Assembly (NCBI GenBank): GCA_947457615.1
Contig: CANGWK010000001.1
Span: forward strand, 79,044 to 143,043
Length of the DNA: 64,000 nt
Reading direction: 5' to 3'
Origin: Flavobacteriaceae bacterium
GTDB lineage: Bacteria > Bacteroidota > Bacteroidia > Flavobacteriales > Flavobacteriaceae
Shown here: positions 1 through 64,000 of the stretch, piece by piece
How positions within the stretch are numbered: the first letter of the stretch is position 1
How the letters are laid out: each line of letters opens with the position of its first letter
Translations under genes and position numbers: made by a program
The notes under the pieces: generated by a model
Told to the model about the DNA's origin: nothing
What the model saw: the letters and a program-made list of their open reading frames with translations, nothing else
Database searches by the model: none

Positions 1-498
1 ACCGGAAATCATTGCATGATCTCCAACATGAATAAATTGGTGCAATGCAGCCAATCCACCTATAATAGCATAATTTCCTACAATTACGTGACCCGCCAAC
101 GCAACACCATTAACGATAATAGCATAATCGCCAATATGACAATCGTGAGCAATATGAGCTGTTGCCATGATAAGACAATTATTTCCAATCTTAGTTTGAC
201 CTGAAGCAATAGTTCCTCTATTAATGGTAACACATTCTCTAACAGTAGTATTATCTCCAATTATTGCAAGAGAATCTTCGCCGCCAAATTTTAAATCTTG
301 GGGAATTGCAGAAATTACTGCTCCCGGAAAAATATTACAATTTTTACCTATTCGAGCACCTTCCATAATGGTAACGTTAGAACCTATCCAGGTTCCTTCA
401 CCAATCTCTACATTATTATGAATGGTTGTAAAGGGTTCAATTACAACGTTTTTTGCGATTTTAGCGCCTGGATGAACATATGCTAATGGTTGATTCAT
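1..498 (-). CDS. lpxA: Acyl-ACP--UDP-N-acetylglucosamine O-acyltransferase (5' part; runs off window start)
   Basis: Not in the ORF track. My minus-strand translation from ATG at 498: [33 protein letters not shown]...PQDLKFGGE...HIAHDC. Hexapeptide repeats and LpxA motifs; directly downstream of lpxC/fabZ. Confidence 0.95.
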
Positions 499-566
499 AT
501 TTATTTATTTTTTGTGGTGGAAATCTGATATAGTTATTATCCCAATAATCAAAATTTACAACCTCT

Positions 567-1955
567 TTATTGTTTTTTAGCTATTTGAGCCATTAATTCA
601 GCTTCGGCCACTAATCTTCCATTTGCATAAGCATTAGCTTGCATGTGACAAATCCCTCTTCTAATAGGGGTAATTAAATCGCATTTAAATAGTAGTGTAT
701 CACCTGGCAATACTTTATGTTTGAATTTCACATTATCAATTTTCATAAAATAAGTTAAATAATTCTCTGGGTCTGGAACGGTGCTTAACACTAAGATTCC
801 ACCCGATTGCGCCATAGCTTCTACAATTAAAACCCCCGGCATAACTGGAGCATCTGGAAAATGACCCATAAAGAAATTTTCATTCATAGTTACATTTTTC
901 ATTCCAACAACATGTGAGCTTGACATTTCTATGATTCTATCAATCAATAAAAATGGTGGTCTGTGCGGCAAGATATTCATAATTTGGTGAATATCCATTA
1001 ATGGAGGTAAATTTAAATCATAAACCGGAACGTAATTCTTTTGCTCAATTTTAATAATTTTAGCCATTTTTTTTGCAAACTGAGTATTTACAAAATGACC
1101 TGGTTTATTGGCAATTACTTTTCCTTTGAGACGAATTCCTATTAAAGCTAAATCGCCAATAACATCCAGCAATTTATGACGAGCTGCTTCGTTTGGATAA
1201 TGCAATGTGAGGTTATCTAAAATTCCGTTTTCTTTAACTGATATTTGGTCTTTACCAAATGCTTTTTTAAGACTTTCCATAGTTTCTGTGGAAATCTCTT
1301 TATCAACATAAACTATAGCATTGTTTAAATCACCTCCTTTTATCAATCCCTCATTTAATAAACTTTCTAATTCATGTAAGAAACTAAAAGTTCTGGCATT
1401 GGAGATTTCAGTTTTAAAATCGGCGATATTTTTTAGTGTTGCATTTTGAGTCCCTAATACTTTAGTCCCAAAATCTACCATTGCAGTTACCTGATAATCA
1501 TCCGATGGCATAACAATAATTTCACTTCCAGTTGCTTCGTCTAAAAAAGAAATAACTTCTTTTACTACATAATATTTACGTTCCGCATCTTGTTCAACTA
1601 CGCCTGCCTTTTCGATAGCTTCTACAAAAAACTTAGAAGATCCATCCATTATTGGGGGTTCAGACTCATTTAATTCGATGATAACATTATCTACATCAAG
1701 ACCCACAAATGCAGCTAAAACATGCTCGGATGTTTGTATTTTAACTCCTAATTTTTCTAGGTTTGTTCCGCGTTGGGTATTCACTACATAGTTAGCATCC
1801 GCTTCAATGATAGGGCTTCCCTCTAAATCAACTCTTACAAAAGTAAAACCGTTATTAATTGGAGCTGGTTTAAAAGTCATTGTAACTTCTTTTCCTGTAT
1901 GTAATCCAACCCCTGTTAGTGAAATTTCACTTTTGATGGTTTTTTGCTTCACCAT
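567..1955 (-). CDS. lpxC: Bifunctional LpxC / FabZ
   Basis: N-terminal KQKTI..GVGLHTG, EHVLAA, HKLLDVIGDL (LpxC); C-terminal LPHRPPFLLIDR, GHFPDAPVMPGVLIVEAMAQ (FabZ). The fusion is typical of Bacteroidota. Confidence 0.97.
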   Translation of the reverse strand: MVKQKTIKSEISLTGVGLHTGKEVTMTFKPAPINNGFTFVRVDLEGSPIIEADANYVVNTQRGTNLEKLGVKIQTSEHVLAAFVGLDVDNVIIELNESEPPIMDGSSKFFVEAIEKAGVVEQDAERKYYVVKEVISFLDEATGSEIIVMPSDDYQVTAMVDFGTKVLGTQNATLKNIADFKTEISNARTFSFLHELESLLNEGLIKGGDLNNAIVYVDKEISTETMESLKKAFGKDQISVKENGILDNLTLHYPNEAARHKLLDVIGDLALIGIRLKGKVIANKPGHFVNTQFAKKMAKIIKIEQKNYVPVYDLNLPPLMDIHQIMNILPHRPPFLLIDRIIEMSSSHVVGMKNVTMNENFFMGHFPDAPVMPGVLIVEAMAQSGGILVLSTVPDPENYLTYFMKIDNVKFKHKVLPGDTLLFKCDLITPIRRGICHMQANAYANGRLVAEAELMAQIAKKQ

Positions 1956-1979
1956 AATTAATGTTATTGTTATAAATTT

Positions 1980-2999
1980 TTATTCTAATTTCTTTTTTAA
2001 TGCATCTAAATCATTTACAATTTTAGGCAAGTTTCTAAAATGAACAAATGATTTACTAAAATCTGCATAATTAAATGCTGGTGATCCTTGTACAATTTCA
2101 CCATCTTTTAGAGATTTTCCTATGCCTGATTGCGCTTGAATTCTCACATTATCACCAATTGTTATATGTCCTGCAACACCTACTTGCCCTCCGATCATAC
2201 AATTTTTACCAACTTTTGTAGAACCGGCAATACCAGTTTGCGCGGCAATAACGGTGTTTTCGCCAATTTCTACATTATGTGCAATTTGTATTTGATTGTC
2301 TAATTTAACCCCTTTTCGAATAATTGTTGAACCCATTGTAGCCCGATCAATAGTTGTACAAGAACCAATTTCAACATCGTCCTCAAAAATAACATTCCCA
2401 ATTTGTGGAATTTTGCTGAAAGTACCATCGTCATGTGGAGCAAAGCCAAATCCATCTGATCCAACAATTGCCCCAGAATGAATTACACAATTATTACCTA
2501 TTTCGGTTTCGGAATATATTCGAACCCCTGCGAAAAAAATACAATTATTGCCAATAATTACATTATCACCAATGTAAGTGTTTGGGTAAATTTTTACATT
2601 ATTACCAATTTTCACATTCTTGCCAACATAACAAAAACTCCCTAAATACAAGTCATCCCCGTAGGTTACGCTTTCTGAAATTACCGATGGTTGCTCGATT
2701 CCAGATTTCATTAATTTAACTTGATTGTAGTATTCTAATAGTTTGGAAAAAGATTGGTAGGCATCATCTACTTTTATTAAAGTAGTTAATATAGGTTGTT
2801 CTGGTTCAAAGCTATTATTTACAATAGTAATAGTAGCCTGAGTAGAATAAATATAATTTTGATATTTTGGATTCGACAAAAAAGTAAGCGAGCCAATTGA
2901 ACCTTCTTCAATTTTAGATAATTTATAAACTTCCGCATTAGGATTACCTACTACTTCTCCGTCTAATATCCCCGCAATTTGCTCTGCTGTGAATTTCAT
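1980..2999 (-). CDS. lpxD: UDP-3-O-acylglucosamine N-acyltransferase LpxD (copy 1)
   Basis: Hexapeptide repeats, [29 protein letters not shown]; sits in the lpx operon. Confidence 0.96.
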
Positions 3000-3111
3000 T
3001 TATTTAAATTATATATTTTATTCTAACTTTATTGAGCAAGCATTTCTTATGATTTTCTGCAACATTAATGCTCTTTTTAGAGTTGCAAAAATATAAAATT
3101 AAATTTAAACA

Positions 3112-4347
3112 CTAAGTGTCTAATAACACTTTTGGAAAACAGACAAAATATTTGGTAACTGCTTTAGATAGAGCTCTTACCTGTAATTGATCTGATGAGT
3201 CTGATAAATTTTCAATCGTGTCGTCTTTTTTTAATATACTAATAGGTTCACTTTGCTTATTATATGCTTGATTTTTTAATTTTCCTTTAAAAACAAAATA
3301 GGCTGCTTCTTTGTCGGAAATGGAATACAAAGTAATTAATTTATTTTTATAGTTAAGTAATTTCTCCGTATCTGATTTTTCATCAAGCAGAATTATCTTT
3401 AATAAATCACGATTAATAATCATCTTACTTAGTGAACTTAACACAAAATCAGAATGGAATTGCCATGATTTTATTGCTCCCAAAACATCATAATCATCTA
3501 ATAATGCAAATATTTTCAATGCATCTTCATCGAACGAAGTTAGGGATATCTTATTATTTAAAAAGAAAGAAAGTGGCTCACTACAAGATAAAACAATGCC
3601 TCTTTGAGTCAACTCTTTGGCTCTTTTTAATATTTTAGTGAGTGTCATTTCTGCAACTACTGATGTTTTGTGAAGATAGACTTGCCAATACATAAGTCTT
3701 CTAGAAACCAGAAATTTTTCTACTGAATAAATTCCTTTTTCTTCAATAACTAATGCATCATTTCGCACATTCATCATCTGAATCAATCGGTCGCTGTTAA
3801 TATTTCCTTCCGCCACACCGCTATAAAAACTATCCCGTTTTAAATAGTCCATCCTATCCATATCAAGTTGACTGGATATTAATTGCAGCATAAATTTTCG
3901 ATGGTATTCTCCTTTAAAAATTTTAATGGCTAAATCTAATTTTCCTTCAAATTCATTGTTCAAAGCATTCATGAATATTAAGGAGATTTCTTCATGATGC
4001 ACCTCTTCCACTATACTGTTTTCCATAGCATGACTAAAAGGGCCATGGCCAATATCGTGCAATAAAATAGCTATGAAAAGTGCGTTTTCTTCTTCATTTG
4101 AAATTGCAATACCTTTAAAACGAAGTGTTTGTACTGCTTTTTGCATAATATGCATACAACCTAGTGCATGATGAAACCTAGTGTGGTGTGCACCAGGATA
4201 AACCAAATAGGACATTCCCATTTGGGAGATCCTTCGTAAACGCTGAAAATAGGGATGTTGAATTAAATCGTAAATTAAAATATTTGGAATTGAAATGAAA
4301 CCATATATAGGATCATTGAAAATCTTAAGCTTATTGGTATCACTCAC
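3112..4347 (-). CDS. HD-domain phosphohydrolase (dNTP triphosphohydrolase-like)
   Basis: DPIYG, FQRLRRISQMG, HTRFHHALG, LLHDIGHGPFSH, LDMDRMDYL; GTG start. Confidence 0.9.
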   Translation of the reverse strand: MSDTNKLKIFNDPIYGFISIPNILIYDLIQHPYFQRLRRISQMGMSYLVYPGAHHTRFHHALGCMHIMQKAVQTLRFKGIAISNEEENALFIAILLHDIGHGPFSHAMENSIVEEVHHEEISLIFMNALNNEFEGKLDLAIKIFKGEYHRKFMLQLISSQLDMDRMDYLKRDSFYSGVAEGNINSDRLIQMMNVRNDALVIEEKGIYSVEKFLVSRRLMYWQVYLHKTSVVAEMTLTKILKRAKELTQRGIVLSCSEPLSFFLNNKISLTSFDEDALKIFALLDDYDVLGAIKSWQFHSDFVLSSLSKMIINRDLLKIILLDEKSDTEKLLNYKNKLITLYSISDKEAAYFVFKGKLKNQAYNKQSEPISILKKDDTIENLSDSSDQLQVRALSKAVTKYFVCFPKVLLDT

Positions 4348-4496
4348 AAAAATAACTATTTAAGTTTACACAAATATAGTCATTTTTAAAAAAACAAACA
4401 AATAGTTTGTTTTACTACAAACAAGATAAGCAGCTATTGAAGATCTAGAGCATTAATTACTAATAAAGTCATTATTAATTTATAGTCTTAAAATTG

Positions 4497-4524
4497 AAAA
4501 AACCTGACTTGAAAATCAGGTTTT
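4497..4524 (-). terminator. Intrinsic terminator after the kinase gene
   Basis: AAAACCTGA-N8-TCAGGTTTT, with an A-run giving a U-tract on the minus strand. Confidence 0.7.
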
Positions 4525-4529
4525 AAATG

Positions 4530-5381
4530 TTAGTTATTAATTAAGTGGTAGGCAATTAAACCATCAATTGGTCTTCGTAGCACGTTACCAATTTTAATAT
4601 TGTGTTTGGTTAAAACTTCTATTAATTCTTCTTTTAAATAAAAAGCTATTGAACCTACAAAATGAACAGGTATTTTAGTATAATTATCAAATTGTTTTAT
4701 GTAATTTTCTACAAAATCCTCCATTTCAGCATAGATGTATTTTTTACAAAATTCGGTATCTTTATGTTTGATCAAAAATTTAGCAAACATTGCCAAATAT
4801 GCATTAGGATTTGGTTGTTTATATAGGTTATTTTTTATAAAATCGGCATCCAAATTATATTCTTCTTCAAATTCTGAAGCCAAATCTTTGGGCATTTTGT
4901 TAAAATAGTAACCACGTAATAAATGACGACCAAAACGGTTTCCAGCACAATCGTCCATTGCAATATATCCTAAAGATTGTACTTTTTGGTGCAGCACTTC
5001 TCCATCAAAATAACTACAATTAGATCCAGTTCCTAAAATACAAACAATTGCTTCTTCGTCTTTGGGTGTAGTAGCATAAACTGCTGCGAAAGTATCTTCA
5101 TGAACAGAAACAGAGGCATGAACAAAATATTCTTTGAATACTAAAGAAAGAAAATTTTTCATTCTGTCAGTTCCACAACCTGCGCCATAAAAAAATAAAT
5201 GAGTAGCTTTATCTTTATTGTGTGAAATATCAAATTTATCTTCCAAGCGGGTAACAATTTCTTCTTTATTTAAAACTTCGGGGTTTAATCCTAAAGTTTG
5301 AGTAGTGAAAAGCACTTTACCGTTATCATCAATTGCAATCCAATCGGCCTTAGTAGATCCGCTATCAACTAATAATTTCAT
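4530..5381 (-). CDS. BadF/BadG-type sugar kinase (N-acetylglucosamine kinase-like)
   Basis: LLVDSGSTKADW, FYGAGCG, CILGTGSN, SLGYIAMDD, HFVGSIA: ASKHA kinase motifs. Confidence 0.85.
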   Translation of the reverse strand: MKLLVDSGSTKADWIAIDDNGKVLFTTQTLGLNPEVLNKEEIVTRLEDKFDISHNKDKATHLFFYGAGCGTDRMKNFLSLVFKEYFVHASVSVHEDTFAAVYATTPKDEEAIVCILGTGSNCSYFDGEVLHQKVQSLGYIAMDDCAGNRFGRHLLRGYYFNKMPKDLASEFEEEYNLDADFIKNNLYKQPNPNAYLAMFAKFLIKHKDTEFCKKYIYAEMEDFVENYIKQFDNYTKIPVHFVGSIAFYLKEELIEVLTKHNIKIGNVLRRPIDGLIAYHLINN

Positions 5382-5405
5382 TCGTATAGAGGTATTTTTG
5401 GTTAT

Positions 5406-5441
5406 AAAAATCCCGCTCCAAAAAATTGAAGCGGGATTTTT
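5406..5441 (-). terminator. Intrinsic terminator after gap
   Basis: AAAAATCCCGCT-N12-AGCGGGATTTTT. Confidence 0.8.
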
Positions 5442-5448
5442 CGATTAA

Positions 5449-6462
<1,014 letters not shown>

Positions 6463-6483
6463 TTATGTTATATTTTATTATTT

Positions 6484-7470
6484 TTAAGTGGTCATAATAT
6501 CAGACACTCTAAGTAGTTCAATATCTATCTCTGTATTTCCTTTTATAGCTTGTTCTAAAGGGGTTAAGGATATTTTATCATTAAGTATTCCAACCATGTA
6601 ATTAGATTTTCCTTCTAATATTGATTCCACTGCTTTTACGCCCAATCTACTTGCTAAAACTCTATCAAAACAAGATGGCGAACCACCACGTTGCATGTGT
6701 CCTAAAACTGAAACTCGTATATCATATTCTGGAAAGTTTTCTTCAATGTAATCTTTTAATTCGAAAACATTTTTTCCAATCTTATCTCCTTCGGCAATCA
6801 CTACAATACTTGAGGATTTTCCAGACGCTTTACTTTTTCTTAATGATTCTAGTAGTCTTTCTAAACCTAAATTTTCTTCGGGAATTAGAATTTCTTCAGC
6901 TCCTGCACCAATTCCTGCATTTAAGGCAATGTGACCTGCGTCTCTACCCATTACTTCAACCAGAAAAAGTCTATTGTGGGAACTTGCAGTATCTCGTATT
7001 TTATCAATACAATCAACAACTGTATTTAGTGCTGTATCAAAACCAAGAGTATAAGTGGTTCCATAAATATCATTATCTATTGTCCCTGGAATACCAATAA
7101 CAGGAAAACCATATTCACTATTAAATACCTCCGCACCAGTAAAACTTCCGTCTCCACCAATTACAATAAATGCTTCAATGCCGGAGGCGGTAAGACTATC
7201 ATAAGCTTTTTTACGACCTTCAACAGTCATAAATTCTTTTGACCGTGCTGATTTTAATATTGTGCCACCTTTATTGATGATATTATTAACCGATCGAGGG
7301 CCCATTTCTTTAAAATCTCCTTCAATCATGCCTTGATAACCTCTGTAAATTCCAACACATTCAATATTATAAAAAGCACAGGTTCGAGCGACAGATCTAA
7401 TAGCAGCATTCATTCCTGGAGAATCGCCTCCTGAAGTTAAAACTCCTATTTTTTTTATTTTTTTGGACAT
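6484..7470 (-). CDS. pfkA: ATP-dependent 6-phosphofructokinase
   Basis: LTSGGDSPGMNA, IGGDGS, PGTIDND, EVMGR, LGHMQRGG. Confidence 0.98.
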   Translation of the reverse strand: MSKKIKKIGVLTSGGDSPGMNAAIRSVARTCAFYNIECVGIYRGYQGMIEGDFKEMGPRSVNNIINKGGTILKSARSKEFMTVEGRKKAYDSLTASGIEAFIVIGGDGSFTGAEVFNSEYGFPVIGIPGTIDNDIYGTTYTLGFDTALNTVVDCIDKIRDTASSHNRLFLVEVMGRDAGHIALNAGIGAGAEEILIPEENLGLERLLESLRKSKASGKSSSIVVIAEGDKIGKNVFELKDYIEENFPEYDIRVSVLGHMQRGGSPSCFDRVLASRLGVKAVESILEGKSNYMVGILNDKISLTPLEQAIKGNTEIDIELLRVSDIMTT

Positions 7471-7615
7471 TTTTTTATTTTAAAATGTAAATTTAACAAA
7501 GAATAAGCATATAAAATTCGAGATTAATAAATAATTTACTAATAAGAAAAATTAAATCGTTTTCGTTGATAAGTTTTGATTTAGTAGAATGATTATTAAA
7601 ACAGAGTAAATACTT

Positions 7616-10600
7616 CTAATCCAATTTCCCTTCTCTATTAGGAAGAATTTTTTCTTTCGTTTTTTTGGAACCAGAATTTTCTTTATCCATATTTATGTAA
7701 CTAGGTAATATTTTAGGAGTTTCGGAAGGGATTTCTGATTTATTTTCTTTTACGATATCAATCTTTGTTTTCTTAAAAATCTTATTAACTAAATCTTTAA
7801 AGGTGTCAAAATCAACTTCATAGGAAATACCAGCGCCTTGAGTATATCCAATACCTTGACCTATGTAATTTATATCATTTTCTTTATTAAAAATTCTTAA
7901 GTTTAAAGATCCATCTTCGTTTACGCGATAAAGCATTTCAAAATTTCCTACAATTGCAGTTTCTGAAATTCCTCCTGTTGGAACCCCCACCTTACCATTT
8001 ATTGTAATTCGCTCATTTATCTGAGTTGAAATAGATGCAACTACTCTGCCATCCGTGGGTTTTAAGGCAGTTCTGTCTGCAGCAGTGTAGGTAACTTCTA
8101 CATTCATTTTACCTTCTTTGTCGTTAAAAATATCACCAAATAATGCCGATGCTTTTTCATAAAAACTATTGGTTACTTGGGATTGACTTAGACCTTCTTG
8201 ACTCAAGAACCCGCCAGTTGAAAGTAAATAAATTGCTTGTGTTTGACGAATGTCTTTATCTCCAAGTTTTGTTTCTATTTCCGATTTTATTACAGAACTA
8301 ACATTTGGAAAATTAATATTAAAATCGGGTTCCGGATTTGTGATTGTTCCTTTTAATCCAATTACAACTTCAACTGGTATTTTTTTATTAAAAGAAGCAT
8401 TATCAATCAATACCGCTGGATTAGCTGTAATATTTTTGGAAACTGCTTCTAAGTTTAAAATTGCTTTATATGGGTTTCCTTCCCAAACAATTGAACCATA
8501 TTTTTTTACTGTAAATTGTTTATCTATTAATCCTCCATATTTGAAATTATAAGATCCTTCCCAAACCTGAAAGTCACCAAACATTTCAAATTTTCCAAGG
8601 GTGTTTATACTCATATTCAAGGTGCCTTTACCCTTACCTTTCATACCATGCCCAGAATCTCTATTTAAAATAACCTCAATTGATGCATTAGGTTCTATAG
8701 CTAATTCAAAATTCATTTGAAGTCCATTATAATTTTTAATAAACTCAGATTCTTTGTTTTCCGTACCGTATTTTTCTGCTTTAGTTAAAAAATGCAAGTA
8801 ATTATTATCGCTAATTGCGCTAGCATCGTTAATTGGTATTTTAATATCTGTACCATTTCCAGATTTAGCATTTACCTCAATTGACAATCCACTTGTTGGT
8901 CCTTTTATAGTAGCACTTCCGTCAATAAAGGCGGTTCCAAAATAAGCAACATCTTCATGGTCTTTAGTATTTAAAGCTAAAATCCTATCTGAATCAATAG
9001 ACAAATCTAACTCCCAATCTCCAAATTGCTTGTGTTTGATAAAGCCTTCAATATTTCCTGATGTATTGAATTTAGAATCATATAATTGCGTTTTTTCAAC
9101 AATGAATTTATTTTGTGTAATAGCTACTGCAGAGTGATCTTTAATTTTATAATCTACATTTAAATACGGAATGGATAGTCCCGCTTTGTCTACAAATAAT
9201 TTTCCTGAGTAGTTAATATCGTTTACATTTCCTTTAATCCTAGCGTCTCCTGATGCAAATCCTCGTATGTTAGATATAACATCTCCTCCTAAATTACTCA
9301 AAATACCTAGATTAAAACTTTCAAAATTTAAATTCAAATCTAATAAAGTTTCATTATTTACAATTTCTAAATTACCATCTGCACTGAACGATTTTAAATT
9401 ATTATTTTCTATTTTTGAGATAATATCGAATTTCGAAAAATCATTATTTCCTTTAATATTCAGATTTAAATCTCCTAAATCATTATCATTTATTCGTAAA
9501 TTTTTAATTTCCAAATTTGCAGTTGGCTGGTAGGTTGAGTTTTTTTGCTTTAAGAATACTTGACCGTCTATGTTACCATCAAACTTGAATTTTTCGATAT
9601 TCGGAGTAACCTTATTTAAATCAACATTTTTAAAAGTTAATTCTAAGTCTTTATTATTAATATCATTAATCAGTCCAGTTATTTGCATTGATTGGTTTTC
9701 ATGAGAAACATATATGTCATCAAATGAAAAATTCTTAAATCCTTTATCAAAAACTATTTTATTTTTATCGTTATCATTTTCGTTAATATACCATAGAAAA
9801 TCCTTAAACATCATTTCCGACTTACTAAAACCAATTATATTTAGGTTGTCTTTATTTATGGTGTGGTACATGTTTAAATTATAAAAATCAGTCCCCTTCT
9901 CACCTCCTTTAAATTCAGTTCTAAAAGAGAGTGTATCCTTAGAAGTTGAATTAATCATTGAAAAATCTCGGACTTTATACCTTTCTGTTTTTATACTATC
10001 CATTTGCACATAAATATTATACAGTGGATTTTTATTGTCAATTTCTAATTGAACTTTATCTAAATGAACATTAAATGCTTCAATACTATTTGAAGAGAAT
10101 TTTAATTTAAAATCATTATCATCCCCTTTTATTTGACCATTTATAACGACACTATCATCCAAGGAAATCTTTGGATTTAAAATTTCAATTAGATTATTAA
10201 ACTGAGAAAAATTGAATTTTATGTATTGTCCTTTTTTTAATACATTAGGTTTGTAATTGGTGTAAAGGCTCCCTAATGAATTTTGCACTAACTTTTGAAT
10301 TTGAGAAAACTCAAACTTTCCTTGAAGCTGTCCATTCATTTCATTTGGCGAATACAAGGAAATTGTGTGTTCATTAGCACTATCAAAACTAGAGTTTATA
10401 GTTAGATTATCAAAGAAATAAATGTCCTTTATGTTCTGATATGAGGCATTTGTAATTAATACATCTCCTTTCATAGTGTCCAAAGTATTTCCAGAAACTT
10501 TCATAACTATATCTCCTTTAAAAACAGATATAGAATCTTCAAGGAAATTTAATCTTTTTAAATTCGCATAATCTACTTTAGCATGAAAATCAAAAATTTT

Positions 10601-12142
10601 ATCTTTTTTACTTAAATCTACATTTCCATCAAAATCTAGAAATAAATTAGGATCGTTAATATTTATTTTCCCTTTAAAAATAGGTTTCTTTATAGCGCCA
10701 TCAGCTAAAATATTTTTATAATTGTAACCGTTATATTCTATATTTTGAATTTCTCCTGAAAACTTTGTATCGAGATATTTTTCGTTAAATCCTTTTCCAT
10801 CAACATCTAAATTAAGACTTGTAAATCCTAAATCGTTTCGGTTTAAAAAACTACCTATATTAAATTTATCTAGTATAACATTTCCTGAATAGGAAGCATT
10901 ATCTATAAAATTCAAATTTGTCATTTCCAATTTAGAGTTGATCGTTCCTAGTTTAGTGTATAATTTAAAATCAGTATAGAGGGTTGTTAAAGTAACTTCG
11001 GCTTTGCCAATTAAATTAAATTGACCAAGTTTCTTTAAAGAGGATGGCAAATTTTTTCCTAAAACGTTTGGCAATAATATAATTAAATCATCATAATTAG
11101 AACTCACTTTTGCAAATGAACCTTTCATGTAGAATTCACCTTTTCCTTTTTTAGCAAAAAGGTTTTTAAAGTTTACCGTGCCTGAAATAATTGAGTTTTT
11201 AGTGTCTTTTAAATACAAATGCCTGGCAGTGAAATCATTCAAGGAACCATCAATTTTACCACTTAAAGTAAATTGTTGGTTTTTACCCAACTCATTATAA
11301 AAGTGTCTAATATCATTTGTAGATAAAGACGCATCTTTGGTAGTTACATCAAAAATAACTTTGTTGTTAAAATCTTTAAAATCTTTTATTTCGTATTTAA
11401 GAATAATAGCCCCTTTAAAAGTAGATTCAGCTGTTTTTAAATCAAGATTTTCTAAGCGTATATTCTTTTTGGTATAGGTGAATTTTGACTTTATATTTTC
11501 AATAAATAATCCTCTATGGTCCATAAAAGACATTTCATTAATGTTGGTGTAAACATTAGATCCTTTGATCATAAAATTGGAGACTACTGCATTTATTTTC
11601 GTGAAATCAACATCTAAAGGCACTTCTCGATTATAGTCAATTTCTCTAAATTTACAGTTTTTAAGAATCATCTTTTTGGATGTCATTAAGAATTTACCTG
11701 AGGTAGGCTTTCCATCATCAAATGCATCAATAAATTTATCCAAATTGGTATCCGTTTCTCCTTTATAGGTTTTTACATTTACAGTTAATTCATCTGCTGT
11801 AACATTGCCAAAAATTAAATTTCCATCCAATAACTTTTTAGTATCTAGAATACTCGTTATTATTCTTTTGGCATAAAATAGAGTATCTTTTTTTTGATCT
11901 TTTACTAGTACTTTTTTTAATTGAACTCCACCAAAAACTGTAACCTCTACTTTGTCTACATAAATGTTGGTACCGTATTTTTGGTTTAGATTTAAAGTAA
12001 TGTAATGGGCTATTCTAGTTTGAACAACTGGTAATGAAAGAGCAATACCTAGCGATAACAAAAGTAGAAGCAACACAATTATTGTGCTAAATACTATTTT
12101 TTTTAAGGTTTTAAATCGGGTGTTGGTTATTTTTTCTTTCAA
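7616..12142 (-). CDS. tamB: Translocation and assembly module TamB-like protein
   Basis: 1508 aa; N-terminal TM anchor, long beta-rich body, C-terminal DUF490-like region (WEGNPYKAILNLEA, GKVGVP..GNFEMLY, YTQGAGISY). TTG start uncertain. Confidence 0.85.
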   Translation of the reverse strand: MKEKITNTRFKTLKKIVFSTIIVLLLLLLSLGIALSLPVVQTRIAHYITLNLNQKYGTNIYVDKVEVTVFGGVQLKKVLVKDQKKDTLFYAKRIITSILDTKKLLDGNLIFGNVTADELTVNVKTYKGETDTNLDKFIDAFDDGKPTSGKFLMTSKKMILKNCKFREIDYNREVPLDVDFTKINAVVSNFMIKGSNVYTNINEMSFMDHRGLFIENIKSKFTYTKKNIRLENLDLKTAESTFKGAIILKYEIKDFKDFNNKVIFDVTTKDASLSTNDIRHFYNELGKNQQFTLSGKIDGSLNDFTARHLYLKDTKNSIISGTVNFKNLFAKKGKGEFYMKGSFAKVSSNYDDLIILLPNVLGKNLPSSLKKLGQFNLIGKAEVTLTTLYTDFKLYTKLGTINSKLEMTNLNFIDNASYSGNVILDKFNIGSFLNRNDLGFTSLNLDVDGKGFNEKYLDTKFSGEIQNIEYNGYNYKNILADGAIKKPIFKGKININDPNLFLDFDGNVDLSKKDKIFDFHAKVDYANLKRLNFLEDSISVFKGDIVMKVSGNTLDTMKGDVLITNASYQNIKDIYFFDNLTINSSFDSANEHTISLYSPNEMNGQLQGKFEFSQIQKLVQNSLGSLYTNYKPNVLKKGQYIKFNFSQFNNLIEILNPKISLDDSVVINGQIKGDDNDFKLKFSSNSIEAFNVHLDKVQLEIDNKNPLYNIYVQMDSIKTERYKVRDFSMINSTSKDTLSFRTEFKGGEKGTDFYNLNMYHTINKDNLNIIGFSKSEMMFKDFLWYINENDNDKNKIVFDKGFKNFSFDDIYVSHENQSMQITGLINDINNKDLELTFKNVDLNKVTPNIEKFKFDGNIDGQVFLKQKNSTYQPTANLEIKNLRINDNDLGDLNLNIKGNNDFSKFDIISKIENNNLKSFSADGNLEIVNNETLLDLNLNFESFNLGILSNLGGDVISNIRGFASGDARIKGNVNDINYSGKLFVDKAGLSIPYLNVDYKIKDHSAVAITQNKFIVEKTQLYDSKFNTSGNIEGFIKHKQFGDWELDLSIDSDRILALNTKDHEDVAYFGTAFIDGSATIKGPTSGLSIEVNAKSGNGTDIKIPINDASAISDNNYLHFLTKAEKYGTENKESEFIKNYNGLQMNFELAIEPNASIEVILNRDSGHGMKGKGKGTLNMSINTLGKFEMFGDFQVWEGSYNFKYGGLIDKQFTVKKYGSIVWEGNPYKAILNLEAVSKNITANPAVLIDNASFNKKIPVEVVIGLKGTITNPEPDFNINFPNVSSVIKSEIETKLGDKDIRQTQAIYLLSTGGFLSQEGLSQSQVTNSFYEKASALFGDIFNDKEGKMNVEVTYTAADRTALKPTDGRVVASISTQINERITINGKVGVPTGGISETAIVGNFEMLYRVNEDGSLNLRIFNKENDINYIGQGIGYTQGAGISYEVDFDTFKDLVNKIFKKTKIDIVKENKSEIPSETPKILPSYINMDKENSGSKKTKEKILPNREGKLD

Positions 12143-12264
12143 AATTTATTTCGTTTTGAAACTTCCATTAGTAACAAACGTAATCAAAATATCTTACTTT
12201 AACTAAAAGCCTATTCTTTACAAAACAAAAAAACCTAGTTATTGTTGCTATATCTCTAAAATAG

Positions 12265-12272
12265 TTACTTTT
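12265..12272 (+). promoter_or_regulatory. Bacteroidota sigma70 -7 element upstream of tsaD
   Basis: TACTTTTG matches TAnnTTTG, about 65 nt before the start. Confidence 0.5.
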
Positions 12273-12336
12273 GTAATCGATGTAAAATTAATGGTTTTAT
12301 ACTGTTAATTATAATATTATTCAAAAATTATGCCTA

Positions 12337-13359
12337 ATGCCCAACAAAGACATTTTTATTCTAGCTATTGAAAGTTCCTGTGATGACACGGCTGCCGCAG
12401 TTTTAAGAAATAACATTGTTTTATCTAATGTTGTAGCAGGCCAAAAAATACATGAAGAATATGGTGGTGTAGTGCCTGAACTAGCGTCAAGAGCCCACCA
12501 GCAAAACATCGTTCCTGTTATTGATATGGCATTAAAAAAATCAGGAATTCCATTACAAAATCTATCAGCAATTGCATTTACACAAGGCCCCGGATTGATG
12601 GGATCTTTGCTAGTTGGAACTTCCTTTGCTAAATCATTGGCATTGGCATTGAACATTCCATTGATTGCCGTGAACCACATGCACGCACATATTTTAGCTC
12701 ATTTTATTGATGAAGAAGGATTCAACAAACCAGAATTTCCTTTTTTGGCTTTAACTATATCTGGAGGACATACCCAAATTGTAAAAGTTGCTAGTTTTTT
12801 TGACATGGAAATTATTGGCGAAACTACCGATGATGCAGTTGGAGAAGCCTTTGATAAATCTGCTAAAATAATGGGACTTCCCTACCCTGGAGGTCCATTA
12901 ATTGATAAATTTGCCAAAGAGGGAAATCCTAATAAGTTTGCTTTTACAAAACCAAAAGTTCCGGGTTTGAATTTTAGTTTTTCCGGTTTAAAGACCCAAA
13001 TTTTATATTTTATTCAAAAAAACGTGGTTATTAATCCAAATTTTATCGAAGAAAATAAAGCTGACATTTGCGCTTCTATTCAATATACCATTATTGAAAT
13101 TTTAATGGATAAGTTAAAGTTAGCTGTTGCAGAAACTGGAATAAATCAAATTGCAATTGGTGGAGGAGTATCGGCTAATTCGGGAATTAGAGCAACCTTA
13201 AAAGCTGCGGAGGCAAAATATGAATGGAAAACATTTGTGCCAAAATTTGAATACACCACTGATAATGCAGCTATGATTGGAATAGTTGGTTACCAAAAAT
13301 ATTTAGAAAACAAGTTTAACGATGCTGGAGTAGTCTCTAAAGCACGAATTGAGTTTTAA
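12337..13359 (+). CDS. tsaD: tRNA N6-adenosine threonylcarbamoyltransferase TsaD
   Basis: ILAIESSCDDT, GGVVPELASRAH, VNHMHAH, SGGHT, GEAFDK, TDNAAMI. Confidence 0.98.
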   Translation: MPNKDIFILAIESSCDDTAAAVLRNNIVLSNVVAGQKIHEEYGGVVPELASRAHQQNIVPVIDMALKKSGIPLQNLSAIAFTQGPGLMGSLLVGTSFAKSLALALNIPLIAVNHMHAHILAHFIDEEGFNKPEFPFLALTISGGHTQIVKVASFFDMEIIGETTDDAVGEAFDKSAKIMGLPYPGGPLIDKFAKEGNPNKFAFTKPKVPGLNFSFSGLKTQILYFIQKNVVINPNFIEENKADICASIQYTIIEILMDKLKLAVAETGINQIAIGGGVSANSGIRATLKAAEAKYEWKTFVPKFEYTTDNAAMIGIVGYQKYLENKFNDAGVVSKARIEF

Positions 13360-13360
13360 T

Positions 13361-14065
13361 ATGCAATTATTCTATAATCCTTCCATTAGCGAATCACAAA
13401 CTTCTTTTATTTTTGATAAAGAAGAAAGCAAACATATAATTAAAGTATTACGTAAACAAGAAAGAGATATACTTCATGTTACTAATGGTTTAGGATATTT
13501 ATTTACTACTGAAATTGCATTGGCATCCGATTCTAAATGCACTGTAAACGTACTCTCTTATATCAAGCAAGATGCACCAAAATTTTACCTTCATCTTGCC
13601 GTTGCTCCAACTAAAATGAATGAGCGATACGAATGGTTTTTAGAAAAAGCAACTGAAATTGGCATTCAAGAAATTACGCCTATTATTTGTGATCATTCAG
13701 AACGAAAAATAATTAAAATAGATCGCTATCAAAAAATAATAGAATCGGCAATGAAGCAATCACTTCATTTTTATTTGCCCAAATTGAATGAACCAATACT
13801 ACTGAAAGATTTTCTGAAAAAAGATTTTAAAGGGCAAAAGTTTATTGCTCATTGTGAAGAATCCAATAAAAAATCTTTGAAATCACAAATTATCCCTAAA
13901 GAAGATGTAACTTTATTAATAGGTCCGGAAGGTGATTTCTCTATTAAAGAAATTGAAATAGCTTTGAACAATAAATATAATCCTATATCTTTGGGTGAAA
14001 CTAGATTACGAACTGAAACAGCAGCATTAGTTGCTTGCCATAGTGTTGTGTTTATAAATGACTAA
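13361..14065 (+). CDS. rsmE: 16S rRNA m3U1498 methyltransferase RsmE
   Basis: HIIKVLR, EKATEIGI, LIGPEGDFS, LGETRLRTETA. ATG at 13361 preferred over the overlapping start at 13349. Confidence 0.95.
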   Translation: MQLFYNPSISESQTSFIFDKEESKHIIKVLRKQERDILHVTNGLGYLFTTEIALASDSKCTVNVLSYIKQDAPKFYLHLAVAPTKMNERYEWFLEKATEIGIQEITPIICDHSERKIIKIDRYQKIIESAMKQSLHFYLPKLNEPILLKDFLKKDFKGQKFIAHCEESNKKSLKSQIIPKEDVTLLIGPEGDFSIKEIEIALNNKYNPISLGETRLRTETAALVACHSVVFIND

Positions 14066-14067
14066 TT

Positions 14068-15255
14068 ATGAATAAACTATTTTTTTATTTTATATTTGCT
14101 TTTGTCGTAAACACTTCTTTATTTGCTCAAAAACAAAACTTATTTTTAGATGCCAATTACGAAAGTACTATAGCCGAATCTAAAAGAGAAAATAAACCTG
14201 TAGCCATAATGTTCTATGCTAATTGGTGTTCGCATTGCAAAAAAATGAAAGAGGAGGTCTTTGTTGACGCCGATGTAATAAAATTCTATAGCGAATCTTA
14301 TATTTGCTTTGCAGTAGATGCGGAATCAATTACTGGAGCTGCTTTAAAAAATAAACTTCAAACAAAGTTTCTTGTAAAATCGTATCCCACTTTTGCCTTT
14401 ATTGATAAAAATGAAAATTTATTGTCCTGCGTTTCAGGTGAATTAAAAAAAGAGGCCTTTATATTAGAAGGTACTAAAGCATTAATTCCTGAAAATCAAT
14501 TTGTTTTTTTGCGAGATAAATTCAATTCTGATGTTTCAAATCCAGAAAATTGTTTGCGATTTATAATTGCAACCAGAAAAGCTGGATTTGATGCTACTGA
14601 AATTACTCAGAAATATCTAAAAACAAAAAGTGAATCGGAATTATTTACCGAATTAAATTGGAAAATTATAGCTAACGGAATTAATAATATTGACGCAAAA
14701 GAGGTTTCTTTAATTGTTACTAAGAAAGAAGAATTTGCCAAGGCAGCTTCTCTTATTAGGGTTGAAAAAAAATTAATTTTTTTAGCTGCCGATAATTTAA
14801 AGCCATTAGCCGATACAGGTGACACATTGCATTACAATAAAAAAAGGCCTATAGCAGCCTCCTTTCAAATTCGAAAAGTTGATTCTTTACTATTTCATTA
14901 CGATTTGACTATTGATTCGTATTCTCAAAATTGGAAGCATTATAAAAAAACGGCAGAATATTCAGTAGATAAATTTGCATGGAAAGATTCTACTACTTTG
15001 GTAGAAATTGCCAATAATTATTTAGCATATATTGAAGATAAAAAAAGTTTAGATCATGCAGTTTCTTTGGCTAAACAAGCATTAACTTTAGGAGAATCTT
15101 TAGATAAATATATTTTGATTGTAAATTTATACAATAAAGAAAAAGAATACAATAACGCCTTAATCTATGCTAATAAGGGCAAAGCTGTTGCTACAAATTT
15201 TGGATGGAAAACAGAAAAATTAGATAAATTACTAGAAGATTTAAAAAAATATTAA
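14068..15255 (+). CDS. Exported thioredoxin-fold protein with helical (TPR-like) C-terminus
   Basis: Signal peptide, FYANWCSHCKKM, YPTFAF; helical C-terminal region. Confidence 0.7.
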   Translation: MNKLFFYFIFAFVVNTSLFAQKQNLFLDANYESTIAESKRENKPVAIMFYANWCSHCKKMKEEVFVDADVIKFYSESYICFAVDAESITGAALKNKLQTKFLVKSYPTFAFIDKNENLLSCVSGELKKEAFILEGTKALIPENQFVFLRDKFNSDVSNPENCLRFIIATRKAGFDATEITQKYLKTKSESELFTELNWKIIANGINNIDAKEVSLIVTKKEEFAKAASLIRVEKKLIFLAADNLKPLADTGDTLHYNKKRPIAASFQIRKVDSLLFHYDLTIDSYSQNWKHYKKTAEYSVDKFAWKDSTTLVEIANNYLAYIEDKKSLDHAVSLAKQALTLGESLDKYILIVNLYNKEKEYNNALIYANKGKAVATNFGWKTEKLDKLLEDLKKY

Positions 15256-15259
15256 CTTC

Positions 15260-15901
15260 ATGAAAATTAAATTAGTTGCACTCTTTTTATTTACTTCCGT
15301 TTTAGGTTTTTCGCAAGAAATTGCCTTGTTAAAATACAACGGCGGCGGCGATTGGTATGCCAATCCTACTTCATTGCCAAATTTGATAAAATTTGCCAAT
15401 CAAAATATTAATACTACCATAAAAAATAAGCCTGCAACGGTAGAACCTGGCAGTCCAGATGTTTTCTCTTATCCTTTTATTCATGCAACAGGGCACGGAA
15501 ACATACTTTTTAGCGATAATGAAATACTAAATTTAAGAAACTATATGCTTTCTGGTGGATTTATGCATTTTGATGATAATTATGGTTTAGACGAGTATCT
15601 GAGAAAAGAAATTAAAAGAATATTTCCTAATTCTAATTTAGTTGAAATTCCAGCAACACATCCAATTTTTCAGAAACCTTTTGCTTTTCCTGGAGGATTA
15701 CCTAAAATTCACGAACACGATGGTAAAAGACCCCAAGCATTTGGAATATTTCAGGACAATCGATTGTTGTTATTGTATACCTTTGAATGTGATTTGGGCG
15801 ATGGATGGGAAGATGCCGACGTGCACAACGACCCTAAAGAAGTTCGCGAAAAAGCTTTAAAAATGGGAGCTAATATATTAAATTACATATTTAACAACTA
15901 A
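15260..15901 (+). CDS. DUF4159-like exported protein
   Basis: Signal peptide; GGGDWYANPTSL, YPFIHATGHG, GGFMHFDDNYG, DLGDGWED. Confidence 0.75.
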   Translation: MKIKLVALFLFTSVLGFSQEIALLKYNGGGDWYANPTSLPNLIKFANQNINTTIKNKPATVEPGSPDVFSYPFIHATGHGNILFSDNEILNLRNYMLSGGFMHFDDNYGLDEYLRKEIKRIFPNSNLVEIPATHPIFQKPFAFPGGLPKIHEHDGKRPQAFGIFQDNRLLLLYTFECDLGDGWEDADVHNDPKEVREKALKMGANILNYIFNN

Positions 15902-15905
15902 GAAA

Positions 15906-16994
15906 ATGACTTCTAAAACCATTGCAGCAGGTATACTTCGTGCTATTGGAATAGTGACTCTGATAAGCTTGCTGCTGTGTTTTATTTATCAAATACAAAC
16001 GGTTATTGTTTATCTAATGGTTGCTGTAATTATTTCCCTAATTGCAAACCCAATTGTAGAGCTTTTAAGCAAGAAATTAAAGTTTCCAAATGCACTTGCA
16101 GTGGGTTTTACTTTGTTCCTATTCCTTTCATTATTAATTGGTTTAATTGCTTTATTTGTTCCGTTAATTACATCTCAAGGCAATAATTTATCGTTATTAG
16201 ATACCAAGTCTATTGAAGCTAATTTAATACAATTGTATGGACAATTAGAGTCCTACTTAAGTAAACATAATATAGATATTAACAAAGTTATCAAAGAAAG
16301 TAATTTAACATCTAAACTTAAATTTAATTATTTAACCGACTTTTTAAATTCTGTAATTGGCACAATTAGTAGTTTTGGAATAGGATTAGTATCCGTATTT
16401 TTTATAAGTTTTTATCTTTTACTTGACAAAGAGCTTTTTATTATCGGAGTAAAAAAAATTATTCCAGATACTAGTGAAGATCATGTTTTAAATTCAATTG
16501 TTAAAATCCGACATTTATTAAGTCGCTATTTAATAGGACTGTTAATTCAGTTAACTGTAGTATGTGTTTTATATCTAATTGTTTTACTTGTTTTTGGTAT
16601 AGATAATGCCTTTGTAATTGCATTTTTATGTGCTATACTAAACATCATACCATACATAGGTCCGTTTATAGCAACTATATTATCTGCAATTCTAACCATG
16701 TTAACTACCATTAATCAAGATTTTCAAACAGTAACATTACCTACAACAATTTATGTCACTATTGGATTTTTTATTGTTCAACTTATTGATAATAATGTTA
16801 CTTCACCGTTTATTTTTTCAAAAAGCGTAAATTCACATCCATTAGAAATATTTTTAGTGATATTGATAATTGGAACCTTATTCGGAATAACTGGAATGAT
16901 AATCGCTATTCCTATGTACACCATTTTAAAGGTAATTGCTAAAGAATTTATTCCGGAAAATAAGTTGGTTAAAATTCTAACTAAGAATATATAA
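15906..16994 (+). CDS. AI-2E family transporter
   Basis: Multi-TM; NIIPYIGP, QLIDNN..P, SVNSHPL, GMIIAIP. Confidence 0.88.
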   Translation: MTSKTIAAGILRAIGIVTLISLLLCFIYQIQTVIVYLMVAVIISLIANPIVELLSKKLKFPNALAVGFTLFLFLSLLIGLIALFVPLITSQGNNLSLLDTKSIEANLIQLYGQLESYLSKHNIDINKVIKESNLTSKLKFNYLTDFLNSVIGTISSFGIGLVSVFFISFYLLLDKELFIIGVKKIIPDTSEDHVLNSIVKIRHLLSRYLIGLLIQLTVVCVLYLIVLLVFGIDNAFVIAFLCAILNIIPYIGPFIATILSAILTMLTTINQDFQTVTLPTTIYVTIGFFIVQLIDNNVTSPFIFSKSVNSHPLEIFLVILIIGTLFGITGMIIAIPMYTILKVIAKEFIPENKLVKILTKNI

Positions 16995-17009
16995 TAGGGA
17001 CAGAAATTA

Positions 17010-18197
17010 ATGGAAAACCTAGTGTTACTTCGACCAGAAATACAGGAGTATATTCATCAAAATACAGGCCAAGTCGATTCTAAAATTGCCTTTACTAAAA
17101 ATCCTTTTCCGGAAGTTGATTTTAAAATTATATTAAATCAAATTGCAGCACGAACTAAAAGTAAAAATAAATTACCAACTTGGTTTGAATGCAAAAACTG
17201 TATTTATCCCAGTAAAATATCTGTAGAACAAACTTCTTCCGAAGCTACTGCCCAATATAAATCGAAAATAGTAAATGGTACTTGCTTAATAGATTTATCG
17301 GGAGGTTTTGGAGTTGATGATTACTACTTTTCAAAAAAGATGAAGCATGTTATTCATTGTGAAATTGATTCTGAATTATCTTATATAGTTCGTCATAATT
17401 TTCAGCAGTTGGAAAGGAATAATATTCAATGTATAGTAGGAGATAGCGCTGTTACATTAGAAAATTTGAATCAAAAATTCGATTGGATTTATGTAGATCC
17501 TTCTAGGAGAAACGAAACGAAAGGTAAAGTCTTTATGCTCAAAGATTGTTTGCCAAATGTTCCCGATTTACAAGAATTTTATTACCAATTTACTTCTAAA
17601 ATCCTCATTAAAACAGCACCTTTACTAGATATTACAGCGGGATTAACCGAATTAAAAAATGTAAAAGCTATTCATATTGTTGCAGTAGAAAATGAAGTAA
17701 AAGAATTACTGTGGGAATTACACAAAAACTATACGGATTCCATTATAATAAGCGCTGTAAATTTTAATAAAAATAATAGAGATATTTTTCAATTTATCTG
17801 GGATTCGCATTGTGAGATTAATTTAGGTTTGCCTAAAAAATATCTTTATGAGCCCAACAGTGCCATATTAAAATCAGGCGGATTTAGTGAGGTTGCCTCC
17901 AAATTTTCTTTAGATAAATTGCATTCTCATTCGCACTTATATACTTCGGATAATCTAATAGAATTTCCGGGGAGAGTTTTTGAAATAAATACTGTATTTC
18001 CTTATTCTAAAAAAGAAATGGCATTACATTTAGAAAATGAAAAAATAAATATTACAATACGAAATTTTCCAGATACGGTAGAAAACCTTAGAAAAAAGTG
18101 GAAAATAAAAGACGGTGGAAACAAGTATTGTTTTTTTACAACTGACTTAAACAACAATAAAATTGTGTTAATTTGCACCAAAATAATTACCCCATGA
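17010..18197 (+). CDS. Class I SAM-dependent methyltransferase with THUMP-like C-terminal domain
   Basis: IDLSGGFGVD, YVDPSRR, YLYEPNSAILKSG, FPGRVF. Confidence 0.8.
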   Translation: MENLVLLRPEIQEYIHQNTGQVDSKIAFTKNPFPEVDFKIILNQIAARTKSKNKLPTWFECKNCIYPSKISVEQTSSEATAQYKSKIVNGTCLIDLSGGFGVDDYYFSKKMKHVIHCEIDSELSYIVRHNFQQLERNNIQCIVGDSAVTLENLNQKFDWIYVDPSRRNETKGKVFMLKDCLPNVPDLQEFYYQFTSKILIKTAPLLDITAGLTELKNVKAIHIVAVENEVKELLWELHKNYTDSIIISAVNFNKNNRDIFQFIWDSHCEINLGLPKKYLYEPNSAILKSGGFSEVASKFSLDKLHSHSHLYTSDNLIEFPGRVFEINTVFPYSKKEMALHLENEKINITIRNFPDTVENLRKKWKIKDGGNKYCFFTTDLNNNKIVLICTKIITP

Positions 18198-18757
18198 AAA
18201 AGTACTTCTTAGTTTTATTATACTTAGTTTCAATTGCCACTTTCGCTCAAAAAGACTGCGAATACAGTTCTAATGTTAAAGATAGCATTGGAACTTACAA
18301 ATCTACCAAAGATTATGTGGTACATGAAAAAGTTTTTGGAAACAGCCAAACATCTTTATTTTTTTCATTAATAAATGCAGATGGATTAGTATCGTTAAAT
18401 TTTCAAATGGTACAAAAAAGTGCTGACTTTATTCCGGCTAAATGTTTTGATAAAAACTCCAAAATATTCATACAATTAACAAACGGAAAAGTTATTTCAT
18501 TAACAGGCTTAGAACAAGATAGTTGTGGAAATTTAGTAAGAGTAGAAAATAAAAATTGCCGATTACTAAGTGGCTATTTTCTATTCACGAAAGACACTTT
18601 ACAAGATTTAAAAAACTACCCTATTTCCTTTTTCAGAGTAAAATTTGCAGGAGAAACAACTGATTATATTGCCAAAGAAATATTAGTATCAGAAATAGAT
18701 AAAAAAACTTACAATCCGGATCATTTCTTTATGGATTATTTAAAGTGTGTTGAATAG
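18194..18757 (+). CDS. Hypothetical exported protein
   Basis: Signal peptide MKKYFLVLLYLVSIATFA; ATGA overlap with the upstream stop. Confidence 0.7.
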   Translation: MKKYFLVLLYLVSIATFAQKDCEYSSNVKDSIGTYKSTKDYVVHEKVFGNSQTSLFFSLINADGLVSLNFQMVQKSADFIPAKCFDKNSKIFIQLTNGKVISLTGLEQDSCGNLVRVENKNCRLLSGYFLFTKDTLQDLKNYPISFFRVKFAGETTDYIAKEILVSEIDKKTYNPDHFFMDYLKCVE

Positions 18758-18802
18758 TTAATTTTAGGTGTAACTTCAATAATACAATTATAGAAATACG
18801 AC

Positions 18803-20230
18803 TTAGTTTTCCATAAAACTATCGTCTTTAAAACCAATTAAATACAACCTGTCTTTGGCTCTAGTCATAGCAGTATATAGCCATCGTATGTAATCTCTAT
18901 CAATACCATCTGGCAAATAAGGTTGTTCTATAAAAACGGTATTCCATTGCCCACCTTGGCTTTTATGACAAGTAATAGCATAAGAGAATTTTACCTGCAA
19001 ACCATTAAAAAATTCATTTTCTTTAACCTTTTGGAACTTGGCATATTTAGAAGTCAAATGTTCGTAATCTTTCATTACCTCAGAATACAAACTATTGGAT
19101 TGTTCATAAGTTAAGGAGGGAGATTCACTTTTTATTGTATCTAATATCAAAACTGTTTCAAATGGAATTTGATTTGGATAATCAACCATTCGGATTTTAA
19201 CTTTTGCAAAATTAAATCCGTAAAATTCTTTGAAACTATAAATTTCTAAAACTTCAATTATATCACCATTAGCAATAAAGCCAGCTTCATCTTTTTCTTT
19301 TAACCAAAAGTAGTTATTCTTAACAACCATTAAAAAATCACCAACAGATAAATCGCTTTCTTTATCTAGAATTTTCATTCTGATTTGCTCATTGTATTGG
19401 TTTGCTCTTTTATTAGAACGCACAATAAAAGCAGTATCCTCTATTGAATAATTACTGTAGGCTTGGTTTATGGCATCCTGAATATCATAACCATCCGTTA
19501 GACGAACAATATCTTTGAAGCCTCTTAATTTGAATTTGAACTCGGTAATAAAAGTATCTTTTAGTAATTCGCGTAATTCGGTTGCGTTATATAAAATTCC
19601 GGAGTTTAATTCCTGACGCATTACTTCGTCTAGTTCAATCCAATCTACTCGTTTATCGTAGTTAAGTTCGAGGGTATCGGTATTTAACGCTGGTGAAATA
19701 TCTAAACTAATTGGCGGTAATTGAGCTGTATCTCCTAATAATATCATTTTGCAATTCTCGCCACTATAAACGTATGAAATCAAATCATCTAGTAAACTTC
19801 CGTTTTCATACATCTTACTTTCGTTACTTTGATCCGAAATCATAGATGCCTCATCAATAATAAAAATAGTATTTTTATGTTTGTTTTGCTGCATTGTAAA
19901 AGAAACTCCTCCTCCACTCGACTTCTTAGGGAAATAAATTTTCTTGTGAATTGTAAATGCAGGCTTACTAGAATAATTGGCTATCACTTTGGCAGCTCTA
20001 CCTGTTGGTGCAAGCAGCACATATTTTTTATTAATTTCAATTAGATTGTTTACAATTGTAGAAATAACGGTAGTTTTTCCTGTTCCTGCGTAACCTTTTA
20101 AAACAAAAATTGTTTCGTTGTTGGTATCCGTTAAGAATACAGCAATTTTCTGAAAGAAGGAATCCTGCTTAATTGTAGGATTAAACGGGAAGTTTTGGGA
20201 TAAAATGTAATAGAAGTTTTTGATGCTCAC
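18803..20230 (-). CDS. RecD-like ATP-dependent DNA helicase (SF1B)
   Basis: GYAGTGKT, LAPTGRAAK, IIDEASM, LGDTAQLPP, YAITCHKSQG, YTAMTRA. Confidence 0.9.
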   Translation of the reverse strand: MSIKNFYYILSQNFPFNPTIKQDSFFQKIAVFLTDTNNETIFVLKGYAGTGKTTVISTIVNNLIEINKKYVLLAPTGRAAKVIANYSSKPAFTIHKKIYFPKKSSGGGVSFTMQQNKHKNTIFIIDEASMISDQSNESKMYENGSLLDDLISYVYSGENCKMILLGDTAQLPPISLDISPALNTDTLELNYDKRVDWIELDEVMRQELNSGILYNATELRELLKDTFITEFKFKLRGFKDIVRLTDGYDIQDAINQAYSNYSIEDTAFIVRSNKRANQYNEQIRMKILDKESDLSVGDFLMVVKNNYFWLKEKDEAGFIANGDIIEVLEIYSFKEFYGFNFAKVKIRMVDYPNQIPFETVLILDTIKSESPSLTYEQSNSLYSEVMKDYEHLTSKYAKFQKVKENEFFNGLQVKFSYAITCHKSQGGQWNTVFIEQPYLPDGIDRDYIRWLYTAMTRAKDRLYLIGFKDDSFMEN

Positions 20231-20348
20231 TAATAAGTTAATTGAATCACAAAGTAATGAAAAAGTTTAATGAAACTATGAATTTAATGGCTAAACTTGT
20301 TAATTAGGATGTTCCTTTGCTATAGATAATCGAAATTAAATAAAAATA

Positions 20349-20380
20349 AAAAGTCTTTTCAAATAAATGAAAAGACTTTT
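20349..20380. terminator. Terminator downstream of tRNA-Pro
   Basis: AAAAGTCTTTTC-N8-GAAAAGACTTTT, a perfect 12-bp stem abutting the tRNA 3' end. Confidence 0.8.
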
Positions 20381-20381
20381 G

Positions 20382-20456
20382 TCGGGGTGGCAGGATTCGA
20401 ACCTGCGGCCTCCTGCTCCCAAAGCAGGCGCGATAACCGGGCTACGCTACACCCCG
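20382..20456 (-). tRNA. tRNA-Pro (TGG)
   Basis: Minus strand CGGGGTGTAGCGTAGCCCGGTTATCGCGCCTGCTTTGGGAGCAGGAGGCCGCAGGTTCGAATCCTGCCACCCCGA: acceptor stem, TGG anticodon, GTTCGAATC T-loop; CCA not encoded. Confidence 0.97.
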
Positions 20457-20466
20457 TTAGCGATTG

Positions 20467-20474
20467 CAAATATA
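20467..20474 (-). promoter_or_regulatory. -7 promoter element for tRNA-Pro
   Basis: TATATTTG on the minus strand, about 10 nt upstream of the tRNA. Confidence 0.65.
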
Positions 20475-20575
20475 AAAACAAAAATCGGTTAAAAAAGTGT
20501 TTTCTACTATTAATTCTATTTATTTAATATAGATAATTCTAATAGGTTTTTTGGGAATATATTTTAATAAAAACT

Positions 20576-20583
20576 TACATTTG
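20576..20583 (+). promoter_or_regulatory. -7 promoter element for trxB
   Basis: TACATTTG about 21 nt before the ATG at 20605. Confidence 0.6.
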
Positions 20584-20604
20584 CATTTACTAAAAAATCA
20601 TGTT

Positions 20605-21552
20605 ATGTCTGAAACAATTGAAAAAATAAAATGTCTTATTATAGGTTCCGGTCCTGCTGGTTATACAGCTGCAATATATGCTTCTAGAGCCAATATGTAT
20701 CCGGTTTTGTACCAAGGAACACAACCTGGCGGACAATTAACAACAACCAATGAAGTAGAAAACTGGCCTGGAAACCCTGAAGGAATTACTGGACCTGAAA
20801 TGATGGTTAATTTACAGCTACAAGCACAACGCTTTGGCACCGATGTTCGAGATGGCTGGGCCACAAAAGTAGATTTTTCTGGTCCTATTCATAAAGTATG
20901 GATTAACGATACTAAAGAATTGCACTGCGAAACTGTAATTATTTCTACAGGAGCTTCTGCTAAATATTTAGGATTAGACTCGGAACAGCATTATTTAAAA
21001 ACAGGTGGTGGTGTTTCAGCATGTGCTGTTTGCGATGGTTTTTTCTACAGAAATCAAGAAGTCGTTATTGTTGGAGCTGGAGATTCGGCTTGTGAAGAAG
21101 CACATTACTTATCTAAGCTTTGTAAAAAAGTTACTATGCTAGTTAGAAGTGAGCAATTCAGAGCTTCTAAAATCATGGCAGAACGCGTAAGAAAAACCGA
21201 AAATATTGAAATTTTACTTAATACTGAAACAGATGAAGTATTGGGAGACGGACAAGTTGTTACTGCTGTTCGTGTAAAAAATAGAACCACGGGAGAAACT
21301 AACGAAATTCCCGCAACTGGATTTTTTGTGGCAATTGGACATAAGCCAAATACAGATATTTTTAAAGAATTTTTAACTCTTGATGAAACTGGCTATATTT
21401 TAACCATTCCTGGTACTGCAAAAACTAAAGTTGCTGGTGTGTTTGTGGGAGGCGACGCTGCAGATCATGTTTATCGCCAAGCGATTACTGCTGCTGGAAC
21501 TGGTTGCATGGCCGCTTTGGATGCAGAACGTTACTTAGCAAGCAAAGAGTAA
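20605..21552 (+). CDS. trxB: Thioredoxin-disulfide reductase
   Basis: IIGSGPAGYTAA, GGQL, SACAVCDG, VGAGDSACEE, GDAAD..YRQAITAAG. The ATG at 20605 fits the upstream promoter. Confidence 0.97.
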   Translation: MSETIEKIKCLIIGSGPAGYTAAIYASRANMYPVLYQGTQPGGQLTTTNEVENWPGNPEGITGPEMMVNLQLQAQRFGTDVRDGWATKVDFSGPIHKVWINDTKELHCETVIISTGASAKYLGLDSEQHYLKTGGGVSACAVCDGFFYRNQEVVIVGAGDSACEEAHYLSKLCKKVTMLVRSEQFRASKIMAERVRKTENIEILLNTETDEVLGDGQVVTAVRVKNRTTGETNEIPATGFFVAIGHKPNTDIFKEFLTLDETGYILTIPGTAKTKVAGVFVGGDAADHVYRQAITAAGTGCMAALDAERYLASKE

Positions 21553-21574
21553 GTTATTATTATTTTAAATATTC

Positions 21575-21612
21575 AAATCCTTTAAAAGAAATTACTTTTA
21601 AAGGATTTTTTT
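21575..21612 (+). terminator. Terminator after trxB
   Basis: AAATCCTTTAAAAG-N6-CTTTTAAAGGATTT followed by a T-run. Confidence 0.8.
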
Positions 21613-21746
21613 TTCATTAAAATCTATTTTTTAGGTCCAATAATGGATTGTTTTATATAAAAAACACCAGCCAAAAAACAAATTTATCAGATAGAAATAG
21701 TAAAGTAAAATCCTGAGTTAGACTTCAAAAAGATAACATCTAAAAA

Positions 21747-21754
21747 TAAATTTG
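21747..21754 (+). promoter_or_regulatory. Candidate -7 element for the YHYH operon
   Basis: TAAATTTG about 56 nt before the ATG; no clear -33 TTTG. Confidence 0.4.
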
Positions 21755-21810
21755 TAAATTGTACAAGAAATTTATAGTAATAGCATCTAAAAATTTAAAA
21801 GAAATAAATT

Positions 21811-23415
21811 ATGAAAAAAATCATCCTAATTCTAGTCTGTATGTTGAACAGTTATATGTTTTCGCATACTTTAAATTACGAAAAAATTGTATTAAGACAT
21901 TGGTCTATTCAAAAAGATAATACTTTTATTGAAGGATCTTTTAGTAAATTAAAAAATGGATTAGTTTCTATTGAAGATGCGCAAAATAGAATTATTAATG
22001 TTCCTTTAGAATCACTTTCGGATGCCGATCAAGCGTATGTAAAGAAAAGAGAAGAAGCTATTATTTATTTAAATACTTCTATTCCTTCAGTAAAAAAGTC
22101 GGAAAATAATTCTCCTTTCTTAATAAAATCTTTACTGATTGTTATTTTTTTATTGGTTTTTGGGATATGTATTTTCAAAATCGCAGAAAGAAAAAAAATA
22201 AAATATTTAGTTCCAATACTTTTTGCTGGTTTAGTGATGACTTTATTTAGTTTTGGCAAAAAATTACTTACCACTACTGATCCTAACTTTGTAAATTCTG
22301 CTTTTATTCCATTCATTCCAAACGTTCATACTTCTTGGGATAGCAATTATTTTTATGTAGAAAGCAAAGGAATTGCTAACCACACTATGATGGTAGGAAT
22401 ATCCAATCACGGTTGGCAACAACAAGTACCAATTCCACAATGTTACATCGGTAATAACCATTGGAGTATCCCTTTGAATCCAGTAATAGCAGCTACTCCC
22501 ACCCTAATTGACAATGTACATTTTACTAGAGGTGCTATTGCTCTTGCTGCTAATGGAGTGCCAATTTTTAACTATCACACTAATACCGGTATTGATTCGT
22601 ATTTGGATGGACAATTAGATAACTATGGAGGTCACTGCGGTAAAGGAGATGATTATCATTATCATACTGCTCCTATTCACTTATATACATTAGGTCAAAC
22701 CTCACCAACTCTCCCTTGTGCTTTTGCGTTTGATGGGTTTGCCGTTTATGGTAGTTTAGAATCAGACGGAACACCAATGACAGCTCTGGATACTAATCAT
22801 GGCCATTATGGAACTAACGGAATTTATCATTACCACGGAACTGCAACAGCACCTTATATGATTGGGAGTTTCGTAGGTCAAGTAACTGAAGATGCGACAC
22901 ATCAATTAATTCCGCAAGCAGCAGCACATCCAGTCCGTTCAGAAAATTGGGGGCCTCTTGGTGGTGCACTTATCACTTCCTGTCTTGCAAATGCAAACAA
23001 TAATGGTTATAACCTTTCATACAGTTTAAATGGAACTCCAGGATATGCTACTAATTTTAGTTGGAGTGGCTCAACTTATACCTTTAATTATGTTACGCCT
23101 ACCGGAACTATTCCTACAAATTATAATGGTTTCAATCAATGTAACGTTCCATTAACCAACAATGTTTTTGCTTTGGATAATGCTATTACATTATATCCGA
23201 ATCCAGCAAAAGATGTTCTTCAAATAAATCTTGGAAATGATATTTTCGAAAATGACATTCAAAATATTGATATCTACGGAATTAAAGGAGATTTAATTTT
23301 AAAAACAAATAGTTTTAAATCTAATATTGATATAAAAAACTTATCTTCTGGAACTTATTTTGTTAAATTTCAATTTTCAAATGCACAGATAACTAAAAAA
23401 CTACTAGTAAAATAA
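21811..23415 (+). CDS. YHYH-domain protein with N-terminal SHD1-like domain, two internal hydrophobic helices and T9SS type-A CTD
   Basis: Signal peptide; RHWS..IEGSF..VPLESLSDADQAYV; GAIALAANGVPIF, GGHCGKGDDYHYH, FAFDGFAVYG, GIYHYH; CTD LYPNPAKD..GTYFVK..KKLLVK. Confidence 0.85.
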   Translation: MKKIILILVCMLNSYMFSHTLNYEKIVLRHWSIQKDNTFIEGSFSKLKNGLVSIEDAQNRIINVPLESLSDADQAYVKKREEAIIYLNTSIPSVKKSENNSPFLIKSLLIVIFLLVFGICIFKIAERKKIKYLVPILFAGLVMTLFSFGKKLLTTTDPNFVNSAFIPFIPNVHTSWDSNYFYVESKGIANHTMMVGISNHGWQQQVPIPQCYIGNNHWSIPLNPVIAATPTLIDNVHFTRGAIALAANGVPIFNYHTNTGIDSYLDGQLDNYGGHCGKGDDYHYHTAPIHLYTLGQTSPTLPCAFAFDGFAVYGSLESDGTPMTALDTNHGHYGTNGIYHYHGTATAPYMIGSFVGQVTEDATHQLIPQAAAHPVRSENWGPLGGALITSCLANANNNGYNLSYSLNGTPGYATNFSWSGSTYTFNYVTPTGTIPTNYNGFNQCNVPLTNNVFALDNAITLYPNPAKDVLQINLGNDIFENDIQNIDIYGIKGDLILKTNSFKSNIDIKNLSSGTYFVKFQFSNAQITKKLLVK

Positions 23416-23418
23416 TCA

Positions 23419-24624
23419 ATGAAAAAAATAGCATTTCTTTTTCTATCCTCTATATCCTTTGCACAAACTGTTACCAAATCAATAGCATTGTTGCCAGATA
23501 CAGGACAAACAACTAGTTATACTACAACTTTTGGCGAAGACCAGGATTATAGTATTAATGTTCCCTCTTTTACAAATAATGGGAATGGCACAATAACAGA
23601 TAATGTTACTAAATTAATTTGGCAACAAACGGATGGTGGTGAAATGACTATAGAAAATGCAATTACTTATTGCAATTCTCTTTCTCTAGGAGGATATTCC
23701 GGATGGCGATTACCTACCCCAATGGAGGCTATGAGTATTCTTAATTTACAAAAAAATAATCCTGCAATGGATATAGTATACTTCCCTTCTACAGGTGCAG
23801 AATATTGGTGGACCAACACGTTTCAATTTGGTGATAACACTAAAGTATGGTGCACAAATTCTGGCGGAGGAATTGGTAACAAACCAAAAACAGAAACAAT
23901 AAGTGCTGGAGGAACTAAAAGTTACCATGTAAGAGCAGTTAGAAATGTTATAACTACAGCAATTTTACCTAATCATTTTACGGATAATGGCGATGGAACA
24001 ATAACCGATAATGTAACCCAATTAGTTTGGCAAAAAGTACCCAATCCAAATATTTTCAATTGGGAACAAGCAATCAGTTATGCTGAAGGTTTAACTTTGG
24101 CAAGTGCAACGGATTGGCGGTTACCTAATATAAAAGAATTACAATCGTTAAACATGGATAGCGCTTCTAATCCTTCAGTGAATACAACTTATTTTAATAC
24201 CATTGGGATTCATAATTATTGGTCTTCTACAACACTTTTACCAAATTCTGCCAATTTAACTAGTGCATGGTATTGGAATACACAATTCGGAATTACCTCC
24301 CACGATATCAAAACCAATTTAAATTATGTAATTTGCGTAAGAGGAAATCCCGTTTTAAGTTCCTCAGAATTCATAGTGGAAAATAACGTTAAAGTATATC
24401 CAAACCCTGCATCGAATTATGTTGTATTAAATTTCCCAAAAGTTATAAATTTAGTGCAAATAGAAATGATAGACGTAAATGGGAAAATTGTTTTTACTAA
24501 AAAAGAAAAATCAATTTCAAACGAGTATAAAATCGATATTAAAGATTTTTCAGATGGAATATATTTTATTAATCTAAGCAGTGAGAATTTAAAAAACACT
24601 TATAAAGTACTTATAAAAAAATAA
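23419..24624 (+). CDS. Tandem DUF1566 (Lcl C-terminal-like) domain protein with T9SS type-A CTD
   Basis: LPDTGQT, two copies of FT(N/D)NG(N/D)GTITDNVT.L.WQ..WRLP..E..YW..V(R/I)(A/C)VR; CTD VYPNPASN..GIYFI. Confidence 0.85.
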   Translation: MKKIAFLFLSSISFAQTVTKSIALLPDTGQTTSYTTTFGEDQDYSINVPSFTNNGNGTITDNVTKLIWQQTDGGEMTIENAITYCNSLSLGGYSGWRLPTPMEAMSILNLQKNNPAMDIVYFPSTGAEYWWTNTFQFGDNTKVWCTNSGGGIGNKPKTETISAGGTKSYHVRAVRNVITTAILPNHFTDNGDGTITDNVTQLVWQKVPNPNIFNWEQAISYAEGLTLASATDWRLPNIKELQSLNMDSASNPSVNTTYFNTIGIHNYWSSTTLLPNSANLTSAWYWNTQFGITSHDIKTNLNYVICVRGNPVLSSSEFIVENNVKVYPNPASNYVVLNFPKVINLVQIEMIDVNGKIVFTKKEKSISNEYKIDIKDFSDGIYFINLSSENLKNTYKVLIKK

Positions 24625-24626
24625 TC

Positions 24627-26234
24627 ATGTTTAATAAAAATTTCTTTATTGTTTTATTCTTTATTGGTTTTAATAATTATGCGCAACAGCGAAATGTTGT
24701 TTTAATTATTGTTGATGATTTAGGAAAAGATTACTGTGATATTTATCCAGATCACGGAGCTAATGTTGTTAATTTAACAAATGTAAGAAGACTTTTACCT
24801 CGTGGAGTTGTTTTTAATAATGCATGGTCCAATCCTTTATGTTCACCAACTCGCGCTGGAATTCTTACTGGGAGATATAGTTTTAGAACTGGTGTAGGCG
24901 ATGTTGTTGACGGTGGTAACACAAAATTAAATATTAATGAAAAAATTATTCCAAAGGTCTTGAATATTTATTCACCTAATGGAATATCTAAAGCTTGTAT
25001 AGGAAAATGGCATTTAACAACCTTTGCACCATTAGGGTACAATTACCCGACAACAATGGGTTTTGATCATTTTGAAGGAAGTTTAACAGGGGCTTTAGGA
25101 CAACCGGGACAACTAGTAACAGGGTTTAATAATTGGACTAAAATTACCAATGGTGTAAGTTCAAACTGTACTAATTATGCCACAACCGAAAATGTTAACA
25201 ACGCTATATCCTATATAAATAGTCAACCAGCAACAAAACCTTTCTTTTTATATTTAGCGTTTAATGCACCACATACCCCCTATCATTTACCTCCTGCTAA
25301 TTTGATTACCAATACTAATTTATCTGGAACACAAGCAGATATTACTGCTAATCCGGTACCTTATTTTCAAGCTATGACTGAGGCTTTGGATAAAGAAATA
25401 GGACGCTTTTTTGACTATTTAATTAGTTCAGGAAAATGGGATACTACCGATATCATTTTTATTGGCGACAACGGTGATGATTCTTTAGTGGCACAATCTA
25501 ATCCATCAAAAGGAAGTATTTATCAAGCAGGAGTTACAGTTCCATTTATTATTTCTGGACCAGATGTAGTAAATCCTAATAGAACTAATAATTCTTTAGT
25601 AAATACTGCTGATTTATTTGCTACAATTTTAGAACTTTTTGGAGATAGTAATTGGCAAAGTCAAATACCAACAACTATTGTTGATAGTCATAGTTTGTTG
25701 CCGATACTGTTAAACCAAACTACATCCGTAAGAACATGGGAATTTACAGAGATTTTTAAATTGATGCCATCATCCGGAGATGGAAAAGCAATAAGAAATA
25801 CCGATTATAAATTAATGAAGTTTGATGATGGTACTGAAAAGTTTTTCAACTTAACCAATACCCCAGTAGAAACTAATAATCAAAATTTACTTTTGGGCAC
25901 CCTTACTCCTAATGACATTACTAATTATAGCTACTTATGTAATCAAATGACAACTTTAGTTGGAGGTCCCTCCTATTGTAATCCATTACTATCTGTGGAT
26001 AATTCTACTTTTGAAAACAACGAAATAAAAATATTTCCAAATCCTTTTCATTTCAAAATAAATTTAAAATCCTATTCCGGAAATGAAAATTACGAACTAT
26101 ATTCTAATTTAGGACAACTTATTTTTAAAGGAAAATCTATTGAAAATCAAGATTTTTCTGCGTTAGCAGATGGTATCTATTTCTTGAAAATAACCGACAA
26201 AACAAGCTCCACTTTTAAGTTGGTTAAAGAATAA
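24627..26234 (+). CDS. Secreted Cys-type (formylglycine) sulfatase with T9SS type-A CTD
   Basis: IIVDDLG, CSPTRAGILTGRY (CxPxR), GKWHL, NAPHTPYH, GDNG, KGSIY; CTD IFPNPF..GIYFLK. Confidence 0.9.
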   Translation: MFNKNFFIVLFFIGFNNYAQQRNVVLIIVDDLGKDYCDIYPDHGANVVNLTNVRRLLPRGVVFNNAWSNPLCSPTRAGILTGRYSFRTGVGDVVDGGNTKLNINEKIIPKVLNIYSPNGISKACIGKWHLTTFAPLGYNYPTTMGFDHFEGSLTGALGQPGQLVTGFNNWTKITNGVSSNCTNYATTENVNNAISYINSQPATKPFFLYLAFNAPHTPYHLPPANLITNTNLSGTQADITANPVPYFQAMTEALDKEIGRFFDYLISSGKWDTTDIIFIGDNGDDSLVAQSNPSKGSIYQAGVTVPFIISGPDVVNPNRTNNSLVNTADLFATILELFGDSNWQSQIPTTIVDSHSLLPILLNQTTSVRTWEFTEIFKLMPSSGDGKAIRNTDYKLMKFDDGTEKFFNLTNTPVETNNQNLLLGTLTPNDITNYSYLCNQMTTLVGGPSYCNPLLSVDNSTFENNEIKIFPNPFHFKINLKSYSGNENYELYSNLGQLIFKGKSIENQDFSALADGIYFLKITDKTSSTFKLVKE

Positions 26235-26237
26235 ATT

Positions 26238-26807
26238 ATGGTTATTTTTTCTACTGCACTTCAGTACCTCTCAATAGGATTTACCCATGTTGTTCCGTAC
26301 GGTTTTGATCACTTGCTTTTTATCTTAAGTATTTTCTTTTTAAATTCTAATTTGAAATCCAAAGCAATTCAATGTTCGGTTTTTACTCTTGCTCATTGTT
26401 TGTCTTTAGGATTAGTAGTATCTGGTTTAATATTTCCTAACAACAATTATATAGAACCCTTAATTGCTTTTTCTATTCTGTTTATCTCTATTGAAAATAT
26501 TATTCAAACCAAAGTAAATCCCCACCGATTATTAATCCTTTTTGGATTTGGATTAATTCACGGAATGGGATTTGCTACTGCGTTAAAAGAAATCGGAATT
26601 CCCAAAGATCTATTTTTTACTTCATTATTATCTTTTAATATTGGAGTAGAATTAGGTCAAATCACGGTCCTTTTAGCAGTCTATTTTTTAATTAGTAAAT
26701 GGTTTGCACACAAAACCTGGTATAAAGAAAGGGTGGTTTACCCAATCTCTTGTTTGATAGGATGTGTAGCATTGTATTGGACCATTGAGCGTATATTAAT
26801 TTTGTAA
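26238..26807 (+). CDS. HupE/UreJ family membrane protein
   Basis: GFTHVVPYGFDHLLF, FTLAHCLSL, EPLIAFSI, FGLIHGMGFA, FNIGVELGQ. Confidence 0.85.
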   Translation: MVIFSTALQYLSIGFTHVVPYGFDHLLFILSIFFLNSNLKSKAIQCSVFTLAHCLSLGLVVSGLIFPNNNYIEPLIAFSILFISIENIIQTKVNPHRLLILFGFGLIHGMGFATALKEIGIPKDLFFTSLLSFNIGVELGQITVLLAVYFLISKWFAHKTWYKERVVYPISCLIGCVALYWTIERILIL

Positions 26808-26830
26808 TTAATATTTAATTTTCACAGCTA

Positions 26831-28123
26831 CTATTTTATTAATATCACAGAAACTCTTCTTGCTAAATCAAGTCCTGTTTTGGAGGAACTTGGGTAAGTA
26901 GTGTCAACTCCTTCGGCACTGACCGTCATTCTGCTATCACTAACACCTGTAGAAACTAAGAAATTTTTAATTTTAATTGCTCTACGTTTAGACAAATCAA
27001 GATTATTTAATTCTCCACCGCGAACATCAGCAAAACCTGTAAGTTTAATTTTAGATTCTGGATTATTTTTCAAATATTGAGCTAACAAATGGATGTTATT
27101 TTCTGATCCTTTATTAGGCATGTCTTCATTTACATCAAAAAATATATTTATGTTAAGTTTACCGTTTTCAAAGGAGGAACTAAAAGAATCATTATTATTA
27201 TTATTATTCACAATAACGTCAGCTTTTATTGGTTCTTCGTGCTCTAATTCATCTGGGATTCCATTTTTATTTAAATCAATGAATCTACCTTTTGTATCTA
27301 CAACAATACCTGTTGGAGTATTGTTTTGCAAATCTAAATAATCTGGAACACCATCTTTATCTGTATCTAACATAGATTTTTCAATTTCCGCAATTCGTTT
27401 TCTAGCATCGTCATCCACTTTAGAAGCTAGAGAAATATACCAATCTGCATGAACCTTATTTTTATCTCCAATATAGAAAGTTAGACCTAGTGAAGTATTA
27501 TAAATAGAACCTGTAAGATTATTTGCATCTTCAGAATAAGATCCATCCCAATTAAAGTGCTGTCTTAGATTATTTATGTAAGTAAAATCGCCATTTATAA
27601 CCAGCCAATTAGTCAATCTATATTGTGGAGTTAATCCTAAAATTAGCCCTCCATTATCTTCAGAAAGACCTTGGTTAATTCCGATTTGTGGTTTTAATTT
27701 TGAAAATTGCACACCTCCATGTGCTAATAAACCAATTCGTTTAGTGAAAGTTTCAAATTTAAGTAATCTTGAAAAATTCATTACGCCTTGAATTCCTAAA
27801 CGATATTGTTTTAAATTAAATTCTAAAGAACCACTTCCGCTTTGGTTTTTAATCTCATCATAAGCCAGATCAGCTTTTAATCCAAATAATGGAGAAAACA
27901 TATACCTTACCCCAAAATCATAGTGTTCAATACCATTAAAATAAAAGTAAGAATTTGGTTTAGATGTAAAATAACCAGGAGCAAAATTACTTAATGGCCT
28001 GTTTTGACCGGCACTTAATTCAATTGACCAATTATTATAGAGGTCTTTTTCTTTTTTTTCAACTTGGGCATAGGTAAACATTGCAATTGATGCAAATACT
28101 CCCAAAAACATTCTTTTTTTCAT
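26831..28123 (-). CDS. OmpA family outer membrane protein
   Basis: Signal peptide, beta-barrel-like N-terminus, DTDKDGVPDYLD Ca-binding-like repeat, C-terminal IFFD..LTGFAD..NLDLSKRRA..RRV. Confidence 0.9.
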   Translation of the reverse strand: MKKRMFLGVFASIAMFTYAQVEKKEKDLYNNWSIELSAGQNRPLSNFAPGYFTSKPNSYFYFNGIEHYDFGVRYMFSPLFGLKADLAYDEIKNQSGSGSLEFNLKQYRLGIQGVMNFSRLLKFETFTKRIGLLAHGGVQFSKLKPQIGINQGLSEDNGGLILGLTPQYRLTNWLVINGDFTYINNLRQHFNWDGSYSEDANNLTGSIYNTSLGLTFYIGDKNKVHADWYISLASKVDDDARKRIAEIEKSMLDTDKDGVPDYLDLQNNTPTGIVVDTKGRFIDLNKNGIPDELEHEEPIKADVIVNNNNNNDSFSSSFENGKLNINIFFDVNEDMPNKGSENNIHLLAQYLKNNPESKIKLTGFADVRGGELNNLDLSKRRAIKIKNFLVSTGVSDSRMTVSAEGVDTTYPSSSKTGLDLARRVSVILIK

Positions 28124-28310
28124 TTATTTAAATATTAATTGTTAAAAATATAACCTAATTTATTTGCCTAAAAATGAAGCAAATTATAAATCTTAAAAAT
28201 TTAAGATCTAATAGTAGGATGTAGGATAAAAAAAAGACTTGGGAGAACTGTTTTTATTTATATTAACCAAAAGTGACCTTTAGATTATTTGTTCGGAATA
28301 CAATTTAAAT

Positions 28311-28796
28311 TTAAAAATCAATTTTTTCATTTATATTTTCATTAATATAATTAATAACATGCCTTATTCTATAAGGGACATCTTCAATAATTTTTTTGTC
28401 ATTTTTTAATAAATCAATATTTTTATGCAAATAATTATAAAATATTAATTTCAAACTAGCATTCATATCCATTTCTCTGAAGGGCTTTACAAAAAAACCA
28501 TACGGGCGAGTACGTTTTACTTTTTCTATGGTTATACTATCCGCATTAGATGATAAATAACAAAATGGAATTAAATCCTCATTAAGCAAATACTGACCTA
28601 AATGAATACATTTTATTATTTCCTCATCAATATCTATTAATACTAAATGAATATTATTAGTTTCCATATAGTTAACAAGATCAATAGTAAAGATGGATAT
28701 GAATTTTAAATCATAATCTTCATCTTCAATAATGCTTTGTATATTTTGGAATAAAGAAAAATCTGAGCCAACAATTAAAATGTTGTTTTTTTTCAT
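28311..28796 (-). CDS. Response-regulator receiver protein, apparently lacking its output domain
   Basis: LVLIDI, YLSSNAD, RPYGFFVKPF. Ends at YRIRHVINYINENINEKIDF*, which resembles the first helix of an AraC HTH. Confidence 0.65.
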   Translation of the reverse strand: MKKNNILIVGSDFSLFQNIQSIIEDEDYDLKFISIFTIDLVNYMETNNIHLVLIDIDEEIIKCIHLGQYLLNEDLIPFCYLSSNADSITIEKVKRTRPYGFFVKPFREMDMNASLKLIFYNYLHKNIDLLKNDKKIIEDVPYRIRHVINYINENINEKIDF

Positions 28797-29154
28797 AAGT
28801 GTTCTTATTTATTTGCTTTTCTATTGAAAATAATAAAAATACACCCTATAATACTGTGTAAATTAAAAATTTTAAACATAAACATCTTCTAATACTTCGT
28901 TCTAAAAAAGATTGGTCTCTTTTTAATTTTAAAATTTAAAATCCAATAAATGTAAGTTAATATTAACTTAATTTAGTATTAATAAAAATAATTAACATTA
29001 TGAAATTAACATTTTAATATTATTAATGTTTATTTAATTTCACAAATTTATTTCTTTTTAATTCTATTATCAACATTATAATAAACCTAAAAAGCGGAAA
29101 ATTGACTTTAAATAAAATCAATTATAAAATAGAATAAAAAACAATCAATTATAG

Positions 29155-29166
29155 TATGCGTGCATA
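29155..29166. promoter_or_regulatory. Putative MarR operator
   Basis: Near-palindrome TATGCGTGCATA just upstream of TATATTTG (29178-29185) and the marR start. Confidence 0.5.
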
Positions 29167-29203
29167 ATAAATTATCGTATATTTGAATTAGATTATAATT
29201 AAT

Positions 29204-29635
29204 TTGAAAGATAAAACTATAGATTATATACTTCGGGCAACATGGCAAGCAGTTTCCCGAATGTACAATGAAGAAGCATCTCGATTTGATGGTTCCATGG
29301 CAATAGGATTTGCCTTACTAAGTATAGACAAAGAAAACGGCACTCCCTCAACATTTATAAGCAACCGCATGGGTATGGAAGCTACATCCTTAACCAGAAC
29401 TTTAAAAGCTCTTGAAGAAAAAGGTTTAATAACAAGAAAGAAAAACCCTGAAGATGGCCGAGGCGTTTTAATTTATCTGACTCAATTAGGAAAAGAAAAA
29501 AGAGAATTATCCAAAGAAACTGTTTTAAAATTTAATGAAACTGTAAAAAAAAATATTTCTGAAGAAAAGTTATTTCATTTTATTGAAGTTTCCGAAACGA
29601 TAAATAATTTAATTAGCGAAAAAAAGATTTTTTAA
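29204..29635 (+). CDS. MarR family transcriptional regulator
   Basis: MEATSLTRTLKALEEKGLITRKKNPEDGRGVLIYLT winged helix; TTG start; heads the beta-oxidation genes. Confidence 0.92.
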   Translation: MKDKTIDYILRATWQAVSRMYNEEASRFDGSMAIGFALLSIDKENGTPSTFISNRMGMEATSLTRTLKALEEKGLITRKKNPEDGRGVLIYLTQLGKEKRELSKETVLKFNETVKKNISEEKLFHFIEVSETINNLISEKKIF

Positions 29636-29745
29636 CAATAAGAAATAAATAGTATACAATAAAAAAATCCATGAATTCTCCACTTTATTTCATTTTGAAG
29701 TTTAAATAAATCTGGAGAATTGTATTGAAAATAAAATTACAAAAA

Positions 29746-32133
29746 ATGAAACGAATAATTAAAAAAGCAGCGATTATTGGGTCCGGAATAATGGGGTCTG
29801 GTATTGCCTGCCATTTTGCTAACATTGGTGTTGAAGTACTGCTTTTGGACATCGTTCCTAATTCTTTAACCGAAGCCGAAGAAAAAAAGGGATTAACACT
29901 AGAAAGTAAAGTAGTTCGCAATAGATTGGTAAACGACCATTTGGCGTACGCTCTAAAATCAAACCCTTCGCCCATTTATAGTCAGAAGTTTGCTAATAGA
30001 ATCACAACAGGAAATACTACCGACGATATTGCAAAAATTGCTGCCTGCGATTGGATTATTGAAGTTGTTGTAGAACGATTGGAAATCAAGAAATTAGTAT
30101 TCGAACAAATTGAAAAATTCCGCAAACCAGGAACATTAGTAACCTCTAATACTTCTGGAATTCCTATAAAGTTCATGAGCGAAGGCAGAAGTGAGGACTT
30201 CCAAGAAAATTTCTGTGGAACGCATTTCTTCAATCCGGCGCGTTATTTAAAATTATTCGAAATTATTCCTGGTCCGAAAACTTCTACGGATGTACTAGAT
30301 TTTCTAACCATTTATGGTTCGCAATTTTTAGGAAAAACTTCGGTAGTAGCCAAAGATACTCCAGCATTTATAGGAAACCGTATTGGTATTTTCGGAATTC
30401 AAAGTCTTTTCCATTTGGTAAAAGAAATGGGATTAACCATTGAAGAAGTGGATAAATTAACTGGTCCTGTTATTGGTAGACCTAAATCGGCTACGTTTCG
30501 AACCGTAGATGTTGTTGGTTTAGACACTTTAGTACACGTTGCAAATGGCTTATATGAGGGTTGCCCGAATGATGAAGCACACGACTTATTTAAACTTCCA
30601 GACTTTGTCAATAAAATGATGGAAAATAAATGGCTGGGAAGTAAAACCGGACAAGGATTTTACAAAAAAGAAGGTAAAGAAATTTTATCTTTAGATTTAA
30701 ATACTTTAGAATATAGAGCAGCTAAAAAAGCATCTTTTGCAACTTTAGAGCTAACTAAAACCATTGATAAACCTATTGATCGTTTTAAAGTTTTAGTAAA
30801 AGGAAAAGACAAAGCAGGCGATTTTTATAGAAAAAACTTTGCAGCAATGTTTGCTTATTGTTCCAATAGAATTCCTGAAATTTCCGATGATCTTTATAAA
30901 ATTGACGATGCTATGAAAGCCGGTTTCGGTTGGGAAAACGGTCCTTTTGAAATTTGGGATTCCATTGGTGTTGAAAAAGCAATTGAGTTAATGAAAGCCG
31001 AAGGCTATGCTCCTGCTGCTTGGGTTAATGACATGCTTGCTTCTGGAAGTTCTTTTTATACTGTAAAAAATGGAGCTACACATTATTATAATATTACAAC
31101 AAAATCTCAAGAGAAAATTCCTGGTCAAGATGCCTTTATTATTTTAGATAACATTCGTGTAAGCCATAAAGTATGGGGTAATTCGGATGCTACTGTTTTT
31201 GATATAGGAGACGGGATTTTGAACTTAGAATTTCATTCTAAAATGAATACTATTGGTGGTGGTGTTTTAACAGCCATCAATAAAGCAATTGACATGGCCG
31301 AAAAAGAATACCGCGGATTGGTTATTGGTAATCAAGGAACTAATTTCTCCGTTGGTGCTAATATTGGAATGATTTTCATGATGGCTGTCGAACAAGAATA
31401 CGATGAATTGAACATGGCAATCAAAATGTTTCAAGACACTATGATGCGCGTGCGCTATTCCTCTATTCCTGTAATTGTTGCACCTCACGGAATGACTTTA
31501 GGTGGTGGTTGCGAAATGAGTATGCATGCCGACCGTGTTGTTGCTACTGCAGAAACCTATATTGGATTAGTTGAATTTGGCGTTGGAGTAATTCCTGGTG
31601 GTGGAGGATCTAAAGAAATGACTCTGAGAGCCTCCGATCTTTTTCGCAAAAACGATGTGGAACTTAACGCACTTCAAGAATATTTCCTAACTATTGGTAT
31701 GGCAAAAGTTGCAACTTCGGCTTATGAAGCATTCGATTTAGGAATTTTACAAAAAGGAAAAGACATCATTGTGGTAAATAAAGACCGTCAAATTGCAGTT
31801 GCCAAACAAGTAGCTTTGCAAATGGCAGATCAAGGGTATACCCAACCAATTCGTAGAACCGACATTAAAGTATTAGGTAAACAAGCATTAGGAATGTTCT
31901 TGGTTGGAACCAACCAAATGGCAGCCGGAAAATACATCTCGGAACACGATTTAAAAATAGCTAATAAATTAGCCTATGTAATGGCTGGTGGTGATTTATC
32001 GGAACCAACATTGGTAAGCGAACAATATTTATTAGATATTGAACGCGAAGCCTTCTTGTCATTGTGCACCGAAAGAAAAACATTAGAAAGAATTCAATTC
32101 ATGCTAACCAAAGGAAAACCGTTGAGAAATTAA
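29746..32133 (+). CDS. 3-hydroxyacyl-CoA dehydrogenase / enoyl-CoA hydratase (FadN-like)
   Basis: AIIGSGIMGSGIA, SNTSG, HFFNP, FIGNRIG; crotonase part FSVGAN, LGGGCE, GLVEFGVGVIPGGGG. Confidence 0.93.
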   Translation: MKRIIKKAAIIGSGIMGSGIACHFANIGVEVLLLDIVPNSLTEAEEKKGLTLESKVVRNRLVNDHLAYALKSNPSPIYSQKFANRITTGNTTDDIAKIAACDWIIEVVVERLEIKKLVFEQIEKFRKPGTLVTSNTSGIPIKFMSEGRSEDFQENFCGTHFFNPARYLKLFEIIPGPKTSTDVLDFLTIYGSQFLGKTSVVAKDTPAFIGNRIGIFGIQSLFHLVKEMGLTIEEVDKLTGPVIGRPKSATFRTVDVVGLDTLVHVANGLYEGCPNDEAHDLFKLPDFVNKMMENKWLGSKTGQGFYKKEGKEILSLDLNTLEYRAAKKASFATLELTKTIDKPIDRFKVLVKGKDKAGDFYRKNFAAMFAYCSNRIPEISDDLYKIDDAMKAGFGWENGPFEIWDSIGVEKAIELMKAEGYAPAAWVNDMLASGSSFYTVKNGATHYYNITTKSQEKIPGQDAFIILDNIRVSHKVWGNSDATVFDIGDGILNLEFHSKMNTIGGGVLTAINKAIDMAEKEYRGLVIGNQGTNFSVGANIGMIFMMAVEQEYDELNMAIKMFQDTMMRVRYSSIPVIVAPHGMTLGGGCEMSMHADRVVATAETYIGLVEFGVGVIPGGGGSKEMTLRASDLFRKNDVELNALQEYFLTIGMAKVATSAYEAFDLGILQKGKDIIVVNKDRQIAVAKQVALQMADQGYTQPIRRTDIKVLGKQALGMFLVGTNQMAAGKYISEHDLKIANKLAYVMAGGDLSEPTLVSEQYLLDIEREAFLSLCTERKTLERIQFMLTKGKPLRN

Positions 32134-32136
32134 GAA

Positions 32137-32207
32137 GCCTCGTAGAGGCGCCCTGTTTATAGAAAATTTATGTTTAATTAAACATAGCTCCGTAGGAGCT
32201 ACCCGTT
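32137..32207 (+). repeat. Left REP-like doublet
   Basis: GCCTCGTAGAGGCgccCTGTT (32137-32157), 18-bp palindrome TATGTTTAATTAAACATA (32169-32186), AGCTCCGTAGGAGCtACCCGTT (32186-32207). Confidence 0.75.
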
Positions 32208-32210
32208 ATT

Positions 32211-32672
32211 ATGGCAAATACCTATTCACAAATTTATATTCAAATTGTTTTTGCAGTAAAAGGAAGACAAAATCTAATTGCAAAAGAAAACCGTGAAGAA
32301 TTAAATAAATTTATTACAGGTATTGTAACAAATAGAGAACAAAAACTATTAGCAATTTTTGCAATGCCAGATCATGTTCACATTTTAGTTGGATTGAAGC
32401 CAAGCATTTCAATTTCAGATTTGTTAAGAGATATAAAAGCCGGTTCATCAAAATTTATAAATGACAGCAAATGGATAAAGGGAAAATTTAATTGGCAAGA
32501 AGGATTTGGAACATTTTCATATTCCAAAAGCAATTTGGATAATGTGGTAAAATATATTTTGAACCAAGAAGAGCGCCATCAGAAAAAAACATTTAAAAAT
32601 GAATATTTAGATTTTTTAGAAAAATTTGAAATTGAATATGATTCAAATTATTTATTTGATTGGGTAGAATAA
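32211..32672 (+). CDS. tnpA: IS200/IS605-superfamily TnpA / REP-associated tyrosine transposase
   Basis: IQIVFAVK, HUH motif MPDHVHIL, IKAGSS, WQEGF, catalytic Tyr in YILNQ; no tnpB. Confidence 0.9.
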   Translation: MANTYSQIYIQIVFAVKGRQNLIAKENREELNKFITGIVTNREQKLLAIFAMPDHVHILVGLKPSISISDLLRDIKAGSSKFINDSKWIKGKFNWQEGFGTFSYSKSNLDNVVKYILNQEERHQKKTFKNEYLDFLEKFEIEYDSNYLFDWVE

Positions 32673-32674
32673 TT

Positions 32675-32744
32675 AACAGGTCGCTCCTACGGAGCTTCCC
32701 AAAATATAAAAATAACGTCTAGTAACAGTTTACCTCTACGAGGA
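32675..32744 (-). repeat. Right REP-like doublet (inverted)
   Basis: Reverse complement reads AGCTCCGTAGGAGCgACCTGTT (32675-32696) and TCCTCGTAGAGGtaaaCTGTT (32724-32744). Confidence 0.75.
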
Positions 32745-32767
32745 TAATGAAAGAAAAAAATGAATTT

Positions 32768-33955
32768 ATGAAAAACACAACCGCTTACATTGTTTCTGCA
32801 TACCGAACAGCCGTTGGAAAAGCACCAAAAGGAGTTTTCCGATTTAAACGTCCTGATGAATTAGCAGCAGAAACAATTCAATTTATGATGAATGAATTAC
32901 CAAATTTCGATAAAAAAAGAATTGACGATGTTATGGTTGGAAACGCTATGCCAGAGGCCGAACAAGGACTAAATGTTGGCCGTTTAATTTCTTTAATGGG
33001 ATTAAAAGTAACCGATGTTCCTGGTGTAACCGTAAATAGATATTGTGCTTCAGGATTAGAAACCATCGGAATGGCAACGGCAAAAATACAAAGCGGGATG
33101 GCCGATTGTATTATTGCAGGTGGTGCCGAAAGCATGAGTTTTATTCCTATGGGAGGTTACAAACCAACGCCCGATTATGCAGTTGCAAAAGAAGGGCACG
33201 AAGATTATTACTGGGGAATGGGTTTAACAGCAGAAGCAGTTGCAAAACAATATAATGTAACTAGAGAAGATCAAGATTTATTTTCTTTCAATTCCCATCA
33301 AAAGGCATTAAAAGCGCAAGCAGAAGGTAAATTTGACAAACAAATAGTTCCAATTACAGTAGAACAAACTTTCATCAATGAATTAGGAAAAAAAGAAACC
33401 AAATCGTATATTGTTTCTAAAGATGAAGGACCACGAGCAGATACTAATTTGGAAGCCCTAGCAAAATTAAAACCAGTTTTTGCTGCCGATGGAAGTGTGA
33501 CTGCAGGTAACTCCTCACAAATGAGCGATGGAGCAGCATTCGTTTTAATAATGAGCGAAGAAATGGTAAAAGAATTGGGGGTCACCCCTATTGCCCGATT
33601 GGTAAACTTTGCATCTGCAGGAGTTGAACCAAGAGTAATGGGAATAGGTCCGGTAAAAGCAATTCCTAAAGCTTTAAAACAAGCAGGATTAACTTTAAAC
33701 GATATTGATTTAATCGAATTAAATGAAGCATTTGCATCACAATCGTTGGCGGTTATAAGAGAATTAGGATTAAATCCAGACATAGTTAATGTAAATGGTG
33801 GTGCAATAGCTTTAGGGCATCCACTAGGTTGTACTGGTGCAAAATTATCAGTACAATTATTTGAAGAAATGCAATTGAGAAAAAGCAAATACGGAATTGT
33901 AAGCATGTGTGTAGGCACAGGACAAGGGAGTGCAGGAATTTATGAGCTGTTGTAA
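32768..33955 (+). CDS. fadA: Acetyl-CoA C-acyltransferase (thiolase)
   Basis: TVNRYCASG, TAGNSSQMSDGA, NEAFA, NGGAIALGHPLG, SMCVGTGQG. Confidence 0.95.
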   Translation: MKNTTAYIVSAYRTAVGKAPKGVFRFKRPDELAAETIQFMMNELPNFDKKRIDDVMVGNAMPEAEQGLNVGRLISLMGLKVTDVPGVTVNRYCASGLETIGMATAKIQSGMADCIIAGGAESMSFIPMGGYKPTPDYAVAKEGHEDYYWGMGLTAEAVAKQYNVTREDQDLFSFNSHQKALKAQAEGKFDKQIVPITVEQTFINELGKKETKSYIVSKDEGPRADTNLEALAKLKPVFAADGSVTAGNSSQMSDGAAFVLIMSEEMVKELGVTPIARLVNFASAGVEPRVMGIGPVKAIPKALKQAGLTLNDIDLIELNEAFASQSLAVIRELGLNPDIVNVNGGAIALGHPLGCTGAKLSVQLFEEMQLRKSKYGIVSMCVGTGQGSAGIYELL

Positions 33956-34060
33956 CATAAAAAATTAAGAAAATAAACTTCAAACAATCAGAAAATGAAA
34001 TATTGAATTTGGATAAATCTTTTTTCTATTCTCTATTTTCTTTTCTAAAAAAATAATACT

Positions 34061-35851
34061 ATGAACGATATTACTAGAGGTGGACAGTTTTTGGTAAAAG
34101 AAACTAAATGTGAAGATGTCTTTACACCAGAAGATTTTTCGGAGGAGCAAATTATGATGCGGGAATCTGTTAAAGAATTTGTAGAAAAGGAAATTTGGCC
34201 TTATAAAAACCGTTTCGAAAACAAAGATTTTAAATTCACCGAAGAGGTAATGAAAAAAGCGGGTGAAATGGGATTTTTGAGCGTTGCTGTTCCCGAAAAT
34301 TATGGCGGAATGGGGATGGGATTTGTAGACACTTGCTTGGTTTGTGACTATATTTCGGGAGCTACAGGTTCGTTTTCAACTGCTTTTGGAGCCCATACAG
34401 GTATTGGCACTATGCCAATTACCTTATACGGAACTGAAGAGCAAAAACAAAAATACGTTCCTAAGTTAGCTTCTGGAGAATGGTTTGGTGCGTATTGCTT
34501 AACAGAACCCGGAGCTGGTAGTGACGCAAATTCCGGTAAAACTAAAGCCGTTTTATCAGATGATAAATCTCATTATAAAATTACAGGACAAAAAATGTGG
34601 ATTTCCAATGCAGGTTTTTGTTCTCTTTTTATAGTTTTTGCTCGAATTGAAGACGATAAAAACATTACTGGCTTTATTATTGAAAAGGATACCAATAACG
34701 GAATTACGATTGGAGAAGAGGAACACAAACTAGGAATTCGTGCCTCTTCTACTCGACAAGTTTTCTTTAACGAGACTAAAGTACCAGTTGAAAATATGCT
34801 TTCCGATAGAGGAAATGGATTTAAAATAGCAATGAATTCGCTAAATGTAGGTCGAATAAAATTGGCTGCAGCCTGCTTGGATGCACAACGAAGAGTTACA
34901 ACAAATGCAGTAATTTATGCTAATGAAAGAGTGCAATTCAATACTCCTATTTCACAGTTTGGAGCCATTCGTTATAAATTAGCCGAGATGGCAACTTCTG
35001 CTTTTGCTGGAGAAAGTGCTACCTATCGTGCTGCAAAATCTATTGAAGATCGAATTAATTCTCGTATTGCAGATGGAACATCACATCAAGAAGCAGAATT
35101 AAAAGGGGTAGAAGAATTTGCAATTGAATGTTCTATTTTAAAAGTAGCAGTTTCAGAAGACATACAGAATTGCGCTGATGAAGGTATTCAAATTTATGGT
35201 GGAATGGGATTCTCGGAGGATACTCCAATGGAAAGTGCTTGGCGCGATGCTCGTATTGCCCGGATTTATGAAGGCACTAACGAAATCAACCGAATGCTGT
35301 CTGTAGGAATGTTGATTAAAAAAGCCATGAAAGGTCATGTTGATTTAATTGAACCTGCAATGAAAGTACAAGAGGAATTAATGGGGATTCCCTCTTTTGA
35401 CACACCAGATTATTCTGAATTACTTTCGGAAGAAAAAGAAATGATTGGAAAATTAAAAAAAGCATTTTTGATGGTTGCTGGTTCTGCGGTTCAAAAATTC
35501 GGAATGGATTTAGATTCCCACCAACAGTTACTAATGGCCGCTGCCGATATGTTAATTGAGATTTACATGGCAGAAAGCACAATTCTTCGCACTGAAAAAT
35601 TGGCAAAAAAAGAAGGAGAGTCAAAAGTTGAGGAACAAATTGCTATGGCAAAATTATATTTATATAAAGCAGTTGACATTGTTGCATTAAGAGGTAAAGA
35701 AAGTATAATTTCTTTTGCCGAAGGAGATGAACAAAGAATGATGTTGATGGGATTAAGAAGATTTACCAAATATACCAACATGCCTAATGTTGTTAGTTTA
35801 AGAGAAATAATAACGTCTAAATTAGTGTCTGAAAATAGTTACTGTTTTTAG
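34061..35851 (+). CDS. Acyl-CoA dehydrogenase
   Basis: YCLTEPGAGSD, GQKMWISN, KLGIRASST, IQIYGGMGF, RIYEGTNEI. Confidence 0.95.
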   Translation: MNDITRGGQFLVKETKCEDVFTPEDFSEEQIMMRESVKEFVEKEIWPYKNRFENKDFKFTEEVMKKAGEMGFLSVAVPENYGGMGMGFVDTCLVCDYISGATGSFSTAFGAHTGIGTMPITLYGTEEQKQKYVPKLASGEWFGAYCLTEPGAGSDANSGKTKAVLSDDKSHYKITGQKMWISNAGFCSLFIVFARIEDDKNITGFIIEKDTNNGITIGEEEHKLGIRASSTRQVFFNETKVPVENMLSDRGNGFKIAMNSLNVGRIKLAAACLDAQRRVTTNAVIYANERVQFNTPISQFGAIRYKLAEMATSAFAGESATYRAAKSIEDRINSRIADGTSHQEAELKGVEEFAIECSILKVAVSEDIQNCADEGIQIYGGMGFSEDTPMESAWRDARIARIYEGTNEINRMLSVGMLIKKAMKGHVDLIEPAMKVQEELMGIPSFDTPDYSELLSEEKEMIGKLKKAFLMVAGSAVQKFGMDLDSHQQLLMAAADMLIEIYMAESTILRTEKLAKKEGESKVEEQIAMAKLYLYKAVDIVALRGKESIISFAEGDEQRMMLMGLRRFTKYTNMPNVVSLREIITSKLVSENSYCF

Positions 35852-35907
35852 TGAATTTTAAATTTAAAAGTTCATTTATATCATTAACTTTGATAAAAAT
35901 AAATATC

Positions 35908-36432
35908 ATGAAAAAATTACTTCTTTTATCCTTAATTGCTTTTGCATTAATTATTGCTTGTAAATCAGGGAATTCTAGCAAAGCGAATGCTTTAAACATA
36001 ACTTTAGATTCAAAAAGCGGAAGTACCGTTACTGGAACTGCTACTTTTAAGGAGAAAAATGGTGAAGTTACTTTTGAAGCAAAACTATCCGGACTTAAAC
36101 CAGGAATTCATGCTATACACATTCATGAGAAAGCAGATTGTTCTTCTGGAGACGCTTCTTCTGCTGGAGGACACTGGAATCCTAAGCTTGTAAAACATGG
36201 GAAATGGAACGATACAGAACACCACAAAGGAGATATTGGAAACTTTACTGCTGATGAAAAAGGAAATGCAACAATTACTTTAAAAACTGATGAATGGTGT
36301 ATTGGATGTGGCGATGCAAACAAAGATATTCTAGGAAAAGGATTAATTGTTCACGATAAAGCAGATGATTTTGTTACACAACCAACAGGAAATGCTGGCG
36401 GTAGAGTTGCGTGTGCTGGAATAATTAAGTAA
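35908..36432 (+). CDS. sodC: Cu/Zn superoxide dismutase (lipoprotein)
   Basis: Lipobox LIIAC; HAIHIHE, GGHWNP, HHKGDIGN, IVHDKADD, GNAGGRVAC. Confidence 0.92.
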   Translation: MKKLLLLSLIAFALIIACKSGNSSKANALNITLDSKSGSTVTGTATFKEKNGEVTFEAKLSGLKPGIHAIHIHEKADCSSGDASSAGGHWNPKLVKHGKWNDTEHHKGDIGNFTADEKGNATITLKTDEWCIGCGDANKDILGKGLIVHDKADDFVTQPTGNAGGRVACAGIIK

Positions 36433-36525
36433 TTATTAAAACTACTTTATCTAATTGTTTTTTATTAATATAGATAACTATTTATTATTTATTATTAGTT
36501 TAGATTTGTATTTCAAATTTGATTT

Positions 36526-37719
36526 ATGATCAACCCTTCTGCAATTGGCTGGATAGATAAGTATTTTTCGGAACAAGAGATTGAATTTCCTTGTTCATCA
36601 TCGGATACTTTGTCTTTTTACAAAAACATACGCAAAACAGGATTTGTATATGGACACATTGTTAATATAAATAATAACTCTGAACTAACAATAGCTCAAT
36701 GGAAGTCGGAAGAAGTTTCTAAAATTGCATTAATAAACACTTTATTTGAGACATATTATTTTACAACAAACAATAATAATTCTGGCGAGTTTATAAATAA
36801 AACAGTAGATTTTTATCAAAAAATTACTCCGAAAGGATTTGGCTTTTTAGATAAAATAATACCAACTTCTGAAAGCCATAAATTAGAAAGTATTATTGAA
36901 GAAAGAGTTCAAACAAATAAAGATATTATTAGTAAAAACTTTTCCCATATTGTAACTAATGCTTTGTTATTTGTAGATATAATGGCTTATAGACATTATT
37001 TAATGGAAGGTGAAATTCCTGATAAATATTTAATAAAAACAGAAGAATCTATAATTAGTTTAGTTTCGTTAGGTTTAAAAATAAAAACAATTAAAACATC
37101 TAATGACGATTTACTTATTAAACTTTTTGAAGCTTCGTTAAGGTATACAAAATTTTCAAAAGTTAGTATTCAAAATTTAGAAGAATTGCCTTTGGATTAC
37201 TTTAAAGATGATTTAGAAAAATATTATCTAATTGATTTAGCAGGATTAACAGTTATTAATGATGCTGTTATAGATAATGAAGAGGCTTATTTTTTATATC
37301 AAATTGCAAAAGAACTTCGTATTGTAGATACTTTTGTTAAAGAAAGTATAGATGATGTTTCTAATTTTATTTCAAAATATAAGTCTGAAATTCAATATTT
37401 TAATTATTCCAACCCCGTAAAGCACTTTTACGACCAAACTACCTCAGGAGTTCAGTTGTTAATTAATCGAAATAAAAAACGATTAACCAAAGAGATAATT
37501 GAAAGTAAAGAATTAATGCAGCTTCTAATAAAATCAACCAAAAGTGATTTGGATACAGAAGAAAAAAAGAAAGTGAAAAAACAGTTGTTGGACATTTGCA
37601 AAACAATTCCATCTTTAACCATATTTTTACTTCCTGGCGGGAGTATTTTATTGCCTTTATTAGTAAAATTTATACCTCAAATATTACCATCCTCTTTCAA
37701 TGAAAATTACGAAGATTAG
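36526..37719 (+). CDS. LETM1-related protein with TerB-like middle region
   Basis: C-terminal QLLDICKTIPSLTIFLLPGGSILLPLLVKFIPQILPSSF (LETM1-like); NDAVIDNEEAYFLYQIAKEL (TerB-like). Confidence 0.7.
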   Translation: MINPSAIGWIDKYFSEQEIEFPCSSSDTLSFYKNIRKTGFVYGHIVNINNNSELTIAQWKSEEVSKIALINTLFETYYFTTNNNNSGEFINKTVDFYQKITPKGFGFLDKIIPTSESHKLESIIEERVQTNKDIISKNFSHIVTNALLFVDIMAYRHYLMEGEIPDKYLIKTEESIISLVSLGLKIKTIKTSNDDLLIKLFEASLRYTKFSKVSIQNLEELPLDYFKDDLEKYYLIDLAGLTVINDAVIDNEEAYFLYQIAKELRIVDTFVKESIDDVSNFISKYKSEIQYFNYSNPVKHFYDQTTSGVQLLINRNKKRLTKEIIESKELMQLLIKSTKSDLDTEEKKKVKKQLLDICKTIPSLTIFLLPGGSILLPLLVKFIPQILPSSFNENYED

Positions 37720-37750
37720 TATTTATTATAAATTTTTTATTTATCAAATT

Positions 37751-38389
37751 TTACTTGAAATATAACTGATAAACATCATCCAAATCTTCATTAGAATTGA
37801 AATTCAGATTTAGATCGGTTACATAACCGCTATTTAAACCATATACCCATCCATGCACTGTTAGATCTTGAGCATTTTTCCAAGCAGATTGTACAATTGA
37901 AGTTTTTGCTAAATCTAAAACTTGTTCTCTAACATTTAGCTCAACAAACTTATTAAAACGATTGCCCTCATCTTCAATAGCATCTAATTCAATGTTGTGA
38001 AAACGATATACATCTTTAATATGTCGTATCCAATTATCAATTATACCGATAGAATTATTTTCCATTGCGGCTTTTATGCCTCCACATCCATAATGACCAC
38101 AAACAATAATGTGTTTAACTTTCAAAACATTCACTGCATAATCCAATACACTAAGCATATTCATATCGCTATGAACTACCATGTTAGCAATATTTCGATG
38201 TACAAAAACTTCACCAGGCTTTGCTCCAATAATTTCGTTTGCAGGTACTCGACTGTCGGAACATCCAATCCATAACAATGGTGGGGTTTGCCCTCGAGAT
38301 AAATCTTTAAAATATTCTGGATCAATAGATAATTGATTTTCCACCCATTGTTTATTATTATCTAATATTTTTTTGTAAAAATCACTCAT
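37751..38389 (-). CDS. can: Beta-class carbonic anhydrase
   Basis: WIGCSDSR, VHRNIAN, CGHYGCGG. Confidence 0.95.
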   Translation of the reverse strand: MSDFYKKILDNNKQWVENQLSIDPEYFKDLSRGQTPPLLWIGCSDSRVPANEIIGAKPGEVFVHRNIANMVVHSDMNMLSVLDYAVNVLKVKHIIVCGHYGCGGIKAAMENNSIGIIDNWIRHIKDVYRFHNIELDAIEDEGNRFNKFVELNVREQVLDLAKTSIVQSAWKNAQDLTVHGWVYGLNSGYVTDLNLNFNSNEDLDDVYQLYFK

Positions 38390-38462
38390 ACTTATTCATT
38401 GAATTTTTATAAAATTAGGAAATTATTTGAAACAAAAAAATAATTTTAATAACAAATCCTGG

Positions 38463-40142
38463 TTAAACAATTGGAACATTCAGGTTACTGTTCTTGCGGC
38501 TGTATGCAAAATAAATTATTAATCCAATAACTAACCAACAACCAAACCACATCCAATTGGAAACAGCCATTCCAGTAAGTAAATAACAACAAGAAACTAA
38601 TCCTAATAGCGGAATTAAAGATAAATTTTTGATGAAAGATAAAAATACCATTATTAAACAAACTAGTAAAAAAACTAACATTGGAAGATTAGTTGCTATT
38701 TTACCATCTGAAAAATCTAATATATCTGTAAAAAAAGAAGGCACGTATCTTAATGTTAAAGAAGTTCCAATTAGTGCTATTAGAGGGAAAATATACTTAG
38801 AATTAACATATGGAATTCTAAATTTTCCTTTAGTAGCTCTTTCTGCAAGTTCTGATTCACTTTGAGGTGATAGCATCAAAACACCACCACAAACTAAAAC
38901 AAAAGCGAACAAGGTTCCAATTGATGTAAAATCCAATACAAAGTTTTCATCTGTAAAAAATATTGGAATTCCAACGACCAAACCTGTAATAATTGTAGCA
39001 AATCCTGGTGTTTTATATTTTGGATGAATTTCTGAAAACTTCTTAGGCATTAATCCGTCACGACTCATTGTCATCCAAATTCTAGGTTGCCCCATTTGAA
39101 AAACTAATAATACACTTGTCATAGCCACTACAGCAGCTATTGACACAATAAACAACATCCATTTAACACCTTTTAATGCGAAAATTTCAGCTAATGGATC
39201 ACTCACTCCAAGCAATTGATAAGAAACCATCCCTGTAATTACTAAAGCTAAAATAATGAAAACAATGGTGCATATGATTAATGAATAAATCATTCCTTTT
39301 GGCAAATCTCGCTGAGGATTTTTACTTTCTTCTGCTAAAGTTGAAACAGCATCAAAACCAATATAAGCAAAAAATACTGCAGAAACACCTCCCATTACAC
39401 CGCTAAACCCATTAGGCATAAAAGGTGTCCAGTTATCAATATCAATATAAAAAGCACCAACCACAATTACTAATAAAATTATAGCTAACTTAATATAAAC
39501 CATAATGTTACTAAAATTCTTTGACTCTTTAGTTCCGCGATAAACCAAATAGGTAATAAGCAAATTAATAATTACTGCTGGTAAATCAAAAATTATTTTT
39601 AATCCTATAAAAACGGGTGCGTTCTTCCATGCCATCAAGCCTTCCATGCCTTTATTAGCGATAAATGCATCTTGTGCAGATTTATAATTAATTGTTAACC
39701 ATTCCGGTAAATGAAGACTGAATGTGTCTAACAAATTAGTAAAATAACCGCTCCATGAAAAAGCAATATAAATATTTCCTATAGAATATTCCATAATCAA
39801 TGCCCATCCAATTATCCAAGCGAAAATTTCACCAAAAGAAACGTAAGCATAAGTATAAGCACTACCTGAAACAGGAACTCGAGAAGCAAATTCAGCATAA
39901 CACATCGCAGTAAATCCGCAAGCAATGGCACACATAATATATAATAAAATAACAGCAGGACCACCAGAAAAGCAGGCGTTTCCAATAGCACTAAACGTTC
40001 CACCTCCAATAATAGCTGCTATTCCAAAAAAAGTTAAATCTTTAACGTTTAATACTTTATTTAAACCTGAATGATCACTATCTCCGCCTTCTTGAATGAT
40101 AACTTTTGTTGATTTTTTTCGAAATAAATTGGAAAAATTCAT
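38463..40142 (-). CDS. APC family amino acid permease
   Basis: GIAAIIGGGTF, GSAYTYAY, FFAYIGFDAVST, GLMPKKF; about 14 TM. ATG at 40142 preferred. Confidence 0.93.
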   Translation of the reverse strand: MNFSNLFRKKSTKVIIQEGGDSDHSGLNKVLNVKDLTFFGIAAIIGGGTFSAIGNACFSGGPAVILLYIMCAIACGFTAMCYAEFASRVPVSGSAYTYAYVSFGEIFAWIIGWALIMEYSIGNIYIAFSWSGYFTNLLDTFSLHLPEWLTINYKSAQDAFIANKGMEGLMAWKNAPVFIGLKIIFDLPAVIINLLITYLVYRGTKESKNFSNIMVYIKLAIILLVIVVGAFYIDIDNWTPFMPNGFSGVMGGVSAVFFAYIGFDAVSTLAEESKNPQRDLPKGMIYSLIICTIVFIILALVITGMVSYQLLGVSDPLAEIFALKGVKWMLFIVSIAAVVAMTSVLLVFQMGQPRIWMTMSRDGLMPKKFSEIHPKYKTPGFATIITGLVVGIPIFFTDENFVLDFTSIGTLFAFVLVCGGVLMLSPQSESELAERATKGKFRIPYVNSKYIFPLIALIGTSLTLRYVPSFFTDILDFSDGKIATNLPMLVFLLVCLIMVFLSFIKNLSLIPLLGLVSCCYLLTGMAVSNWMWFGCWLVIGLIIYFAYSRKNSNLNVPIV

Positions 40143-40222
40143 ATATTTATATTTATTATTTGAATCAAAAAACAAATATAAGATAATATCAACGGCTTTT
40201 AAAATAAATAAAAATTCAAACT

Positions 40223-40237
40223 ATAGTAAAAAACTAT
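40223..40237. promoter_or_regulatory. Possible OxyR half-box upstream of ahpC
   Basis: ATAG-N7-CTAT exact; the second half is degenerate. -7 element TATTTTTG at 40291-40298. Confidence 0.4.
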
Positions 40238-40333
40238 TGTTTTATAAAAACATATAATCTAAGACAATATCATCTAGTGTTAATTATGCTTATTTTTGCT
40301 GTAGAATTAAATAATAACTTAAATTTATATATT

Positions 40334-40969
40334 ATGTCTTTAGTAGGAAAACAATTCCCAAACATTACAGTAGATGCTATCTCTTTTATGGGAGATAACT
40401 TAAGAATTAACGTTCTTGAAGAAGCAACAAAAAACAAAAAAAAGGTAGTTTTATTTTGGTATCCAAAAGACTTTACTTTTGTATGTCCAACAGAATTACA
40501 TGCTTTTCAAGCTGCTTTACAAGAATTTGAAAAAAGAAATACTATGGTTATTGGTGCTTCATGTGATACTAACGAGGTACACTTTGCTTGGTTAAATACA
40601 CCAAAAAACAATGGTGGAATTGAAGGAGTAACTTACCCAATATTAGCCGACACTACTCGTAACCTATCCGCAGCATTAGATATTCTTGATGCAGAATGGG
40701 TTTATGATGAAGAATTAAATGACGAAATTCTTGAAGGATCTAATGTAACCTTTAGGGCTACTTATTTAATTGATGAAGACGGGAAAATTTTCCACGAAAG
40801 TGTAAACGATATGCCATTAGGTAGAAACGTTCAAGAATACATTCGTTTAGTAGATGCATATATTCACGTTCAAACTAAAGGTGAGGTTTGTCCTGCTAAC
40901 TGGGAAGAAGGAAAAGATGCAATGAATGCAGATAGAAATAGTACTGCTTCTTATTTAGCTTCTCACTAA
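40334..40969 (+). CDS. ahpC: 2-Cys peroxiredoxin (AhpC-type)
   Basis: WYPKDFTFVCPTE, GRN, GEVCPANW. Confidence 0.93.
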   Translation: MSLVGKQFPNITVDAISFMGDNLRINVLEEATKNKKKVVLFWYPKDFTFVCPTELHAFQAALQEFEKRNTMVIGASCDTNEVHFAWLNTPKNNGGIEGVTYPILADTTRNLSAALDILDAEWVYDEELNDEILEGSNVTFRATYLIDEDGKIFHESVNDMPLGRNVQEYIRLVDAYIHVQTKGEVCPANWEEGKDAMNADRNSTASYLASH

Positions 40970-41048
40970 TCAATAACAAAAATCAATTGCATTGTCAAAA
41001 TCAAATAATTGAAGTTTGACATTGCAATTGATATTTAATCTTAAAAAT

Positions 41049-41357
41049 ATGTTTTCAGAAATAGAACAAGATAATTTAGCAGAAGTAGTTGCATCAAATG
41101 AAGTAGTTGTAGTTCAATATGCTGCGTCGTGGTGTGGAAACTGCAGAATAATGAAACCGAAATTTAAAATGTTGGCTTCGCAAAATGAGGGAGTTCCGTT
41201 TTTAATTGTAGATGCTGAAAAATTCCCAGAATCTAGAAAATTAGCTAAAGTAGATAATTTACCAACTTTTGCGACTTTCAAAAATGGTATTTTAGTAAAT
41301 CAAAGTCAAACCACTAAAGTGGAAGTTTTAACAGAATTAGTTAATGAAGTAGTTTAA
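41049..41357 (+). CDS. Thioredoxin
   Basis: WCGNC, LPTF. Confidence 0.88.
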   Translation: MFSEIEQDNLAEVVASNEVVVVQYAASWCGNCRIMKPKFKMLASQNEGVPFLIVDAEKFPESRKLAKVDNLPTFATFKNGILVNQSQTTKVEVLTELVNEVV

Positions 41358-41438
41358 AGAATTCAACTTCATAAAGGATTTAACTTATTAAGGATTTTGA
41401 AAACTTAGATTCTTAGAACCTATTTAAAAAAAATAAAA

Positions 41439-41696
41439 ATGAAATTACCTGTAATTAAACACTTAACTCAATTTATTGAGGATAATGACCAAGATTATAT
41501 ATTAGAAACTATTGAAGTTCTTGAAAATCTATGTGAAGTTTCTTCCCTGAAGGAGGAAGAACTGGAAGTAATTGGTGAGTTAATCTCTAATATGTATGGT
41601 GCTGTAGAAGTAAATAAAATGATTAAAGAAGGTAAAGAAAAAAAAGAAGCCTTAAATGATTTTATGAAAAGAGTTTTAGGATCTATAGATAAATAA
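41439..41696 (+). CDS. Small conserved helical protein (DUF6952-like)
   Basis: MKLPVIKHL..GELISNMYGAVEV..FMKRVLGSIDK; family recognised from memory only. Confidence 0.6.
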   Translation: MKLPVIKHLTQFIEDNDQDYILETIEVLENLCEVSSLKEEELEVIGELISNMYGAVEVNKMIKEGKEKKEALNDFMKRVLGSIDK

Positions 41697-41710
41697 GTTC
41701 ATTTAAATAC

Positions 41711-41755
41711 AAAAAAAAATCGCAAATAGAATAATTTTTATTTGCGATTTTTTTT
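41711..41755. terminator. Bidirectional terminator between convergent operons
   Basis: A9-TCGCAAATA...TATTTGCGA-T8. Confidence 0.85.
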
Positions 41756-41779
41756 AAACTATTTTTATTAAATATCTAC

Positions 41780-42811
41780 TTAATGATAATACTTTTTCTT
41801 CAACCAAAATGCTACATTTACCAAGATAATTAACGCCGGAACTTCAACTAAAGGGCCTATAACTCCCGCAAAAGCTTGCCCGCTATTGATACCGAAAACG
41901 CCTATTGAAACTGCTATTGCTAACTCAAAATTATTTCCGGAAGCAGTAAACGAAATGGCTGCATTGTCCCGATAATCGGCTCCTACTTTTTTACCTACAA
42001 AAAACATTAGTAAAAACATAGTAGCGAAGAAAATTACTAATGGAATTGCGATTCGAATAACATCCAATGGTAATTGCACAATCATTTCGCCTTTCAAACT
42101 AAACATTACCACTATCGTAAAAAGTAAAGCAATTAAGGTTATTGGAGATACAAATGGTAAAAACTTTTGGTTAAACCATTTATCGCCTAAGAATTTCTTT
42201 ATTAAAAATCGGCTAGTTACTGCTAAAGCAAATGGTATTCCCAGGTAAATTCCAACCGTTGTTGCAATTTGAGATATTGTTATGTTTAATTCTAATCCTT
42301 TAATACCAAATAAAGGTAGCATTATTTCTAAATAAAAATAGGCATACAAACTAAAAAAAAATACTTGCAACAAACTATTTATTCCAACCAAACCAGCAGT
42401 TAATTCCCTGTTTCCTTCGGCTAGCTCATTCCAAACAATGACCATTGCAATACATGGTGCCAATCCAATAATTATTAATCCGGTCATGTATTCGGGATAG
42501 TCTTTAAGGAAGAAAATGGAAAGTAAAAACATTAAAAAAGGACCTACAATCCAGGTTATTATAAAAGATGCCAATAGAATTTTTGGCTTCTTAAACATTA
42601 ACGGAATCTTACTGAAATCCACTTTAGTTAATGGCGGATACATCATTAAAATTAAACCAATTGCCAACGGAATATTAGTAGTACCCGTAGAAAATGAGTT
42701 GATAAAATTTGCCGAATTTGGAATAAAATACCCAATACCAACTCCGAGAAGCATTGCTAGAAATATCCAAAGGGTTAAAAATCTGTCAAGGAAATTAAGG
42801 TGTTTTTTCAT
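41780..42811 (-). CDS. acr3: ACR3 family arsenite efflux transporter
   Basis: FLDRFLTLWIF, LMMYPPL, GLAPCIAMV, GNNFELAIA, GPLVEVP. Confidence 0.95.
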   Translation of the reverse strand: MKKHLNFLDRFLTLWIFLAMLLGVGIGYFIPNSANFINSFSTGTTNIPLAIGLILMMYPPLTKVDFSKIPLMFKKPKILLASFIITWIVGPFLMFLLSIFFLKDYPEYMTGLIIIGLAPCIAMVIVWNELAEGNRELTAGLVGINSLLQVFFFSLYAYFYLEIMLPLFGIKGLELNITISQIATTVGIYLGIPFALAVTSRFLIKKFLGDKWFNQKFLPFVSPITLIALLFTIVVMFSLKGEMIVQLPLDVIRIAIPLVIFFATMFLLMFFVGKKVGADYRDNAAISFTASGNNFELAIAVSIGVFGINSGQAFAGVIGPLVEVPALIILVNVAFWLKKKYYH

Positions 42812-42851
42812 TTTAAAGTATTAAGAACATTTTATCAAAATAAATTAATTT

Positions 42852-43469
42852 TTAAATTGTAATAGTTATTTTAGAAAATACAAAATACATTTCGGATGCG
42901 ATTTCTAAACTGCGTTCGGCATATTTTTCATTCATTAAATCGGTTCCGTCAAAGGCTTTAGGGTCATTATATTTTATTGGAAATCGGGCTTCAGCACCAA
43001 AAACAATTGGACAACCTTCGTCGGCATTATTACATGTCATGATAGCGCCAAAGTTGTTTTTAGGATTAAATTCGTCATTATATGTTTTAGAAAAACATAT
43101 AATTGGCGCCTGATTTTCATTAAATTTTACAGCATAAACTGGATTATTTTCTTGACTTAATTTCTGAATTTGAAATCCTTGAATGCTTAAGGTTTCTGCT
43201 ACTTTAGGAAACATAGCTGTAGCCTCGGTGCCTCCTGAATAACAAAAAACTTTTGAGATCCCAAATTGATAAGCCATTGTTTGCGCCCATATTTGAGACA
43301 AATGACTTCTACGAGAATTGTGTGTGCAAATAAAATTTAATCGAATTTCTTGATTTATATCTACTTTACTTTGGATATAATCAATTAATGGTTTCAACAC
43401 TTCTTTTCGTTCTTCCGAAACAGAGATGTTAGAAATTAATTCTACTGTTTTTAATAAATTTGAATACAT
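42852..43469 (-). CDS. arsC: LMW-PTP-type (thioredoxin-coupled) arsenate reductase
   Basis: FICTHNSRRS (CX5R), SGGTE, MTCNNADEGCP, DPKAFD; located in the ars operon. Confidence 0.8.
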   Translation of the reverse strand: MYSNLLKTVELISNISVSEERKEVLKPLIDYIQSKVDINQEIRLNFICTHNSRRSHLSQIWAQTMAYQFGISKVFCYSGGTEATAMFPKVAETLSIQGFQIQKLSQENNPVYAVKFNENQAPIICFSKTYNDEFNPKNNFGAIMTCNNADEGCPIVFGAEARFPIKYNDPKAFDGTDLMNEKYAERSLEIASEMYFVFSKITITI

Positions 43470-43471
43470 AA

Positions 43472-44086
43472 TTAGTTTTTTTTAAAGGTGCAAAAAATAA
43501 AATTTTGAATAGTTTCAAATGGTGTTCGATGGTCTTCCGTAAAGCACTTGATTTTATTAAAATTGGTATTGAATATTCTCTCAAATTTAGATTCCGAATA
43601 TTGTATAACTTCAAGACCACTGCATTTTAAAGGTCCATTTTCAGAGAAAGTCCCAATGAATAAAAGGCCATTATTGGCAAGAGAATTGGAAACTAATTCT
43701 TGATAATTGTCTATTTCATTTTTGATAGTTAAGAAATGGAAACTTGCTCTATCGTGCCAAACATCAAAAGTAGTTTTTGGTTGAAAATCTAAAACATCTG
43801 AAACAATAAAAGTCACTTTTTCAGCTTCAATTCCTAACCTGATTTTTATTCTATCAATAGCATTTTGAGAAATATCTAATAAAAATAAATTACTAAATCC
43901 TAATTCTAACAAATTATCAATTAGGTAACTATCACCTCCACCAATATCTATTATTTTGGCATCTTTTGGAATGTCGTTGTCTAAAAAAAAATTAATTGAT
44001 GTTTGTGGTTTATTCTGAAACCAACTTACTTCTTTTTCTAGCTTAGAAGCAAAAACATTTTCCCAGTGTTCTTTTTTTAAAATCAT
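43472..44086 (-). CDS. Class I SAM-dependent methyltransferase
   Basis: HWENVF, VSWFQ, IIDIGGG, LLDIS, WHDRASFHFL, GPLKCSGL. Confidence 0.85.
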   Translation of the reverse strand: MILKKEHWENVFASKLEKEVSWFQNKPQTSINFFLDNDIPKDAKIIDIGGGDSYLIDNLLELGFSNLFLLDISQNAIDRIKIRLGIEAEKVTFIVSDVLDFQPKTTFDVWHDRASFHFLTIKNEIDNYQELVSNSLANNGLLFIGTFSENGPLKCSGLEVIQYSESKFERIFNTNFNKIKCFTEDHRTPFETIQNFIFCTFKKN

Positions 44087-44087
44087 A

Positions 44088-44564
44088 TTAACAACAATTG
44101 GAGTTCGGTGTACAACATGAATTTTCTTTTACCTTCCAATCCCCTATTTTGACTTTAAGTTTTTCTGGTGGAATACCGCATTTGTCTTTTGACAAACAAT
44201 CGGTTAATTTAGATACTAACTGAAATTTTGTTCCATCAAATTTTAGGTCAAATTTACCAATAGTTTCCTTCATTTGATATTCAACTTCAATTTCTAAATC
44301 AGAGATTTGCAATTTTTCTTCGGATAGTTCAATTATTTGAATAAATTTTTCAGAAAGCAAACGATGGTCAAAATCATTGGCTTCCCATAGTTGAAAATTA
44401 GCGACTTCTTCAAACCTAACAACTCCACCACAATCAATAAAATGTTTTGTTATTTTACCAACTTCGGTAATATGAAAATGACTTGGAACCAATTCACCAT
44501 CAGGTAATTGAAACGCAATTTGAGATAGTTTTTTTAATTCAGTTTTAATTTCAGATAGTCTCAT
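44088..44564 (-). CDS. DUF6428-like protein (ars-associated)
   Basis: VPSHFHITEVG, FIDCGG, IEVEYQ, TDCLSKDKCG, C-terminal SCCTPNSNCC. Confidence 0.7.
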   Translation of the reverse strand: MRLSEIKTELKKLSQIAFQLPDGELVPSHFHITEVGKITKHFIDCGGVVRFEEVANFQLWEANDFDHRLLSEKFIQIIELSEEKLQISDLEIEVEYQMKETIGKFDLKFDGTKFQLVSKLTDCLSKDKCGIPPEKLKVKIGDWKVKENSCCTPNSNCC

Positions 44565-44641
44565 TTTATATTATTTATAAGTTTAGATTGTTAGAAGTCC
44601 AAGAAAATCTATATTTCTAAGATAGTCTAACAAATTGTTTT

Positions 44642-44965
44642 TTAGCAACATTTGTTTTTTAATTGAATTGTAATAGAATTAAAATAATTCTCTATTTTTT
44701 TAATGATTTCTGGATTGATACAGTAACAAATTGCAGTTCCTTCAATAGTTCCTTTAATTATATTGGCATTTTTCAATTCCTTTAAATGCTGCGATATAGT
44801 TGGCTGCGCTAAAGGCAACTCGTTAACTATATCTCCGCAAATACAGCTATCTACAGATAATAAATAATCTACAATTGCTACTCTTGCGGGATGTGACAAT
44901 GCTTTAAATAAAGTTGCCATTTCTTTATTTTCTATAGAAAAAGATTCAGATTTAGATGCTCCCAT
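44642..44965 (-). CDS. arsR: ArsR/SmtB family repressor
   Basis: FKALSHPARVAI, CICGD, QPTISQHLKELK, YC, C-terminal CC. Confidence 0.93.
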   Translation of the reverse strand: MGASKSESFSIENKEMATLFKALSHPARVAIVDYLLSVDSCICGDIVNELPLAQPTISQHLKELKNANIIKGTIEGTAICYCINPEIIKKIENYFNSITIQLKNKCC

Positions 44966-44981
44966 GATTTTAATAATTACT

Positions 44982-45001
44982 ATATTGCAATATTACAATA
45001 T
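44982..45001. promoter_or_regulatory. Putative ArsR operator
   Basis: ATATTGCAATATTACAATAT, a 20-bp near-palindrome 17 nt upstream of the arsR start. Confidence 0.6.
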
Positions 45002-45128
45002 AATAACATTTTATCCAAAATAATAATGATAAATAGTAAGTGATATTCTTAAACAATATTCGTTAATTCATGTTCTAAATTCCTTAATATTTTTTACTAC
45101 TTTTGAACTTTATAAAAACACAAATAAA

Positions 45129-45626
45129 ATGGCTTCAATTACTTTAGGCGGAAACGCAATAAACACGAATGGTGAATTACCCTCAGTAGGAACTACCGCA
45201 CCCAATTTTCAATTAGTAAAAAACGATTTATCCGTTGTTTCGTTATCCGATTTCAAAGGAAGTAAATTAGTATTAAATATTTTTCCCAGTATTGATACAG
45301 GTACTTGTGCGACTTCGGTTAGAACTTTTAACTCTAATGCAAGCGCCTTAGATAATACCAAGGTTCTATGTATTTCTAGAGATTTACCTTTTGCTCAAAA
45401 ACGTTTTTGTGGTGCAGAGGGTCTTGAAAATGTTGTGAATTTATCTGATTTTAATACCGGTAGTTTTGGTAAAGATTATGGCTTAGAAATTGTTGATGGT
45501 CCTTTGGCAGGTCTTCATTCTAGAGTAGTTATAGTTTTAGATGAAAACGGTTCCGTAAAATATACTGAACAAATTAGCGAGATAGCAGACGAACCAAATT
45601 ACCAAGCTGCATTAGAATCACTATAA
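45129..45626 (+). CDS. tpx: Thiol peroxidase
   Basis: FPSIDTGTCA, SRDLPFAQKRFC, EPNY. Confidence 0.96.
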   Translation: MASITLGGNAINTNGELPSVGTTAPNFQLVKNDLSVVSLSDFKGSKLVLNIFPSIDTGTCATSVRTFNSNASALDNTKVLCISRDLPFAQKRFCGAEGLENVVNLSDFNTGSFGKDYGLEIVDGPLAGLHSRVVIVLDENGSVKYTEQISEIADEPNYQAALESL

Positions 45627-45636
45627 TATTTGTATT

Positions 45637-46008
45637 ATGGAATTTGAAAGAGATAGAAATTTTTTTACCGGTAGGTTTAAAAGTATTGGCTTTGCGTTAA
45701 AAGGAGCCCTAAAACTTATTACTACCGAGCACAGTATTATGGTGCAAACTTCTATTGGAACCTTAATGGTAATTGCTGGTTTTTACTTTCATATTTCTCA
45801 TGTCGAATGGATGATTCAAACTCTAGCAATAGGCTTTGTTCTAGGAGTAGAAGGAATAAATACAGCCGTTGAAAAAGTAGCCGATTTTATCCATCCTGAA
45901 TTTCATAAAAAAATTGGATTTATAAAAGATATTGCGGCTGGCGCTGTATTCTTTGCTGCATTAACTGCAGTTGCAATTGGCTGTATGATATATATCCCTA
46001 AAATATAA
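45637..46008 (+). CDS. dgkA: Diacylglycerol/undecaprenol kinase family protein
   Basis: EGINTAVEKVAD, KDIAAGAV; 3 TM. Confidence 0.85.
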   Translation: MEFERDRNFFTGRFKSIGFALKGALKLITTEHSIMVQTSIGTLMVIAGFYFHISHVEWMIQTLAIGFVLGVEGINTAVEKVADFIHPEFHKKIGFIKDIAAGAVFFAALTAVAIGCMIYIPKI

Positions 46009-46057
46009 GCATCTAAATATAAATCTTTATATTTATAGCATCTTTTTTAAATAAAAA

Positions 46058-48529
46058 ATGGCAAAAACAACAAAAAACGTAAATTCCAAATCAGATCTTC
46101 CGGAAGAAAAACTTCCTTGGAAAATAAAAAGACAATATAAAGTTATTTTTGGATTTTTATTAATTCTTATATCTATTGGATTATCCGTAGCGTTCATTTC
46201 TTCCTTTATTTATGGTTATGATGACCAAAGTAATTTTGATAATTTTCCTACTAGGAATGCCGAATCAGGGAATTGGGCTGGCCAAATTGGGAGTTATTTA
46301 TCTCAATTTTTTATTCATAATGGTTTTGGAATTGCATCTTTTATTTTTGTTAAGATTTTTTTCTTAACCGGAATATATTTGGTAATTGGTTTACCCTTAA
46401 AAAAATTAAAAACAATTTGGTTTTGGGATTTATACGTTTTACTATTTGTTTCAATTTTTCTTGGTTTTTTTGCTAACATTGCTCCAGATTTTGGAGGAAT
46501 TTTAGGATTTGAATTAAATGATTTCCTCAGAATTTTTGTAGGAAATATTGGTACCGTTTTATTATTATTATTTGGGCTCCTAATTTATTTGTTTTTCAAA
46601 GTCAAAATTTCTCCAGATGGAATTAAGACTTTTTTTGAAAATAGGAAAAAACAAATAAATGAAGATTTGGCTCAAATGAGTTCTGCATCCTCTGTATCCT
46701 CTGCTTATAATCTAGAAGAATACGCTGTTGAAGATACTCATGAAGAATTAGAAGATCTTATTGAACAACCATATATTAAAACAGTATCTCAGTTTGAGTT
46801 AAATAAAGAAGAATTAAAACCAACTATCTCTAGTTATTCGGAAATTGAATTAGAACCTACATTAAAATCAGAGCCGAAAACCAATCCTGTAGGTCCGGAA
46901 TTACAAATTAACGAAATAGATGAAAAACCTGTTTCAGAGGAAGTATTTGTGATTGAAAAAGCAGTGGAAGAAGATATTGTAGAAGAAAATTTGGCCTCTA
47001 GATTAGTTGCTGACTTTGGCTTATTTGACCCTACATTAGAACTTTCAAATTATAAGTTTCCAACAATTGATTTATTAAAAGAATATTCATCGGTTGGAAT
47101 TACCATAAACCAAGCCGAATTAGAAGAAAATAAAAATAATATTGTAGAAACACTTCGGAATTATAAAATTGAAATTGCACAAATTAAAGCAACCGTTGGT
47201 CCGTCTGTAACACTTTATGAAATTGTTCCAGAAGCGGGAATTCGTATTTCTAAAATTAAAAGTTTAGAGGATGATATTGCACTTTCATTAGCAGCGTTAG
47301 GTATTCGTATTATAGCTCCAATTCCAGGCAAAGGTACAATTGGTATTGAGGTTCCTAATAAGAATCCAACCATGGTTCCAATGAAAACAGTTATTGGTTC
47401 AGCAAAATTTCAAGAAGCTGAAATGGAATTACCTATTGCATTAGGAAAAACTATTTCTAACGAAACCTTTGTTGTCGATTTAGCTAAAATGCCACACCTA
47501 CTTATGGCAGGTGCTACCGGACAAGGAAAATCAGTAGGTTTAAATGCTGTTTTAACTTCGTTATTATACAAAAAACATCCAGCAGAAGTGAAGTTTGTTT
47601 TGGTAGATCCAAAGAAAGTAGAATTGACACTTTTCAATAAAATTGAAAGACATTATCTAGCCAAACTTCCAGATTCAGAAGACGCTATAATAACCGATAA
47701 TAGCAAGGTAATCAATACTTTAAATTCCCTTTGTATCGAAATGGATAACCGTTATTCTTTATTAAAAGATGCAATGGTTCGTAACATTAAAGAATATAAT
47801 GATAAATTTAAATCAAGAAAATTAAACCCTGAAAACGGACATCGTTTCTTACCCTACATAGTTTTAGTTGTTGATGAATTTGCCGATCTAATTATGACTG
47901 CTGGAAAAGAAGTAGAAACCCCAATTGCACGTTTAGCGCAACTTGCACGTGCTATTGGTATTCACTTAATTATTGCAACCCAAAGACCATCAGTAAATGT
48001 TATTACGGGTATGATTAAGGCCAACTTTCCGGCTAGAATTGCTTTTAGAGTAACTTCTAAAATTGATTCAAGAACCATTTTGGATACCGGAGGTGCTGAT
48101 CAATTAATTGGTAGAGGTGATATGCTATATACAAATGGAAATGATTTAGTTAGGGTTCAATGTGCTTTTGTAGATACTCCCGAAGTAGAAAAAATTGTAG
48201 ATTATATAGGTTCTCAAAAAGCGTATGCTACTGCTTACTTACTTCCCGAATATATTGGAGAAGAGGGTAACCTAAAATTAGAGATTGATATTTCAGAGAG
48301 AGACAATATGTTTAGAGAAGCTGCAGAAATAATTGTAACAGCCCAACAAGGTTCGGCATCATTATTGCAAAGAAAGTTAAAACTAGGATATAACCGCGCC
48401 GGAAGACTTATTGATCAGTTGGAAGCAGCAGGGATAGTAGGTCCTTTTGAAGGTAGCAAAGCCAGAAGTGTAAACATATCCGATTTAGTTGCTCTAGATC
48501 AGTTTTTAAACGACGAAAAAAATGAATAA
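46058..48529 (+). CDS. ftsK: DNA translocase FtsK
   Basis: 4-TM N-terminus, PHLLMAGATGQGKS, VDEFADL, ATQRPS, gamma domain LQRKLKLGYNRAGR. Confidence 0.97.
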   Translation: MAKTTKNVNSKSDLPEEKLPWKIKRQYKVIFGFLLILISIGLSVAFISSFIYGYDDQSNFDNFPTRNAESGNWAGQIGSYLSQFFIHNGFGIASFIFVKIFFLTGIYLVIGLPLKKLKTIWFWDLYVLLFVSIFLGFFANIAPDFGGILGFELNDFLRIFVGNIGTVLLLLFGLLIYLFFKVKISPDGIKTFFENRKKQINEDLAQMSSASSVSSAYNLEEYAVEDTHEELEDLIEQPYIKTVSQFELNKEELKPTISSYSEIELEPTLKSEPKTNPVGPELQINEIDEKPVSEEVFVIEKAVEEDIVEENLASRLVADFGLFDPTLELSNYKFPTIDLLKEYSSVGITINQAELEENKNNIVETLRNYKIEIAQIKATVGPSVTLYEIVPEAGIRISKIKSLEDDIALSLAALGIRIIAPIPGKGTIGIEVPNKNPTMVPMKTVIGSAKFQEAEMELPIALGKTISNETFVVDLAKMPHLLMAGATGQGKSVGLNAVLTSLLYKKHPAEVKFVLVDPKKVELTLFNKIERHYLAKLPDSEDAIITDNSKVINTLNSLCIEMDNRYSLLKDAMVRNIKEYNDKFKSRKLNPENGHRFLPYIVLVVDEFADLIMTAGKEVETPIARLAQLARAIGIHLIIATQRPSVNVITGMIKANFPARIAFRVTSKIDSRTILDTGGADQLIGRGDMLYTNGNDLVRVQCAFVDTPEVEKIVDYIGSQKAYATAYLLPEYIGEEGNLKLEIDISERDNMFREAAEIIVTAQQGSASLLQRKLKLGYNRAGRLIDQLEAAGIVGPFEGSKARSVNISDLVALDQFLNDEKNE

Positions 48530-49178
48530 TAAAATGAATAAATTTTTAACTTTAGCAATACTTATTTTAGCTTTTAGTTTGAATATTAGTGCACAAGACA
48601 AAAAAGCCAAAGCTTTATTAAATGAAGTAACGGCTAAGATTAAAAGTTATGATAACGTTGTTATTGATTTCAAATATTCTTTAAATAATTCAAAAGAAAA
48701 TATAAATCAAAATAGTAAAGGAAATGTTACCCTTCAAGGAAATAAGTATGTATTAAACTTTATGGGGGTTTCCAAAATATTTGATGGAAAAAAAACTTAC
48801 ACTATTGTCCCAGAAGATGAAGAAGTAACTGTTTCCAATCTTAATGATAGTGATGAAAAAGCGATAACCCCATCTAAAATGTTGACTTTTTTTAATACTG
48901 GATATAAATTTACTTGGGATATAAATCAGAACATTAATGGACGTAAAATTCAATACATTAAATTGACTCCTAACAACACAAAAGACCAGCGCAAAGAAAT
49001 ACTTCTAGGAATTGATATTCAAACTAAAACCATTAGTAACCTTATTGAAATAGGGAAAAATGGAACAAAAACAACACTTACTGTTAATTCTTTCAAAACC
49101 AATCAACCGTTATCAAAAAATCAATTTACATTTGTAGCAAGTAAATATCCTAACTACTACATAAATAAATTAGATTAG
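48522..49178 (+). CDS. lolA: Outer membrane lipoprotein carrier LolA family
   Basis: Signal peptide; FDGKKTYTIVPEDEEVTV; follows ftsK as in many bacteria. Confidence 0.8.
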   Translation: MNNKMNKFLTLAILILAFSLNISAQDKKAKALLNEVTAKIKSYDNVVIDFKYSLNNSKENINQNSKGNVTLQGNKYVLNFMGVSKIFDGKKTYTIVPEDEEVTVSNLNDSDEKAITPSKMLTFFNTGYKFTWDINQNINGRKIQYIKLTPNNTKDQRKEILLGIDIQTKTISNLIEIGKNGTKTTLTVNSFKTNQPLSKNQFTFVASKYPNYYINKLD

Positions 49179-49183
49179 TCTTT

Positions 49184-51016
49184 GTGAAAATATTAGATAA
49201 GTATTTATTAAAAAGCTTCTTGATTACATTTACCACGGTATTTGTAATCTTATTTTTTATATTCATACTTCAAACTGTTTGGTTATTTATTTCTGAATTA
49301 ACAGGAAAAGGATTAGATCTGATTATGATCCTGAATTTTTTGCTTCTTGCAATGCCTAGATTATTTCCGTTAGTCCTTCCTTTATCTGTATTACTTGCTT
49401 CAATAATGACTTTCGGAAGTTTATCTGAAAATTATGAATTTGCAGCGATGAAATCTTCCGGAATTTCTTTTCAAAGAACCCTAAGAAGCACTACTTTATT
49501 TATAGTTCTTCTTAGCATAATTTCCTTTTTATTCGCTAACAATGTAATTCCGTATGCAGAATATAAATTCATTAATTTTCGTAGAAATATTGCTCAAGTA
49601 AAACCGGCAATGGCTATATCTGAAGGACAATTTAGTGAAGTAGGAAATTATACAATTAAAGTTGATAAAAAATCAGGCGAAAAAGGAAACTATTTAACTG
49701 GTGTAACCATCCATAAAAAGATGGATAATGGTGAGGGAAACACCACCGTAATTAAAGCCGAAAAAGGAGAATTAGTTAGTAGTGAATCATCCAATACACT
49801 TAAATTAGTTCTTACCAATGGAAACTATTACGAAGACATAATTCCCAGTGATTATGGAGAACGAAATAAAATTCCTTTTGCTAAAGGAAGTTTTAAAAGA
49901 GATGTTATAAATATTGACTTATCCAAACTAAATCAGTCTAGTATGAATAATGTGAATAATTCAAAAAATACTGGAATGTTTAACGTTAATGAATTACAAT
50001 TTACAATAGATTCTCTAAATAAAAATTACAAAAAAGATATTATATCTTTTACTGAAAATATTTATTTGAGATCAAGTATTGCTTCTAATTTTTATTTTCA
50101 ACCTGCAACACTAAAATTAAAAAAAATTACAGATACCGATTTCTTAAAGAAACTTCCACTAATGGAGAAACAAGAAATCTACAAAATTGCGATCAATACT
50201 ATTGAAAACACTATTTTTTCAATAAGTTCTTCTCAATTAGAAATGGAGTCCAAACAAAAAAACATAAACGAACATTGGGTAGATTTTTATGATAAATTCA
50301 TGATTGCATTTTCTTGTTTACTAATGTTTTTTATTGGAGCGCCTTTAGGGTCTATAATTCGAAAAGGCGGAATTGGAATGCCAATTGTATTTGCAGTTTC
50401 AATTTTTATTATTTTTCACTTTATTAATTCATTTGGAAAAAGAGTTGCTCAAGAAAATGGAATGTCGGCATTTATGGGAGTTTGGATGTCCACTATGCTC
50501 TTAACACCATTAGCTATTTTATTAACTTATAGAGCAATAAACGACATTGGAGGAATGTTTAGTTTTGATGTAATTCTCGATCCTTTAAAAAACACAATAG
50601 TTTTCCAAAAAATTAAACTTATTTCAGATCGTTTTGCTCAGAAAGAAAACATAAATATTGAAAATAAAGGAATTTTAATTGAAAAAGAATTTATTTATCC
50701 TCAAGAATTAATCGAAAATTATCATAATACAAATAAAATCCCACTTGTCTTATATAGTATTTTATTGCCGTTATCATTAATTCTAATAAAATTCAACAAT
50801 CAAATAGTTTTAATAATTGGAGTACTATTACTTATTCTCTTTTTATACTTTATTTATAATGGACAAAAAAAACTAGAAGAAATTGAAATTAAAATACATA
50901 AAAAAATAGAACCAGGAATATTTATAACTCTAATGGTAGCGTTTCCATTTTACTTCATTTTGTATTTTCATACAAAGAGGGAACTTAACAAATTACAAAC
51001 TTTAAATAATAAATAA
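49184..51016 (+). CDS. lptF: LptF/LptG family permease
   Basis: ILDKYLLK, LPLSVLLAS, ENYEFAAMKSSGIS, GAPLGSIIRKGG; extra hydrophobic C-terminal tail. Confidence 0.85.
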   Translation: MKILDKYLLKSFLITFTTVFVILFFIFILQTVWLFISELTGKGLDLIMILNFLLLAMPRLFPLVLPLSVLLASIMTFGSLSENYEFAAMKSSGISFQRTLRSTTLFIVLLSIISFLFANNVIPYAEYKFINFRRNIAQVKPAMAISEGQFSEVGNYTIKVDKKSGEKGNYLTGVTIHKKMDNGEGNTTVIKAEKGELVSSESSNTLKLVLTNGNYYEDIIPSDYGERNKIPFAKGSFKRDVINIDLSKLNQSSMNNVNNSKNTGMFNVNELQFTIDSLNKNYKKDIISFTENIYLRSSIASNFYFQPATLKLKKITDTDFLKKLPLMEKQEIYKIAINTIENTIFSISSSQLEMESKQKNINEHWVDFYDKFMIAFSCLLMFFIGAPLGSIIRKGGIGMPIVFAVSIFIIFHFINSFGKRVAQENGMSAFMGVWMSTMLLTPLAILLTYRAINDIGGMFSFDVILDPLKNTIVFQKIKLISDRFAQKENINIENKGILIEKEFIYPQELIENYHNTNKIPLVLYSILLPLSLILIKFNNQIVLIIGVLLLILFLYFIYNGQKKLEEIEIKIHKKIEPGIFITLMVAFPFYFILYFHTKRELNKLQTLNNK

Positions 51017-51021
51017 TAAAA

Positions 51022-52152
51022 ATGTCAAAATCCATTCAACTCAATACCATTGAAGAGGCAATAGAAGACATCCGTCAAGGAAAAGTTATCATTGTTGTGG
51101 ATGATGAGGATAGAGAAAATGAAGGCGATTTTTTGGCTGCAGCCGAAAAAGTAACTCCCGAAATGATCAACTTTATGGCCACCCACGGCAGAGGATTAAT
51201 ATGTGCGCCTCTTACTGAAAGTCGTTGTAAAGAATTAGAACTTCACCCTATGGTAACCAATAATACAGATCACATGGAAACTGCTTTTACAGTTTCTATA
51301 GATTTAAAAGGTAATGGGGTAACAACGGGTATTTCTGCTTTAGATAGAGCAAAGACAATATTAGCATTAGTAGACCCATCTACAAAACCTCACGAATTAG
51401 CTCGACCTGGCCATATTTTCCCATTAGTTGCAAAACAAGGAGGTGTTTTAAGAAGAACTGGACATACAGAAGCAGCAATAGATTTTGCTAGACTTTCAGG
51501 ATTTAAATCGGCTGGAGTTATTGTTGAAATAATGAACGAAGATGGCACTATGGCAAGACTTCCAGAATTGTATGAAGTGGCGCAAAAATTCAATTTGAAA
51601 TTAGTTTCTATTGAAGATTTGGTGGCATACAGAATGCAACACGACAGTCTTATTGTTAAAAAGGAAGATTTTGAGGTGCAAACCCGTTTCGGAACTTTTA
51701 GATTGCGTGCTTACGAACAAACTACAAACAAACAAATTCACATTGCATTAACCAAAGGAACCTGGAATTTGGGAGAAACTGTTTTAACCAAAATAAATTC
51801 TACCCAAGTAAATAACGATTTGTTGGGAACTTTAACTAATAATGCCGACCAACAACTAGACGACATTTTTACTATCATCAACGAAAAAGGTAAAGGTGCC
51901 GTAATTTTCATCAACCAAGATATGCAATCGGTGAATTTATTAAATAGAATTACCGAACTAAAAACACTACAAGAAAATGGAATATTAAAAGCTCCAAAAA
52001 TAATTATCGACAGCAAAGATTTTGGTATTGGCGCGCAAATATTGCACGATTTAGATATTTCAAAAATACGATTAATATCTAATGCCAAACAAACCAAAAG
52101 AGTTGGAATGATAGGCTATGGCCTTGAAATAATAGAATACGTAAATTATTAA
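51022..52152 (+). CDS. ribB: DHBP synthase fused to a degenerate GTP cyclohydrolase II domain (RibBX-like)
   Basis: [23 protein letters not shown]. The C-terminal domain lacks RxH and the Zn-binding Cys residues. Confidence 0.9.
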
Positions 52153-52176
52153 TTTGCTTTAATATTTAGCTAAAAA

Positions 52177-52208
52177 AAAACGGTCTGAAATAATTTTCAG
52201 ACCGTTTT
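52177..52208. terminator. Bidirectional terminator
   Basis: AAAACGGTCTGAAA-N4-TTTCAGACCGTTTT between convergent genes. Confidence 0.85.
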
Positions 52209-52214
52209 ATATTT

Positions 52215-52646
52215 TTATTGCATTGGACCCGCTTTTTTCTTTTCAAGCAAATTAACTTCTTGTTTCACAATAACTTCGCCCTTTATTTTCAGGGCAACCA
52301 TCCCTCCTTCTACATTTACTGCGTTAGTTTCAACAGTAATAGTTTTCCTAATCGGACCTGGATTCATATTGTATTTAACCGAAATCACTTCCGATTTTCC
52401 TGGTAAAATTTCACCCGTAGGTTTACTTGGAACCGTACAACCACATGTAGACTGTACATTTTTTATGATCAAAGGCTGATCACCAGTATTTGTAAACTCA
52501 AATTTTCTAATTCCATCATCAGAATCCTTAGAAACAGTGCCATAATCAATCGTATTATCCTTATCTTTGAATACAATCTTTGCCCCGCTTTGAGCAAAAA
52601 TAAAACTACTAGCTATTATAAAAGCAACAACGAATACATTTTTCAT
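52215..52646 (-). CDS. DUF1573 domain exported protein
   Basis: Signal peptide; FEFTNTGDQPLII..STCGCTVP..ILPG. Confidence 0.85.
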   Translation of the reverse strand: MKNVFVVAFIIASSFIFAQSGAKIVFKDKDNTIDYGTVSKDSDDGIRKFEFTNTGDQPLIIKNVQSTCGCTVPSKPTGEILPGKSEVISVKYNMNPGPIRKTITVETNAVNVEGGMVALKIKGEVIVKQEVNLLEKKKAGPMQ

Positions 52647-52956
52647 AAGTCTAAATTTTAAATATTTTACCCTAGTAAAAATAACACTTTAAATTAAAAA
52701 ATAAAATTTTAATTCTTAATTTTTTATAAATCTACTAATTACCTACTTTTGCAAGTGTATACAAAAAATATACCAAAATTAATTTTAGTGGTTTCAATAG
52801 ATTCAGGAGCGAATGGCTCGGGCTTTACCTGTAAACTATTTTCCTGCTATCCGCTACAATACTTGCAAAAAAGCAAGTATTTTTGCTACTATCAGGGCTA
52901 AAGGATAAAATTAGTTACTTTTTGTACAAAATAACATACAACACATAAAAGAGAAG

Positions 52957-55590
52957 ATGTCATTACCTGCACAATTTAATTCCAAAGAAGTAGAACAAAA
53001 ATGGTACGATTACTGGATGAAAAACGATTATTTCACCTCTAAGCCTGACCATAGAACCCCTTACACCATTGTGATTCCGCCGCCAAACGTTACCGGAGTA
53101 TTGCACATGGGGCACATGCTAAACAATACCATCCAAGATGTATTAATACGTCGTGCACGTTTAAAAGGATTCAATGCTTGTTGGGTACCAGGAACCGACC
53201 ATGCCTCTATTGCAACAGAAGCTAAAGTAGTTGCAAAACTAAAAAGCGAGGGTATCAACAAAAACGATTTAACTCGCGACGAATTCCTAAAACACGCTTG
53301 GGATTGGACAAATAAATACGGAGGAACCATCCTAGAACAACTTAAACAATTAGGATGCTCTTGCGATTGGAGCCGAACCAAATTCACCATGGATTCCGAC
53401 ATGTCAGAATCTGTAATCCATTCATTTGTAGATTTGTACAACAAAGGATTAATCTATCGTGGTTACCGAATGGTAAACTGGGATCCCGAAGCCAAAACTA
53501 CACTATCCGACGAAGAAGTAATATTTGAAGAACGCCAAGGAAAATTATATTTTATAAAATATAAAATAGAAGGATCCGAAGATTTCTTGACAGTAGCAAC
53601 CACAAGACCTGAAACTATTTTTGGGGATTCTGCTATTTGTATCAACCCGAACGACGAGCGTTTCACTCATATAAAAGGAAAGAAAGCAATCGTACCTATT
53701 TGCGGACGCATAATTCCAATTATTGAAGACGAATATGTAGATATTGAATTCGGGACAGGATGTTTAAAAGTTACTCCTGCTCACGATATGAACGATAAAA
53801 CTTTAGGAGAAAAGCACCAACTGGAAATCATTGATATTTTCAATGAAGATGCATCCCTAAATTCTTTTGGAATGCAGTACCAAGGGAAAGATCGTTTTGT
53901 AGTTCGTGACGAAATTGCAATCGAACTAGAAACTATCGGAGCATTAGCCAAAACCGAAATCCATTTAAATAAAGTTGGAACTTCCGAAAGAACCAAAGCA
54001 GTTATTGAACCACGCTTGTCTGACCAATGGTTTTTAAGCATGGAAGAATTGGTAAAACCAGCCATCAAAGCAGTATTGGAAACTCAAGAAGTGAAATTAT
54101 ACCCAAGCCGATTTAACAACACCTACAAACATTGGTTAGAAAACATTCGGGATTGGAACATCTCCCGCCAATTATGGTGGGGACAACAAATTCCTGCTTA
54201 TTTTTATGGTGATGGAAAGGAAGATTTTGTGGTTGCTGAAAATATTGAGAAAGCATTAGAACTTGCCAAACAAAAAACTTCTAACTCCCAACTTACAACT
54301 GAAAATTTAAAACAAGACATAGACGCTTTAGATACTTGGTTCTCTTCCTGGCTTTGGCCAATGGCTGTTTTTGGTGGAATTACGAATCCAGAAAACGAAG
54401 ATTTTAAATACTATTATCCAACCAACGATTTAGTAACAGGTCCGGATATCTTATTCTTTTGGGTAGCCCGTATGATTATTGCTGGATACGAATATGCAGG
54501 TGAAAAACCATTTACTAATGTTTATTTAACTGGATTAGTTCGTGATAAACAACGTCGTAAGATGTCTAAATCTTTAGGAAATTCTCCTGAACCATTAGAA
54601 TTAATTGAAAAATTTGGTGCCGATGGCGTTAGGGTTGGTTTGCTTTTAAGCGCTTCTGCAGGAAACGACATTATGTTTGACGAGGAATTATGTAACCAAG
54701 GAAAAGCCTTTACAAATAAGATTTGGAATGCTTTCAAATTAATTAAAGGCTGGGAGGTTTCAGATGCAATTCCACAACCAGAATCCTCTAAAGTAGCTAT
54801 TGAATGGTACGAAACTAAATTACAAAGAACTCTAACAGAGATTGAAGAAAATTTTGATAAATATAGAATTTCCGATGCTTTAATGGCAATTTATAAACTT
54901 GTTTGGGACGACTTTTGTTCGTGGTTTTTAGAAATGATTAAACCAGCTTACCAACAGCCTATTGACAAGGTTACATTTGAAAAAGCAATTGAAATGTTGG
55001 AAAATAATTTAAAATTATTACATCCGTTCATGCCGTTCTTAACTGAAGAAATTTGGCAACATATTACTGAAAGAACTGCAGAACAAGCATTAATAGTTTC
55101 CGAATGGCCAAAAGCAAAGAGCTATGATGAAAAACTAATTTCCGATTTCGATTTTACAATTGAAGTGATTTCAGGAATTAGGACAATTCGTAAAGACAAA
55201 AACATTCCATTTAAAGATACTTTGGAATTAAGATTGGTAAACAACGAAAATGCTAGTACTTATTTTGACTCTGTCATTTCTAAATTAGGAAATATTACTT
55301 CATTAAAATATGTATCCGAAAAGGTGGATGGGGCTTTATCGTATAGAGTAAAATCTAATGAATATTTTATACCAATAATTGGAAACATTGACGTTGAAGC
55401 AGAAATTGAAAAACTAACAGAAGAGTTGATTTACACCAAAGGTTTTTTGAAATCTGTAGAAGCAAAATTATCTAACGAAAAATTTATTGCTGGAGCTCCA
55501 GAAAAAGTACTAGAAATGGAACGCAAAAAACAAGCAGATTCTTTAGCTAAAATTGCAACAATTGAACAAAGTATTGCAGGGTTAAAATAA
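52957..55590 (+). CDS. valS: Valine--tRNA ligase
   Basis: PPPNVTG.LHMGH, TTRPET, DWNISRQLWWG, KMSKS, C-terminal coiled coil. Confidence 0.98.
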   Translation: MSLPAQFNSKEVEQKWYDYWMKNDYFTSKPDHRTPYTIVIPPPNVTGVLHMGHMLNNTIQDVLIRRARLKGFNACWVPGTDHASIATEAKVVAKLKSEGINKNDLTRDEFLKHAWDWTNKYGGTILEQLKQLGCSCDWSRTKFTMDSDMSESVIHSFVDLYNKGLIYRGYRMVNWDPEAKTTLSDEEVIFEERQGKLYFIKYKIEGSEDFLTVATTRPETIFGDSAICINPNDERFTHIKGKKAIVPICGRIIPIIEDEYVDIEFGTGCLKVTPAHDMNDKTLGEKHQLEIIDIFNEDASLNSFGMQYQGKDRFVVRDEIAIELETIGALAKTEIHLNKVGTSERTKAVIEPRLSDQWFLSMEELVKPAIKAVLETQEVKLYPSRFNNTYKHWLENIRDWNISRQLWWGQQIPAYFYGDGKEDFVVAENIEKALELAKQKTSNSQLTTENLKQDIDALDTWFSSWLWPMAVFGGITNPENEDFKYYYPTNDLVTGPDILFFWVARMIIAGYEYAGEKPFTNVYLTGLVRDKQRRKMSKSLGNSPEPLELIEKFGADGVRVGLLLSASAGNDIMFDEELCNQGKAFTNKIWNAFKLIKGWEVSDAIPQPESSKVAIEWYETKLQRTLTEIEENFDKYRISDALMAIYKLVWDDFCSWFLEMIKPAYQQPIDKVTFEKAIEMLENNLKLLHPFMPFLTEEIWQHITERTAEQALIVSEWPKAKSYDEKLISDFDFTIEVISGIRTIRKDKNIPFKDTLELRLVNNENASTYFDSVISKLGNITSLKYVSEKVDGALSYRVKSNEYFIPIIGNIDVEAEIEKLTEELIYTKGFLKSVEAKLSNEKFIAGAPEKVLEMERKKQADSLAKIATIEQSIAGLK

Positions 55591-55610
55591 AATTATATAA
55601 TTTTTATATT

Positions 55611-55637
55611 AAGAGCATTGAGAAATCAATGCTTTTT
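55611..55637 (+). terminator. Terminator after valS
   Basis: AGCATTGA-N4-TCAATGCT followed by a T-run. Confidence 0.7.
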
Positions 55638-55751
55638 CTATTTATAACTCAATTCTTTTTAAAAATTATATGCACTTAAAAATTTTAGTCAAAAAATGCT
55701 ACAATCTAAAAACAATTCACTTAATTTGAATATTATAAACACCCAAATCTA

Positions 55752-56741
55752 ATGAACAATTATTCCATTGAAGACATCAATAGTATTGTAAAAGGTACTA
55801 TTGTTGGAAGAACAAATTATTCCATTACTGCTCCTGAGCAATTGGAATTAGCTAAAGAAACTGAAATTTCTTTTATAGGAAATAAAAAATATGAAAATTT
55901 TTGGCAAAATTCAAAAGCTTGCGCTGCAATTGTTAACGAAGATATATCTATAGAACCAGGTGAAAACAAGGTTTTTATAAAAGTAAAAAATGCCGATTTA
56001 GCAATGTCTTTAGTTTTAGAGATGTTTGCTCCTTCCCCACCACAATTTGCCTTTGATATTCATCCGACTGCTGTAGTCGATGCCACAGCAAAAATTGGAA
56101 CAGGAGCCAGAATTGGATCAAATGTTTATATTGGGCCAAATGTAATAATAGGTGAAAATGTAACAATTTATCCTAACGTAACCATTTTAGATGAATGTAC
56201 AATTGGCAAAAACACGATCATTTGGCCAGGAGCAGTAGTTCGTGAGCGTTGTCATGTTGGTGATTATTGCATTTTACATCCCAACTGTACTATTGGTGCC
56301 GATGGTTTCGGTTTCCGACCTTGTCCTGAAAGAGGATTGGTTAAGATTCCTCAAATTGGAAATGTAATACTAGGTAATAATGTAGAAATTGGAGCAAATT
56401 CCTCAGTAGATAGAGGTAAATTTAGTTCAACCATACTAGGAGATGGCTGCAAAATTGACAATCTAGTTCAAATAGGACACAATAGCATTCTAGGTAAATA
56501 TTGCATTATGGCAGGTAACAGTGGACTTGCTGGTTCCGTAAAACTTGGAAATGGTGTAATTATTGGCGGAAGTGCCTCTATTAAAGACCATTCAACTTTA
56601 GGCGATGGAGTTACAATTGGAGCAGGATCTGGGGTTACTGGAGATGTAGAAGCTGGAAAAACAATGCTTGGATATCCAGCAGTAGAGGCTCGAACTGCAT
56701 TAAAACAATGGGCATTATTAAAACGTATGGCAACACAATAA
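55752..56741 (+). CDS. lpxD: LpxD paralog (copy 2)
   Basis: N-terminal LpxD domain (ISFIGNKKY), [24 protein letters not shown], hexapeptide repeats. Confidence 0.85.
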   Translation: MNNYSIEDINSIVKGTIVGRTNYSITAPEQLELAKETEISFIGNKKYENFWQNSKACAAIVNEDISIEPGENKVFIKVKNADLAMSLVLEMFAPSPPQFAFDIHPTAVVDATAKIGTGARIGSNVYIGPNVIIGENVTIYPNVTILDECTIGKNTIIWPGAVVRERCHVGDYCILHPNCTIGADGFGFRPCPERGLVKIPQIGNVILGNNVEIGANSSVDRGKFSSTILGDGCKIDNLVQIGHNSILGKYCIMAGNSGLAGSVKLGNGVIIGGSASIKDHSTLGDGVTIGAGSGVTGDVEAGKTMLGYPAVEARTALKQWALLKRMATQ

Positions 56742-56796
56742 TAAAATCATTTCAGTCCATTAATTTAGGAAAAGTTAAGCTGCTTTGAACAGTCAT

Positions 56797-56832
56797 AAAA
56801 AAATGCACAGGAATTTTACTTCCTGTACATTT
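56797..56832 (-). terminator. Minus-strand intrinsic terminator with no annotated gene directly upstream
   Basis: Minus RNA AAAUGUACAGGAA-GUAAAA-UUCCUGUGCAUUUUUUU. The single irregular pair is a U-G wobble on the minus strand and a C-A mismatch on plus. Confidence 0.75.
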
Positions 56833-57047
56833 AATTGACTTTTACCTGTATTCGTAGTCTTCCGTAAACTCTACGTTGCCCATATAAACAAGTCAATTTA
56901 TTAAAAACTGATTAACCAATAATTATTAAATAGCGAAGAAAGAGTATATTAAAATATTCATTTCTCTTGGACAAAGATGCTAGGTTTAATTTTAATAATT
57001 ATTATATAATTTCATCAAAATTTTACATAAATTACATATTTTTCTAT

Positions 57048-57097
57048 TTATAAAAACGATAAAAACACTTATAAAGATGTTTTTATCGTTTTTATAA
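57048..57097. repeat. Perfect 20-bp inverted repeat
   Basis: TTATAAAAACGATAAAAACA-N10-TGTTTTTATCGTTTTTATAA. Confidence 0.85.
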
Positions 57098-57211
57098 TTT
57101 GATAGGTAAATTAATTATAGAAATTTAATATTTGTAGTTACTCAATTAAGACTGAAAAAATAATTTTATATTTTAAGTGTGTTTTCTAATTTAAAATTAA
57201 ATAATTAAAAA

Positions 57212-57799
57212 CTACTTAATTTTAGAATTCAGTTGTTTCCGACTTTTATAGGATTTTAAATATTCTCCTTTTGGTTTTCCATCATCAAAAGAACTGAACA
57301 TTACCGGAAAAGCTGCTTTATTTCGAGCTTCCTCGTTAGAAAAACCTTCGTATTCAATTCGGTATATAGCCGAGTACATTTGGGCTCTTCCTATTCCGTG
57401 ATAACAATGAATAAGAACTGGATAGTTAGAAGGATTGTCCATAATTTTAAAGAAAATATCTAAATTCTTTTGATTAGGAACTTGATCGGAACCATCATTA
57501 AAATAGTTAACACCAGGGATTTTAGCAATTGCTTCTTTTTCGGCAGTCAACTCGGCAGGAATTTCTGGATTATTTACATCATCACCAGTCCCCGGAAAAC
57601 GCAAATCAATTATCGATTTAATGTGGTATTTCTTAACGTAACTTTGAATTTCATCTGGAGGAATTGCGCCACTCTTGAAGACTTTTCCTTCAGTAATTGT
57701 CATAAAATTATGATTTATATGACGATCGTAAACATATTTTCCAGTACTAACTAATATTACAAATACAACTACTGCAATTATTTTCTTTTTAATACTCAT
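57212..57799 (-). CDS. Dual-specificity/PTP-like (CX5R) phosphatase with N-terminal signal anchor
   Basis: IKSIIDLR, YPVLIHCYHGIGRA; hydrophobic N-terminus. Confidence 0.85.
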   Translation of the reverse strand: MSIKKKIIAVVVFVILVSTGKYVYDRHINHNFMTITEGKVFKSGAIPPDEIQSYVKKYHIKSIIDLRFPGTGDDVNNPEIPAELTAEKEAIAKIPGVNYFNDGSDQVPNQKNLDIFFKIMDNPSNYPVLIHCYHGIGRAQMYSAIYRIEYEGFSNEEARNKAAFPVMFSSFDDGKPKGEYLKSYKSRKQLNSKIK

Positions 57800-57843
57800 T
57801 TTTAATTTTTTTGAAGTATTTATTTAATTAACCAATCTAAATA

Positions 57844-57874
<31 letters not shown>

Positions 57875-57909
57875 TTTATTTACCGATAGTTCAATAGAAT
57901 TTTGATTTT

Positions 57910-57917
57910 CAAAAGTA
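57910..57917 (-). promoter_or_regulatory. -7 promoter element for the phosphatase gene
   Basis: TACTTTTG on the minus strand. Confidence 0.5.
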
Positions 57918-58072
57918 CAACTATAATTTAAACTCCTGTTTTACATTTGAAAATAATATTAAAACTCATTATCTCATATACAAATTTACTAAATAGCATA
58001 AGTAAAATTAAAAATATATTGTTAATAAATAATTTATTGATTAATTTGCATAAAATTAGAACCAATCTTTAA

Positions 58073-59848
58073 ATGACTTCTATCACACGCCTTTTTGATT
58101 TTCCATATTATCAGCTTGAGAAAAATAACCTATCTGCTTGTCTTGTAACTAAATACAACGGTGTTTGGATAGAAACTTCTACAAAGGAATATATTGATAA
58201 AGCAAATGCTATTTCTAGAGCATTATTGCGTCTTGGATTGAAAAAAAATGATAAGATTGCAATTATTTCTTCTAACAATAGAACAGAATGGAATATTATG
58301 GATATTGGTATCCTGCAAACAGGTGCTCAAACCGTGCCGATTTACCCAACCATATCTGAGAATGATTATGAATATATTTTAAACCATAGTGAAGCAATTT
58401 ATTGTTTTGTATCCGATGAAGAAGTACTTCGTAAAGTAGACCTCATTAAAAAAAATGTGCCTTTATTAAAAGAAGTTTATTCATTTAATGAAATTTTAGA
58501 TTGCAAAAACTGGAGTGAACTTTTGAGTTTGGGAGAAGATACTTCAAACCAAAATTTAGTAGAACAAAGAAAAGAAAATGTAAAACCTGAAGAGTTAGCT
58601 ACTATCATTTACACCTCTGGAACAACTGGAAAACCTAAGGGAGTAATGCTTTCTCACAACAATATTGTTTCAAATGTCTTGGATAGTTCCCCTAGAATTC
58701 CGTTTGAAGAAGGAACTAGTAGAGCTTTAAGTTTCTTACCTATTTGTCACATTTTTGAAAGAGTAATTTTATATATCTACCAATATTATTCGGTTTCTAT
58801 TTATTTTGCGGAAAGTATTGAAAAACTATCTGAAAATATTAATGAGGTAAAACCAACCGTTTTTACAGTAGTTCCTAGACTTTTAGAAAAAGTTTACGAC
58901 AAAATAATTGAAAAAGGTACAAACCTTACTGGAATCAAAAGAATACTATTCTTTTGGGCAGTAAATTTAGGATTGCGTTACGAACCCTACGGAGCAAACG
59001 GTATTTGGTATGAATTACAATTAAAAATTGCTCGAAAATTAATTTTTAGTAAATGGAAAGAAGGCCTAGGTGGTAATTTAAGTGTTTTAGTTTCCGGAAG
59101 TGCTGCTTTGCAACAACGATTAACTCGTGTATTTGCCGCAGCTGAAATGCCTGTAATGGAAGGATATGGTTTAACGGAAACTTCTCCTGTAATAACAGTT
59201 AATGATATGAGAAATCATGGATTTAAGGTTGGATATGTTGGTAAAGTTATTCAAAATGTGGAGGTTAAAATTGCTGCTGATGGCGAAATACTTTGTAAAG
59301 GACCAAACGTTATGATGGGATATTATAAAGATGAAAAGCTAACTAATGAAGCTATCTATGATGGATATTTTCATACTGGTGATATTGGAGAATTGGATAA
59401 TGAAGGTTTTTTAAAAATCACTGATCGCAAAAAAGAAATGTTTAAAACCTCTGGGGGTAAATACATTGCTCCTCAAATTATAGAAAACACAATGAAACAA
59501 TCTTTGTTTATTGAGCAAATAATGGTAGTTGGAGACGGTGAAAAAATGCCAGCTGCATTTATTCAACCAAATTTTAGTTATATAAAAAGTTGGGCCACCA
59601 AAGAGGGCTTTTTTACTGGATATGAAAATGAAGAAATTATTTTAAATTCTAGAGTTATTCAAAAAATTAAAGATGAAGTAGATCTTTACAATGAAAAATT
59701 TGGTAATTGGGAGAAAATTAAACGTTTTGAATTAACTCCCACCGTTTGGAGTATTGAAGGCGGTGAACTTACTCCTACTCTAAAATTAAAACGAAAATCG
59801 GTAAAAGAAAAATATCTCAACCTTTACACTAAAATATATCAATCTTAA
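58073..59848 (+). CDS. fadD: Long-chain fatty acid--CoA ligase
   Basis: IIYTSGTTGKPKG, EGYGLTET, FHTGDIG, ITDRKK, LTPTLKLKR. Confidence 0.93.
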   Translation: MTSITRLFDFPYYQLEKNNLSACLVTKYNGVWIETSTKEYIDKANAISRALLRLGLKKNDKIAIISSNNRTEWNIMDIGILQTGAQTVPIYPTISENDYEYILNHSEAIYCFVSDEEVLRKVDLIKKNVPLLKEVYSFNEILDCKNWSELLSLGEDTSNQNLVEQRKENVKPEELATIIYTSGTTGKPKGVMLSHNNIVSNVLDSSPRIPFEEGTSRALSFLPICHIFERVILYIYQYYSVSIYFAESIEKLSENINEVKPTVFTVVPRLLEKVYDKIIEKGTNLTGIKRILFFWAVNLGLRYEPYGANGIWYELQLKIARKLIFSKWKEGLGGNLSVLVSGSAALQQRLTRVFAAAEMPVMEGYGLTETSPVITVNDMRNHGFKVGYVGKVIQNVEVKIAADGEILCKGPNVMMGYYKDEKLTNEAIYDGYFHTGDIGELDNEGFLKITDRKKEMFKTSGGKYIAPQIIENTMKQSLFIEQIMVVGDGEKMPAAFIQPNFSYIKSWATKEGFFTGYENEEIILNSRVIQKIKDEVDLYNEKFGNWEKIKRFELTPTVWSIEGGELTPTLKLKRKSVKEKYLNLYTKIYQS

Positions 59849-59863
59849 TTGAAACTAAAAACT

Positions 59864-59899
59864 ATAAAAAAAGCCTTCGAATTAAATTCGAAGGCTTTT
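59864..59899. terminator. Bidirectional terminator
   Basis: AAAAGCCTTCGAAT-TAA-ATTCGAAGGCTTTT between convergent fadD and glyA. Confidence 0.85.
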
Positions 59900-59920
59900 A
59901 TATTTTTTTTAGGATAAGGT

Positions 59921-61195
59921 TTAAAAAACGAACATCGCTCTTTCTCCCATCATTTCGTTAACTTCTTCAGCAACCTGTGCAATAATTACTTCATCATTAA
60001 AATTCATTAATACTCTATCAATAAATTCAACTATAATTTCCATATCTTCTTCAACCAATCCGCGAGTTGTAATTGCAGGAGTTCCAACACGGATTCCAGA
60101 TGTAACAAATGGTGATTTATCATCAAAAGGAACCATATTTTTATTAACTGTTATTTCGGCTTTCACCAAAGCATTTTCAGCTTCTTTACCAGTAATGTTT
60201 TTATTTCTTAAATCAATCAACATCATATGATTGTCAGTCCCACCAGAAATTAATTTATAACCTCTTTTGTTAAAAGCTTCAGCCATAGCCTTTGCATTTT
60301 TTTGCACTTGCATAGCATATCTAAAAAACTCATCGGTTAAACATTCTCCAAAAGCTACTGCTTTGGCAGCAATAATATGCATTAATGGACCACCTTGATT
60401 TCCTGGAAAAACTGCTAAGTCTAATAAGGAAGACATCATTCTTATTTCCCCTTTTGGAGTGGTAAATCCCCATGGATTTTCAAAATCTTTACCCATTAAA
60501 ATCAATCCACCTCTAGGGCCTCGCAAGGTTTTGTGAGTAGTTGTTGTAACTATATGACAATGAGGTATTGGGTCATTCATTAATCCTTTAGCAATTAATC
60601 CTGAAGGATGGGAAATATCAGCTAATAATAATGCACCAACGCTATCTGCAATTTGTCTAAAACGCTTAAAATCCATATCTCTAGAGTAAGCCGATGCACC
60701 TGCAATGATTAATTTAGGTTGTTCTTTAGTAGCTATTACTTGAATTTTATCGTAATCGAATTGTCCAGTTTCAGGTTCAACACCATAAAAACTAGGTGTA
60801 TATATTTTTCCAGAGAAATTTACAGGAGAACCGTGAGTTAAGTGTCCTCCATGTGCTAAATCAAAACCTAAAATTTTGTCACCTGGTTGCAAACAAGCAG
60901 CAAAAACTGCAGTATTAGCTTGCGATCCAGAGTGTGGTTGTACATTTGCATAAGCTGCACCAAATAAAGCCTTAGCTCTATCAATAGCAATTTGCTCAAC
61001 AATATCCACAACTTCACAACCTCCATAATATCTTTTTCCGGGATATCCTTCAGCATATTTGTTAGTTAAACAGGAACCAGCTGCTTCCATTACCTGGTCA
61101 CTTACAAAATTTTCAGAGGCAATTAGCTCTATTCCATGTATTTGTCTTTCCTGTTCGTCAAGAACTAAGTCAAAGATTTGTTCGTCGCGTTGCAT
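59921..61195 (-). CDS. glyA: Serine hydroxymethyltransferase
   Basis: [49 protein letters not shown]. Confidence 0.99.
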
Positions 61196-61307
61196 TTATT
61201 GGGATTTTAGTTAAAAACTTTGTCAAAATTACAAAATATGTTTGTCAAATAAATTCTAAATGATATATTTGATTAGAATTTTTTCAACAACAAATCAACA
61301 AAATAGT

Positions 61308-62591
61308 ATGCCAAATTTAGCTAAAAACCCCAATCTTAAATCCTGGATTAATGTTCCAGAAAACAGTGATTTTCCTATCCAAAACATTCCTTACGGTGTA
61401 TTTTTGACTAAGGAAGATGTCATAACGATTGGAACTCGAATTGGCGATTGTGCTATTGATATGGGTGCTTTGCAACAGCTAGGTTATTTTGAAGGTATTG
61501 AACTTACTGACGATATGTTTATGCAAGATACCTTGAATGATTTTATTTCGGATGGAAAAAAAACCTGGCGATTAGTACGAAATCGTCTTATGGATATTTT
61601 TGATAGTGAAAACCCATTACTAAGAGATAATGCTGAACATATAGAGATAATTATTTTTAAAATGGAAGATATTGAAATGCAACTTCCAGTTTTAATAGGA
61701 GATTACACCGATTTTTATTCTAGTAAAGAGCATGCTACTAATGTTGGGAAAATGTTTAGAGACCCCGAAAATGCATTGTTGCCAAACTGGCTTCACATTC
61801 CAGTTGGATACCATGGAAGAAGTTCTACAATAGTGCCGTCAGGAATTCCAGTGCATAGACCAATGGGACAAACTTTGCCCAATTGTGAAACTTCACCCGT
61901 ATTTGGTCCTTCAAGATTAGTTGATTTCGAATTGGAAACTGCTTTTATAACTACGGATGTAAATGTTATGGGCGAAAATATATTAATAAACGAAGCCGAA
62001 GATTATATTTTTGGAATGGTTTTGTTAAACGATTGGAGCGCACGAGATATTCAAAAATGGGAATACGTGCCATTAGGACCTTTCCTAGCTAAAAATTTTG
62101 CTTCCTCAATTTCTCCTTGGATTGTTACAATGGATGCTCTAGAACCTTTTAGAACTAAAGGTCCTAAACAAGAACCCACTCCACTACCTTATTTACAACA
62201 AAAAGGGAAACATGCTTTCGATATTAATTTGGAAGTTTATATAAAACCAGAAAATGCAGATGCTTCTTTGGTTTCGAAGTCAAATTTCAAACATATGTAT
62301 TGGTCTATGTCGCAACAATTAACACACCACACTTCTAACGGATGTCGAGTAAATTCAGGAGACATGATGGGTTCTGGTACTATTTCAGGTCCAACTGAAG
62401 ATAGTTTTGGATCGATGTTGGAATTAACTTGGGGGGGTAAAAATCCTATTACCCTGAAGGATGGATCTGAACGTAAATTCATTAATGATAACGATACTGT
62501 TATTATAAAAGGACATTGTCAAAATAGTTCTATGCGAATTGGTTTCGGAGAGGTTTTTAGCAAATTATTACCTCCATTTGTAAGAAAATAA
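61308..62591 (+). CDS. fahA: Fumarylacetoacetase
   Basis: SDFPIQNIPYG, DYTDFYSSKEHA, YHGRSS, DFELE, NDWSARDIQKWEYVPLGPF. ATG at 61308; TATATTTG at 61264-61271. Confidence 0.95.
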   Translation: MPNLAKNPNLKSWINVPENSDFPIQNIPYGVFLTKEDVITIGTRIGDCAIDMGALQQLGYFEGIELTDDMFMQDTLNDFISDGKKTWRLVRNRLMDIFDSENPLLRDNAEHIEIIIFKMEDIEMQLPVLIGDYTDFYSSKEHATNVGKMFRDPENALLPNWLHIPVGYHGRSSTIVPSGIPVHRPMGQTLPNCETSPVFGPSRLVDFELETAFITTDVNVMGENILINEAEDYIFGMVLLNDWSARDIQKWEYVPLGPFLAKNFASSISPWIVTMDALEPFRTKGPKQEPTPLPYLQQKGKHAFDINLEVYIKPENADASLVSKSNFKHMYWSMSQQLTHHTSNGCRVNSGDMMGSGTISGPTEDSFGSMLELTWGGKNPITLKDGSERKFINDNDTVIIKGHCQNSSMRIGFGEVFSKLLPPFVRK

Positions 62592-62601
62592 AAAACTTCC
62601 T

Positions 62602-62988
62602 TTATAAATATTCTTTTATAGTAACTGCATCAATATCACTATGGGAAGTATTATATATACATTTCCCATTACTAATTAGCAACAATTGAGGTGATTGGTG
62701 GACTACTCCAAATTTAACAGCTATTTCATTAGAAATATCTCTATGGTTTAGTAAATCTAAAAAATAAGGTGTGACTTTTCCTTCTAATTCAAATTCGTTT
62801 TCAAAATGACGTAAAGCCATTCTGCTTACACTACAACGTGTACTGTGCTTGAAAATAACCACAGGATGGTTAATAGATTCTTCTGTAATTTCTTTGAGTT
62901 GGCCTAAGTCGGTTAATAACCTCCATCCTATTTTAGATTCTTTATTTTCCTCTTCGGCACCACCAAATATTTTATCAAATAAACTCAT
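62602..62988 (-). CDS. ytxJ: YtxJ-like monothiol thioredoxin-fold protein
   Basis: IFKHSTRCSVS, VHQSPQ, SHSDI. Confidence 0.8.
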   Translation of the reverse strand: MSLFDKIFGGAEEENKESKIGWRLLTDLGQLKEITEESINHPVVIFKHSTRCSVSRMALRHFENEFELEGKVTPYFLDLLNHRDISNEIAVKFGVVHQSPQLLLISNGKCIYNTSHSDIDAVTIKEYL

Positions 62989-63240
62989 ATTTTGTTATTT
63001 ATTAAGGTTTTTTTTAAAAATTTAATTTGGTTTTTCGCATTAAATAAGCCACTGTAAACTTAAATTAGCAATGGAATATATATTGTTAGTTTGTTCTTCA
63101 AAGATAGTATTTATAGTATTGATTAGTACACTTTTTTAAAATCAAATTTATAATATAAACTCATTTGAAATGAAATTAAATACTAAATGAATACTAAGAA
63201 ATCAAAATGAATTAGAATTAAATAATTATTTATAAATAGA

Positions 63241-63274
63241 AAAAAAAAGGCACGCAATTGGCGTGCCTTTTTTT
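63241..63274 (-). terminator. Terminator after the M1 peptidase gene
   Basis: A-run AGGCACGC-AATTG-GCGTGCCT T-run. Confidence 0.8.
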
Positions 63275-63287
63275 ATAAGTAATCTAA

Positions 63288-64000
63288 TTATTTATCTTTA
63301 GTGAAATCAAAACTTTGAGCCCCAATACTTAAAGTAAAAGAAGTTTTTGTTTCATTAAAAAGAATAATTAATCCCGCTTGTTCCATAGTGAATTTTCCAG
63401 AACCTTTATTATCCAAAGGAGTTGCAGGTTGCCCTGGCGAATTAATTACTAAACTCTCGTCTTCTTCTGTAAAAGTGATTTTTATTGGTAATTTAGCACT
63501 AGAAAATGACCCTAAATAAGGCGTTAATGATTCTACTTTAGCAATACCATTTTTAGCATTAGTCCAAGTGTTGTTTTCTGAATTACTGTCTGGTAATGCA
63601 TTATCTGGATCTAAAGTAATTGAATCTAACTCTTCATTAGTATCTGCTTTAAAAGTCCATTCTTTATTGCGTTCCCAAATTTCTACAGGAAGTGACTTTC
63701 TTGAAATTACACCACTTTTAGTTTTTATCTCTACCACCACTGGCATCACCATTTTATCTAAATTTTCAATAGAAATTTGAGCTCCATTTTTAGCATCCCC
63801 TTTAATATATTTAACCTTGGTTATACCTTGATCTAAACTCCAATTATTCATAAACCAACTTCTCCAAAACCAACCTAAATCTTCACCTGCAACGTTTTCA
63901 ATTGTTCTAAAGAAATCGTCTGGCATAGGATGTTTAAAAGCCCAACGTTCCGTATAAATTCTAAAGGCTTTATCAAAACGCTCTTTTCCTAGTACATTAT
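63288..64000 (-). CDS. M1 family metallopeptidase, 3' part (runs off window end)
   Basis: The frame stays open past the track's ATG: NVLGKERFDKAFRIYTERWAFKHPMPDDFFRTIENVAGEDLGWFWRSWF, typical of Bacteroidota M1 peptidases. The HEXXH motif would lie outside the window. Confidence 0.8.
   Translation of the reverse strand, partial: NVLGKERFDKAFRIYTERWAFKHPMPDDFFRTIENVAGEDLGWFWRSWFMNNWSLDQGITKVKYIKGDAKNGAQISIENLDKMVMPVVVEIKTKSGVISRKSLPVEIWERNKEWTFKADTNEELDSITLDPDNALPDSNSENNTWTNAKNGIAKVESLTPYLGSFSSAKLPIKITFTEEDESLVINSPGQPATPLDNKGSGKFTMEQAGLIILFNETKTSFTLSIGAQSFDFTKDK

Follow-up and report, generated by a model that had tools for sequence, protein, structure and literature searches.

A reduced version of a freshwater Bacteroidota gene cluster, possibly placing T9SS-displayed metal-dependent hydrolases beside a split metal-capture and permease pair

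Gene layout and boundaries of the locus

Four open reading frames lie on the plus strand of the window, by which we mean the whole analyzed stretch of 64,000 nucleotides of a Flavobacterium genome that also encodes T9SS genes. The frames (21811-23415, 23419-24624, 24627-26234 and 26238-26807) are separated by gaps of 3, 2 and 3 bp, in agreement with the first-pass annotation of this DNA. Their products are, in this order, an SHD1-TM-TM-YHYH-CTD protein, a protein with two Lcl_C (DUF1566) domains and a CTD, a CSPTR sulfatase with a CTD, and a HupE/UreJ-2 permease. Co-transcription of the four genes is predicted from the gaps of 2-3 bp.

The upstream edge of the unit is the intrinsic terminator of trxB (gene at 20551-21552), a stem of 14 pairs and the T-run after it, at 21575-21608 on the plus strand; this region is kept in the relative L036 as far as window position 21614. 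An OmpA-family gene lies convergently 3' of gene 4, and the flanks, apart from it and trxB, consist of helicase-like and receiver-domain genes. There is no adjacent SusC/SusD pair among the operon neighbors and the locus is not a classical polysaccharide utilization locus (PUL), as the annotation also held; nor are there glycan-degrading or import genes near the operon.

The trxB terminator had been noted before, together with a promoter-like region of the four genes' own, for which the signal is weak. The sole Bacteroidetes-type -7 box before gene 1, TAAATTTG (21747-21754, plus strand, 57 bp 5' of the ATG), is a weak candidate that fits the consensus TAnnTTTG; it is not kept in the nearest relatives (L036, L052, L037 and L038), and by our own rough estimate the 258-bp AT-rich spacer would contain one by chance with a probability of about 0.2. 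A sigma-70 scan gave 38 sites, compared to 32.3 +/- 6.4 in shuffled sequence, i.e., no excess. A CnrYXH-like cassette, consisting of an ECF sigma factor, a short anti-sigma factor and a PF13801 protein, is not found upstream and is absent from the window.

Architecture of the four products

Gene 1 (21811-23415, plus strand, 534 amino acids) encodes a putative two-signal precursor, made of a signal peptide, His19, an SHD1-like part, two membrane helices, a YHYH core, an Ig-like part and a T9SS CTD. The predicted mature N-terminus comprises His19 and an SHD1-like β-barrel (residues 28-81; 21865-22053, plus strand), a candidate periplasmic metal-capture stub. The SHD1 match is below threshold in the profile search, and the AF2 model of this part matches Sla1 SHD1 (PDB structure: 2hbp; TMt 0.71, rmsd 1.5). 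His19 is kept in at least 90% of 50 aligned orthologs, and a His right after a small residue at the end of the signal peptide is seen in 77 of 80.

A predicted membrane hairpin follows (22117-22257, plus strand), with TM1 at residues 103-124, a basic loop ERKKIK, and TM2 at residues 133-149, ending in S-F-G with KK directly after the putative cut; the helices of the AF2 model are at residues 101-124 and 127-147. TM2 looks like an internal signal peptide. A lipobox stands at its end in 49 of the 56 CTD-less orthologs versus one of the 24 CTD-bearing ones, which have an SPase-I-like site; this contrast tracks phylogeny (Chitinophagales versus Flavobacteriales), and the counts therefore do not represent independent events. 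It would be unusual for an internal signal peptide to be cleaved, and the cut in gene 1 is a prediction.

The YHYH core (22282-22950, plus strand) contains invariant H191, H275, D280, D281, H283, H285, D308 and D327, as well as H332, H340, H342 and C276, conserved in at least 90% of the orthologs; two motifs, GGHCGKGDDYHYH and YHYHG, show little or no variation across the alignment. This YHYH is a divergent subfamily, matched by PF14240 with 48 bits (cut-off 25) and only partially, over positions 1-110 of the 193 in the profile; the two other YHYH proteins of the genome score 185-193 bits. Metal-dependent hydrolysis is the activity predicted for YHYH (PMC7824862). Modeled alone by AF2, the core reaches pLDDT 90.1 and pTM 0.89, and a PDB fold search with this model returned no solved-structure match (best E 2.2).

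Gene 2 (23419-24624, plus strand, 401 amino acids) encodes a signal peptide, two Lcl_C/DUF1566 domains at approximately 23587-23943 and 23995-24342 (169 bits), and a T9SS CTD at 24394-24615. The domain is C-type-lectin-like, and it is shared, with its fold, by the Lcl protein of Legionella, the C-terminal domain of which binds sulfated glycosaminoglycans; the role of DUF1566 in general is unclear, and glycosaminoglycan binding depends on a charged cavity of the Lcl trimer (PMC11162425). Unlike Lcl, which has a single C-terminal trimerizing head and uses T2SS, the gene 2 product has two tandem domains, lacks the N-terminal helix, and is a predicted T9SS cargo. It also lacks the collagen-like repeats: domain search found two Lcl_C domains and the CTD, and no collagen repeat, which sets the protein apart from the Lcl adhesin.

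Gene 3 (24627-26234, plus strand, 535 amino acids) encodes an S1 formylglycine sulfatase with a signal peptide, a sulfatase domain at 24690-25643 (PF00884, 150 bits), a CSPTR motif at 24840-24854 (C72-S-P-T-R76) and a T9SS CTD at 26031-26219. Its DDLG, CSPTRAGILTGRY, GKWHL and DNG motifs align with those of solved S1 sulfatases (GalNAc-6-sulfatase, PDB structure: 7stt, and carrageenan sulfatase, 6prm), and D30-D31 are present, so that, judging by sequence, the catalytic motifs are intact. Its closest solved relatives are carbohydrate sulfatases; the similarity, however, is merely at E ~1e-31, even across several subfamilies, and therefore no substrate can be assigned. Like the S1 enzymes compared, gene 3 has CxPxR and the metal and catalytic motifs and belongs to a family matured by FGE, which is also encoded in this genome (G000:C25:22848-23765, 277 bits, with a signal peptide); it differs from them in having a T9SS CTD and in lying outside any PUL. 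FGE is a copper-dependent enzyme. In the relatives G152 and G188, FGE adjoins the orthologous sulfatase, and the FGEs carry signal peptides.

The first three products thus end in type-A T9SS CTDs, as annotated before: against PF18962, with its cut-off of 27 bits, genes 1, 2 and 3 reach 56.4, 53.4 and 37.6 bits, and against TIGR04183, with its cut-off of 23 bits, they reach 41.5, 43.1 and 42.5 bits. A Foldseek search with the model of the gene 1 CTD (23191-23409, plus strand) matches the CTD of NucA in its complex with the T9SS (8glk_D, TMt 0.87). The genome encodes the secretion machinery, including SprA (C2:147522, 452 bits), GldM (C22:8083, 157 bits) and GldK/GldJ-like proteins with FGE domains on contigs C22 and C7. 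The signal peptides of genes 2 and 3 are plain; in gene 1, two membrane helices stand between the signal peptide and the cargo part, which would therefore be soluble only if TM2 is cut.

Gene 4 (26238-26807, plus strand, 189 amino acids) encodes an inner-membrane permease of the HupE/UreJ-2 family; proteins of this family are divalent-metal permeases, not anion importers. It matches PF13795 with 135 bits (cut-off 24.5; residues 10-157 on profile positions 1-154 of 156), and its motifs, as read from the sequence, are GFTH16..GFD23H24, H53, FGLIH107G and E137, in line with the membrane protein with His motifs that had been annotated. The protein is "bare": it starts at TM1, with no signal peptide or periplasmic N-domain found. 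A second copy in the genome (197 amino acids, between unrelated genes) is likewise bare, and in five genomes of the CTD-less class bare copies are found at a distance from gene 1; bareness is the rule in these genomes and does not single out gene 4.

HupE/UreJ-2 proteins are normally fused to His1 metal-binding "anglerase" domains that bind Cu and Ni, the Ang domains binding Cu2+ with nM affinity, and metallophosphatases are among the commonest neighbors of Ang-2 (PMC12537917, 2025). The operon resembles these systems in its PF13795 permease, in a periplasmic domain with a conserved mature N-terminal His, and in the frequent metallophosphatases nearby (see below). In anglerase fusions, however, the His1 domain sits on the permease; here it is on gene 1, held by its own membrane helix and fused to YHYH and a T9SS signal. 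It is also SHD1-like, not an Ang β-sandwich, and the top Foldseek matches indicate no homology of the stub to Ang-1 or Ang-2.

Recurrence of the cluster in freshwater Bacteroidota

We surveyed 80 species-level loci with gene 1 orthologs (56 CTD-less and 24 CTD-bearing), almost all of them from metagenome-assembled genomes of lakes or ponds. In the CTD class, Lcl_C follows gene 1 in all 13 Flavobacterium-type loci, HupE/UreJ-2 is present in 10 of 13, and two secreted purple-acid-phosphatase-like (Metallophos) genes precede gene 1 in 9 of 12. Sulfatase is found in 6 of the 13 evaluable loci, in scattered lineages and twice with its own FGE; it is an optional cargo of the module, not its center. 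HupE adjoins gene 1 orthologs in only 3 of 40 CTD-less loci; in three Chitinophagaceae loci (L057, L058 and L061) it is directly 3' of the ortholog.

The four-gene combination occurs in at least four Flavobacterium lineages, and the co-occurrence on which the first-pass annotation hinged is borne out. In the same genus, all four orthologs lie close together in G200, G174 and G152 (rearranged in G152, the only genome with a small TonB-dependent receptor plug gene near the locus), and G188 has genes 2 and 3, FGE and gene 4. Since the gene order recurs in other Flavobacterium species, it is not due to chance. A distant Chitinophagaceae locus, L094, contains ECF, PF13801, multicopper oxidase (MCO), redoxin, Lcl, YHYH and two Metallophos genes, i.e., the same families in another order.

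Fuller versions of the operon are found in Flavobacterium sp. N1994 (complete genome, CP109999), SUN046 and F. luteum NBRC 112527, which share YHYH-CTD, Lcl_C-CTD and HupE/UreJ-2 with the window in the same order. N1994 and three further loci have ECF, a small protein, PF13801, two Metallophos, YHYH, Lcl_C and HupE; in the complete relatives N1994 and SUN046, YHYH-Lcl-HupE comes after two secreted metallophosphoesterases, with no sulfatase. The ECF/short anti-sigma/PF13801 cassette is present in L032, L033, L044 and L046. Unlike the fuller operon, the window lacks both this cassette and the two metallophosphoesterase genes, and between Lcl_C and HupE it has a sulfatase that is missing from most versions. 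The sole PF13801-like gene of the host genome is on contig C4, clustered with MCO-CTD, redoxin, MauG-like and canonical YHYH-CTD genes.

Relatives with 86-89% identity have 3.54 kb at this place, including two T9SS metallophosphoesterase genes; the window instead has 113 bp (21615-21727, unstranded), a putative deletion scar. In blastn, window positions 20401-21614 correspond to 5172-6382 of L036, and positions 21728-27300 to 9921-15481. The rest of the host genome, which is 95% complete, gave no phosphoesterase ortholog. We read this as a probable loss of both phosphoesterase genes by a deletion of approximately 3.5 kb, with the sulfatase kept.

The locus is thus a reduced version of an uncharacterized cluster that is common to many freshwater Bacteroidota and altered outside Flavobacterium. 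Three genes make up its constant core: gene 1 (His1-SHD1-TM-TM-YHYH), gene 2 (two DUF1566/Lcl_C domains) and gene 4 (the bare permease). Around them, the hydrolase genes differ from locus to locus: two T9SS phosphoesterases are the usual set, and some lineages add a sulfatase, at times accompanied by a periplasmic FGE of its own.

Possible function and competing explanations

The mechanism that we propose would begin with Sec export of the gene 1 product and removal of the N-terminal signal peptide before His19. TM2, with the basic loop inside and the small-residue S-F-G site outside, would act as a second, internal signal peptide, and its cleavage by signal peptidase I would free YHYH-Ig-CTD for T9SS transport to the cell surface; in CTD-less orthologs, the lipobox at the same site would turn the YHYH part into a lipoprotein. 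The SHD1-like domain would stay behind in the periplasm, its N-terminal His free, and would be anchored in the inner membrane by TM1. This stub may stand in for the fused anglerase domain and catch a divalent transition metal, of Cu, Ni or Co type, beside gene 4. The products of genes 2 and 3 would also be secreted by T9SS, the sulfatase being first matured in the periplasm by the copper-dependent FGE of contig C25. That gene 1 is such a two-in-one precursor, its signal type switching with destination (lipobox for lipoprotein, SPase-I site for T9SS), its His1 stub an anglerase acting in trans for the bare permease, and its YHYH a metalloenzyme of unseen fold, is a speculative possibility that we consider somewhat unlikely when taken as a whole. 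It may also be observed that an importer directed to the cytoplasm is of no obvious help to enzymes metallated in the periplasm.

Nutrient scavenging alone, to which we would assign a rather low probability, would make the cluster a kit for acquisition of phosphorus (here also sulfur) in nutrient-poor fresh water: the secreted phosphoesterases, the sulfatase and the YHYH hydrolase would free phosphate or sulfate from organic matter, dissolved in the water and bound by the lectin-like protein; HupE would supply cofactor metal or be a passenger, and the His1 stub would have no role in transport. The lake and pond origin of the loci, the CTD-bearing purple-acid-phosphatase-like enzymes as the commonest partners and the predicted activity of YHYH all agree with this, and in F. 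johnsoniae a MauG-like gene beside PhoX is strongly induced by phosphate starvation (PMC8115612), there being a MauG-like gene beside the YHYH paralog on contig C4. The same paper, however, makes no mention of the families of the operon, and the regulator, where present, is a CnrYXH-like ECF/PF13801 cassette, of a type linked to periplasmic metal sensing. Moreover, the host appears to have dropped both phosphoesterases but kept YHYH, Lcl and HupE, and the conserved N-terminal His would be left without explanation. A further reading is envelope metal stress or homeostasis, most likely of copper, in which His-rich YHYH and His1 proteins would buffer or traffic periplasmic metal together with MCO, a TlpA-like redoxin and a CpxP/CnrX-like sensor, HupE would be a facilitator and the hydrolases passengers. 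We regard this as still less probable. MCO-CTD and AhpC/TSA redoxin genes do lie beside gene 1 orthologs in G152, SUN046, L062, L094 and L106, and the C4 cluster of the host, the affinity of Ang domains for Cu2+ and the copper dependence of FGE point the same way; yet a seed search found MCO and redoxin within 6 kb in none of 12 CTD-class and one of 33 CTD-less evaluable loci, which makes the link an occasional one. Furthermore, the hydrolase genes are packed tightly inside the operon and not at its edges, and the loci showed none of the classical copper-resistance genes (CopB, CusCBA, P-type ATPase). In the CopA/CopC/CopD copper-handling set, a multicopper oxidase goes with a periplasmic protein with an N-terminal-His metal site and an inner-membrane permease, and some relatives combine the same three elements; this is an analogy, since the operon has no sequence relationship to CopC/CopD and the window locus lacks MCO.

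The first-pass annotation offered a surface module for binding and hydrolysis of an extracellular sulfate ester, with uptake through HupE; a dedicated system of this kind, in which Lcl_C would bind sulfated glycans and the sulfatase would be the enzyme, now seems improbable. The intact sulfatase motifs, the carbohydrate sulfatases as closest solved relatives, the glycosaminoglycan binding by Legionella Lcl and the four-gene order in several Flavobacterium lineages speak for it. However, Lcl_C and HupE are constant, and equally regular in loci without sulfatase, and phosphoesterases are the commoner partner, which argues against a dedicated sulfate-ester system; the glycosaminoglycan binding of Lcl is tied to its trimer cavity, and no glycan genes accompany the operon. 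Uptake of hydrolysis products is unlikely for a family that carries metal cations, and the alternative offered at the time, metal scavenging, fits better. Chance juxtaposition of unrelated secreted-protein genes can be given almost no weight: CTD proteins are many in Flavobacterium genomes, and the gene 1 search matched CTDs in 108 of 151 genera, but the survey finds the families together at 50-90% identity across species, rearranged in G152 and even in another family (L094).

That the combination has no functional description agrees with the literature searched, although the 2025 anglerase paper (PMC12537917) is directly relevant. The reading that we prefer, with a likelihood that we put slightly short of even, is that of T9SS-displayed metal-dependent hydrolases next to a metal-capture pair, a split form of "anglerase"/HupE-UreJ-2. 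The operon would then link two tasks: display of metal-dependent ester hydrolases at the surface, together with a lectin-like binder, and capture of metal beside a permease.

A conserved operon with variable hydrolase content

Four open reading frames, all on the forward strand and separated by 3, 2 and 3 bp, make up the unit, as the first-pass annotation had described it. Searches of Pfam and NCBIfam show that gene 1 (21811-23415) has a partial YHYH match, a sub-threshold match to SHD1, and a type-A T9SS C-terminal sorting domain (CTD); gene 2 (23419-24624) consists of two Lcl_C (formerly DUF1566) domains and a CTD; gene 3 (24627-26234) is a sulfatase domain followed by a CTD; and gene 4 (26238-26807) matches HupE_UreJ_2 over its full length. 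The motifs C72-S-P-T-R76, DDLG, GKWHL and DNG of gene 3 align with those of solved S1 sulfatases. Sequence searches of PDB with genes 2 and 4 matched nothing useful. Lcl_C is known only as a C-type-lectin-like module, and its generic role is called unclear by the Legionella work itself (PMC11162425).

The 5' neighbour of the unit is trxB, followed by a strong hairpin terminator, and the 3' end is closed by a convergent gene of the OmpA family. Two genes 3' of the operon, on the reverse strand, lies an ORF of 161 aa (28311-28796) whose match to the receiver domain is weak (24 bits, below the cut-off of 30) and which lacks an output domain. The proposal that the unit has its own promoter is weak: a sigma-70 scan gave no excess over shuffled sequence, and the single Bacteroidetes-type -7 box, TAAATTTG at 21747-21754, lacks conservation among the closest relatives. 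An imperfect palindrome, GTAAATTGTACAAGAAATTTATA at 21754-21776, is found about 35 bp 5' of the gene-1 start. Four related loci (L036, L037, L038 and L052) preserve it well but not the spacer around it, and for this reason it may be an operator or leader element.

What is conserved is an operon that encodes a metal permease and proteins exported by the T9SS; its hydrolase content varies. In a family-wide survey of one genome per genus (151 genera), only four other genera yielded gene-1 orthologues of good quality, with no Lcl_C, HupE or sulfatase gene near them; taken by itself, this survey would point, wrongly, to a lack of conservation, a picture corrected by loci from within the genus and from metagenomes. 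The expectation that the four families recur together is borne out in other Flavobacterium species: genes 1, 2, 3 and 4 stand in this order in G174; in G200, trxB and two CTD-bearing purple-acid-phosphatase-like phosphoesterases (Metallophos) precede gene 1, a 407-aa CTD protein and genes 2, 3 and 4; G188 has genes 2 and 3, a sulfatase-maturing enzyme (FGE) and gene 4; and G152 has a multicopper oxidase (MCO) with CTD, an AhpC/TSA redoxin, gene 3, FGE, a CTD protein, gene 1, a small TonB-receptor plug protein, gene 4 and gene 2. In G198, the orthologous sulfatase is followed by a MauG-like gene and a 450-aa ORF. The protein database contains full-length orthologues of gene 1 in more than 120 clusters, with identities of 58-92%, and most come from Flavobacterium metagenomes. 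The typical order, seen on four long contigs (one of them the complete Flavobacterium sp. N1994 genome), is ECF sigma factor, small protein, PF13801 protein, two secreted Metallophos, YHYH-CTD, Lcl_C-CTD and HupE/UreJ-2, with a sulfatase in none of the four.

We annotated 80 species-representative gene-1 loci with seed proteins, counting only loci with sufficient flanking sequence, and divided them into a CTD-bearing class (Flavobacterium and kin) and a CTD-less class (Chitinophagaceae, Cytophagaceae and others); the counts, made with seed-based phmmer, are minimum values where a family is divergent. A sulfatase at the centre of the system, as proposed initially, does not agree with these counts, since it is present at only 6/13 CTD-bearing loci, versus 13/13 for a downstream Lcl_C and 10/13 for a downstream HupE; the corresponding CTD-less numbers are 0/40, 1/40 and 3/40. 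Metallophos is found at 9/12 CTD-bearing and 9/33 CTD-less loci. PEBP (YbhB/YbcL, PF01161) is seen at 0/12 CTD-bearing loci and at 21/33 CTD-less loci (L056-L098: Chitinophagaceae, Sediminibacterium, Ferruginibacter), either before or after gene 1 and sometimes fused to it (L009 and L098), and many CTD-less loci have a second, short YHYH paralogue immediately downstream of the gene-1 orthologue.

Several loci (L010 11810-13033, L014 7182-8393, L040, L046, L048 and L052) carry a CTD protein of about 405 aa between genes 1 and 2; it has no Pfam domain and is absent from the window, and in Opitutae (L112, L115) YHYH occurs as a fusion with a domain related to it. Some metagenome-assembled records (L045, L046, L067, L071 and others) are titled Candidatus Nitrotoga, Comamonas, Chitinophaga pinensis or Spirosoma fluviale; their loci are clearly of Flavobacterium or Chitinophagaceae type, and the records are probably mislabelled bins or contamination.

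The window copy and its sulfatase

The copy in the window is a variant that has gained or kept the sulfatase and lost the phosphoesterases and the regulator. Its alignment with the related locus L036 (86-89% nucleotide identity) extends to the trxB terminator and resumes 83 bp 5' of gene 1, and between these points 113 bp in the window replace 3.54 kb of L036 with two phosphoesterase genes. We found no orthologues of these two phosphoesterases elsewhere in the window's own genome (2.85 Mb, about 95% complete). The ECF/PF13801 cassette is absent from the window locus, and the only PF13801-like gene of the genome leads a separate cluster on contig C4. This second YHYH cluster (G000:C4:28900-34950; L117 2902-8933) encodes the PF13801-like protein, a 233-aa protein, MCO-CTD, AhpC/TSA redoxin, a MauG-like di-haem peroxidase and a canonical YHYH-CTD protein.

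Gene 3 has orthologues in 5 of the 60 further species sampled from the genus, and sulfatase-positive loci take at least four separate places on the gene-1 tree. A single late insertion is not supported by these scattered positions; judged from the tree, the sulfatase is therefore an accessory, patchily kept or exchanged. A sulfatase island elsewhere in the genome (C25:14000-34000, L119) contains five PF00884 genes and the only true FGE of this genome; the latter has a signal peptide and is likely to be the maturase of the window's sulfatase.

Anatomy of the gene 1 product

The AlphaFold model of gene 1 (pLDDT 84.6) consists of an SHD1-like barrel, two membrane helices with a basic loop, a compact YHYH core, an Ig-like sandwich and the CTD. 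In Foldseek the barrel pairs with SHD1 of Sla1 (2hbp, TMt 0.71), and the tail with a CTD in its T9SS-bound state (8glk_D, TMt 0.87). The SHD1, Ig-like and CTD portions were the only ones matched by the whole model, and only the CTD was matched in a PDB sequence search. A gene fusion or annotation artefact is ruled out, as the entire architecture is a single ORF in about 80 orthologues from several families.

A small residue closes the signal peptide, and His comes directly after it (FS|HT here, LA|HPGGHY in Chitinophagaceae); this pattern is seen in 77/80 orthologues, and His19 is at least 90% conserved in a 50-sequence alignment. Helix 2 ends in a lipobox (e.g. LIVAC|S) in 49/56 CTD-less orthologues, and in S-F-[AG]|KK, without cysteine, in 23/24 CTD-bearing ones, counts that overstate independence, because the contrast tracks phylogeny; two of the seven exceptions in the CTD-less set (L006 and L062) in fact bear CTDs. 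On the simplest reading of these patterns, helix 2 would be an internal signal peptide, and cleavage there would yield the YHYH half as a lipoprotein in CTD-less orthologues and as T9SS cargo in CTD-bearing ones. Such a cut would also remove the apparent contradiction of T9SS cargo anchored in a membrane. The source organism, a Flavobacterium to judge from the names given to near-identical proteins, encodes SprA, GldM and GldK/J-like proteins.

The YHYH (PF14240) family is widespread in bacteria, diatoms and phages; to our knowledge, it has neither a known function nor a known structure. Predicted alone, the YHYH core is well-defined (pLDDT 90, pTM 0.89) and has no Foldseek match in PDB (best E 2.2). 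Its invariant residues, H191, H275, D280, D281, H283, H285, D308 and D327, fit the predicted three-His (plus Asp) metal site of earlier papers; two such predictions (one of them PMC7824862) were all that we found in the literature on this family.

Proposed metal capture and ester hydrolysis, with rival explanations

HupE/UreJ-2 permeases were tied to metal capture by N-terminal histidine only in 2025: in Pseudomonadota and Actinomycetota they are fused to the periplasmic domains Ang-1 and Ang-2, whose N-terminal histidine binds Cu2+/Ni2+, and Ang-2 often has metallophosphatases beside it, these being one of its most frequent kinds of neighbour (Franco Cairo et al. 2025, PMC12537917). The Flavobacterium locus has the same ingredients, i.e., a periplasmic domain starting with His, a PF13795 permease and metallophosphatases, on separate genes, and gene 4 starts right at its first membrane helix; the gene-1 stub, however, is SHD1-like and does not have the Ang fold. 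This difference argues against a specific pairing of the stub with gene 4, as do the 3/40 adjacency outside Flavobacterium and the bare permease copies found elsewhere, namely a second one among unrelated genes in the window's genome and others away from gene 1 in five genomes of the CTD-less class. All five of five genomes with gene-1 types also have HupE/UreJ-2, which does not discriminate, because the permease seems to be ubiquitous in them.

We tentatively favour, at a little under even confidence, a system in which metal-dependent ester hydrolases displayed at the surface, together with a lectin-like binder, are coupled to a periplasmic pair for metal capture and permeation, with the gene-1 stub and gene 4 as its two members. 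Scavenging of organic phosphorus and sulfur esters only, for which the recurrent phosphoesterases could be cited, is rather unlikely; a phosphate-starvation study of F. johnsoniae (PMC8115612) does not mention these families. Still less probable is envelope copper or metal homeostasis with the hydrolases as passengers; MCO genes stand at some of the loci, and a literature search combining HupE, multicopper oxidase and Flavobacterium found nothing. Less probable again is the dedicated sulfate-ester system of the first-pass annotation: gene 3 does have a complete S1 motif set, but Lcl_C and HupE are kept as constantly at loci without it. Chance juxtaposition is barely credible: a Chitinophagaceae locus (L094) holds ECF, PF13801, MCO, redoxin, Lcl, YHYH and two Metallophos genes in an order different from that in Flavobacterium, which favours a functional link over a block inherited by descent.

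The literature that we searched yields no publication on the cluster, in agreement with the earlier statement that the combination has no functional description. The sulfatase should not serve as the functional label of the locus, which joins YHYH and HupE/UreJ-2 in one conserved operon with secreted metal-dependent hydrolases. An internal signal peptide in gene 1, if true, would show one gene supplying both the inner membrane and the T9SS. The carriers, among them the cultured F. luteum NBRC 112527 and Flavobacterium sp. N1994, are abundant freshwater Bacteroidota, in a setting where phosphorus and trace metals limit growth.

Follow-up and report, generated by a model that had tools for sequence, protein, structure and literature searches.

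Gene organization and predicted parts

The window analysed here is a stretch of 64,000 nucleotides from a Flavobacteriaceae bacterium (GenBank assembly GCA_947457615.1, contig CANGWK010000001.1, positions 79,044 to 143,043). An open reading frame at 21811..23415 on the forward strand encodes a product of 534 amino acids, referred to below as the window protein. Its parts, in order, are a signal peptide, an SHD1-like domain, a first hydrophobic helix (helix 1), a basic loop, a second hydrophobic helix (helix 2), a YHYH domain and a type-A T9SS C-terminal sorting domain (CTD). Coordinates are collected in Table 1. The presence of an SHD1-like domain and an internal hairpin in a T9SS cargo protein, first noticed in a sequence-only reading of this DNA, is confirmed by Pfam, by hydropathy and by an AlphaFold2 model built from a deep alignment (mean pLDDT 86.4).

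Table 1. Features of the gene, its predicted product and the operon genes downstream (the arrow marks a predicted or proposed cut)
Feature	Nucleotides	Strand	Residues	Remarks
N-terminal Sec signal peptide	21811..21864	+	1-18	predicted cut [S/A]↓H before His19; hydropathy
His19	21865..21867	+	19	predicted first residue of mature N-fragment
SHD1-like SH3-fold domain and next helix	21892..22077	+	28-89	periplasmic (predicted)
Transmembrane helix 1	22111..22182	+	101-124	stop-transfer anchor, periplasm to cytoplasm (predicted)
Basic loop AERKKIK	22183..22203	+	125-131	cytoplasmic (predicted); n-region of putative internal signal peptide
Helix 2	22204..22251	+	132-147	h-/c-region of putative internal signal peptide
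Proposed cut S147↓F148	between 22251 and 22252	+		
Coil and conserved TTTDPxFVNSAF.PF segment	22252..22314	+	148-168	N-terminus of proposed released cargo
YHYH core and beta-sandwich after it	22315..23145	+	169-445	
Type-A T9SS C-terminal sorting domain	23191..23412	+	461-534	
Tandem Lcl_C/DUF1566 protein with CTD	23419..24624	+		downstream operon gene; Pfam
Sulfatase with CTD	24627..26234	+		downstream operon gene; Pfam; only part of related loci
HupE_UreJ_2 inner-membrane protein	26238..26807	+		downstream operon gene; Pfam, 135 bits

The hydrophobic stretch of the signal peptide covers residues 3–22 (19-residue Kyte-Doolittle window). Of 121 homologs, 116 have S or A at position -1 of the predicted N-terminal site, and 120 have His at +1. 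This His, His19, is the sole invariant position among residues 1–164 in a wider alignment (74 sequences, down to 44% identity). The corresponding sequence in a sister clade, described below, is H-x-G-G-H, and distant family members carry His-rich tails. A 'histidine brace' with H30 as its other His was considered, but H30 varies across the wider family, and no brace can be claimed.

The SHD1-like segment matches Pfam SHD1 (PF03983) over residues 28–81 with 19.8 bits (E=6.8e-4). This copy lies just below the gathering score of 23.7. Relatives exceed that cut-off (P0201, 25.5 bits; P0310, 27.6 bits), and a Foldseek comparison with yeast Sla1 (2hbp) gives a probability of 1.0 and a TM-score of 0.71–0.75, with an rmsd of 1.5 Å over 52–55 residues. 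The segment is modelled with a pLDDT of 90–94.

In the same hydropathy window, helix 1 peaks at 2.93 (residues ~103–125) and helix 2 at 1.89 (~130–149). The model places the two helices at 101–124 and 130–147, followed by a coil of lower confidence (148–157) and a further helix (158–168). The loop sequence KIAERKKIKY and the LFSFG at the end of helix 2 are as given in the sequence-only reading. Helix 1 is found in nearly all family members. The median net charge of the loop is +3 in all three clades, and two of its lysines are well conserved (K129 in 111 and K131 in 91 of 121 homologs). In the segment that follows, T156, P158 and F165 are invariant among closer homologs (≥58% identity).

The YHYH match (PF14240) spans residues 217–316 with 48 bits (cut-off 25) and covers profile positions 1–110 of 193. 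Its His/Asp cluster (H275, D280, D281, H283, H285, H332, H340 and H342) is invariant, as are the motifs DDYHYH, NHGH and YHYHG. Foldseek with the modelled core yielded no PDB structure match, although a phage YHYH protein is weakly alike, and a PDB sequence search with the window protein returned matches to the CTD only. A Zn site has been predicted for the YHYH family (PMC7824862; bioRxiv 10.64898/2026.10.18.759936). The CTD scores 56.4 bits against Por_Secre_tail (PF18962, residues 461–533; cut-off 27) and 41.5 bits against TIGR04183 (cut-off 23), and aligns with the translocon-bound CTDs of RemA and NucA at TM-scores of 0.70–0.82.

The Lcl_C/DUF1566 gene directly downstream also follows the corresponding gene in most of the best 80 related loci, and is fused to it in several Chitinophagaceae-type MAG loci (L063, L066, L075 and L077). 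A HupE_UreJ_2 gene ends the cassette in many related loci, across families. This Lcl_C/HupE cassette is conserved in the clade that carries a CTD. It is missing around two genes of the sister clade and thus is not required for the N-terminal module; pairing with HupE_UreJ_2 was rejected as the reason for the hairpin on the same grounds.

Conservation of a single reading frame

The search for related loci gave at least 593, one or more of them in each of Flavobacteriales, Saprospiraceae, Chitinophagales, Cytophagales and Ignavibacteria-type MAGs. Nearly all of the best 80, which were inspected, consist of one frame. The few that are short or incomplete at the N-terminus lie at contig ends, in addition to one frameshifted long-read locus (L040). 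At the protein level, more than 120 clusters with 58–92% identity hold a single continuous frame. A sample of 401 Bacteroidota genomes gave nine matches, all of them open frames of 472–592 amino acids, with no short, split homolog among them. Matches of 100–240 amino acids to the N-terminal module were also considered as split homologs, and were set aside as apparent contig-end fragments or frameshifted reads, which derail after helix 2. The check proposed in the sequence-only reading, whether homologs are divided into two genes, thus finds no instance among these loci and genomes.

This conservation also bears on whether the gene is an artefact, or two genes read as one. An eight-A run at 22176–22183, within the DNA coding for the loop, is a plausible place for a frameshift or an assembly error, and the +1 frame there runs into a TAA. 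However, hundreds of independent assemblies share the same continuous frame, on which ground a fusion or frameshift at the run was rejected, and the sole split locus, L040, comes from a long-read assembly in which the adjacent gene is broken too. An internal start codon for a separate YHYH-CTD protein was likewise rejected, as Met occurs in the loop in only 7 of 121 homologs and never at a conserved position. An origin of either kind is extremely improbable.

A rare group of relatives (P0201, P0354, P0355 and the fragment P0218) has no hairpin, and SHD1 is joined directly to YHYH-CTD, with the TTTDPxFVNSAF.PF segment retained. Their existence indicates that SHD1 is able to travel with the enzyme and that retention in the membrane is not obligatory, a point against the processing proposed below.

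Comparison with other T9SS cargo of the genome

T9SS cargo is usually regarded as a soluble periplasmic protein with one N-terminal signal peptide. The genome that contains the window encodes T9SS machinery (SprA, 2780 bits; GldM, 517 bits) and 71 frames that carry a CTD above the cut-off. The CTD of the window protein ranks 11th among 74 matches (60.4 bits in the genome search). Among the 64 CTD proteins that could be evaluated, it alone has a 19-mer with a hydropathy of ≥2.0 in the mature part. Its peak of 2.93 compares with 1.91 for the runner-up and a median of 1.17, and the hydrophobic internal helix is more than chance.

Ordinary type-A cargo, including the paralogs L001 and L002, also consists of a Sec signal peptide, a YHYH-family domain in the paralogs' case, and a Por_Secre_tail CTD, but has no hydrophobic helix past the signal peptide (63 of 64 in the genome). 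In the window protein, by contrast, SHD1, helix 1 and the loop precede what resembles the cargo's own signal peptide. Its YHYH subfamily is a separate one, with the additional TDPxF..AF.PF segment. With two internal hydrophobic helices, the precursor would be soluble in the periplasm solely if it were cut after helix 2.

Helix 2 as a putative internal signal peptide

Helix 2 has the features expected of an internal signal peptide, namely a basic n-region after a stop-transfer helix, the length of a signal peptide, a small -1 residue and a permissible -3 residue. Counted from the last charged residue to position -1, its median length is 16 residues (both quartiles are also 16), against 15–16 for the N-terminal signal peptide counted in the same way. 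Helix 1 contains 17–21 uncharged residues, and 24 residues in the AlphaFold2 model. The end of helix 2 reads [L/I/V]-[Y/F]-[S/G]↓F, which resembles the N-terminal [I/V/M]-[F/Y]-[S/A]↓H as well as the x-F-[S/G]↓Q sites of other cargo in the genome. Position -1 holds S or G in all 121 of the close homologs; in the 80 diverse loci it holds S, G or A. L, I or V stands at position -3, and 120 of the 121 retain F148. A Lys-Lys follows soon after the proposed cut, which is unusual in the mature regions of exported proteins and counts against the proposal.

The LFSFG with which the sequence-only reading ended helix 2 would imply a cut after G149. That position is T, A, G or S in close homologs and K, R, H or E in distant ones, and so is less consistent across the family than S147. 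Its broader proposal that helix 2 acts as an internal signal peptide is supported by the conserved single frame, the length, the small -1 residue and the sister clade, with the cleavage itself putative; the further notion of regulated release is backed by no result. Conservation within helix 2 (Y132, P135, G140 and L145) exceeds that within the N-terminal signal peptide. This constraint is more than a disposable signal peptide needs, and packing of the hairpin in a retained fragment would explain it.

A sister clade with a lipobox

A second set of sequences places a different export signal at the homologous site. Among 121 homologs of P0196, 112 are about 450 amino acids long and lack the CTD, while retaining the signal peptide, the His, SHD1, helix 1, the loop and helix 2. 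All 112 have a lipobox Cys directly after helix 2, in the form [L/I/F]-[Y/A]-[A/S]↓C-K, most commonly [I/F/L]-Y-A-C-K (the pattern applied was [LVI][ASTVI][GAS]C where a signal-peptide-like helix ends). The Emticicia aquatilis protein P0236 is one member of this lipobox clade. The nine without Cys are longer, and most have a CTD or a CTD-like FlgD_ig domain; P0310 shows neither. In a joint alignment the lipobox A(-1) and C(+1) coincide with S147 and F148. The canonical Cys at this position indicates processing by signal peptidase II after helix 2 in the sister clade, and the Phe of the window protein indicates that it is not a lipoprotein. A CTD subclade is nested within the lipobox clade in the tree, which implies at least two switches between CTD and lipobox.

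The alignment of the two sites bears on two alternatives. The first is that another protease (rhomboid, site-2 or periplasmic) frees the YHYH-CTD part, perhaps by cutting inside helix 2 or at the coil (148–157). Such a protease would find an exposed coil in the model and, at P135 and G140, conserved helix-breakers of the type favoured by intramembrane proteases. However, the only universal feature of the end of helix 2 is the small residue at the -1 position of the sister-clade lipobox, and the length of the helix matches that of an N-terminal signal peptide. With a length anywhere from 0 to about 14 residues, the linker behind helix 2 holds no fixed recognition site. We consider release of this kind unlikely.

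The second, which seems a little less likely again, is that the protein remains uncleaved in the inner membrane as a periplasmic enzyme anchored by three segments or by the hairpin, both domains facing the periplasm and its CTD idle or docking inside the periplasm. The CTD, given its rank in the genome, is not decaying, and the strict alternation of CTD and lipobox behind helix 2 would be hard to understand unless the downstream part left the inner membrane. Signal peptidase II, moreover, normally cleaves the chain when it processes a lipobox. Set against these points, helix 2 is fairly conserved, and SHD1 and YHYH, which share one chain in the hairpin-less relatives, may work together.

Proposed processing and function

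Based on these observations, it seems likely (a probability of roughly 0.7) that the gene product is a precursor of two parts, in effect a bacterial polyprotein, that is cut at an internal signal peptide. Topology and cleavage are inferred here, as is what becomes of the N-terminal fragment and what it does. The N-terminal signal peptide would direct export by Sec and be cut before His19, leaving the SHD1-like domain in the periplasm. Helix 1 would then halt transfer and anchor the chain in the inner membrane, the basic loop would remain cytoplasmic, and helix 2 would restart export as an internal signal peptide, to be cut by signal peptidase I at its periplasmic end, most likely at S147↓F148. 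One product would be a fragment of ~129 residues, from His19 to Ser147, with a periplasmic SHD1-like domain and an inner-membrane helical hairpin. The other, the YHYH-CTD cargo, would be soluble, fold in the periplasm and exit via the T9SS. In the sister clade, signal peptidase II would act at the homologous site and free the YHYH part as a lipoprotein.

A role for the retained fragment can be proposed only tentatively. In an 'escort-first' arrangement, which we regard as doubtful, the membrane-tethered SHD1 fragment would be synthesized and reach the periplasm shortly ahead of its partner. It would keep hold of the YHYH metallo-domain, load it or silence it, up to the removal of that domain by the T9SS or, in the lipoprotein clade, by Lol. 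Two routes seem possible. The N-terminal amine and His19 may touch the His/Asp metal site, by analogy with protease inhibitors whose N-terminal residues contact a metal site. Alternatively, the groove of SHD1 may bind the TDPxF..AF peptide, the new N-terminus of the cargo. If this arrangement is true, a hairpin with internal signal peptidase I or II sites would be a general and overlooked route in Bacteroidota, in which such sites make a secreted protein and an inner-membrane partner at 1:1.

Relation to known systems

The closest likeness is to FbcH of Bradyrhizobium japonicum, the cytochrome b-c1 precursor, which Thony-Meyer and colleagues reportedly found, in about 1989–1991, to be cut at an internal signal peptide. 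A single gene there gives a membrane-embedded N-terminal product and a C-terminal product that faces the periplasm, through a cut after an internal signal-peptide-like helix preceded by cytoplasmic positive charges, as would be the case for the window protein. However, both FbcH products stay in the inner membrane, in one respiratory complex, whereas the C-terminal product of the window protein is proposed to be bound for export across the outer membrane, and that of the family as a whole to leave via the T9SS or as a lipoprotein. The N-terminal product also differs, being a small hairpin with an SH3-fold domain, and the site in the sister clade is of the signal peptidase II type. Viral and eukaryotic polyproteins processed by signal peptidase follow the same logic: stop-transfer and signal sequences alternate, the cuts fall on the trans side of the membrane, and the products arise at a fixed 1:1 ratio. 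They do so at the eukaryotic ER, whereas the present case concerns a bacterial chromosomal gene for only two parts, with processing that would be coupled to outer-membrane secretion.

The window copy of SHD1 matches the SH3-like fold of yeast Sla1 SHD1 (2hbp) at 25–27% identity, and the motif W...G.F....G.V......LS..D..Y is common to it, to Sla1 and to bacterial secreted SHD1 repeats. In yeast, the Sla1 domain lies in the cytosol, where it binds NPFxD endocytic signals. The window copy, in contrast, is predicted to be periplasmic, is single, and has an invariant N-terminal His before it and a membrane hairpin after it.

A literature search covering YHYH with T9SS, bacterial SHD1, internal signal peptides and internal lipoboxes found, in the paper library searched, no description of the family or of an internal lipobox. 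To our knowledge, bacteria rarely have natural signal peptidase sites inside a protein. The gene probably makes two proteins, and such an arrangement by way of an internal signal peptide is undescribed for the T9SS. If true, the family, which occurs in at least 593 species-level genomes, would be the first class of T9SS cargo whose release from a precursor in the inner membrane relies on an internal signal peptide. Its members will be mislabelled as membrane proteins by any secretome or topology pipeline that drops proteins with internal helices. The family also offers a handle on two domains of obscure function, YHYH (a predicted metal enzyme with no solved structure) and bacterial SHD1, and the design could serve to co-produce, in a fixed ratio, a secreted enzyme and its partner in the membrane. 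Finally, the paired clades, one combining a CTD with a site of the signal peptidase I type and the other bearing a lipobox, constitute a natural experiment on the exchange of export signals.

Architecture of the window protein

A signal peptide, an SHD1-like segment, two hydrophobic helices separated by the loop KIAERKKIKY, a YHYH domain and a T9SS C-terminal sorting domain (CTD) had been claimed in a sequence-only reading, and all are present according to the open frame, Pfam and NCBIfam matches, hydropathy, a structural model and Foldseek. Besides the signal peptide, the hydropathy profile (19-residue Kyte-Doolittle mean) shows segments at residues ~103-125 (mean 2.93) and ~130-149 (1.89). 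The AlphaFold2 model, built from a 74-sequence alignment (mean pLDDT 86.4), consists at its N-terminal part of strands at 29-65, a helix at 71-89, the two hydrophobic helices, coil at 148-157 and a helix at 158-168, followed by a well-ordered YHYH core, a beta-sandwich and the CTD. Helix 2 stops at residue 147, and the coil next to it is of lower confidence. In Foldseek comparisons the N-domain resembles yeast Sla1 SHD1 (2hbp; TM-score 0.71-0.75, rmsd 1.5 A), and the C-terminus resembles the CTDs of RemA and NucA in structures of the translocon-bound state.

Features of the window protein, its gene and related loci
Feature	Position	Strand	Evidence or content
Open frame of the window protein	21811-23415	+	single frame of 534 codons
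His19 codon	21865-21867		predicted N-terminal residue once the first cut is made
Eight-A run	22176-22183		within lysine-rich loop codons
SHD1-like domain	residues 28-81	+	Pfam 19.8 bits, just under the cut-off of 23.7
Helix 1	residues 101-124		AlphaFold2 model
Helix 2	residues 130-147		AlphaFold2 model
YHYH domain	window protein	+	Pfam 48 bits
Type-A T9SS sorting domain	residues 461-533	+	Pfam 56.4 bits; TIGR04183 41.5 bits (NCBIfam)
Gene cassette	21811-26807		YHYH precursor, (sometimes 407-aa CTD protein), tandem Lcl_C/DUF1566-CTD, (sometimes sulfatase-CTD), HupE_UreJ_2 membrane protein
Extra ~407-aa gene	L008:7626-8849		CTD, no other recognisable domain
One of two ordinary signal-peptide-YHYH-CTD paralogs, same genome (contig C4)	L001:142-2568		immediately downstream of a gene resembling di-haem cytochrome c peroxidase

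Genes for SprA and GldM are present in the genome, together with 71 frames that carry a CTD above cut-off. These whole-genome CTD frames were scored by their most hydrophobic 19-residue stretch from residue 36 up to the CTD, and of the 64 evaluable proteins only the window protein (2.93) reached 2.0; the runner-up scored 1.91 and the median was 1.17. With one of 64 at this level, a T9SS cargo with an internal membrane-grade helix is a genuine paradox for the cargo set of this genome.

Integrity and distribution of the reading frame

A one-base slip in the eight-A run would produce a TAA just past helix 1. A frameshift fusion at this run is ruled out by the broad set of homologs sharing one frame. 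Over 120 protein clusters, 58-92% identical, span the full 534 residues. A scan of one genome per species turned up at least 593 related loci, the best 80 of them from Flavobacteriales, Crocinitomicaceae, Saprospiraceae, Chitinophagales, Cytophagales and Ignavibacteria-type MAGs. The same single frame is kept in nearly all 80, the few frames that are short or lack their N-terminal part being located at contig ends. As to whether homologs are split into two genes, the sole split locus among the 80 (L040) comes from a long-read assembly in which a neighbouring gene is broken too. The N-terminal module occurs in 9 of 401 evenly sampled Bacteroidota genomes, every time within an open frame of 472-592 aa, and 15 further genomes from this genus all lack it. 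This distribution, together with the wide spread of the loci, indicates that the family is patchy yet old.

With residues 1-150 as query, an exhaustive search without profiles places the module solely ahead of YHYH domains of this subfamily, in proteins sometimes extended by BACON or Lcl_C domains; many short matches are contig-end or frameshifted fragments. One metagenome protein, P0143 (241 aa), runs from a signal peptide, SHD1 and helix 1 straight into a CTD, lacking both helix 2 and YHYH. It is probably a deletion remnant, since this layout would strand the CTD in the cytoplasm.

Helix 2 as a probable internal signal peptide

In 121 close homologs the end of helix 2 reads L-[Y/F]-[S/G]-F-[T/A/G/S]-K-K, with S or G at position 147 in all 121 and F at position 148 in 120. 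In the 80 diverse loci nothing is constant apart from a small residue (S, G or A) with Phe after it, and a linker of 0 to ~14 residues leads on to the conserved T-D-P-x-F...A-F motif. The pattern [L/I/V]-[Y/F]-[S/G]↓F (arrow, site of the cut) parallels the protein's own N-terminal site, [I/V/M]-[F/Y]-[S/A]↓H, and is also like x-F-[S/G]↓Q, the site in other cargo of the same genome. Counted from the last charged residue up to the small one, helix 2 has a median of 16 residues (both quartiles 16), compared with 15-16 in the N-terminal signal peptide, and the median net charge of the loop is +3. The Lys-Lys pair close behind the proposed S147↓F148 cut is awkward for this reading.

Two distant matches, P0196 and P0224, have no CTD and carry a Cys immediately after helix 2. 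A search with P0196 returned 121 proteins, 112 of which are ~450 residues long and CTD-less. The signal peptide, the His at the N-terminus, SHD1, helix 1 and the basic loop are all retained in these, and helix 2 leads into a canonical lipobox, in most cases [I/F/L]-Y-A-C-K, beyond which lies a tether rich in Thr, Ser and Pro. The other 9 lack the Cys and are longer; a CTD or the CTD-like FlgD_ig domain occurs in most of them, P0310 having neither. In a joint alignment, lipobox positions -3, -2, -1 and +1 match the window protein's L145, F146, S147 and F148. In a maximum-likelihood tree of YHYH cores the window protein belongs to a CTD clade that stands apart from a clade made up mainly of lipobox proteins (SH-aLRT 98). 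Nested within the latter is a CTD subclade with good support, which calls for at least two switches between CTD and lipobox.

A lipobox is meaningful only where the preceding helix is a signal peptide removed by signal peptidase II during lipoprotein maturation. The strict either/or of lipobox and CTD, as read from these sequences, shows that the part after helix 2 would exit the inner membrane in both clades, and this exchange is the strongest support for an internal signal peptide. Helix length, the small residue at -1 and the homologous lipobox converge on the same reading, from which we infer cleavage; the evidence is indirect, and we put the probability at roughly 0.7. The sequence-only reading is thus supported as to a cut after helix 2. 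The sister-clade lipobox makes S147↓F148 a likelier place for signal peptidase I to act than the position after G149, and no result supports that reading's suggestion of regulated release.

Proposed processing and possible roles

Following Sec export, the precursor would be cut ahead of His19, leaving the SHD1-like domain in the periplasm. Helix 1 would act as a stop-transfer segment, the loop would remain cytoplasmic, in line with the positive-inside rule, and helix 2 would serve as the internal signal peptide, with a predicted cut after S147. Soluble YHYH-CTD could then leave through the T9SS, the machinery for which is present in the genome. The leftover His19-Ser147 would form a periplasmic SH3-fold protein anchored by the hairpin. 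That this fragment may be retained rather than degraded is suggested by the conserved SHD1 motif and by helix 2, which is under tighter conservation than the N-terminal signal peptide.

Bradyrhizobium FbcH, a cytochrome b-c1 precursor cleaved at an internal signal peptide, is the closest known precedent. Unlike in FbcH, the released part here would exit the cell envelope, the retained part would be a small hairpin protein with an SH3 fold, and the site would exist in both signal peptidase I and signal peptidase II versions. In the papers searched, no description was found of this family, of T9SS cargo with internal helices or of an internal lipobox.

In the CTD clade the precursor gene leads a conserved cassette, seen among loci L004-L083 in several Bacteroidota orders. 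The ~407-aa gene between the YHYH and Lcl_C genes has equivalents in ~25 loci and is absent from the window. In four Chitinophagaceae-type MAG loci (L063, L066, L075, L077) and in the related protein P0126, YHYH and Lcl_C are fused in one chain of 830-940 aa. The lipobox-clade gene for P0236 (locus L084, Emticicia aquatilis) adjoins an HxlR-type regulator and a PEBP-family gene, with a multicopper oxidase a few genes away, and is not part of the Lcl_C/HupE cassette. Because the neighbours of two lipobox-clade genes are unrelated to the cassette, the pairing of N-module and YHYH is, from gene order, the constant unit. The peroxidase-like gene next to the L001 paralog has two CxxCH motifs, and this neighbourhood is a hint that YHYH proteins may take part in redox or metal chemistry.

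Rare relatives (P0201, P0354, P0355 and the fragment P0218) lack the hairpin, and SHD1 is joined straight to the T-D-P-x-F segment. In these, SHD1 would be secreted along with the enzyme, and this direct fusion argues that SHD1 may act on or with the YHYH part rather than as an independent membrane protein. His19 is the sole invariant residue of the first 164, and a His follows the first signal-peptide cut in every family member examined, including the P0196 clade and L004-L083. Its equivalent in the sister clade is H-x-G-G-H, and distant members have His-rich tails; His30, considered as a partner, lacks conservation across the wider family. The prediction that YHYH binds Zn via three His and one Asp (PMC7824862; bioRxiv 10.64898/2026.10.18.759936) makes a metal-binding role, or an inhibitor-like, active-site-capping one, an attractive speculation for the free His19 N-terminus.

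Follow-up and report, generated by a model that had tools for sequence, protein, structure and literature searches.

The window, by which we mean the whole 64,000-nt stretch of Flavobacteriaceae DNA that was analysed, contains an intact gene for a Y1 (HUH) protein, which is bracketed by four short hairpin modules and separates a fadB-like gene from a thiolase gene (Table 1). The protein matches the Pfam family Y1_Tnp (PF01797) from end to end with 87 bits. As the original prediction had stated for this intact HUH/Tyr transposase, no tnpB lies next to the gene, its neighbours being the fadB-like and thiolase genes, and no TnpB-type domain was found anywhere in the genome. The outer-left hairpin starts 3 nt past the fadB-like stop codon. 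On the other side, the true start of the thiolase gene is probably the ATG at position 32768 (MKNTTAY), because orthologues begin to align there; their alignments open at query residues 4-13, mostly 7-12. Measured from the fadB stop codon to this likely start, the cassette parts the two genes by approximately 630 bp, whereas the gap is only 4-14 bp in several congeners, and the two genes form a probable operon with the cassette lying inside it. The C-terminal 199 amino acids of the fadB-like protein are 86-95% identical across 29 other junction loci of the same genus and 87-88% identical in two more Flavobacterium-like loci. Apart from separating the genes, the cassette has no visible effect in the Flavobacteriaceae genome, where it sits quietly and alone in a fatty-acid-oxidation gene pair.

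Table 1. Genes and hairpin modules at the fadB-thiolase junction of the window.
Feature	Position	Strand	Basis
fadB-like 3-hydroxyacyl-CoA dehydrogenase / enoyl-CoA hydratase gene	29725..32133	+	upstream neighbour, ORF list
Outer-left module: GCCTC-GTA-GAGGC (32137-32149) and tail GCCCTGTTTATAGAA (32150-32164), TAG at 32160-32162	32137..32164	+	sequence, inverted pair, ssDNA fold, family module
Perfect 16-nt A+T palindrome ATGTTTAATTAAACAT between the two left modules	32170..32185	.	sequence, ssDNA fold
Inner-left module: A, GCTCC-GTA-GGAGC and short TAG-less tail TACCCGTTATT	32186..32210	+	sequence, inverted pair, ssDNA fold
Y1 (HUH) gene, 153 aa, intact	32211..32672	+	Pfam, NCBIfam, alignments, AlphaFold2, omega
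Inner-right module, read on the minus strand: A, GCTCC-GTA-GGAGC and GACCTGTTAA	32673..32696	-	sequence, inverted pair, ssDNA fold
Outer-right module, read on the minus strand: CCTC-GTA-GAGG and TAAACTGTTACTAGA	32718..32743	-	sequence, inverted pair, ssDNA fold
Acetyl-CoA acyltransferase (thiolase) gene	32747..33955	+	downstream neighbour, ORF list

The modules form two nested inverted pairs, as had been claimed for both of them. The inner pair (32186-32208 and 32674-32696) spans 23 nt with 91% complementarity and the outer pair (32138-32163 and 32718-32743) spans 26 nt with 77% complementarity. That the inner pair touches the start and stop codons is nearly literally true: its left unit stops 2 nt short of the ATG and its right unit starts 1 nt past the TAA, so that the inner-left module ends at the ATG and the inner-right tail adjoins the stop codon. 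All four units have a GTA loop on the strand on which the tail is 3', and the TAG of the outer-right tail appears on the plus strand as CTA at 32720-32722. The stems had been described as 5-6 bp long; they range from 4 to 7 bp, with 6-7 bp in the inner-left unit, where the stem can be extended to 7 bp, 5 bp in the inner-right and outer-left units and 4 bp in the outer-right unit. The short right-hand hairpins (4-5 bp) fold no better than shuffled sequences (z -0.8 to -1.3). The motif GCTCCGTAGGAGC occurs twice in the window compared with 0.03 expected occurrences and CCTCGTAGAGG twice compared with 0.11 expected, a count of two being reached in 1 of 100 shuffles for the latter, and a chance origin of the repeated motifs is unlikely. 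The palindrome ATGTTTAATTAAACAT lies outside the conserved module, adds a small hairpin to the MFE structure but not to the centroid, and is replaced by a different palindrome in genome G046.

The Y1 protein carries the motifs DHVH (residues 54-57), W95-Q96 and Y115-ILN-Q119-EE-R122-H123. All 88 homologues share D54, H57, W95 and Q96, and H55 is kept in at least 90% of them. The C-terminal extension (residues 124-153) aligns across the family, and F128, E131, Y132, L136 and F149 within it are kept at 90% or more in the alignment of homologues. An AlphaFold2 model (pLDDT 92.8) gives a confident Y1 fold, with a helix modelled at residues 128-138; its best structural matches in the PDB are the TnpA proteins of ISDra2, IS608 and IS200, with TnpA-REP ranking lower. 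Sequence matches in the PDB are likewise confined to IS200/IS605 TnpAs. E. coli TnpA-REP (YafM, PDB 4ER8) gave no sequence match at E<=0.01, and the similarity to it is at the level of the fold only. With 68.2 bits the protein scores above the cut-off of 55 for the NCBIfam IS200 model (NF033573), and with 39.6 bits it falls below the cut-off of 80 for the REP_Tyr_transpos (RAYT) model (NF047646). This low score and a Y-x3-Q motif (YILNQ) in place of Y-x3-NP rule out that the protein is a class-2 RAYT.

Its motifs, length, C-terminal extension and copy number were instead compared with Table 1 and the text on TnpA-Y1 subclass 1.2 in Quentin et al. (2018, BMC Genomics 19:475, PMC6006769). This subclass is described as having DH[IV]H, WQ and Y-x3-Q-x2-HH (YIKNQKEHH) motifs, a length of about 148 amino acids and a subclass-specific C-terminal domain, and as being present in Bacteroidetes in low copy number with divergent copies; it was published without associated REPs or IS-type terminal structures (PMC6006769). 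Judged by these published motifs and this description, the Y1 protein fits subclass 1.2, as it has DHVH, WQ, 153 amino acids, a conserved C-terminal extension and a low copy number. Its tyrosine motif, YILNQEERH, contains the Y, N, Q and second H of the subclass signature, and the first H is replaced by R. The signature reads HH in 90 of 95 relatives and RH in 3 of 95; the substitution could lower the function of the protein. In protein sequence the nearest relative anywhere is 87% identical, and beyond Bacteroidota the family extends to Verrucomicrobiota, Ignavibacteriota, Poribacteria, Acidobacteriota and others.

Across 95 related loci from several phyla, the genes are flanked by a polar module consisting of an A, a 5-bp stem, GTA, the stem complement and GAnnTnTTTnTAGAA. 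The four units of the window had been interpreted as variants of one structural motif; this is borne out, and many genomes preserve the module next to homologous genes. Its consensus is approximately 29 nt long and comprises an A, a G+C-rich stem of 5 bp, a loop of 3 nt, the stem complement and the tail GA(C/A)(C/A)T(G)TTT(A/G)TAGAA, GTA being the commonest loop but not an invariant one. G+C-rich hairpins flank the gene on both sides at 75 of the 95 loci, and TNTAG tails point toward the gene in 112 cases and away from it in 31. When windows were anchored on TNTAG only, all five stem pairs fell into one fixed register in 88 of 179, and the pair types covaried (GC/AT/TA, CG/TA/GC and others); hairpins of at least 5 bp were found gene-distal to the anchor in 65% of cases and gene-proximal to it in 17%. 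The distance from the stem to the TAG on its 3' side is constant at 10 nt, and on the 5' side only an A is conserved. What corresponds to a conserved tetranucleotide is mainly the tail with its TAG, set at a constant distance on the 3' side of the hairpin. TAG is carried by 93 of 219 outer units compared with 19 of 170 innermost units, and the tails vary with the protein clade (for example GACCTGTTTGTAG, GACATCTTTGTAG, GAAATATTTATAG and TTAATATTGGTAG).

The Y1 gene is present in a single copy in the 2.85-Mb assembly. A search of this genome with the exact motifs, allowing 0-1 mismatch, revealed no free-standing modules, and a generalised motif with a perfect 5-bp G+C stem followed by CTGTT or TGTTnnTAG did not occur outside the element; nor was there any excess of GTA triloops beyond it. 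The original prediction also held that the element may seed repeats genome-wide, and proposed a count of both core motifs. Neither occurs outside the element in its own genome, so that genome-wide seeding is not supported here, and copy numbers are low in the genomes sampled, with at most 14 11-mer matches per genome in 151 Flavobacteriales genomes. A separate motif, ATTCCGTAGGAATC, has about six copies with a flank that differs from the modules. Gene-less derivatives are found in a congener, G011, which has a tandem array of three 222-bp gene-less mini-elements and seven dispersed gene-less clusters, one of them a perfect 150-bp unit of outer-left, inner-left, inner-right and outer-right modules. 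The clusters occur in both orientations in intergenic DNA away from the gene. Within the 41 genomes of the genus, genuine units bearing this tail were confined to the three that carry this Y1 clade. Matches to the 11-mer in the Y1-less congeners G003, G014, G016 and G048 are hairpin-free and look like chance matches in coding sequences.

The same cassette is present at the same fadB-thiolase junction in at least nine genomes from two families, that is, in Flavobacterium and Chryseobacterium-like lineages, and it is absent from 27 of the 30 Flavobacterium junctions that were read. To their left, the nine elements at the fadB site have only the end of fadB in common. No clean pair of filled and empty sites was found among close relatives; the junctions of the nearest ones hold other inserts or a long GAAGAAAGAAG palindrome. 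The Y1 gene is under purifying selection (omega 0.04-0.15), which has been maintained among the fadB-site Y1 genes while their synonymous divergence has become saturated. The dN of Y1 is 0.11-0.16 between the families and 0.06-0.12 within the genus (approximately 1.3-1.5 times), compared with 0.22-0.24 and 0.04-0.10 (approximately 4-fold) for the flanking genes. Monophyly of the nine fadB-site Y1 genes was not rejected (AU test, p-AU 0.76). With regard to vertical descent or transfer, the dN/dS values, the thiolase tree described below and the AU test are suggestive but fall short of being decisive.

We propose, as the probable explanation, that the locus is a conserved, REPtron-like resident cassette, made up of a selected single-copy gene for a subclass 1.2 Y1 nuclease and two presumed cognate modules on each side in mirrored arrangement. 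The arrangement itself is real; its anatomy, conservation, stem covariation, polarity and single copy are observed, as are the purifying selection and the gene-less derivatives in a congener. By analogy with the TnpA proteins of IS608 and ISDra2 and with E. coli TnpA-REP, the enzyme, if active at present, would bind the hairpin while the DNA is single-stranded, cleave the outer modules at or close to their TAG-bearing tail through Tyr115 and an HUH-bound metal, and rejoin the ends. The inner modules, which lie against the start and stop codons and in most cases have no TAG, would probably serve as extra binding sites, dampen expression, or both. Such a cassette would be a long-lived resident of the chromosome and not a multiplying IS, and in some genomes its modules may have been amplified beside it or shed as gene-less clusters. 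In its own genome there has been no shedding, and the only possible substrates would be its own four flanking modules. As there are no free modules in this genome, a REP-mobilising role has no target here, and because copy numbers are low elsewhere, the analogy to REPs is structural and not quantitative.

It is also conceivable, but in our view unlikely, that the segment 32137-32743 is an ordinary autonomous IS of the IS200 group, which transposes as a whole with the hairpins as its ends and is single-copy through recent arrival or rare transposition, perhaps with a preference for the fadB-thiolase junction. The score above the cut-off of the IS200 model is in line with this, as are the cassettes at differing sites in different genomes, with a second copy elsewhere in G046. 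On the thiolase tree the fadB-site cassettes are scattered, requiring four changes, at least two of which are forced by supported branches, and in G011 the cassette sits within a small four-helix-bundle gene that is itself inserted at the junction, suggesting a separate event. The low between-family divergence of Y1 relative to the flanking genes likewise fits horizontal spread. Against an autonomous IS, none of the genomes examined contains near-identical copies, paralogues being 34-77% identical, and the family is nearly missing from plasmids, relatives occurring on only 2 of 72,556. Within the genus, 20 of 41 genomes carry the family, each with 1-4 divergent copies, which fits a resident. 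Purifying selection over saturated synonymous divergence and the conserved site also argue against it. In addition, the mirror-image ends are unlike the asymmetric, same-strand LE and RE of IS200/IS605 elements (PMC6006769 and general knowledge).

We consider it very improbable that the hairpins function solely in RNA, stabilising or insulating the intercistronic part of the fadB-thiolase transcript or occluding translation, and are not DNA substrates. The position in a probable operon with a gene gap of a few base pairs in congeners would suit such a role, and so would the inner hairpins abutting both codons, the terminator-like scores of two left-hand hairpins on the minus strand, and the co-orientation of the Y1 gene with its upstream neighbour at 71 of 82 loci. 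IS200 itself occludes its ribosome-binding site with a hairpin. Yet the tails point gene-ward on both sides, so that the two sides differ in sequence on any one transcript, gene-less clusters lie elsewhere in intergenic DNA in both orientations, the tails covary with the protein clade, and the region has no match in Rfam, even at E<=10. Least probable of all is a decaying relic, an inactive gene with fossil ends and no present function, which would accommodate the H122R change in the signature motif, the missing further modules in the genome and the weak 4-bp outer-right stem, but is contradicted by an intact reading frame with all residues that are invariant in the 88 homologues, an omega of 0.096 relative to the closest orthologue, four recognisable modules and the presence of RH in two other family members.

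Returning to the resident cassette, we tentatively extend the proposal, while judging it somewhat short of an even chance, to a separate, phylum-spanning REP/RAYT-like partnership of subclass 1.2 Y1 enzymes with the 29-nt hairpin-TAG module, whose origin would lie in the IS200 branch (class 1), independent of the classical class-2 RAYTs, and whose lineages may keep or re-find one address. If this is true, the fadB-thiolase address in two Flavobacteriales families implies either a very old residence with many losses or homing directed by sequence or structure. REP/RAYT systems are the classic example of a single-strand-DNA transposase that has been domesticated and lives alongside miniature repeats of its own, and they have been tied to class-2 Y1 enzymes. 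If subclass 1.2 has a cognate module of its own that shows fixed geometry, polarity and tails specific to each clade, this type of lifestyle evolved at least twice. The module would also be a compact substrate for biochemistry (29 nt, a 5-bp stem and TAG at +10) on how Y1 enzymes read a hairpin and a guide sequence. For annotation, the label 'IS200/IS605 family transposase' needs qualification for such genes.

Among known systems, REPtrons or RAYT-REPIN systems, reportedly described by Nunvar in 2010, Bertels and Rainey in 2011 and Ton-Hoang in 2012 and said to include the Pseudomonas RAYTs, resemble the cassette in several ways. Both have a single-copy Y1 gene between inverted copies of a short cognate palindromic repeat, the repeat sequence varies by protein clade, and both are mostly chromosomal and long-lived; gene-less inverted doublets, REPIN-like as at locus L044 of G011, and tandem clusters are found as well. 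In this respect the prediction of a REPtron-like element stands, on the strength of the mirror-image ends, the single-copy gene and the gene-less copies in a congener; as to the enzyme it does not, the protein not being a strict RAYT. The REPtron protein belongs to class 2 (Y-x3-NP) and that of the window to class 1 (Y-x3-Q), REPs have a GT[AG]G foot at the 5' side whereas here TAG lies in the tail 10 nt 3' of the hairpin, the stems here are only 5 bp long, and REPs reach hundreds of copies compared with zero to about a dozen here.

The IS200/IS605 elements (IS608, ISDra2 and IS200; subclass 1.1) provide the closest sequence and structure matches, have the same catalytic residues and also use subterminal hairpins with short conserved sequences nearby as recognition and cleavage elements. 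Such elements insert 3' of a particular tetra- or pentanucleotide and do not duplicate the target. Their ends, however, are two different same-strand hairpins with the cleavage sites outside, whereas here the hairpins are mirror images with the tails inside, there is no tnpB, multiple identical copies are missing and the site is conserved across genera. TIRtrons with their TIRYTs (Di Nocera et al., 2013, PMC3733652) and class 3 TnpA-Y1 (PMC6006769) similarly combine Y1 genes with inverted non-canonical repeats or atypical secondary structures, and in some cases these repeats are also scattered in low to moderate number. Most TIRYTs belong to subclass 2.1, carry HTH tails and are accompanied by GGGG[AT][CG]A[CG] repeats (PMC3733652), in class 3 the foot is CnGA and the core differs (PMC6006769), and neither fits the protein or the module of the window. 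Subclass 1.2 resembles the protein in its DH[IV]H and WQ motifs, a Y motif of the Y-x3-Q-x2-HH type (with RH in the protein of the window), length of about 150 amino acids, C-terminal extension, low copy number and divergent paralogues, but was published without REPs (PMC6006769), whereas a conserved polar module of hairpin and tail is present here and at most of the 95 loci; the module is a difference from the published description and not from the protein family. Overall, the cassette resembles a REP/RAYT pairing, but one that involves an enzyme subclass published as repeat-less.

The Y1 ORF and its flanking modules were remeasured together with the inverted pairs and the motif counts, and the original prediction of an intact Y1 transposase gene within nested, inverted GTA-loop hairpins proved to be an accurate description. 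The Pfam Y1_Tnp match (87 bits) spans the entire ORF, the inner left arm ends 2 nt before the ATG and the inner right arm begins 1 nt after the TAA. Each arm is a short hairpin rich in G+C, with a GCCTC/GAGGC or GCTCC/GGAGC stem closed by a GTA loop, and has a CTGTT-type tail on the side facing the gene. The core motifs occur twice each in the window, compared with 0.03 and 0.11 expected occurrences. All four hairpins are predicted to fold as single-stranded DNA; the fold of the left end is far better than that of shuffled sequences (z -3.7), whereas the right end folds no better than shuffles (z about -1) because the right stems are only 4-5 bp long. Alignments of thiolase orthologues begin only at approximately residue 8-12 of the mechanical ORF, and the gene probably starts at the later ATG, which would place the gene 24 nt from the outer-right hairpin.

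Features of the cassette in the window and of its gene-less derivatives in the congener G011
Feature	Position	Strand	Description
fadB-like gene	29725-32133		upstream neighbour of Y1 ORF
Outer inverted pair	32138-32163 with 32718-32743		26 nt, 77% complementary
Inner inverted pair	32186-32208 with 32674-32696		23 nt, 91% complementary
Y1 ORF	32211-32672	+	153 codons; between fadB-like gene and thiolase gene
Thiolase gene	mechanical ORF from 32747		likely true start ATG 32768
Tandem array	L034 (G011:C33) 770-1433		gene-less mini-elements
Reverse-order clusters (L046-L050)	G011 C12:29169, C23:50267, C23:69676, C13:315793, C9:54047

The Y1 protein scores 68 bits against the NCBIfam IS200 model (cut-off 55) and 39.6 bits against the RAYT model, which is below the cut-off of 80. 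Sequence matches in the PDB comprise only ISDra2, IS608 and archaeal IS200 TnpAs (E 4e-7 to 9e-4), which are also the best structure matches of a confident AlphaFold2 model (pLDDT 92.8), with the E. coli TnpA-REP protein (4ER8) ranking lower. TnpA-Y1 proteins of subclass 1.2 carry the motifs DH[IV]H, WQ and YIKNQKEHH and a specific C-terminal domain, have a median length of 148 aa and a mean of 1.7 copies, and are found in Cyanobacteria and Bacteroidetes (Quentin et al., 2018, PMC6006769). The protein of the window contains DHVH, WQ and YILNQEERH and ends in a conserved C-terminal extension of 30 residues. These features place it in subclass 1.2, with a single change in the signature: R stands where the HH pair has its first H, the family having HH in 90 and RH in 3 of 95 proteins. 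The same study lists the subclass as lacking REPs, and we found no repeats described for it in the literature that could be searched.

The module was examined at 95 loci, 12 from genomes of relatives, 80 from public genomes and a few extra copies, and as these loci are interrelated, the module counts do not represent independent events. G+C-rich hairpins flank the gene on both sides at 75 of them. On the side facing the gene, the 16 nt next to the hairpins have the consensus G-A-(C/A)-(A/C)-T-(G/A)-T-T-T-(A/G)-T-A-G-A-A, and on the far side only an A is conserved. TNTAG tails point toward the gene in 112 cases versus 31 away from it, and TAG is found in 93/219 outer and 19/170 innermost units. 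To avoid pre-selecting hairpins, we took each T[GAC]TAG of the flanks as an anchor and obtained 179 distinct windows. In 88 of these, the five stem pairs all form in the same fixed register, in which the stem ends 8 nt ahead of the anchor; 13 further windows fit a register with a 4-nt loop. Sliding the 3' partner makes pairing less consistent, with at least one position at 0.11-0.26 for every shift, and several single positions still pair at 0.5-0.75. Each stem pair occurs as several standard types (for example, GC 73, AT 28, TA 6), and a hairpin of at least 5 bp is found gene-distal of the anchor in 65% of cases versus 17% gene-proximal. The tail differs between clades: it is GACCTGTTTaTAG in the window's own clade, GaCATCTTTnTAG in a Verrucomicrobiota clade, TTAATATTGGTAG in another Flavobacterium clade and GaaATtATTATA, with ACCCC-GAA hairpins, in an Ignavibacteria/Bacteroidota clade. 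The cognate DNA site of the protein would be expected to show just such fixed geometry, polarity, stem covariation and clade-specific tails.

In the window's own genome (G000, where the window is C1:79044-143043), the cassette is alone and quiet. The Y1 gene is single in the assembly by tblastn and PF01797 searches, and no TnpB-type domain was found there. Both hairpin motifs are absent from G000 outside the element, GTA triloops on 5-bp stems show no excess, and when the search was widened to any perfect G+C-rich 5-bp stem followed by CTGTT or TGTTnnTAG, only the element rose above background. The proposal that the element seeds repeats genome-wide is therefore not borne out in G000. Repeats so short could usually be expected to survive draft assembly, but this assembly (2.85 Mb, 95 contigs, 33% G+C) is only 94.7% complete. 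Its small contigs C53, C72, C76, C80 and C88-C93 are much richer in G+C than the 33% remainder and are probably the source of the reported 2.9% contamination. G000 has a second small hairpin motif with a GTA loop, WTTCC-GTA-GGAAT-CT, at roughly five or six A+T-rich positions outside the window (C1:188578, C6:50738, C16:59503, C19:52193 and C21:41858); it is often preceded by CATAGTTTNTNA and its flanks are unlike the Y1 module tail.

In relatives, modules have occasionally been amplified locally and gene-less module clusters have been shed. In G011, a tandem array (222 bp x 3.0 copies, 85% matches) follows the orthologous cassette; each of its units contains the outer-left module, ~40 nt from the end of the Y1 ORF, and the inner-right and outer-right modules. 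The deletion junction lies at TAGAAA, which is common to the outer-left tail and the ORF, where it is part of TTTTTAGAAAAA, encoding F-L-E-K; the Y1 gene of the window carries a similar look-alike at ~32612-32624. Such a junction would fit either enzyme-mediated cleavage and rejoining at the TAG site or a microhomology deletion. G011 also contains seven dispersed gene-less clusters. L044 is a perfect 150-bp outerL-innerL-innerR-outerR unit, a REPIN-like form, and several clusters have the reverse order, innerR-outerR-outerL-innerL with tails outward, as might be seen at a junction between two elements or a circle junction.

Across 41 sampled genomes of the genus, real hairpin units with the 11-mer GGAGCGACCTG are present only in G000, G011 and the second congener G046, the three genomes that carry the own Y1 clade. 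Four other matches in the genus have no hairpin and appear to lie within coding sequence. In 151 sampled genomes of the order, where a control pattern likewise yields scattered matches, the maximum is 14 matches (one tandem array), with dispersed matches reaching at most 8. That array, from another family (G108:C98:33415-34481), has its matches on one strand with a period of ~75 bp and consists of tandem repeats of the module tail. The partnership between module and gene is therefore real but low-copy.

The fadB-thiolase junction (L015-L043; equivalent to 32134-32767 of the window) is a hot spot for small inserts. The cassette is present in G000, G046 and G011 and absent from 27 of the 30 Flavobacterium junctions read. 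Most junctions have a spacer of 4-120 bp, typically in the form of a long GAAGAAAGAAG...CTTCTTTCTTC palindrome; G009, G019 and G049 contain a small four-helix-bundle (23S-IVS-protein-like) gene, the first 42 nt of such a gene are fused to the G011 cassette, and G024 has a 150-bp insert with GGGGG/CCCCC-rich inverted ends. Among the 80 public loci, the junction is also occupied in F. foetidum, a Flavobacterium-like MAG, three Chryseobacterium species and one related MAG. The Y1 tree places the four Flavobacterium carriers in one group (SH-aLRT 86) and the four Chryseobacterium-type carriers in another (96), and the AU test does not reject a tree in which all nine fadB-site Y1s are constrained to a single clade (p-AU 0.76). 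In the thiolase tree, carriers occupy scattered positions within the genus, with four changes, at least two of them forced by supported branches.

The Y1 gene is under purifying selection (omega 0.04-0.15). Its dN is 0.11-0.16 between families versus 0.06-0.12 within the genus, only ~1.3-1.5 times the latter; for the flanking genes the values are 0.22-0.24 versus 0.04-0.10, a ~4-fold difference, and the Y1 dS of ~0.7-0.9 lies below the largely saturated dS of the flanks. The divergence leans toward a degree of horizontal movement in which the element came back to the same junction; with a single gene of 153 codons and host trees built from one gene each as data, old residence followed by many losses may also explain it. 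Plasmids carry hardly any members of the family (2/72,556 records). The Y1 gene is co-oriented with its upstream neighbour at 71 of 82 loci, as read-through expression or the known strand bias of single-strand transposases would each predict. Among the features specific to this locus, the one that merits follow-up is the fadB-thiolase address common to two families.

The Y1 nuclease gene is intact and selected, and its presumed cognate module is polar and arranged in mirror-image pairs. By analogy with the biochemistry of the IS608/ISDra2 TnpA and TnpA-REP proteins, and with published work (PMC6006769, PMC3733652), we propose that the hairpin is bound by the Y1 enzyme in single-stranded DNA. 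Tyr115 would cut the outer modules close to their TAG tails, with the metal held by H55, H57 and Q119, and the ends could be rejoined by the same enzyme.

In IS608, the cleavage sites lie outside the hairpins. The geometry of the cassette is unlike that of IS608, since the module tails face inward, and is closer to that of inverted REP pairs. The cassette differs from IS200/IS605 elements in lacking asymmetric ends and multiple copies. The REPtron-like reading holds in part: as a system the cassette would work like a REPtron, but it lacks three of the features that define RAYT/REP systems, namely a class-2 Y motif, a GT[AG]G 5' foot and dispersal in high copy number.

Follow-up and report, generated by a model that had tools for sequence, protein, structure and literature searches.

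The window, a stretch of 64,000 nucleotides from a Flavobacteriaceae bacterium, carries a five-gene arsenic resistance operon in the order arsR-DUF6428-MT-arsC-acr3, in which all genes lie on the minus strand and MT is a class I SAM-dependent methyltransferase. This order, and the gaps of 1 and 2 bp that separate MT from its neighbours, had been reported in a preliminary description of the locus and were confirmed here by the ORF list, the sequence and protein family scans. The first gene, arsR (44642-44965), encodes an ArsR/SmtB repressor of 107 amino acids (NF033788, 71 bits) whose translation contains a C41-x-C43 pair in the DNA-binding region and has a CC at its C-terminus; in classical ArsR the C-x-C pair is the place where As(III) binds. 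The second gene (44088-44564) codes for a DUF6428 protein of 158 aa (PF20001, 215.6 bits). DUF6428 is the constant second gene in such ars operons, and its product has a Cys-rich C-terminal tail, invariant residues H31, C45, H67, C123, C129, C151, C157 and C158, and no fold match in the PDB (best Z of 3.2). A single base (44087) lies between its stop codon and the ATG start of MT (43472-44086, 204 aa), which is recognized only by generic methyltransferase Pfam models, and the MT stop is followed, after two bases (43470-43471), by the start of arsC (42852-43469). The latter encodes a long-form arsenate reductase of the LMWP type (205 aa), assigned by weak LMWPc and TIGR02691 matches and by two motifs read from its translation, a C48-X5-R54-S P-loop and C-x-x-A-D-x-x-C-P. 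The last gene, acr3 (41780-42811), codes for an Acr3 arsenite efflux permease of 343 aa (TIGR00832, 420.6 bits against a cut-off of 282.8).

An inverted repeat of 15+15 nt (44977-45006), 87% complementary and with no spacer, adjoins arsR on its upstream side, and this 30-bp palindrome is a candidate ArsR operator. The search for terminator-like sites placed a hairpin terminator at 41712-41755, in the interval between acr3 and a converging upstream gene, at the end of the operon, and found none from arsR to acr3. The locus therefore has the hallmarks of an ars operon: its genes are close together, share one orientation and are not interrupted by a terminator, and they encode an ArsR with the C-x-C pair, an arsenate reductase and a carrier for arsenite. 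With the palindrome upstream of arsR, the terminator after acr3 and none in between, the arsR-DUF6428-MT-arsC-acr3 unit looks like a single As(III)-responsive transcript, which would be expected to be induced by arsenite.

Linkage of MT to arsenic operons and coupling to ArsC

The linkage between MT and ars genes is far beyond chance. A protein-based search yielded 44 species-level genome loci, of which 24 have arsR-(DUF6428)-MT-arsC-(acr3) in a single orientation, and an ars operon holds MT in 28 of the best 60 Flavobacterium places. Among those best 60 places, 28 copies are at least 58% identical to the window MT, and 27 of them are embedded in ars operons. A tree of 158 copies, 60 of them ars-linked, groups 47 of these 60 in one clade of 48 (SH-like support 98), and the reading frames of this clade are intact across many species. 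In six Mucilaginibacter loci, MT is found near a divergent acr3-DUF6428-arsR cluster, at a distance of about 1.1 kb in four of them. The tight spacing, which had been taken as a sign of translational coupling, is conserved as well: a long-form LMWP-type arsC follows MT in 33 related loci, and between MT and arsC the projected gap is 2 bp in the median, at most 9 bp in 29 of 33 loci and 0-5 bp in most, with a median of 9 bp for the DUF6428-to-MT gap.

The MT family is present in 69 of 200 Flavobacterium genomes. DUF6428 occurs in 167 of these 200 genomes and an ars-embedded MT, always in the same slot, in about 28 (~14%). Therefore, MT is an optional insert, carried by roughly one of six DUF6428-type operons.

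Two operon forms make up the ars clade. The first is that of the window, with the long ArsC and acr3; the second consists of arsR-DUF6428-MT, a thioredoxin-type ArsC and a small DoxX-like membrane protein, without acr3, and its ArsC is canonical (139-156 aa, ~148 bits on TIGR02691). An MT-ArsC fusion of 344 aa is encoded in two genomes with the second form (L139, L140) and is also found in the protein database (P0410), which additionally contains an ArsC-MT fusion of 341 aa with the reverse domain order (P0411, P0412). In both orders the fused ArsC is of the thioredoxin type, and the opposite arrangement of the domains means that MT and ArsC have been fused twice independently. These fusions are the strongest evidence that MT works together with the arsenate reductase. 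The conserved clade, the tight spacing and the two independent ArsC fusions argue that MT is a member of the operon and no passenger, and we consider it very probable that MT is a genuine accessory enzyme of arsenic operons. Our search of the arsenic literature, which covered DUF6428, methyltransferases of Bacteroidetes ars operons and ArsC-methyltransferase fusions, found no description of the gene, and MT is a credible undescribed arsenic-resistance gene. Known ars accessory genes do not yet cover all of the content of ars operons, and MT represents a recurrent candidate outside Proteobacteria and Firmicutes. In our view, the window MT belongs to a Flavobacteriaceae subclade that has become fixed within DUF6428-type ars operons, is predicted to be under ArsR control and is functionally coupled to ArsC.

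Of the eight genomes with the second form (completeness 69-99%), seven yielded no Acr3, and a search of five of them for ArsB found none. As a control, Acr3 was present in 8 of 10 genomes that lack MT, and the other two (G015, G025) carry a bare arsR-DUF6428-arsC operon. The existence of such operons in genomes without Acr3 and without MT shows that the pump-less design is independent of MT, which weakens the use of pump-less operons as proof of arsenic methylation.

Family, fold and relation to ArsM

MT scores above the gathering cut-off of PF13847 (34.9 bits; cut-off 27), PF08242 (32.9; 30) and PF13649 (30.9; 27), and has no match to TPMT (PF05724), TehB (PF03848) or UbiE (PF01209) at E ≤ 0.01; sub-threshold TPMT and TehB matches are seen in some of its relatives. 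The family is very large and uncharacterised, with 3835 clusters at E ≤ 0.001 and 340 at E ≤ 1e-30 in a 50%-identity library. Its signature, defined by residues that 90% or more of the representatives compared (more than 110, at 33-54% identity) have kept, consists of W8, W22, D47-x-G49-x-G51, D71, W110-H-D-R-A114, F116-H117-F118-L119, Y128, G151-P-x-x-C155-S-G157, H186-x-T-P189, Q194 and F196, of which the SAM-binding motifs, D47-x-G49-x-G51 and D71, are kept in at least 97% of the relatives. MT has cysteines at positions 155, 181 and 199, and conservation across the family is limited to C155. Both C181 and C199 are variable, alternate with Ser and are equally common in ars-linked and other copies, so they were rejected as marks of an ars-specific arsenic-binding triad.

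The AlphaFold (AF2) model of MT (pLDDT 96.7), whose secondary structure shows no transmembrane helix, has the seven-stranded methyltransferase fold, with Z scores above 18 to 50 solved methyltransferases. The nearest solved structures are small-molecule methyltransferases 11-23% identical to MT, and searches of the PDB by sequence and fold returned only generic enzymes of this kind, as the ESM Atlas returned only unnamed methyltransferase clusters. A Methanosarcina acetivorans methyltransferase (6mro/8gdu), an uncharacterised structural-genomics target, came first in the sequence comparison (E 2.8e-4) as well as in the structural one (Z 22.7, rmsd 2.2 over 184 residues, 23% identity), but the segments of it that align with MT contain neither the WHDRA nor the GPxxCSG motif. 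Htm (Z 22.0) and Ecm18 (Z 21.2) come next, and the halide methyltransferases 8ajp (Z 20.9) and 3lcc (Z 18.8) are also among the neighbours. The likeness to TPMT and TehB that had been noted from the sequence is generic: MT has no Pfam match to either, and by fold (3bgd, Z 19.7, rank 11; 3m70, Z 18.5, rank 26) both rank below 6mro and several unrelated small-molecule methyltransferases. TehB, bacterial TPMT and the halide/thiol methyltransferases (HOL/HMT) methylate small soft nucleophiles such as Te/Se species, HS- and halides. They share with MT a compact fold and an N-terminal lid (Z 18.5-20.9), but at an identity of 11-16%, and the WHDRAxFHFL, GPxxCSG and HxTP signature is peculiar to the MT family. 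As modelled, the fold would indicate a small substrate and nothing beyond that. By fold topology, C155 probably occupies an active-site position in the loop after strand 5, and the same may be said of H111, H117 and H186. MT is most probably a cytosolic SAM-dependent small-molecule methyltransferase.

The preliminary description had set MT apart from ArsM by its lack of the ArsM Cys arrangement, and this distinction stands. Both MT and ArsM/AS3MT are class I SAM methyltransferases of ArsR-controlled ars operons with a Cys after strand 5. However, MT is ~70-150 aa shorter, has no C-terminal ArsM domain, and has one conserved Cys where ArsM has three or four. As none of the ArsM HMMs (NF008823 and its relatives) recognized MT at E ≤ 0.01 either, an identity with ArsM was rejected. 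To our knowledge, every characterised As(III) SAM methyltransferase needs at least two arsenic-binding Cys residues. A true ArsM is encoded in the same operon as MT in two loci (L010 and L060, with 353 and 371 bits against a cut-off of 263), and MT and ArsM similarly share one ars operon in a third (L052). The presence of ArsM in the operon of MT in these three loci suggests that the two have differing jobs, and it seems unlikely that they do the same one. ArsM was not found in the genome of the window and is rare in the genus (4 of 200 Flavobacterium genomes), a number that leaves an anti-correlation of MT and ArsM within the genus without statistical power.

Gene contexts of the relatives and the possible methyl acceptor of MT

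Outside the ars clade, copies with 43-57% identity keep every conserved residue, and the sole position that separates ars-linked from other copies is 99 (L vs T), so that no active-site change sets the ars clade apart from relatives in sulfide or metal clusters. Members of the family were found in Pseudonocardia, Acidimicrobiales, Chloracidobacterium and Proteobacteria, and it reaches Actinomycetota and Acidobacteriota. Several of these relatives lie in sulfide or persulfide gene contexts, with SQR-like, PDO, TauE, rhodanese, DsrE and methionine-gamma-lyase-like genes. In Chloracidobacterium the order is ArsR-like, rhodanese, TauE, PDO-rhodanese, MT and a methionine-gamma-lyase-like gene, a layout that is similar in Mucilaginibacter with the addition of YeeE-type sulfur transport and a TlpA-like reductase. 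A Runella plasmid carries TauE, PDO, PDO, TrxA, MT, MT, cytochrome c and DsrE, and an Acinetobacter plasmid from an antimony mine carries DUF442/FAD oxidoreductase, TauE, CydAB (cytochrome bd) and MT. Other relatives and paralogues lie beside metal genes, namely Zn/Cd or Cu P-type ATPases and CusB-like proteins, and P-type ATPase, HMA, rhodanese, MBL and Sulf_transp head the tallies of neighbours. In a wider metagenome sample the neighbourhoods are very mixed, with 182 Pfam families among 150 neighbours. The sulfur signal around the relatives of MT is therefore recurrent, though not universal. The family also includes fusions with rhodanese (P0312, P0398), with an ArsR HTH (P0178, P0188, the second being ArsR-rhodanese-MT), with GNAT and, in one representative (P0251), with an ArsM-like domain.

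These contexts recall the Mdd enzymes. MddH, MddM1 and MddM2 are small SAM-dependent enzymes that methylate H2S and MeSH, in the sequence H2S to MeSH to DMS (Zhang et al. 2024, PMC11445057; Guo et al. 2025, PMC12904073). MddM1 (210 aa; MddM2 has 204 aa) is a COG2227-type cytosolic protein that is said to occur in more than half of Actinomycetota (PMC12904073), and MddH is a UbiE-family protein (COG2226) that shares 37% identity with UbiE of E. coli and whose gene sits among metal-resistance genes (PMC11445057) much as MT paralogues sit beside metal pumps. Compared by description only, MddM1 and MT are both small soluble class I SAM methyltransferases (210 vs 204 aa), and Actinomycetota, Acidobacteriota and Proteobacteria are common to the two groups. 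JGI names for the MT family are mostly COG2227 (UbiG-type), the class stated for MddM1, which is compatible with membership and no proof of it. The position of MT relatives beside sulfide-detoxification and methionine-gamma-lyase-like genes adds to this likeness; however, none of the Mdd genes reported so far lies in an ars operon or forms a fusion with ArsC. Verified MddM1 proteins (PP661493, F2RA35 and others) served as the reference for MddM1 homologues, with thresholds of E ≤ 1e-30 or 1e-55 and a minimum of 40% identity (PMC12904073), and members of the MddH group are more than 45% identical to MddH. Peptides taken from the primers of the Mdd paper (N-termini, a C-terminus and internal stretches) had no match among 409 proteins, and MT is very unlikely to be an MddH, judging by the indirect test of a BLASTP comparison with UbiE of E. 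coli K-12 (E 1.5 over 13 residues).

Considering these gene contexts, the reading that we prefer, while regarding it as tentative, is that As(III) induces MT, which would act as an S-methyltransferase on sulfide, persulfide or small thiols. In the mechanism that we envisage, As(III) would free ArsR from the palindrome upstream of arsR, the five genes would be expressed as one transcript, and MT would be translated in step with arsC, as the anatomy of the operon and its conservation suggest. MT would hold SAM through D47-x-G-x-G and D71, as indicated by sequence and fold, and methylate a small soft nucleophile in a pocket that, in a class I fold, could be formed by the conserved Trp residues near the N-terminus, the loops that follow strand 4 (WHDRAxFHFL) and strand 5 (GPxxCSG), and the HxTP...Q hairpin. 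Following Mdd chemistry, this nucleophile may be inorganic sulfide, a persulfide or a small thiol, and the role of MT in the ars operon could be to clear or convert reactive sulfur that accompanies arsenic, e.g. sulfide, thio-arsenic species or sulfane sulfur. A sulfur nucleophile is favoured because the active site does not differ between copies in arsenic, sulfur and metal contexts and because MT co-occurs with ArsM; both observations would argue against plain arsenite methylation and for sulfur or a generally soft nucleophile. If this is true, arsenic resistance would be tied to reactive-sulfur handling and to the output of MeSH and dimethylsulfide in freshwater Bacteroidota, and a very large family of uncharacterised methyltransferases would gain a physiological setting.

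Some of our results count against the sulfide reading. There is no obvious reason for fusing a sulfide methyltransferase to an arsenate reductase twice, and fusions usually join consecutive steps, which would favour As(III), the product of ArsC, as the substrate of MT. The ArsM-like fusion and the ArsR HTH found in some relatives point in the same direction, and the genomes without Acr3 could mean that MT disposes of As(III). For these reasons, methylation of arsenic itself has to be weighed, with ArsC supplying As(III), and perhaps re-reducing pentavalent methylated intermediates, and MT acting as a split, Cys-poor counterpart of ArsM. We consider it unlikely, but it is the foremost rival of the sulfur reading, and several observations suit it: MT is embedded in the ars operon, 0-5 bp from arsC in most loci; it is fused to thioredoxin-type ArsC in both domain orders and, in P0251, to an ArsM-like domain; C155 would lie at the active site, in the loop after strand 5; and ArsM is missing from the genome of the window and scarce in its genus. 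The arsR-DUF6428-MT-arsC-DoxX-like operons in genomes with no detectable Acr3 (7/8) or ArsB (5/5 searched) add to this, although pump-less arsR-DUF6428-arsC operons occur without MT too. On the other hand, the family has a single conserved Cys, the variable C181 and C199 are no commoner in ars-linked copies, the ars clade shows no change in its active site relative to sulfide- and metal-cluster relatives, and a second methylase would be redundant where a bona fide ArsM shares the operon. The metalloid or thio-arsenical substrate put forward in the preliminary description fares unevenly: the ArsC fusions leave room for a substrate that contains arsenic, and the shared active site and the ArsM co-occurrence speak against plain arsenite methylation. 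A relevant comparison is ArsRM of Brevundimonas sp. M20, an ArsR-methyltransferase fusion heading a met operon that was reported to methylate arsenite on the evidence of a coupled SAH-release kit assay (PMC10190100). Likened by description, ArsRM joins a non-ArsM methyltransferase domain of ~200 aa to ArsR, as do the ArsR-MT fusions of the present family (P0178), but it heads a met operon, unlike the window MT in its ars operon. If arsenic methylation were true, MT would represent a second, ArsM-independent route that has been missed by arsM-based environmental surveys.

It is also conceivable, though we judge it improbable, that MT and ArsC form an undescribed pump-independent route of arsenic disposal, an idea that overlaps the other readings and has two versions. 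In the first, a split arsenic methylase, the Cys-poor MT would transfer the methyl group and the thioredoxin-coupled Cys cascade of ArsC would carry out the reduction that ArsM performs internally. In the second, MT would make MeSH, or S-methylate thio-arsenic or persulfide species, and As(III) would exit in the form of methylthio-arsenicals, which are neutral and volatile. Both versions would account for the two ArsC fusions, for the acr3-less operons in genomes that yielded neither Acr3 nor ArsB, and for the co-occurrence of MT and ArsM.

A broad detoxifier of selenide, telluride, Sb(III), halides or thiocyanate, merely placed under ArsR control, seems quite improbable. Halide methyltransferases, TPMT and TehB are among the fold neighbours of MT, some relatives have sub-threshold matches to the TPMT or TehB models, the aromatic-rich conserved residues suit a small-anion pocket and paralogues adjoin Zn/Cd and Cu pumps; however, the window MT matches neither Pfam model, these folds rank no higher than many unrelated methyltransferases, and such a function leaves the ArsC fusions and the sulfide-oxidation gene contexts unexplained. 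A role outside detoxification, with MT as a SAM/SAH-sensing or protein-modifying module (as SahR-type) or a neutral hitchhiker, would suit the ArsR-HTH-MT fusions of the family, the known ArsR-methyltransferase fusions that head met operons (ArsRM, PMC10190100) and the optional nature of MT next to DUF6428, but it is highly improbable, given that the SAM-binding and pocket residues are kept in a manner fitting small-substrate catalysis, that the clade persists over many species with intact frames, and that the fusion to an enzyme, which arose twice independently, points to a metabolic partnership.

DUF6428 in the second position of the ars operons

The second position in these ars operons is constantly taken by DUF6428, which is encoded in the window at 44088-44564 on the minus strand and was found in 167 of 200 Flavobacterium genomes. 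Alignment of the family (A4) shows H31, C45, H67, C123, C129, C151, C157 and C158 to be invariant, and the tail of the protein is Cys-rich and disordered. The core is modelled confidently in the predicted structure (mcdd10226a9b9, pLDDT about 90), and comparison with 48,161 chains returned no solved-fold match for it (best Z 3.2). DUF6428 may be a so far undescribed arsenic-binding protein.

Operon forms without acr3

Two Flavobacterium genomes, each 99% complete, carry a minimal three-gene operon, arsR-DUF6428-arsC (L199:3609-5019 and L200:3611-5017), and Acr3 was not found in either genome; these operons represent arsenate reduction without a recognised arsenite exit. A second form of the operon, which includes the non-ArsM methyltransferase (MT), lacks acr3 and is organized as arsR-DUF6428-MT-arsC-DoxX-like, with a canonical ArsC of 139-156 aa (L134:2947-5483 and L139:3084-5557, with further loci at L128, L135, L140, L145 and L154). 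Acr3 was not found in 7 of the 8 genomes hosting this form, nor was ArsB in any of the five host genomes searched for it.

The window operon itself is set in a redox neighbourhood (40277-41357 and 45129-46008), with a peroxiredoxin and a thioredoxin downstream (40277-41357) and a thiol peroxidase (Redoxin) and a diacylglycerol kinase upstream (45129-46008). Other Flavobacterium genomes (L134, L139 and L154) have the operon between these flanks as well, and the adjoining thioredoxin could be the reductant of ArsC.

Co-occurrence with ArsM, and relatives of the methyltransferase

Genuine ArsM (353 and 371 bits) and MT occur together in one ars operon at L010:4558-7221, from Chryseobacterium sp. 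R2A-55, and at L060:5992-9264, and in the Chryseobacterium operon ArsM fills the usual slot of DUF6428. In the metagenomic representative P0251 (459 aa), an MT-family domain is fused to an ArsM-like domain that scores 173 bits on the ArsM model NF008823, below cut-off, and has Gly at the position of the strand-4 Cys of ArsM.

The Runella slithyformis plasmid pRUNSL04 carries a tandem pair of different class I methyltransferases (L195:4330-5603), the second from the MT family, within a plasmid sulfur cluster, TauE-PDO-PDO-TrxA ... cytochrome c-DsrE. One further, distant MT relative lies on another contig of the window's own genome (G000:C9:39515-39979, locus L126), with 29% identity to the window MT (E 8e-8).
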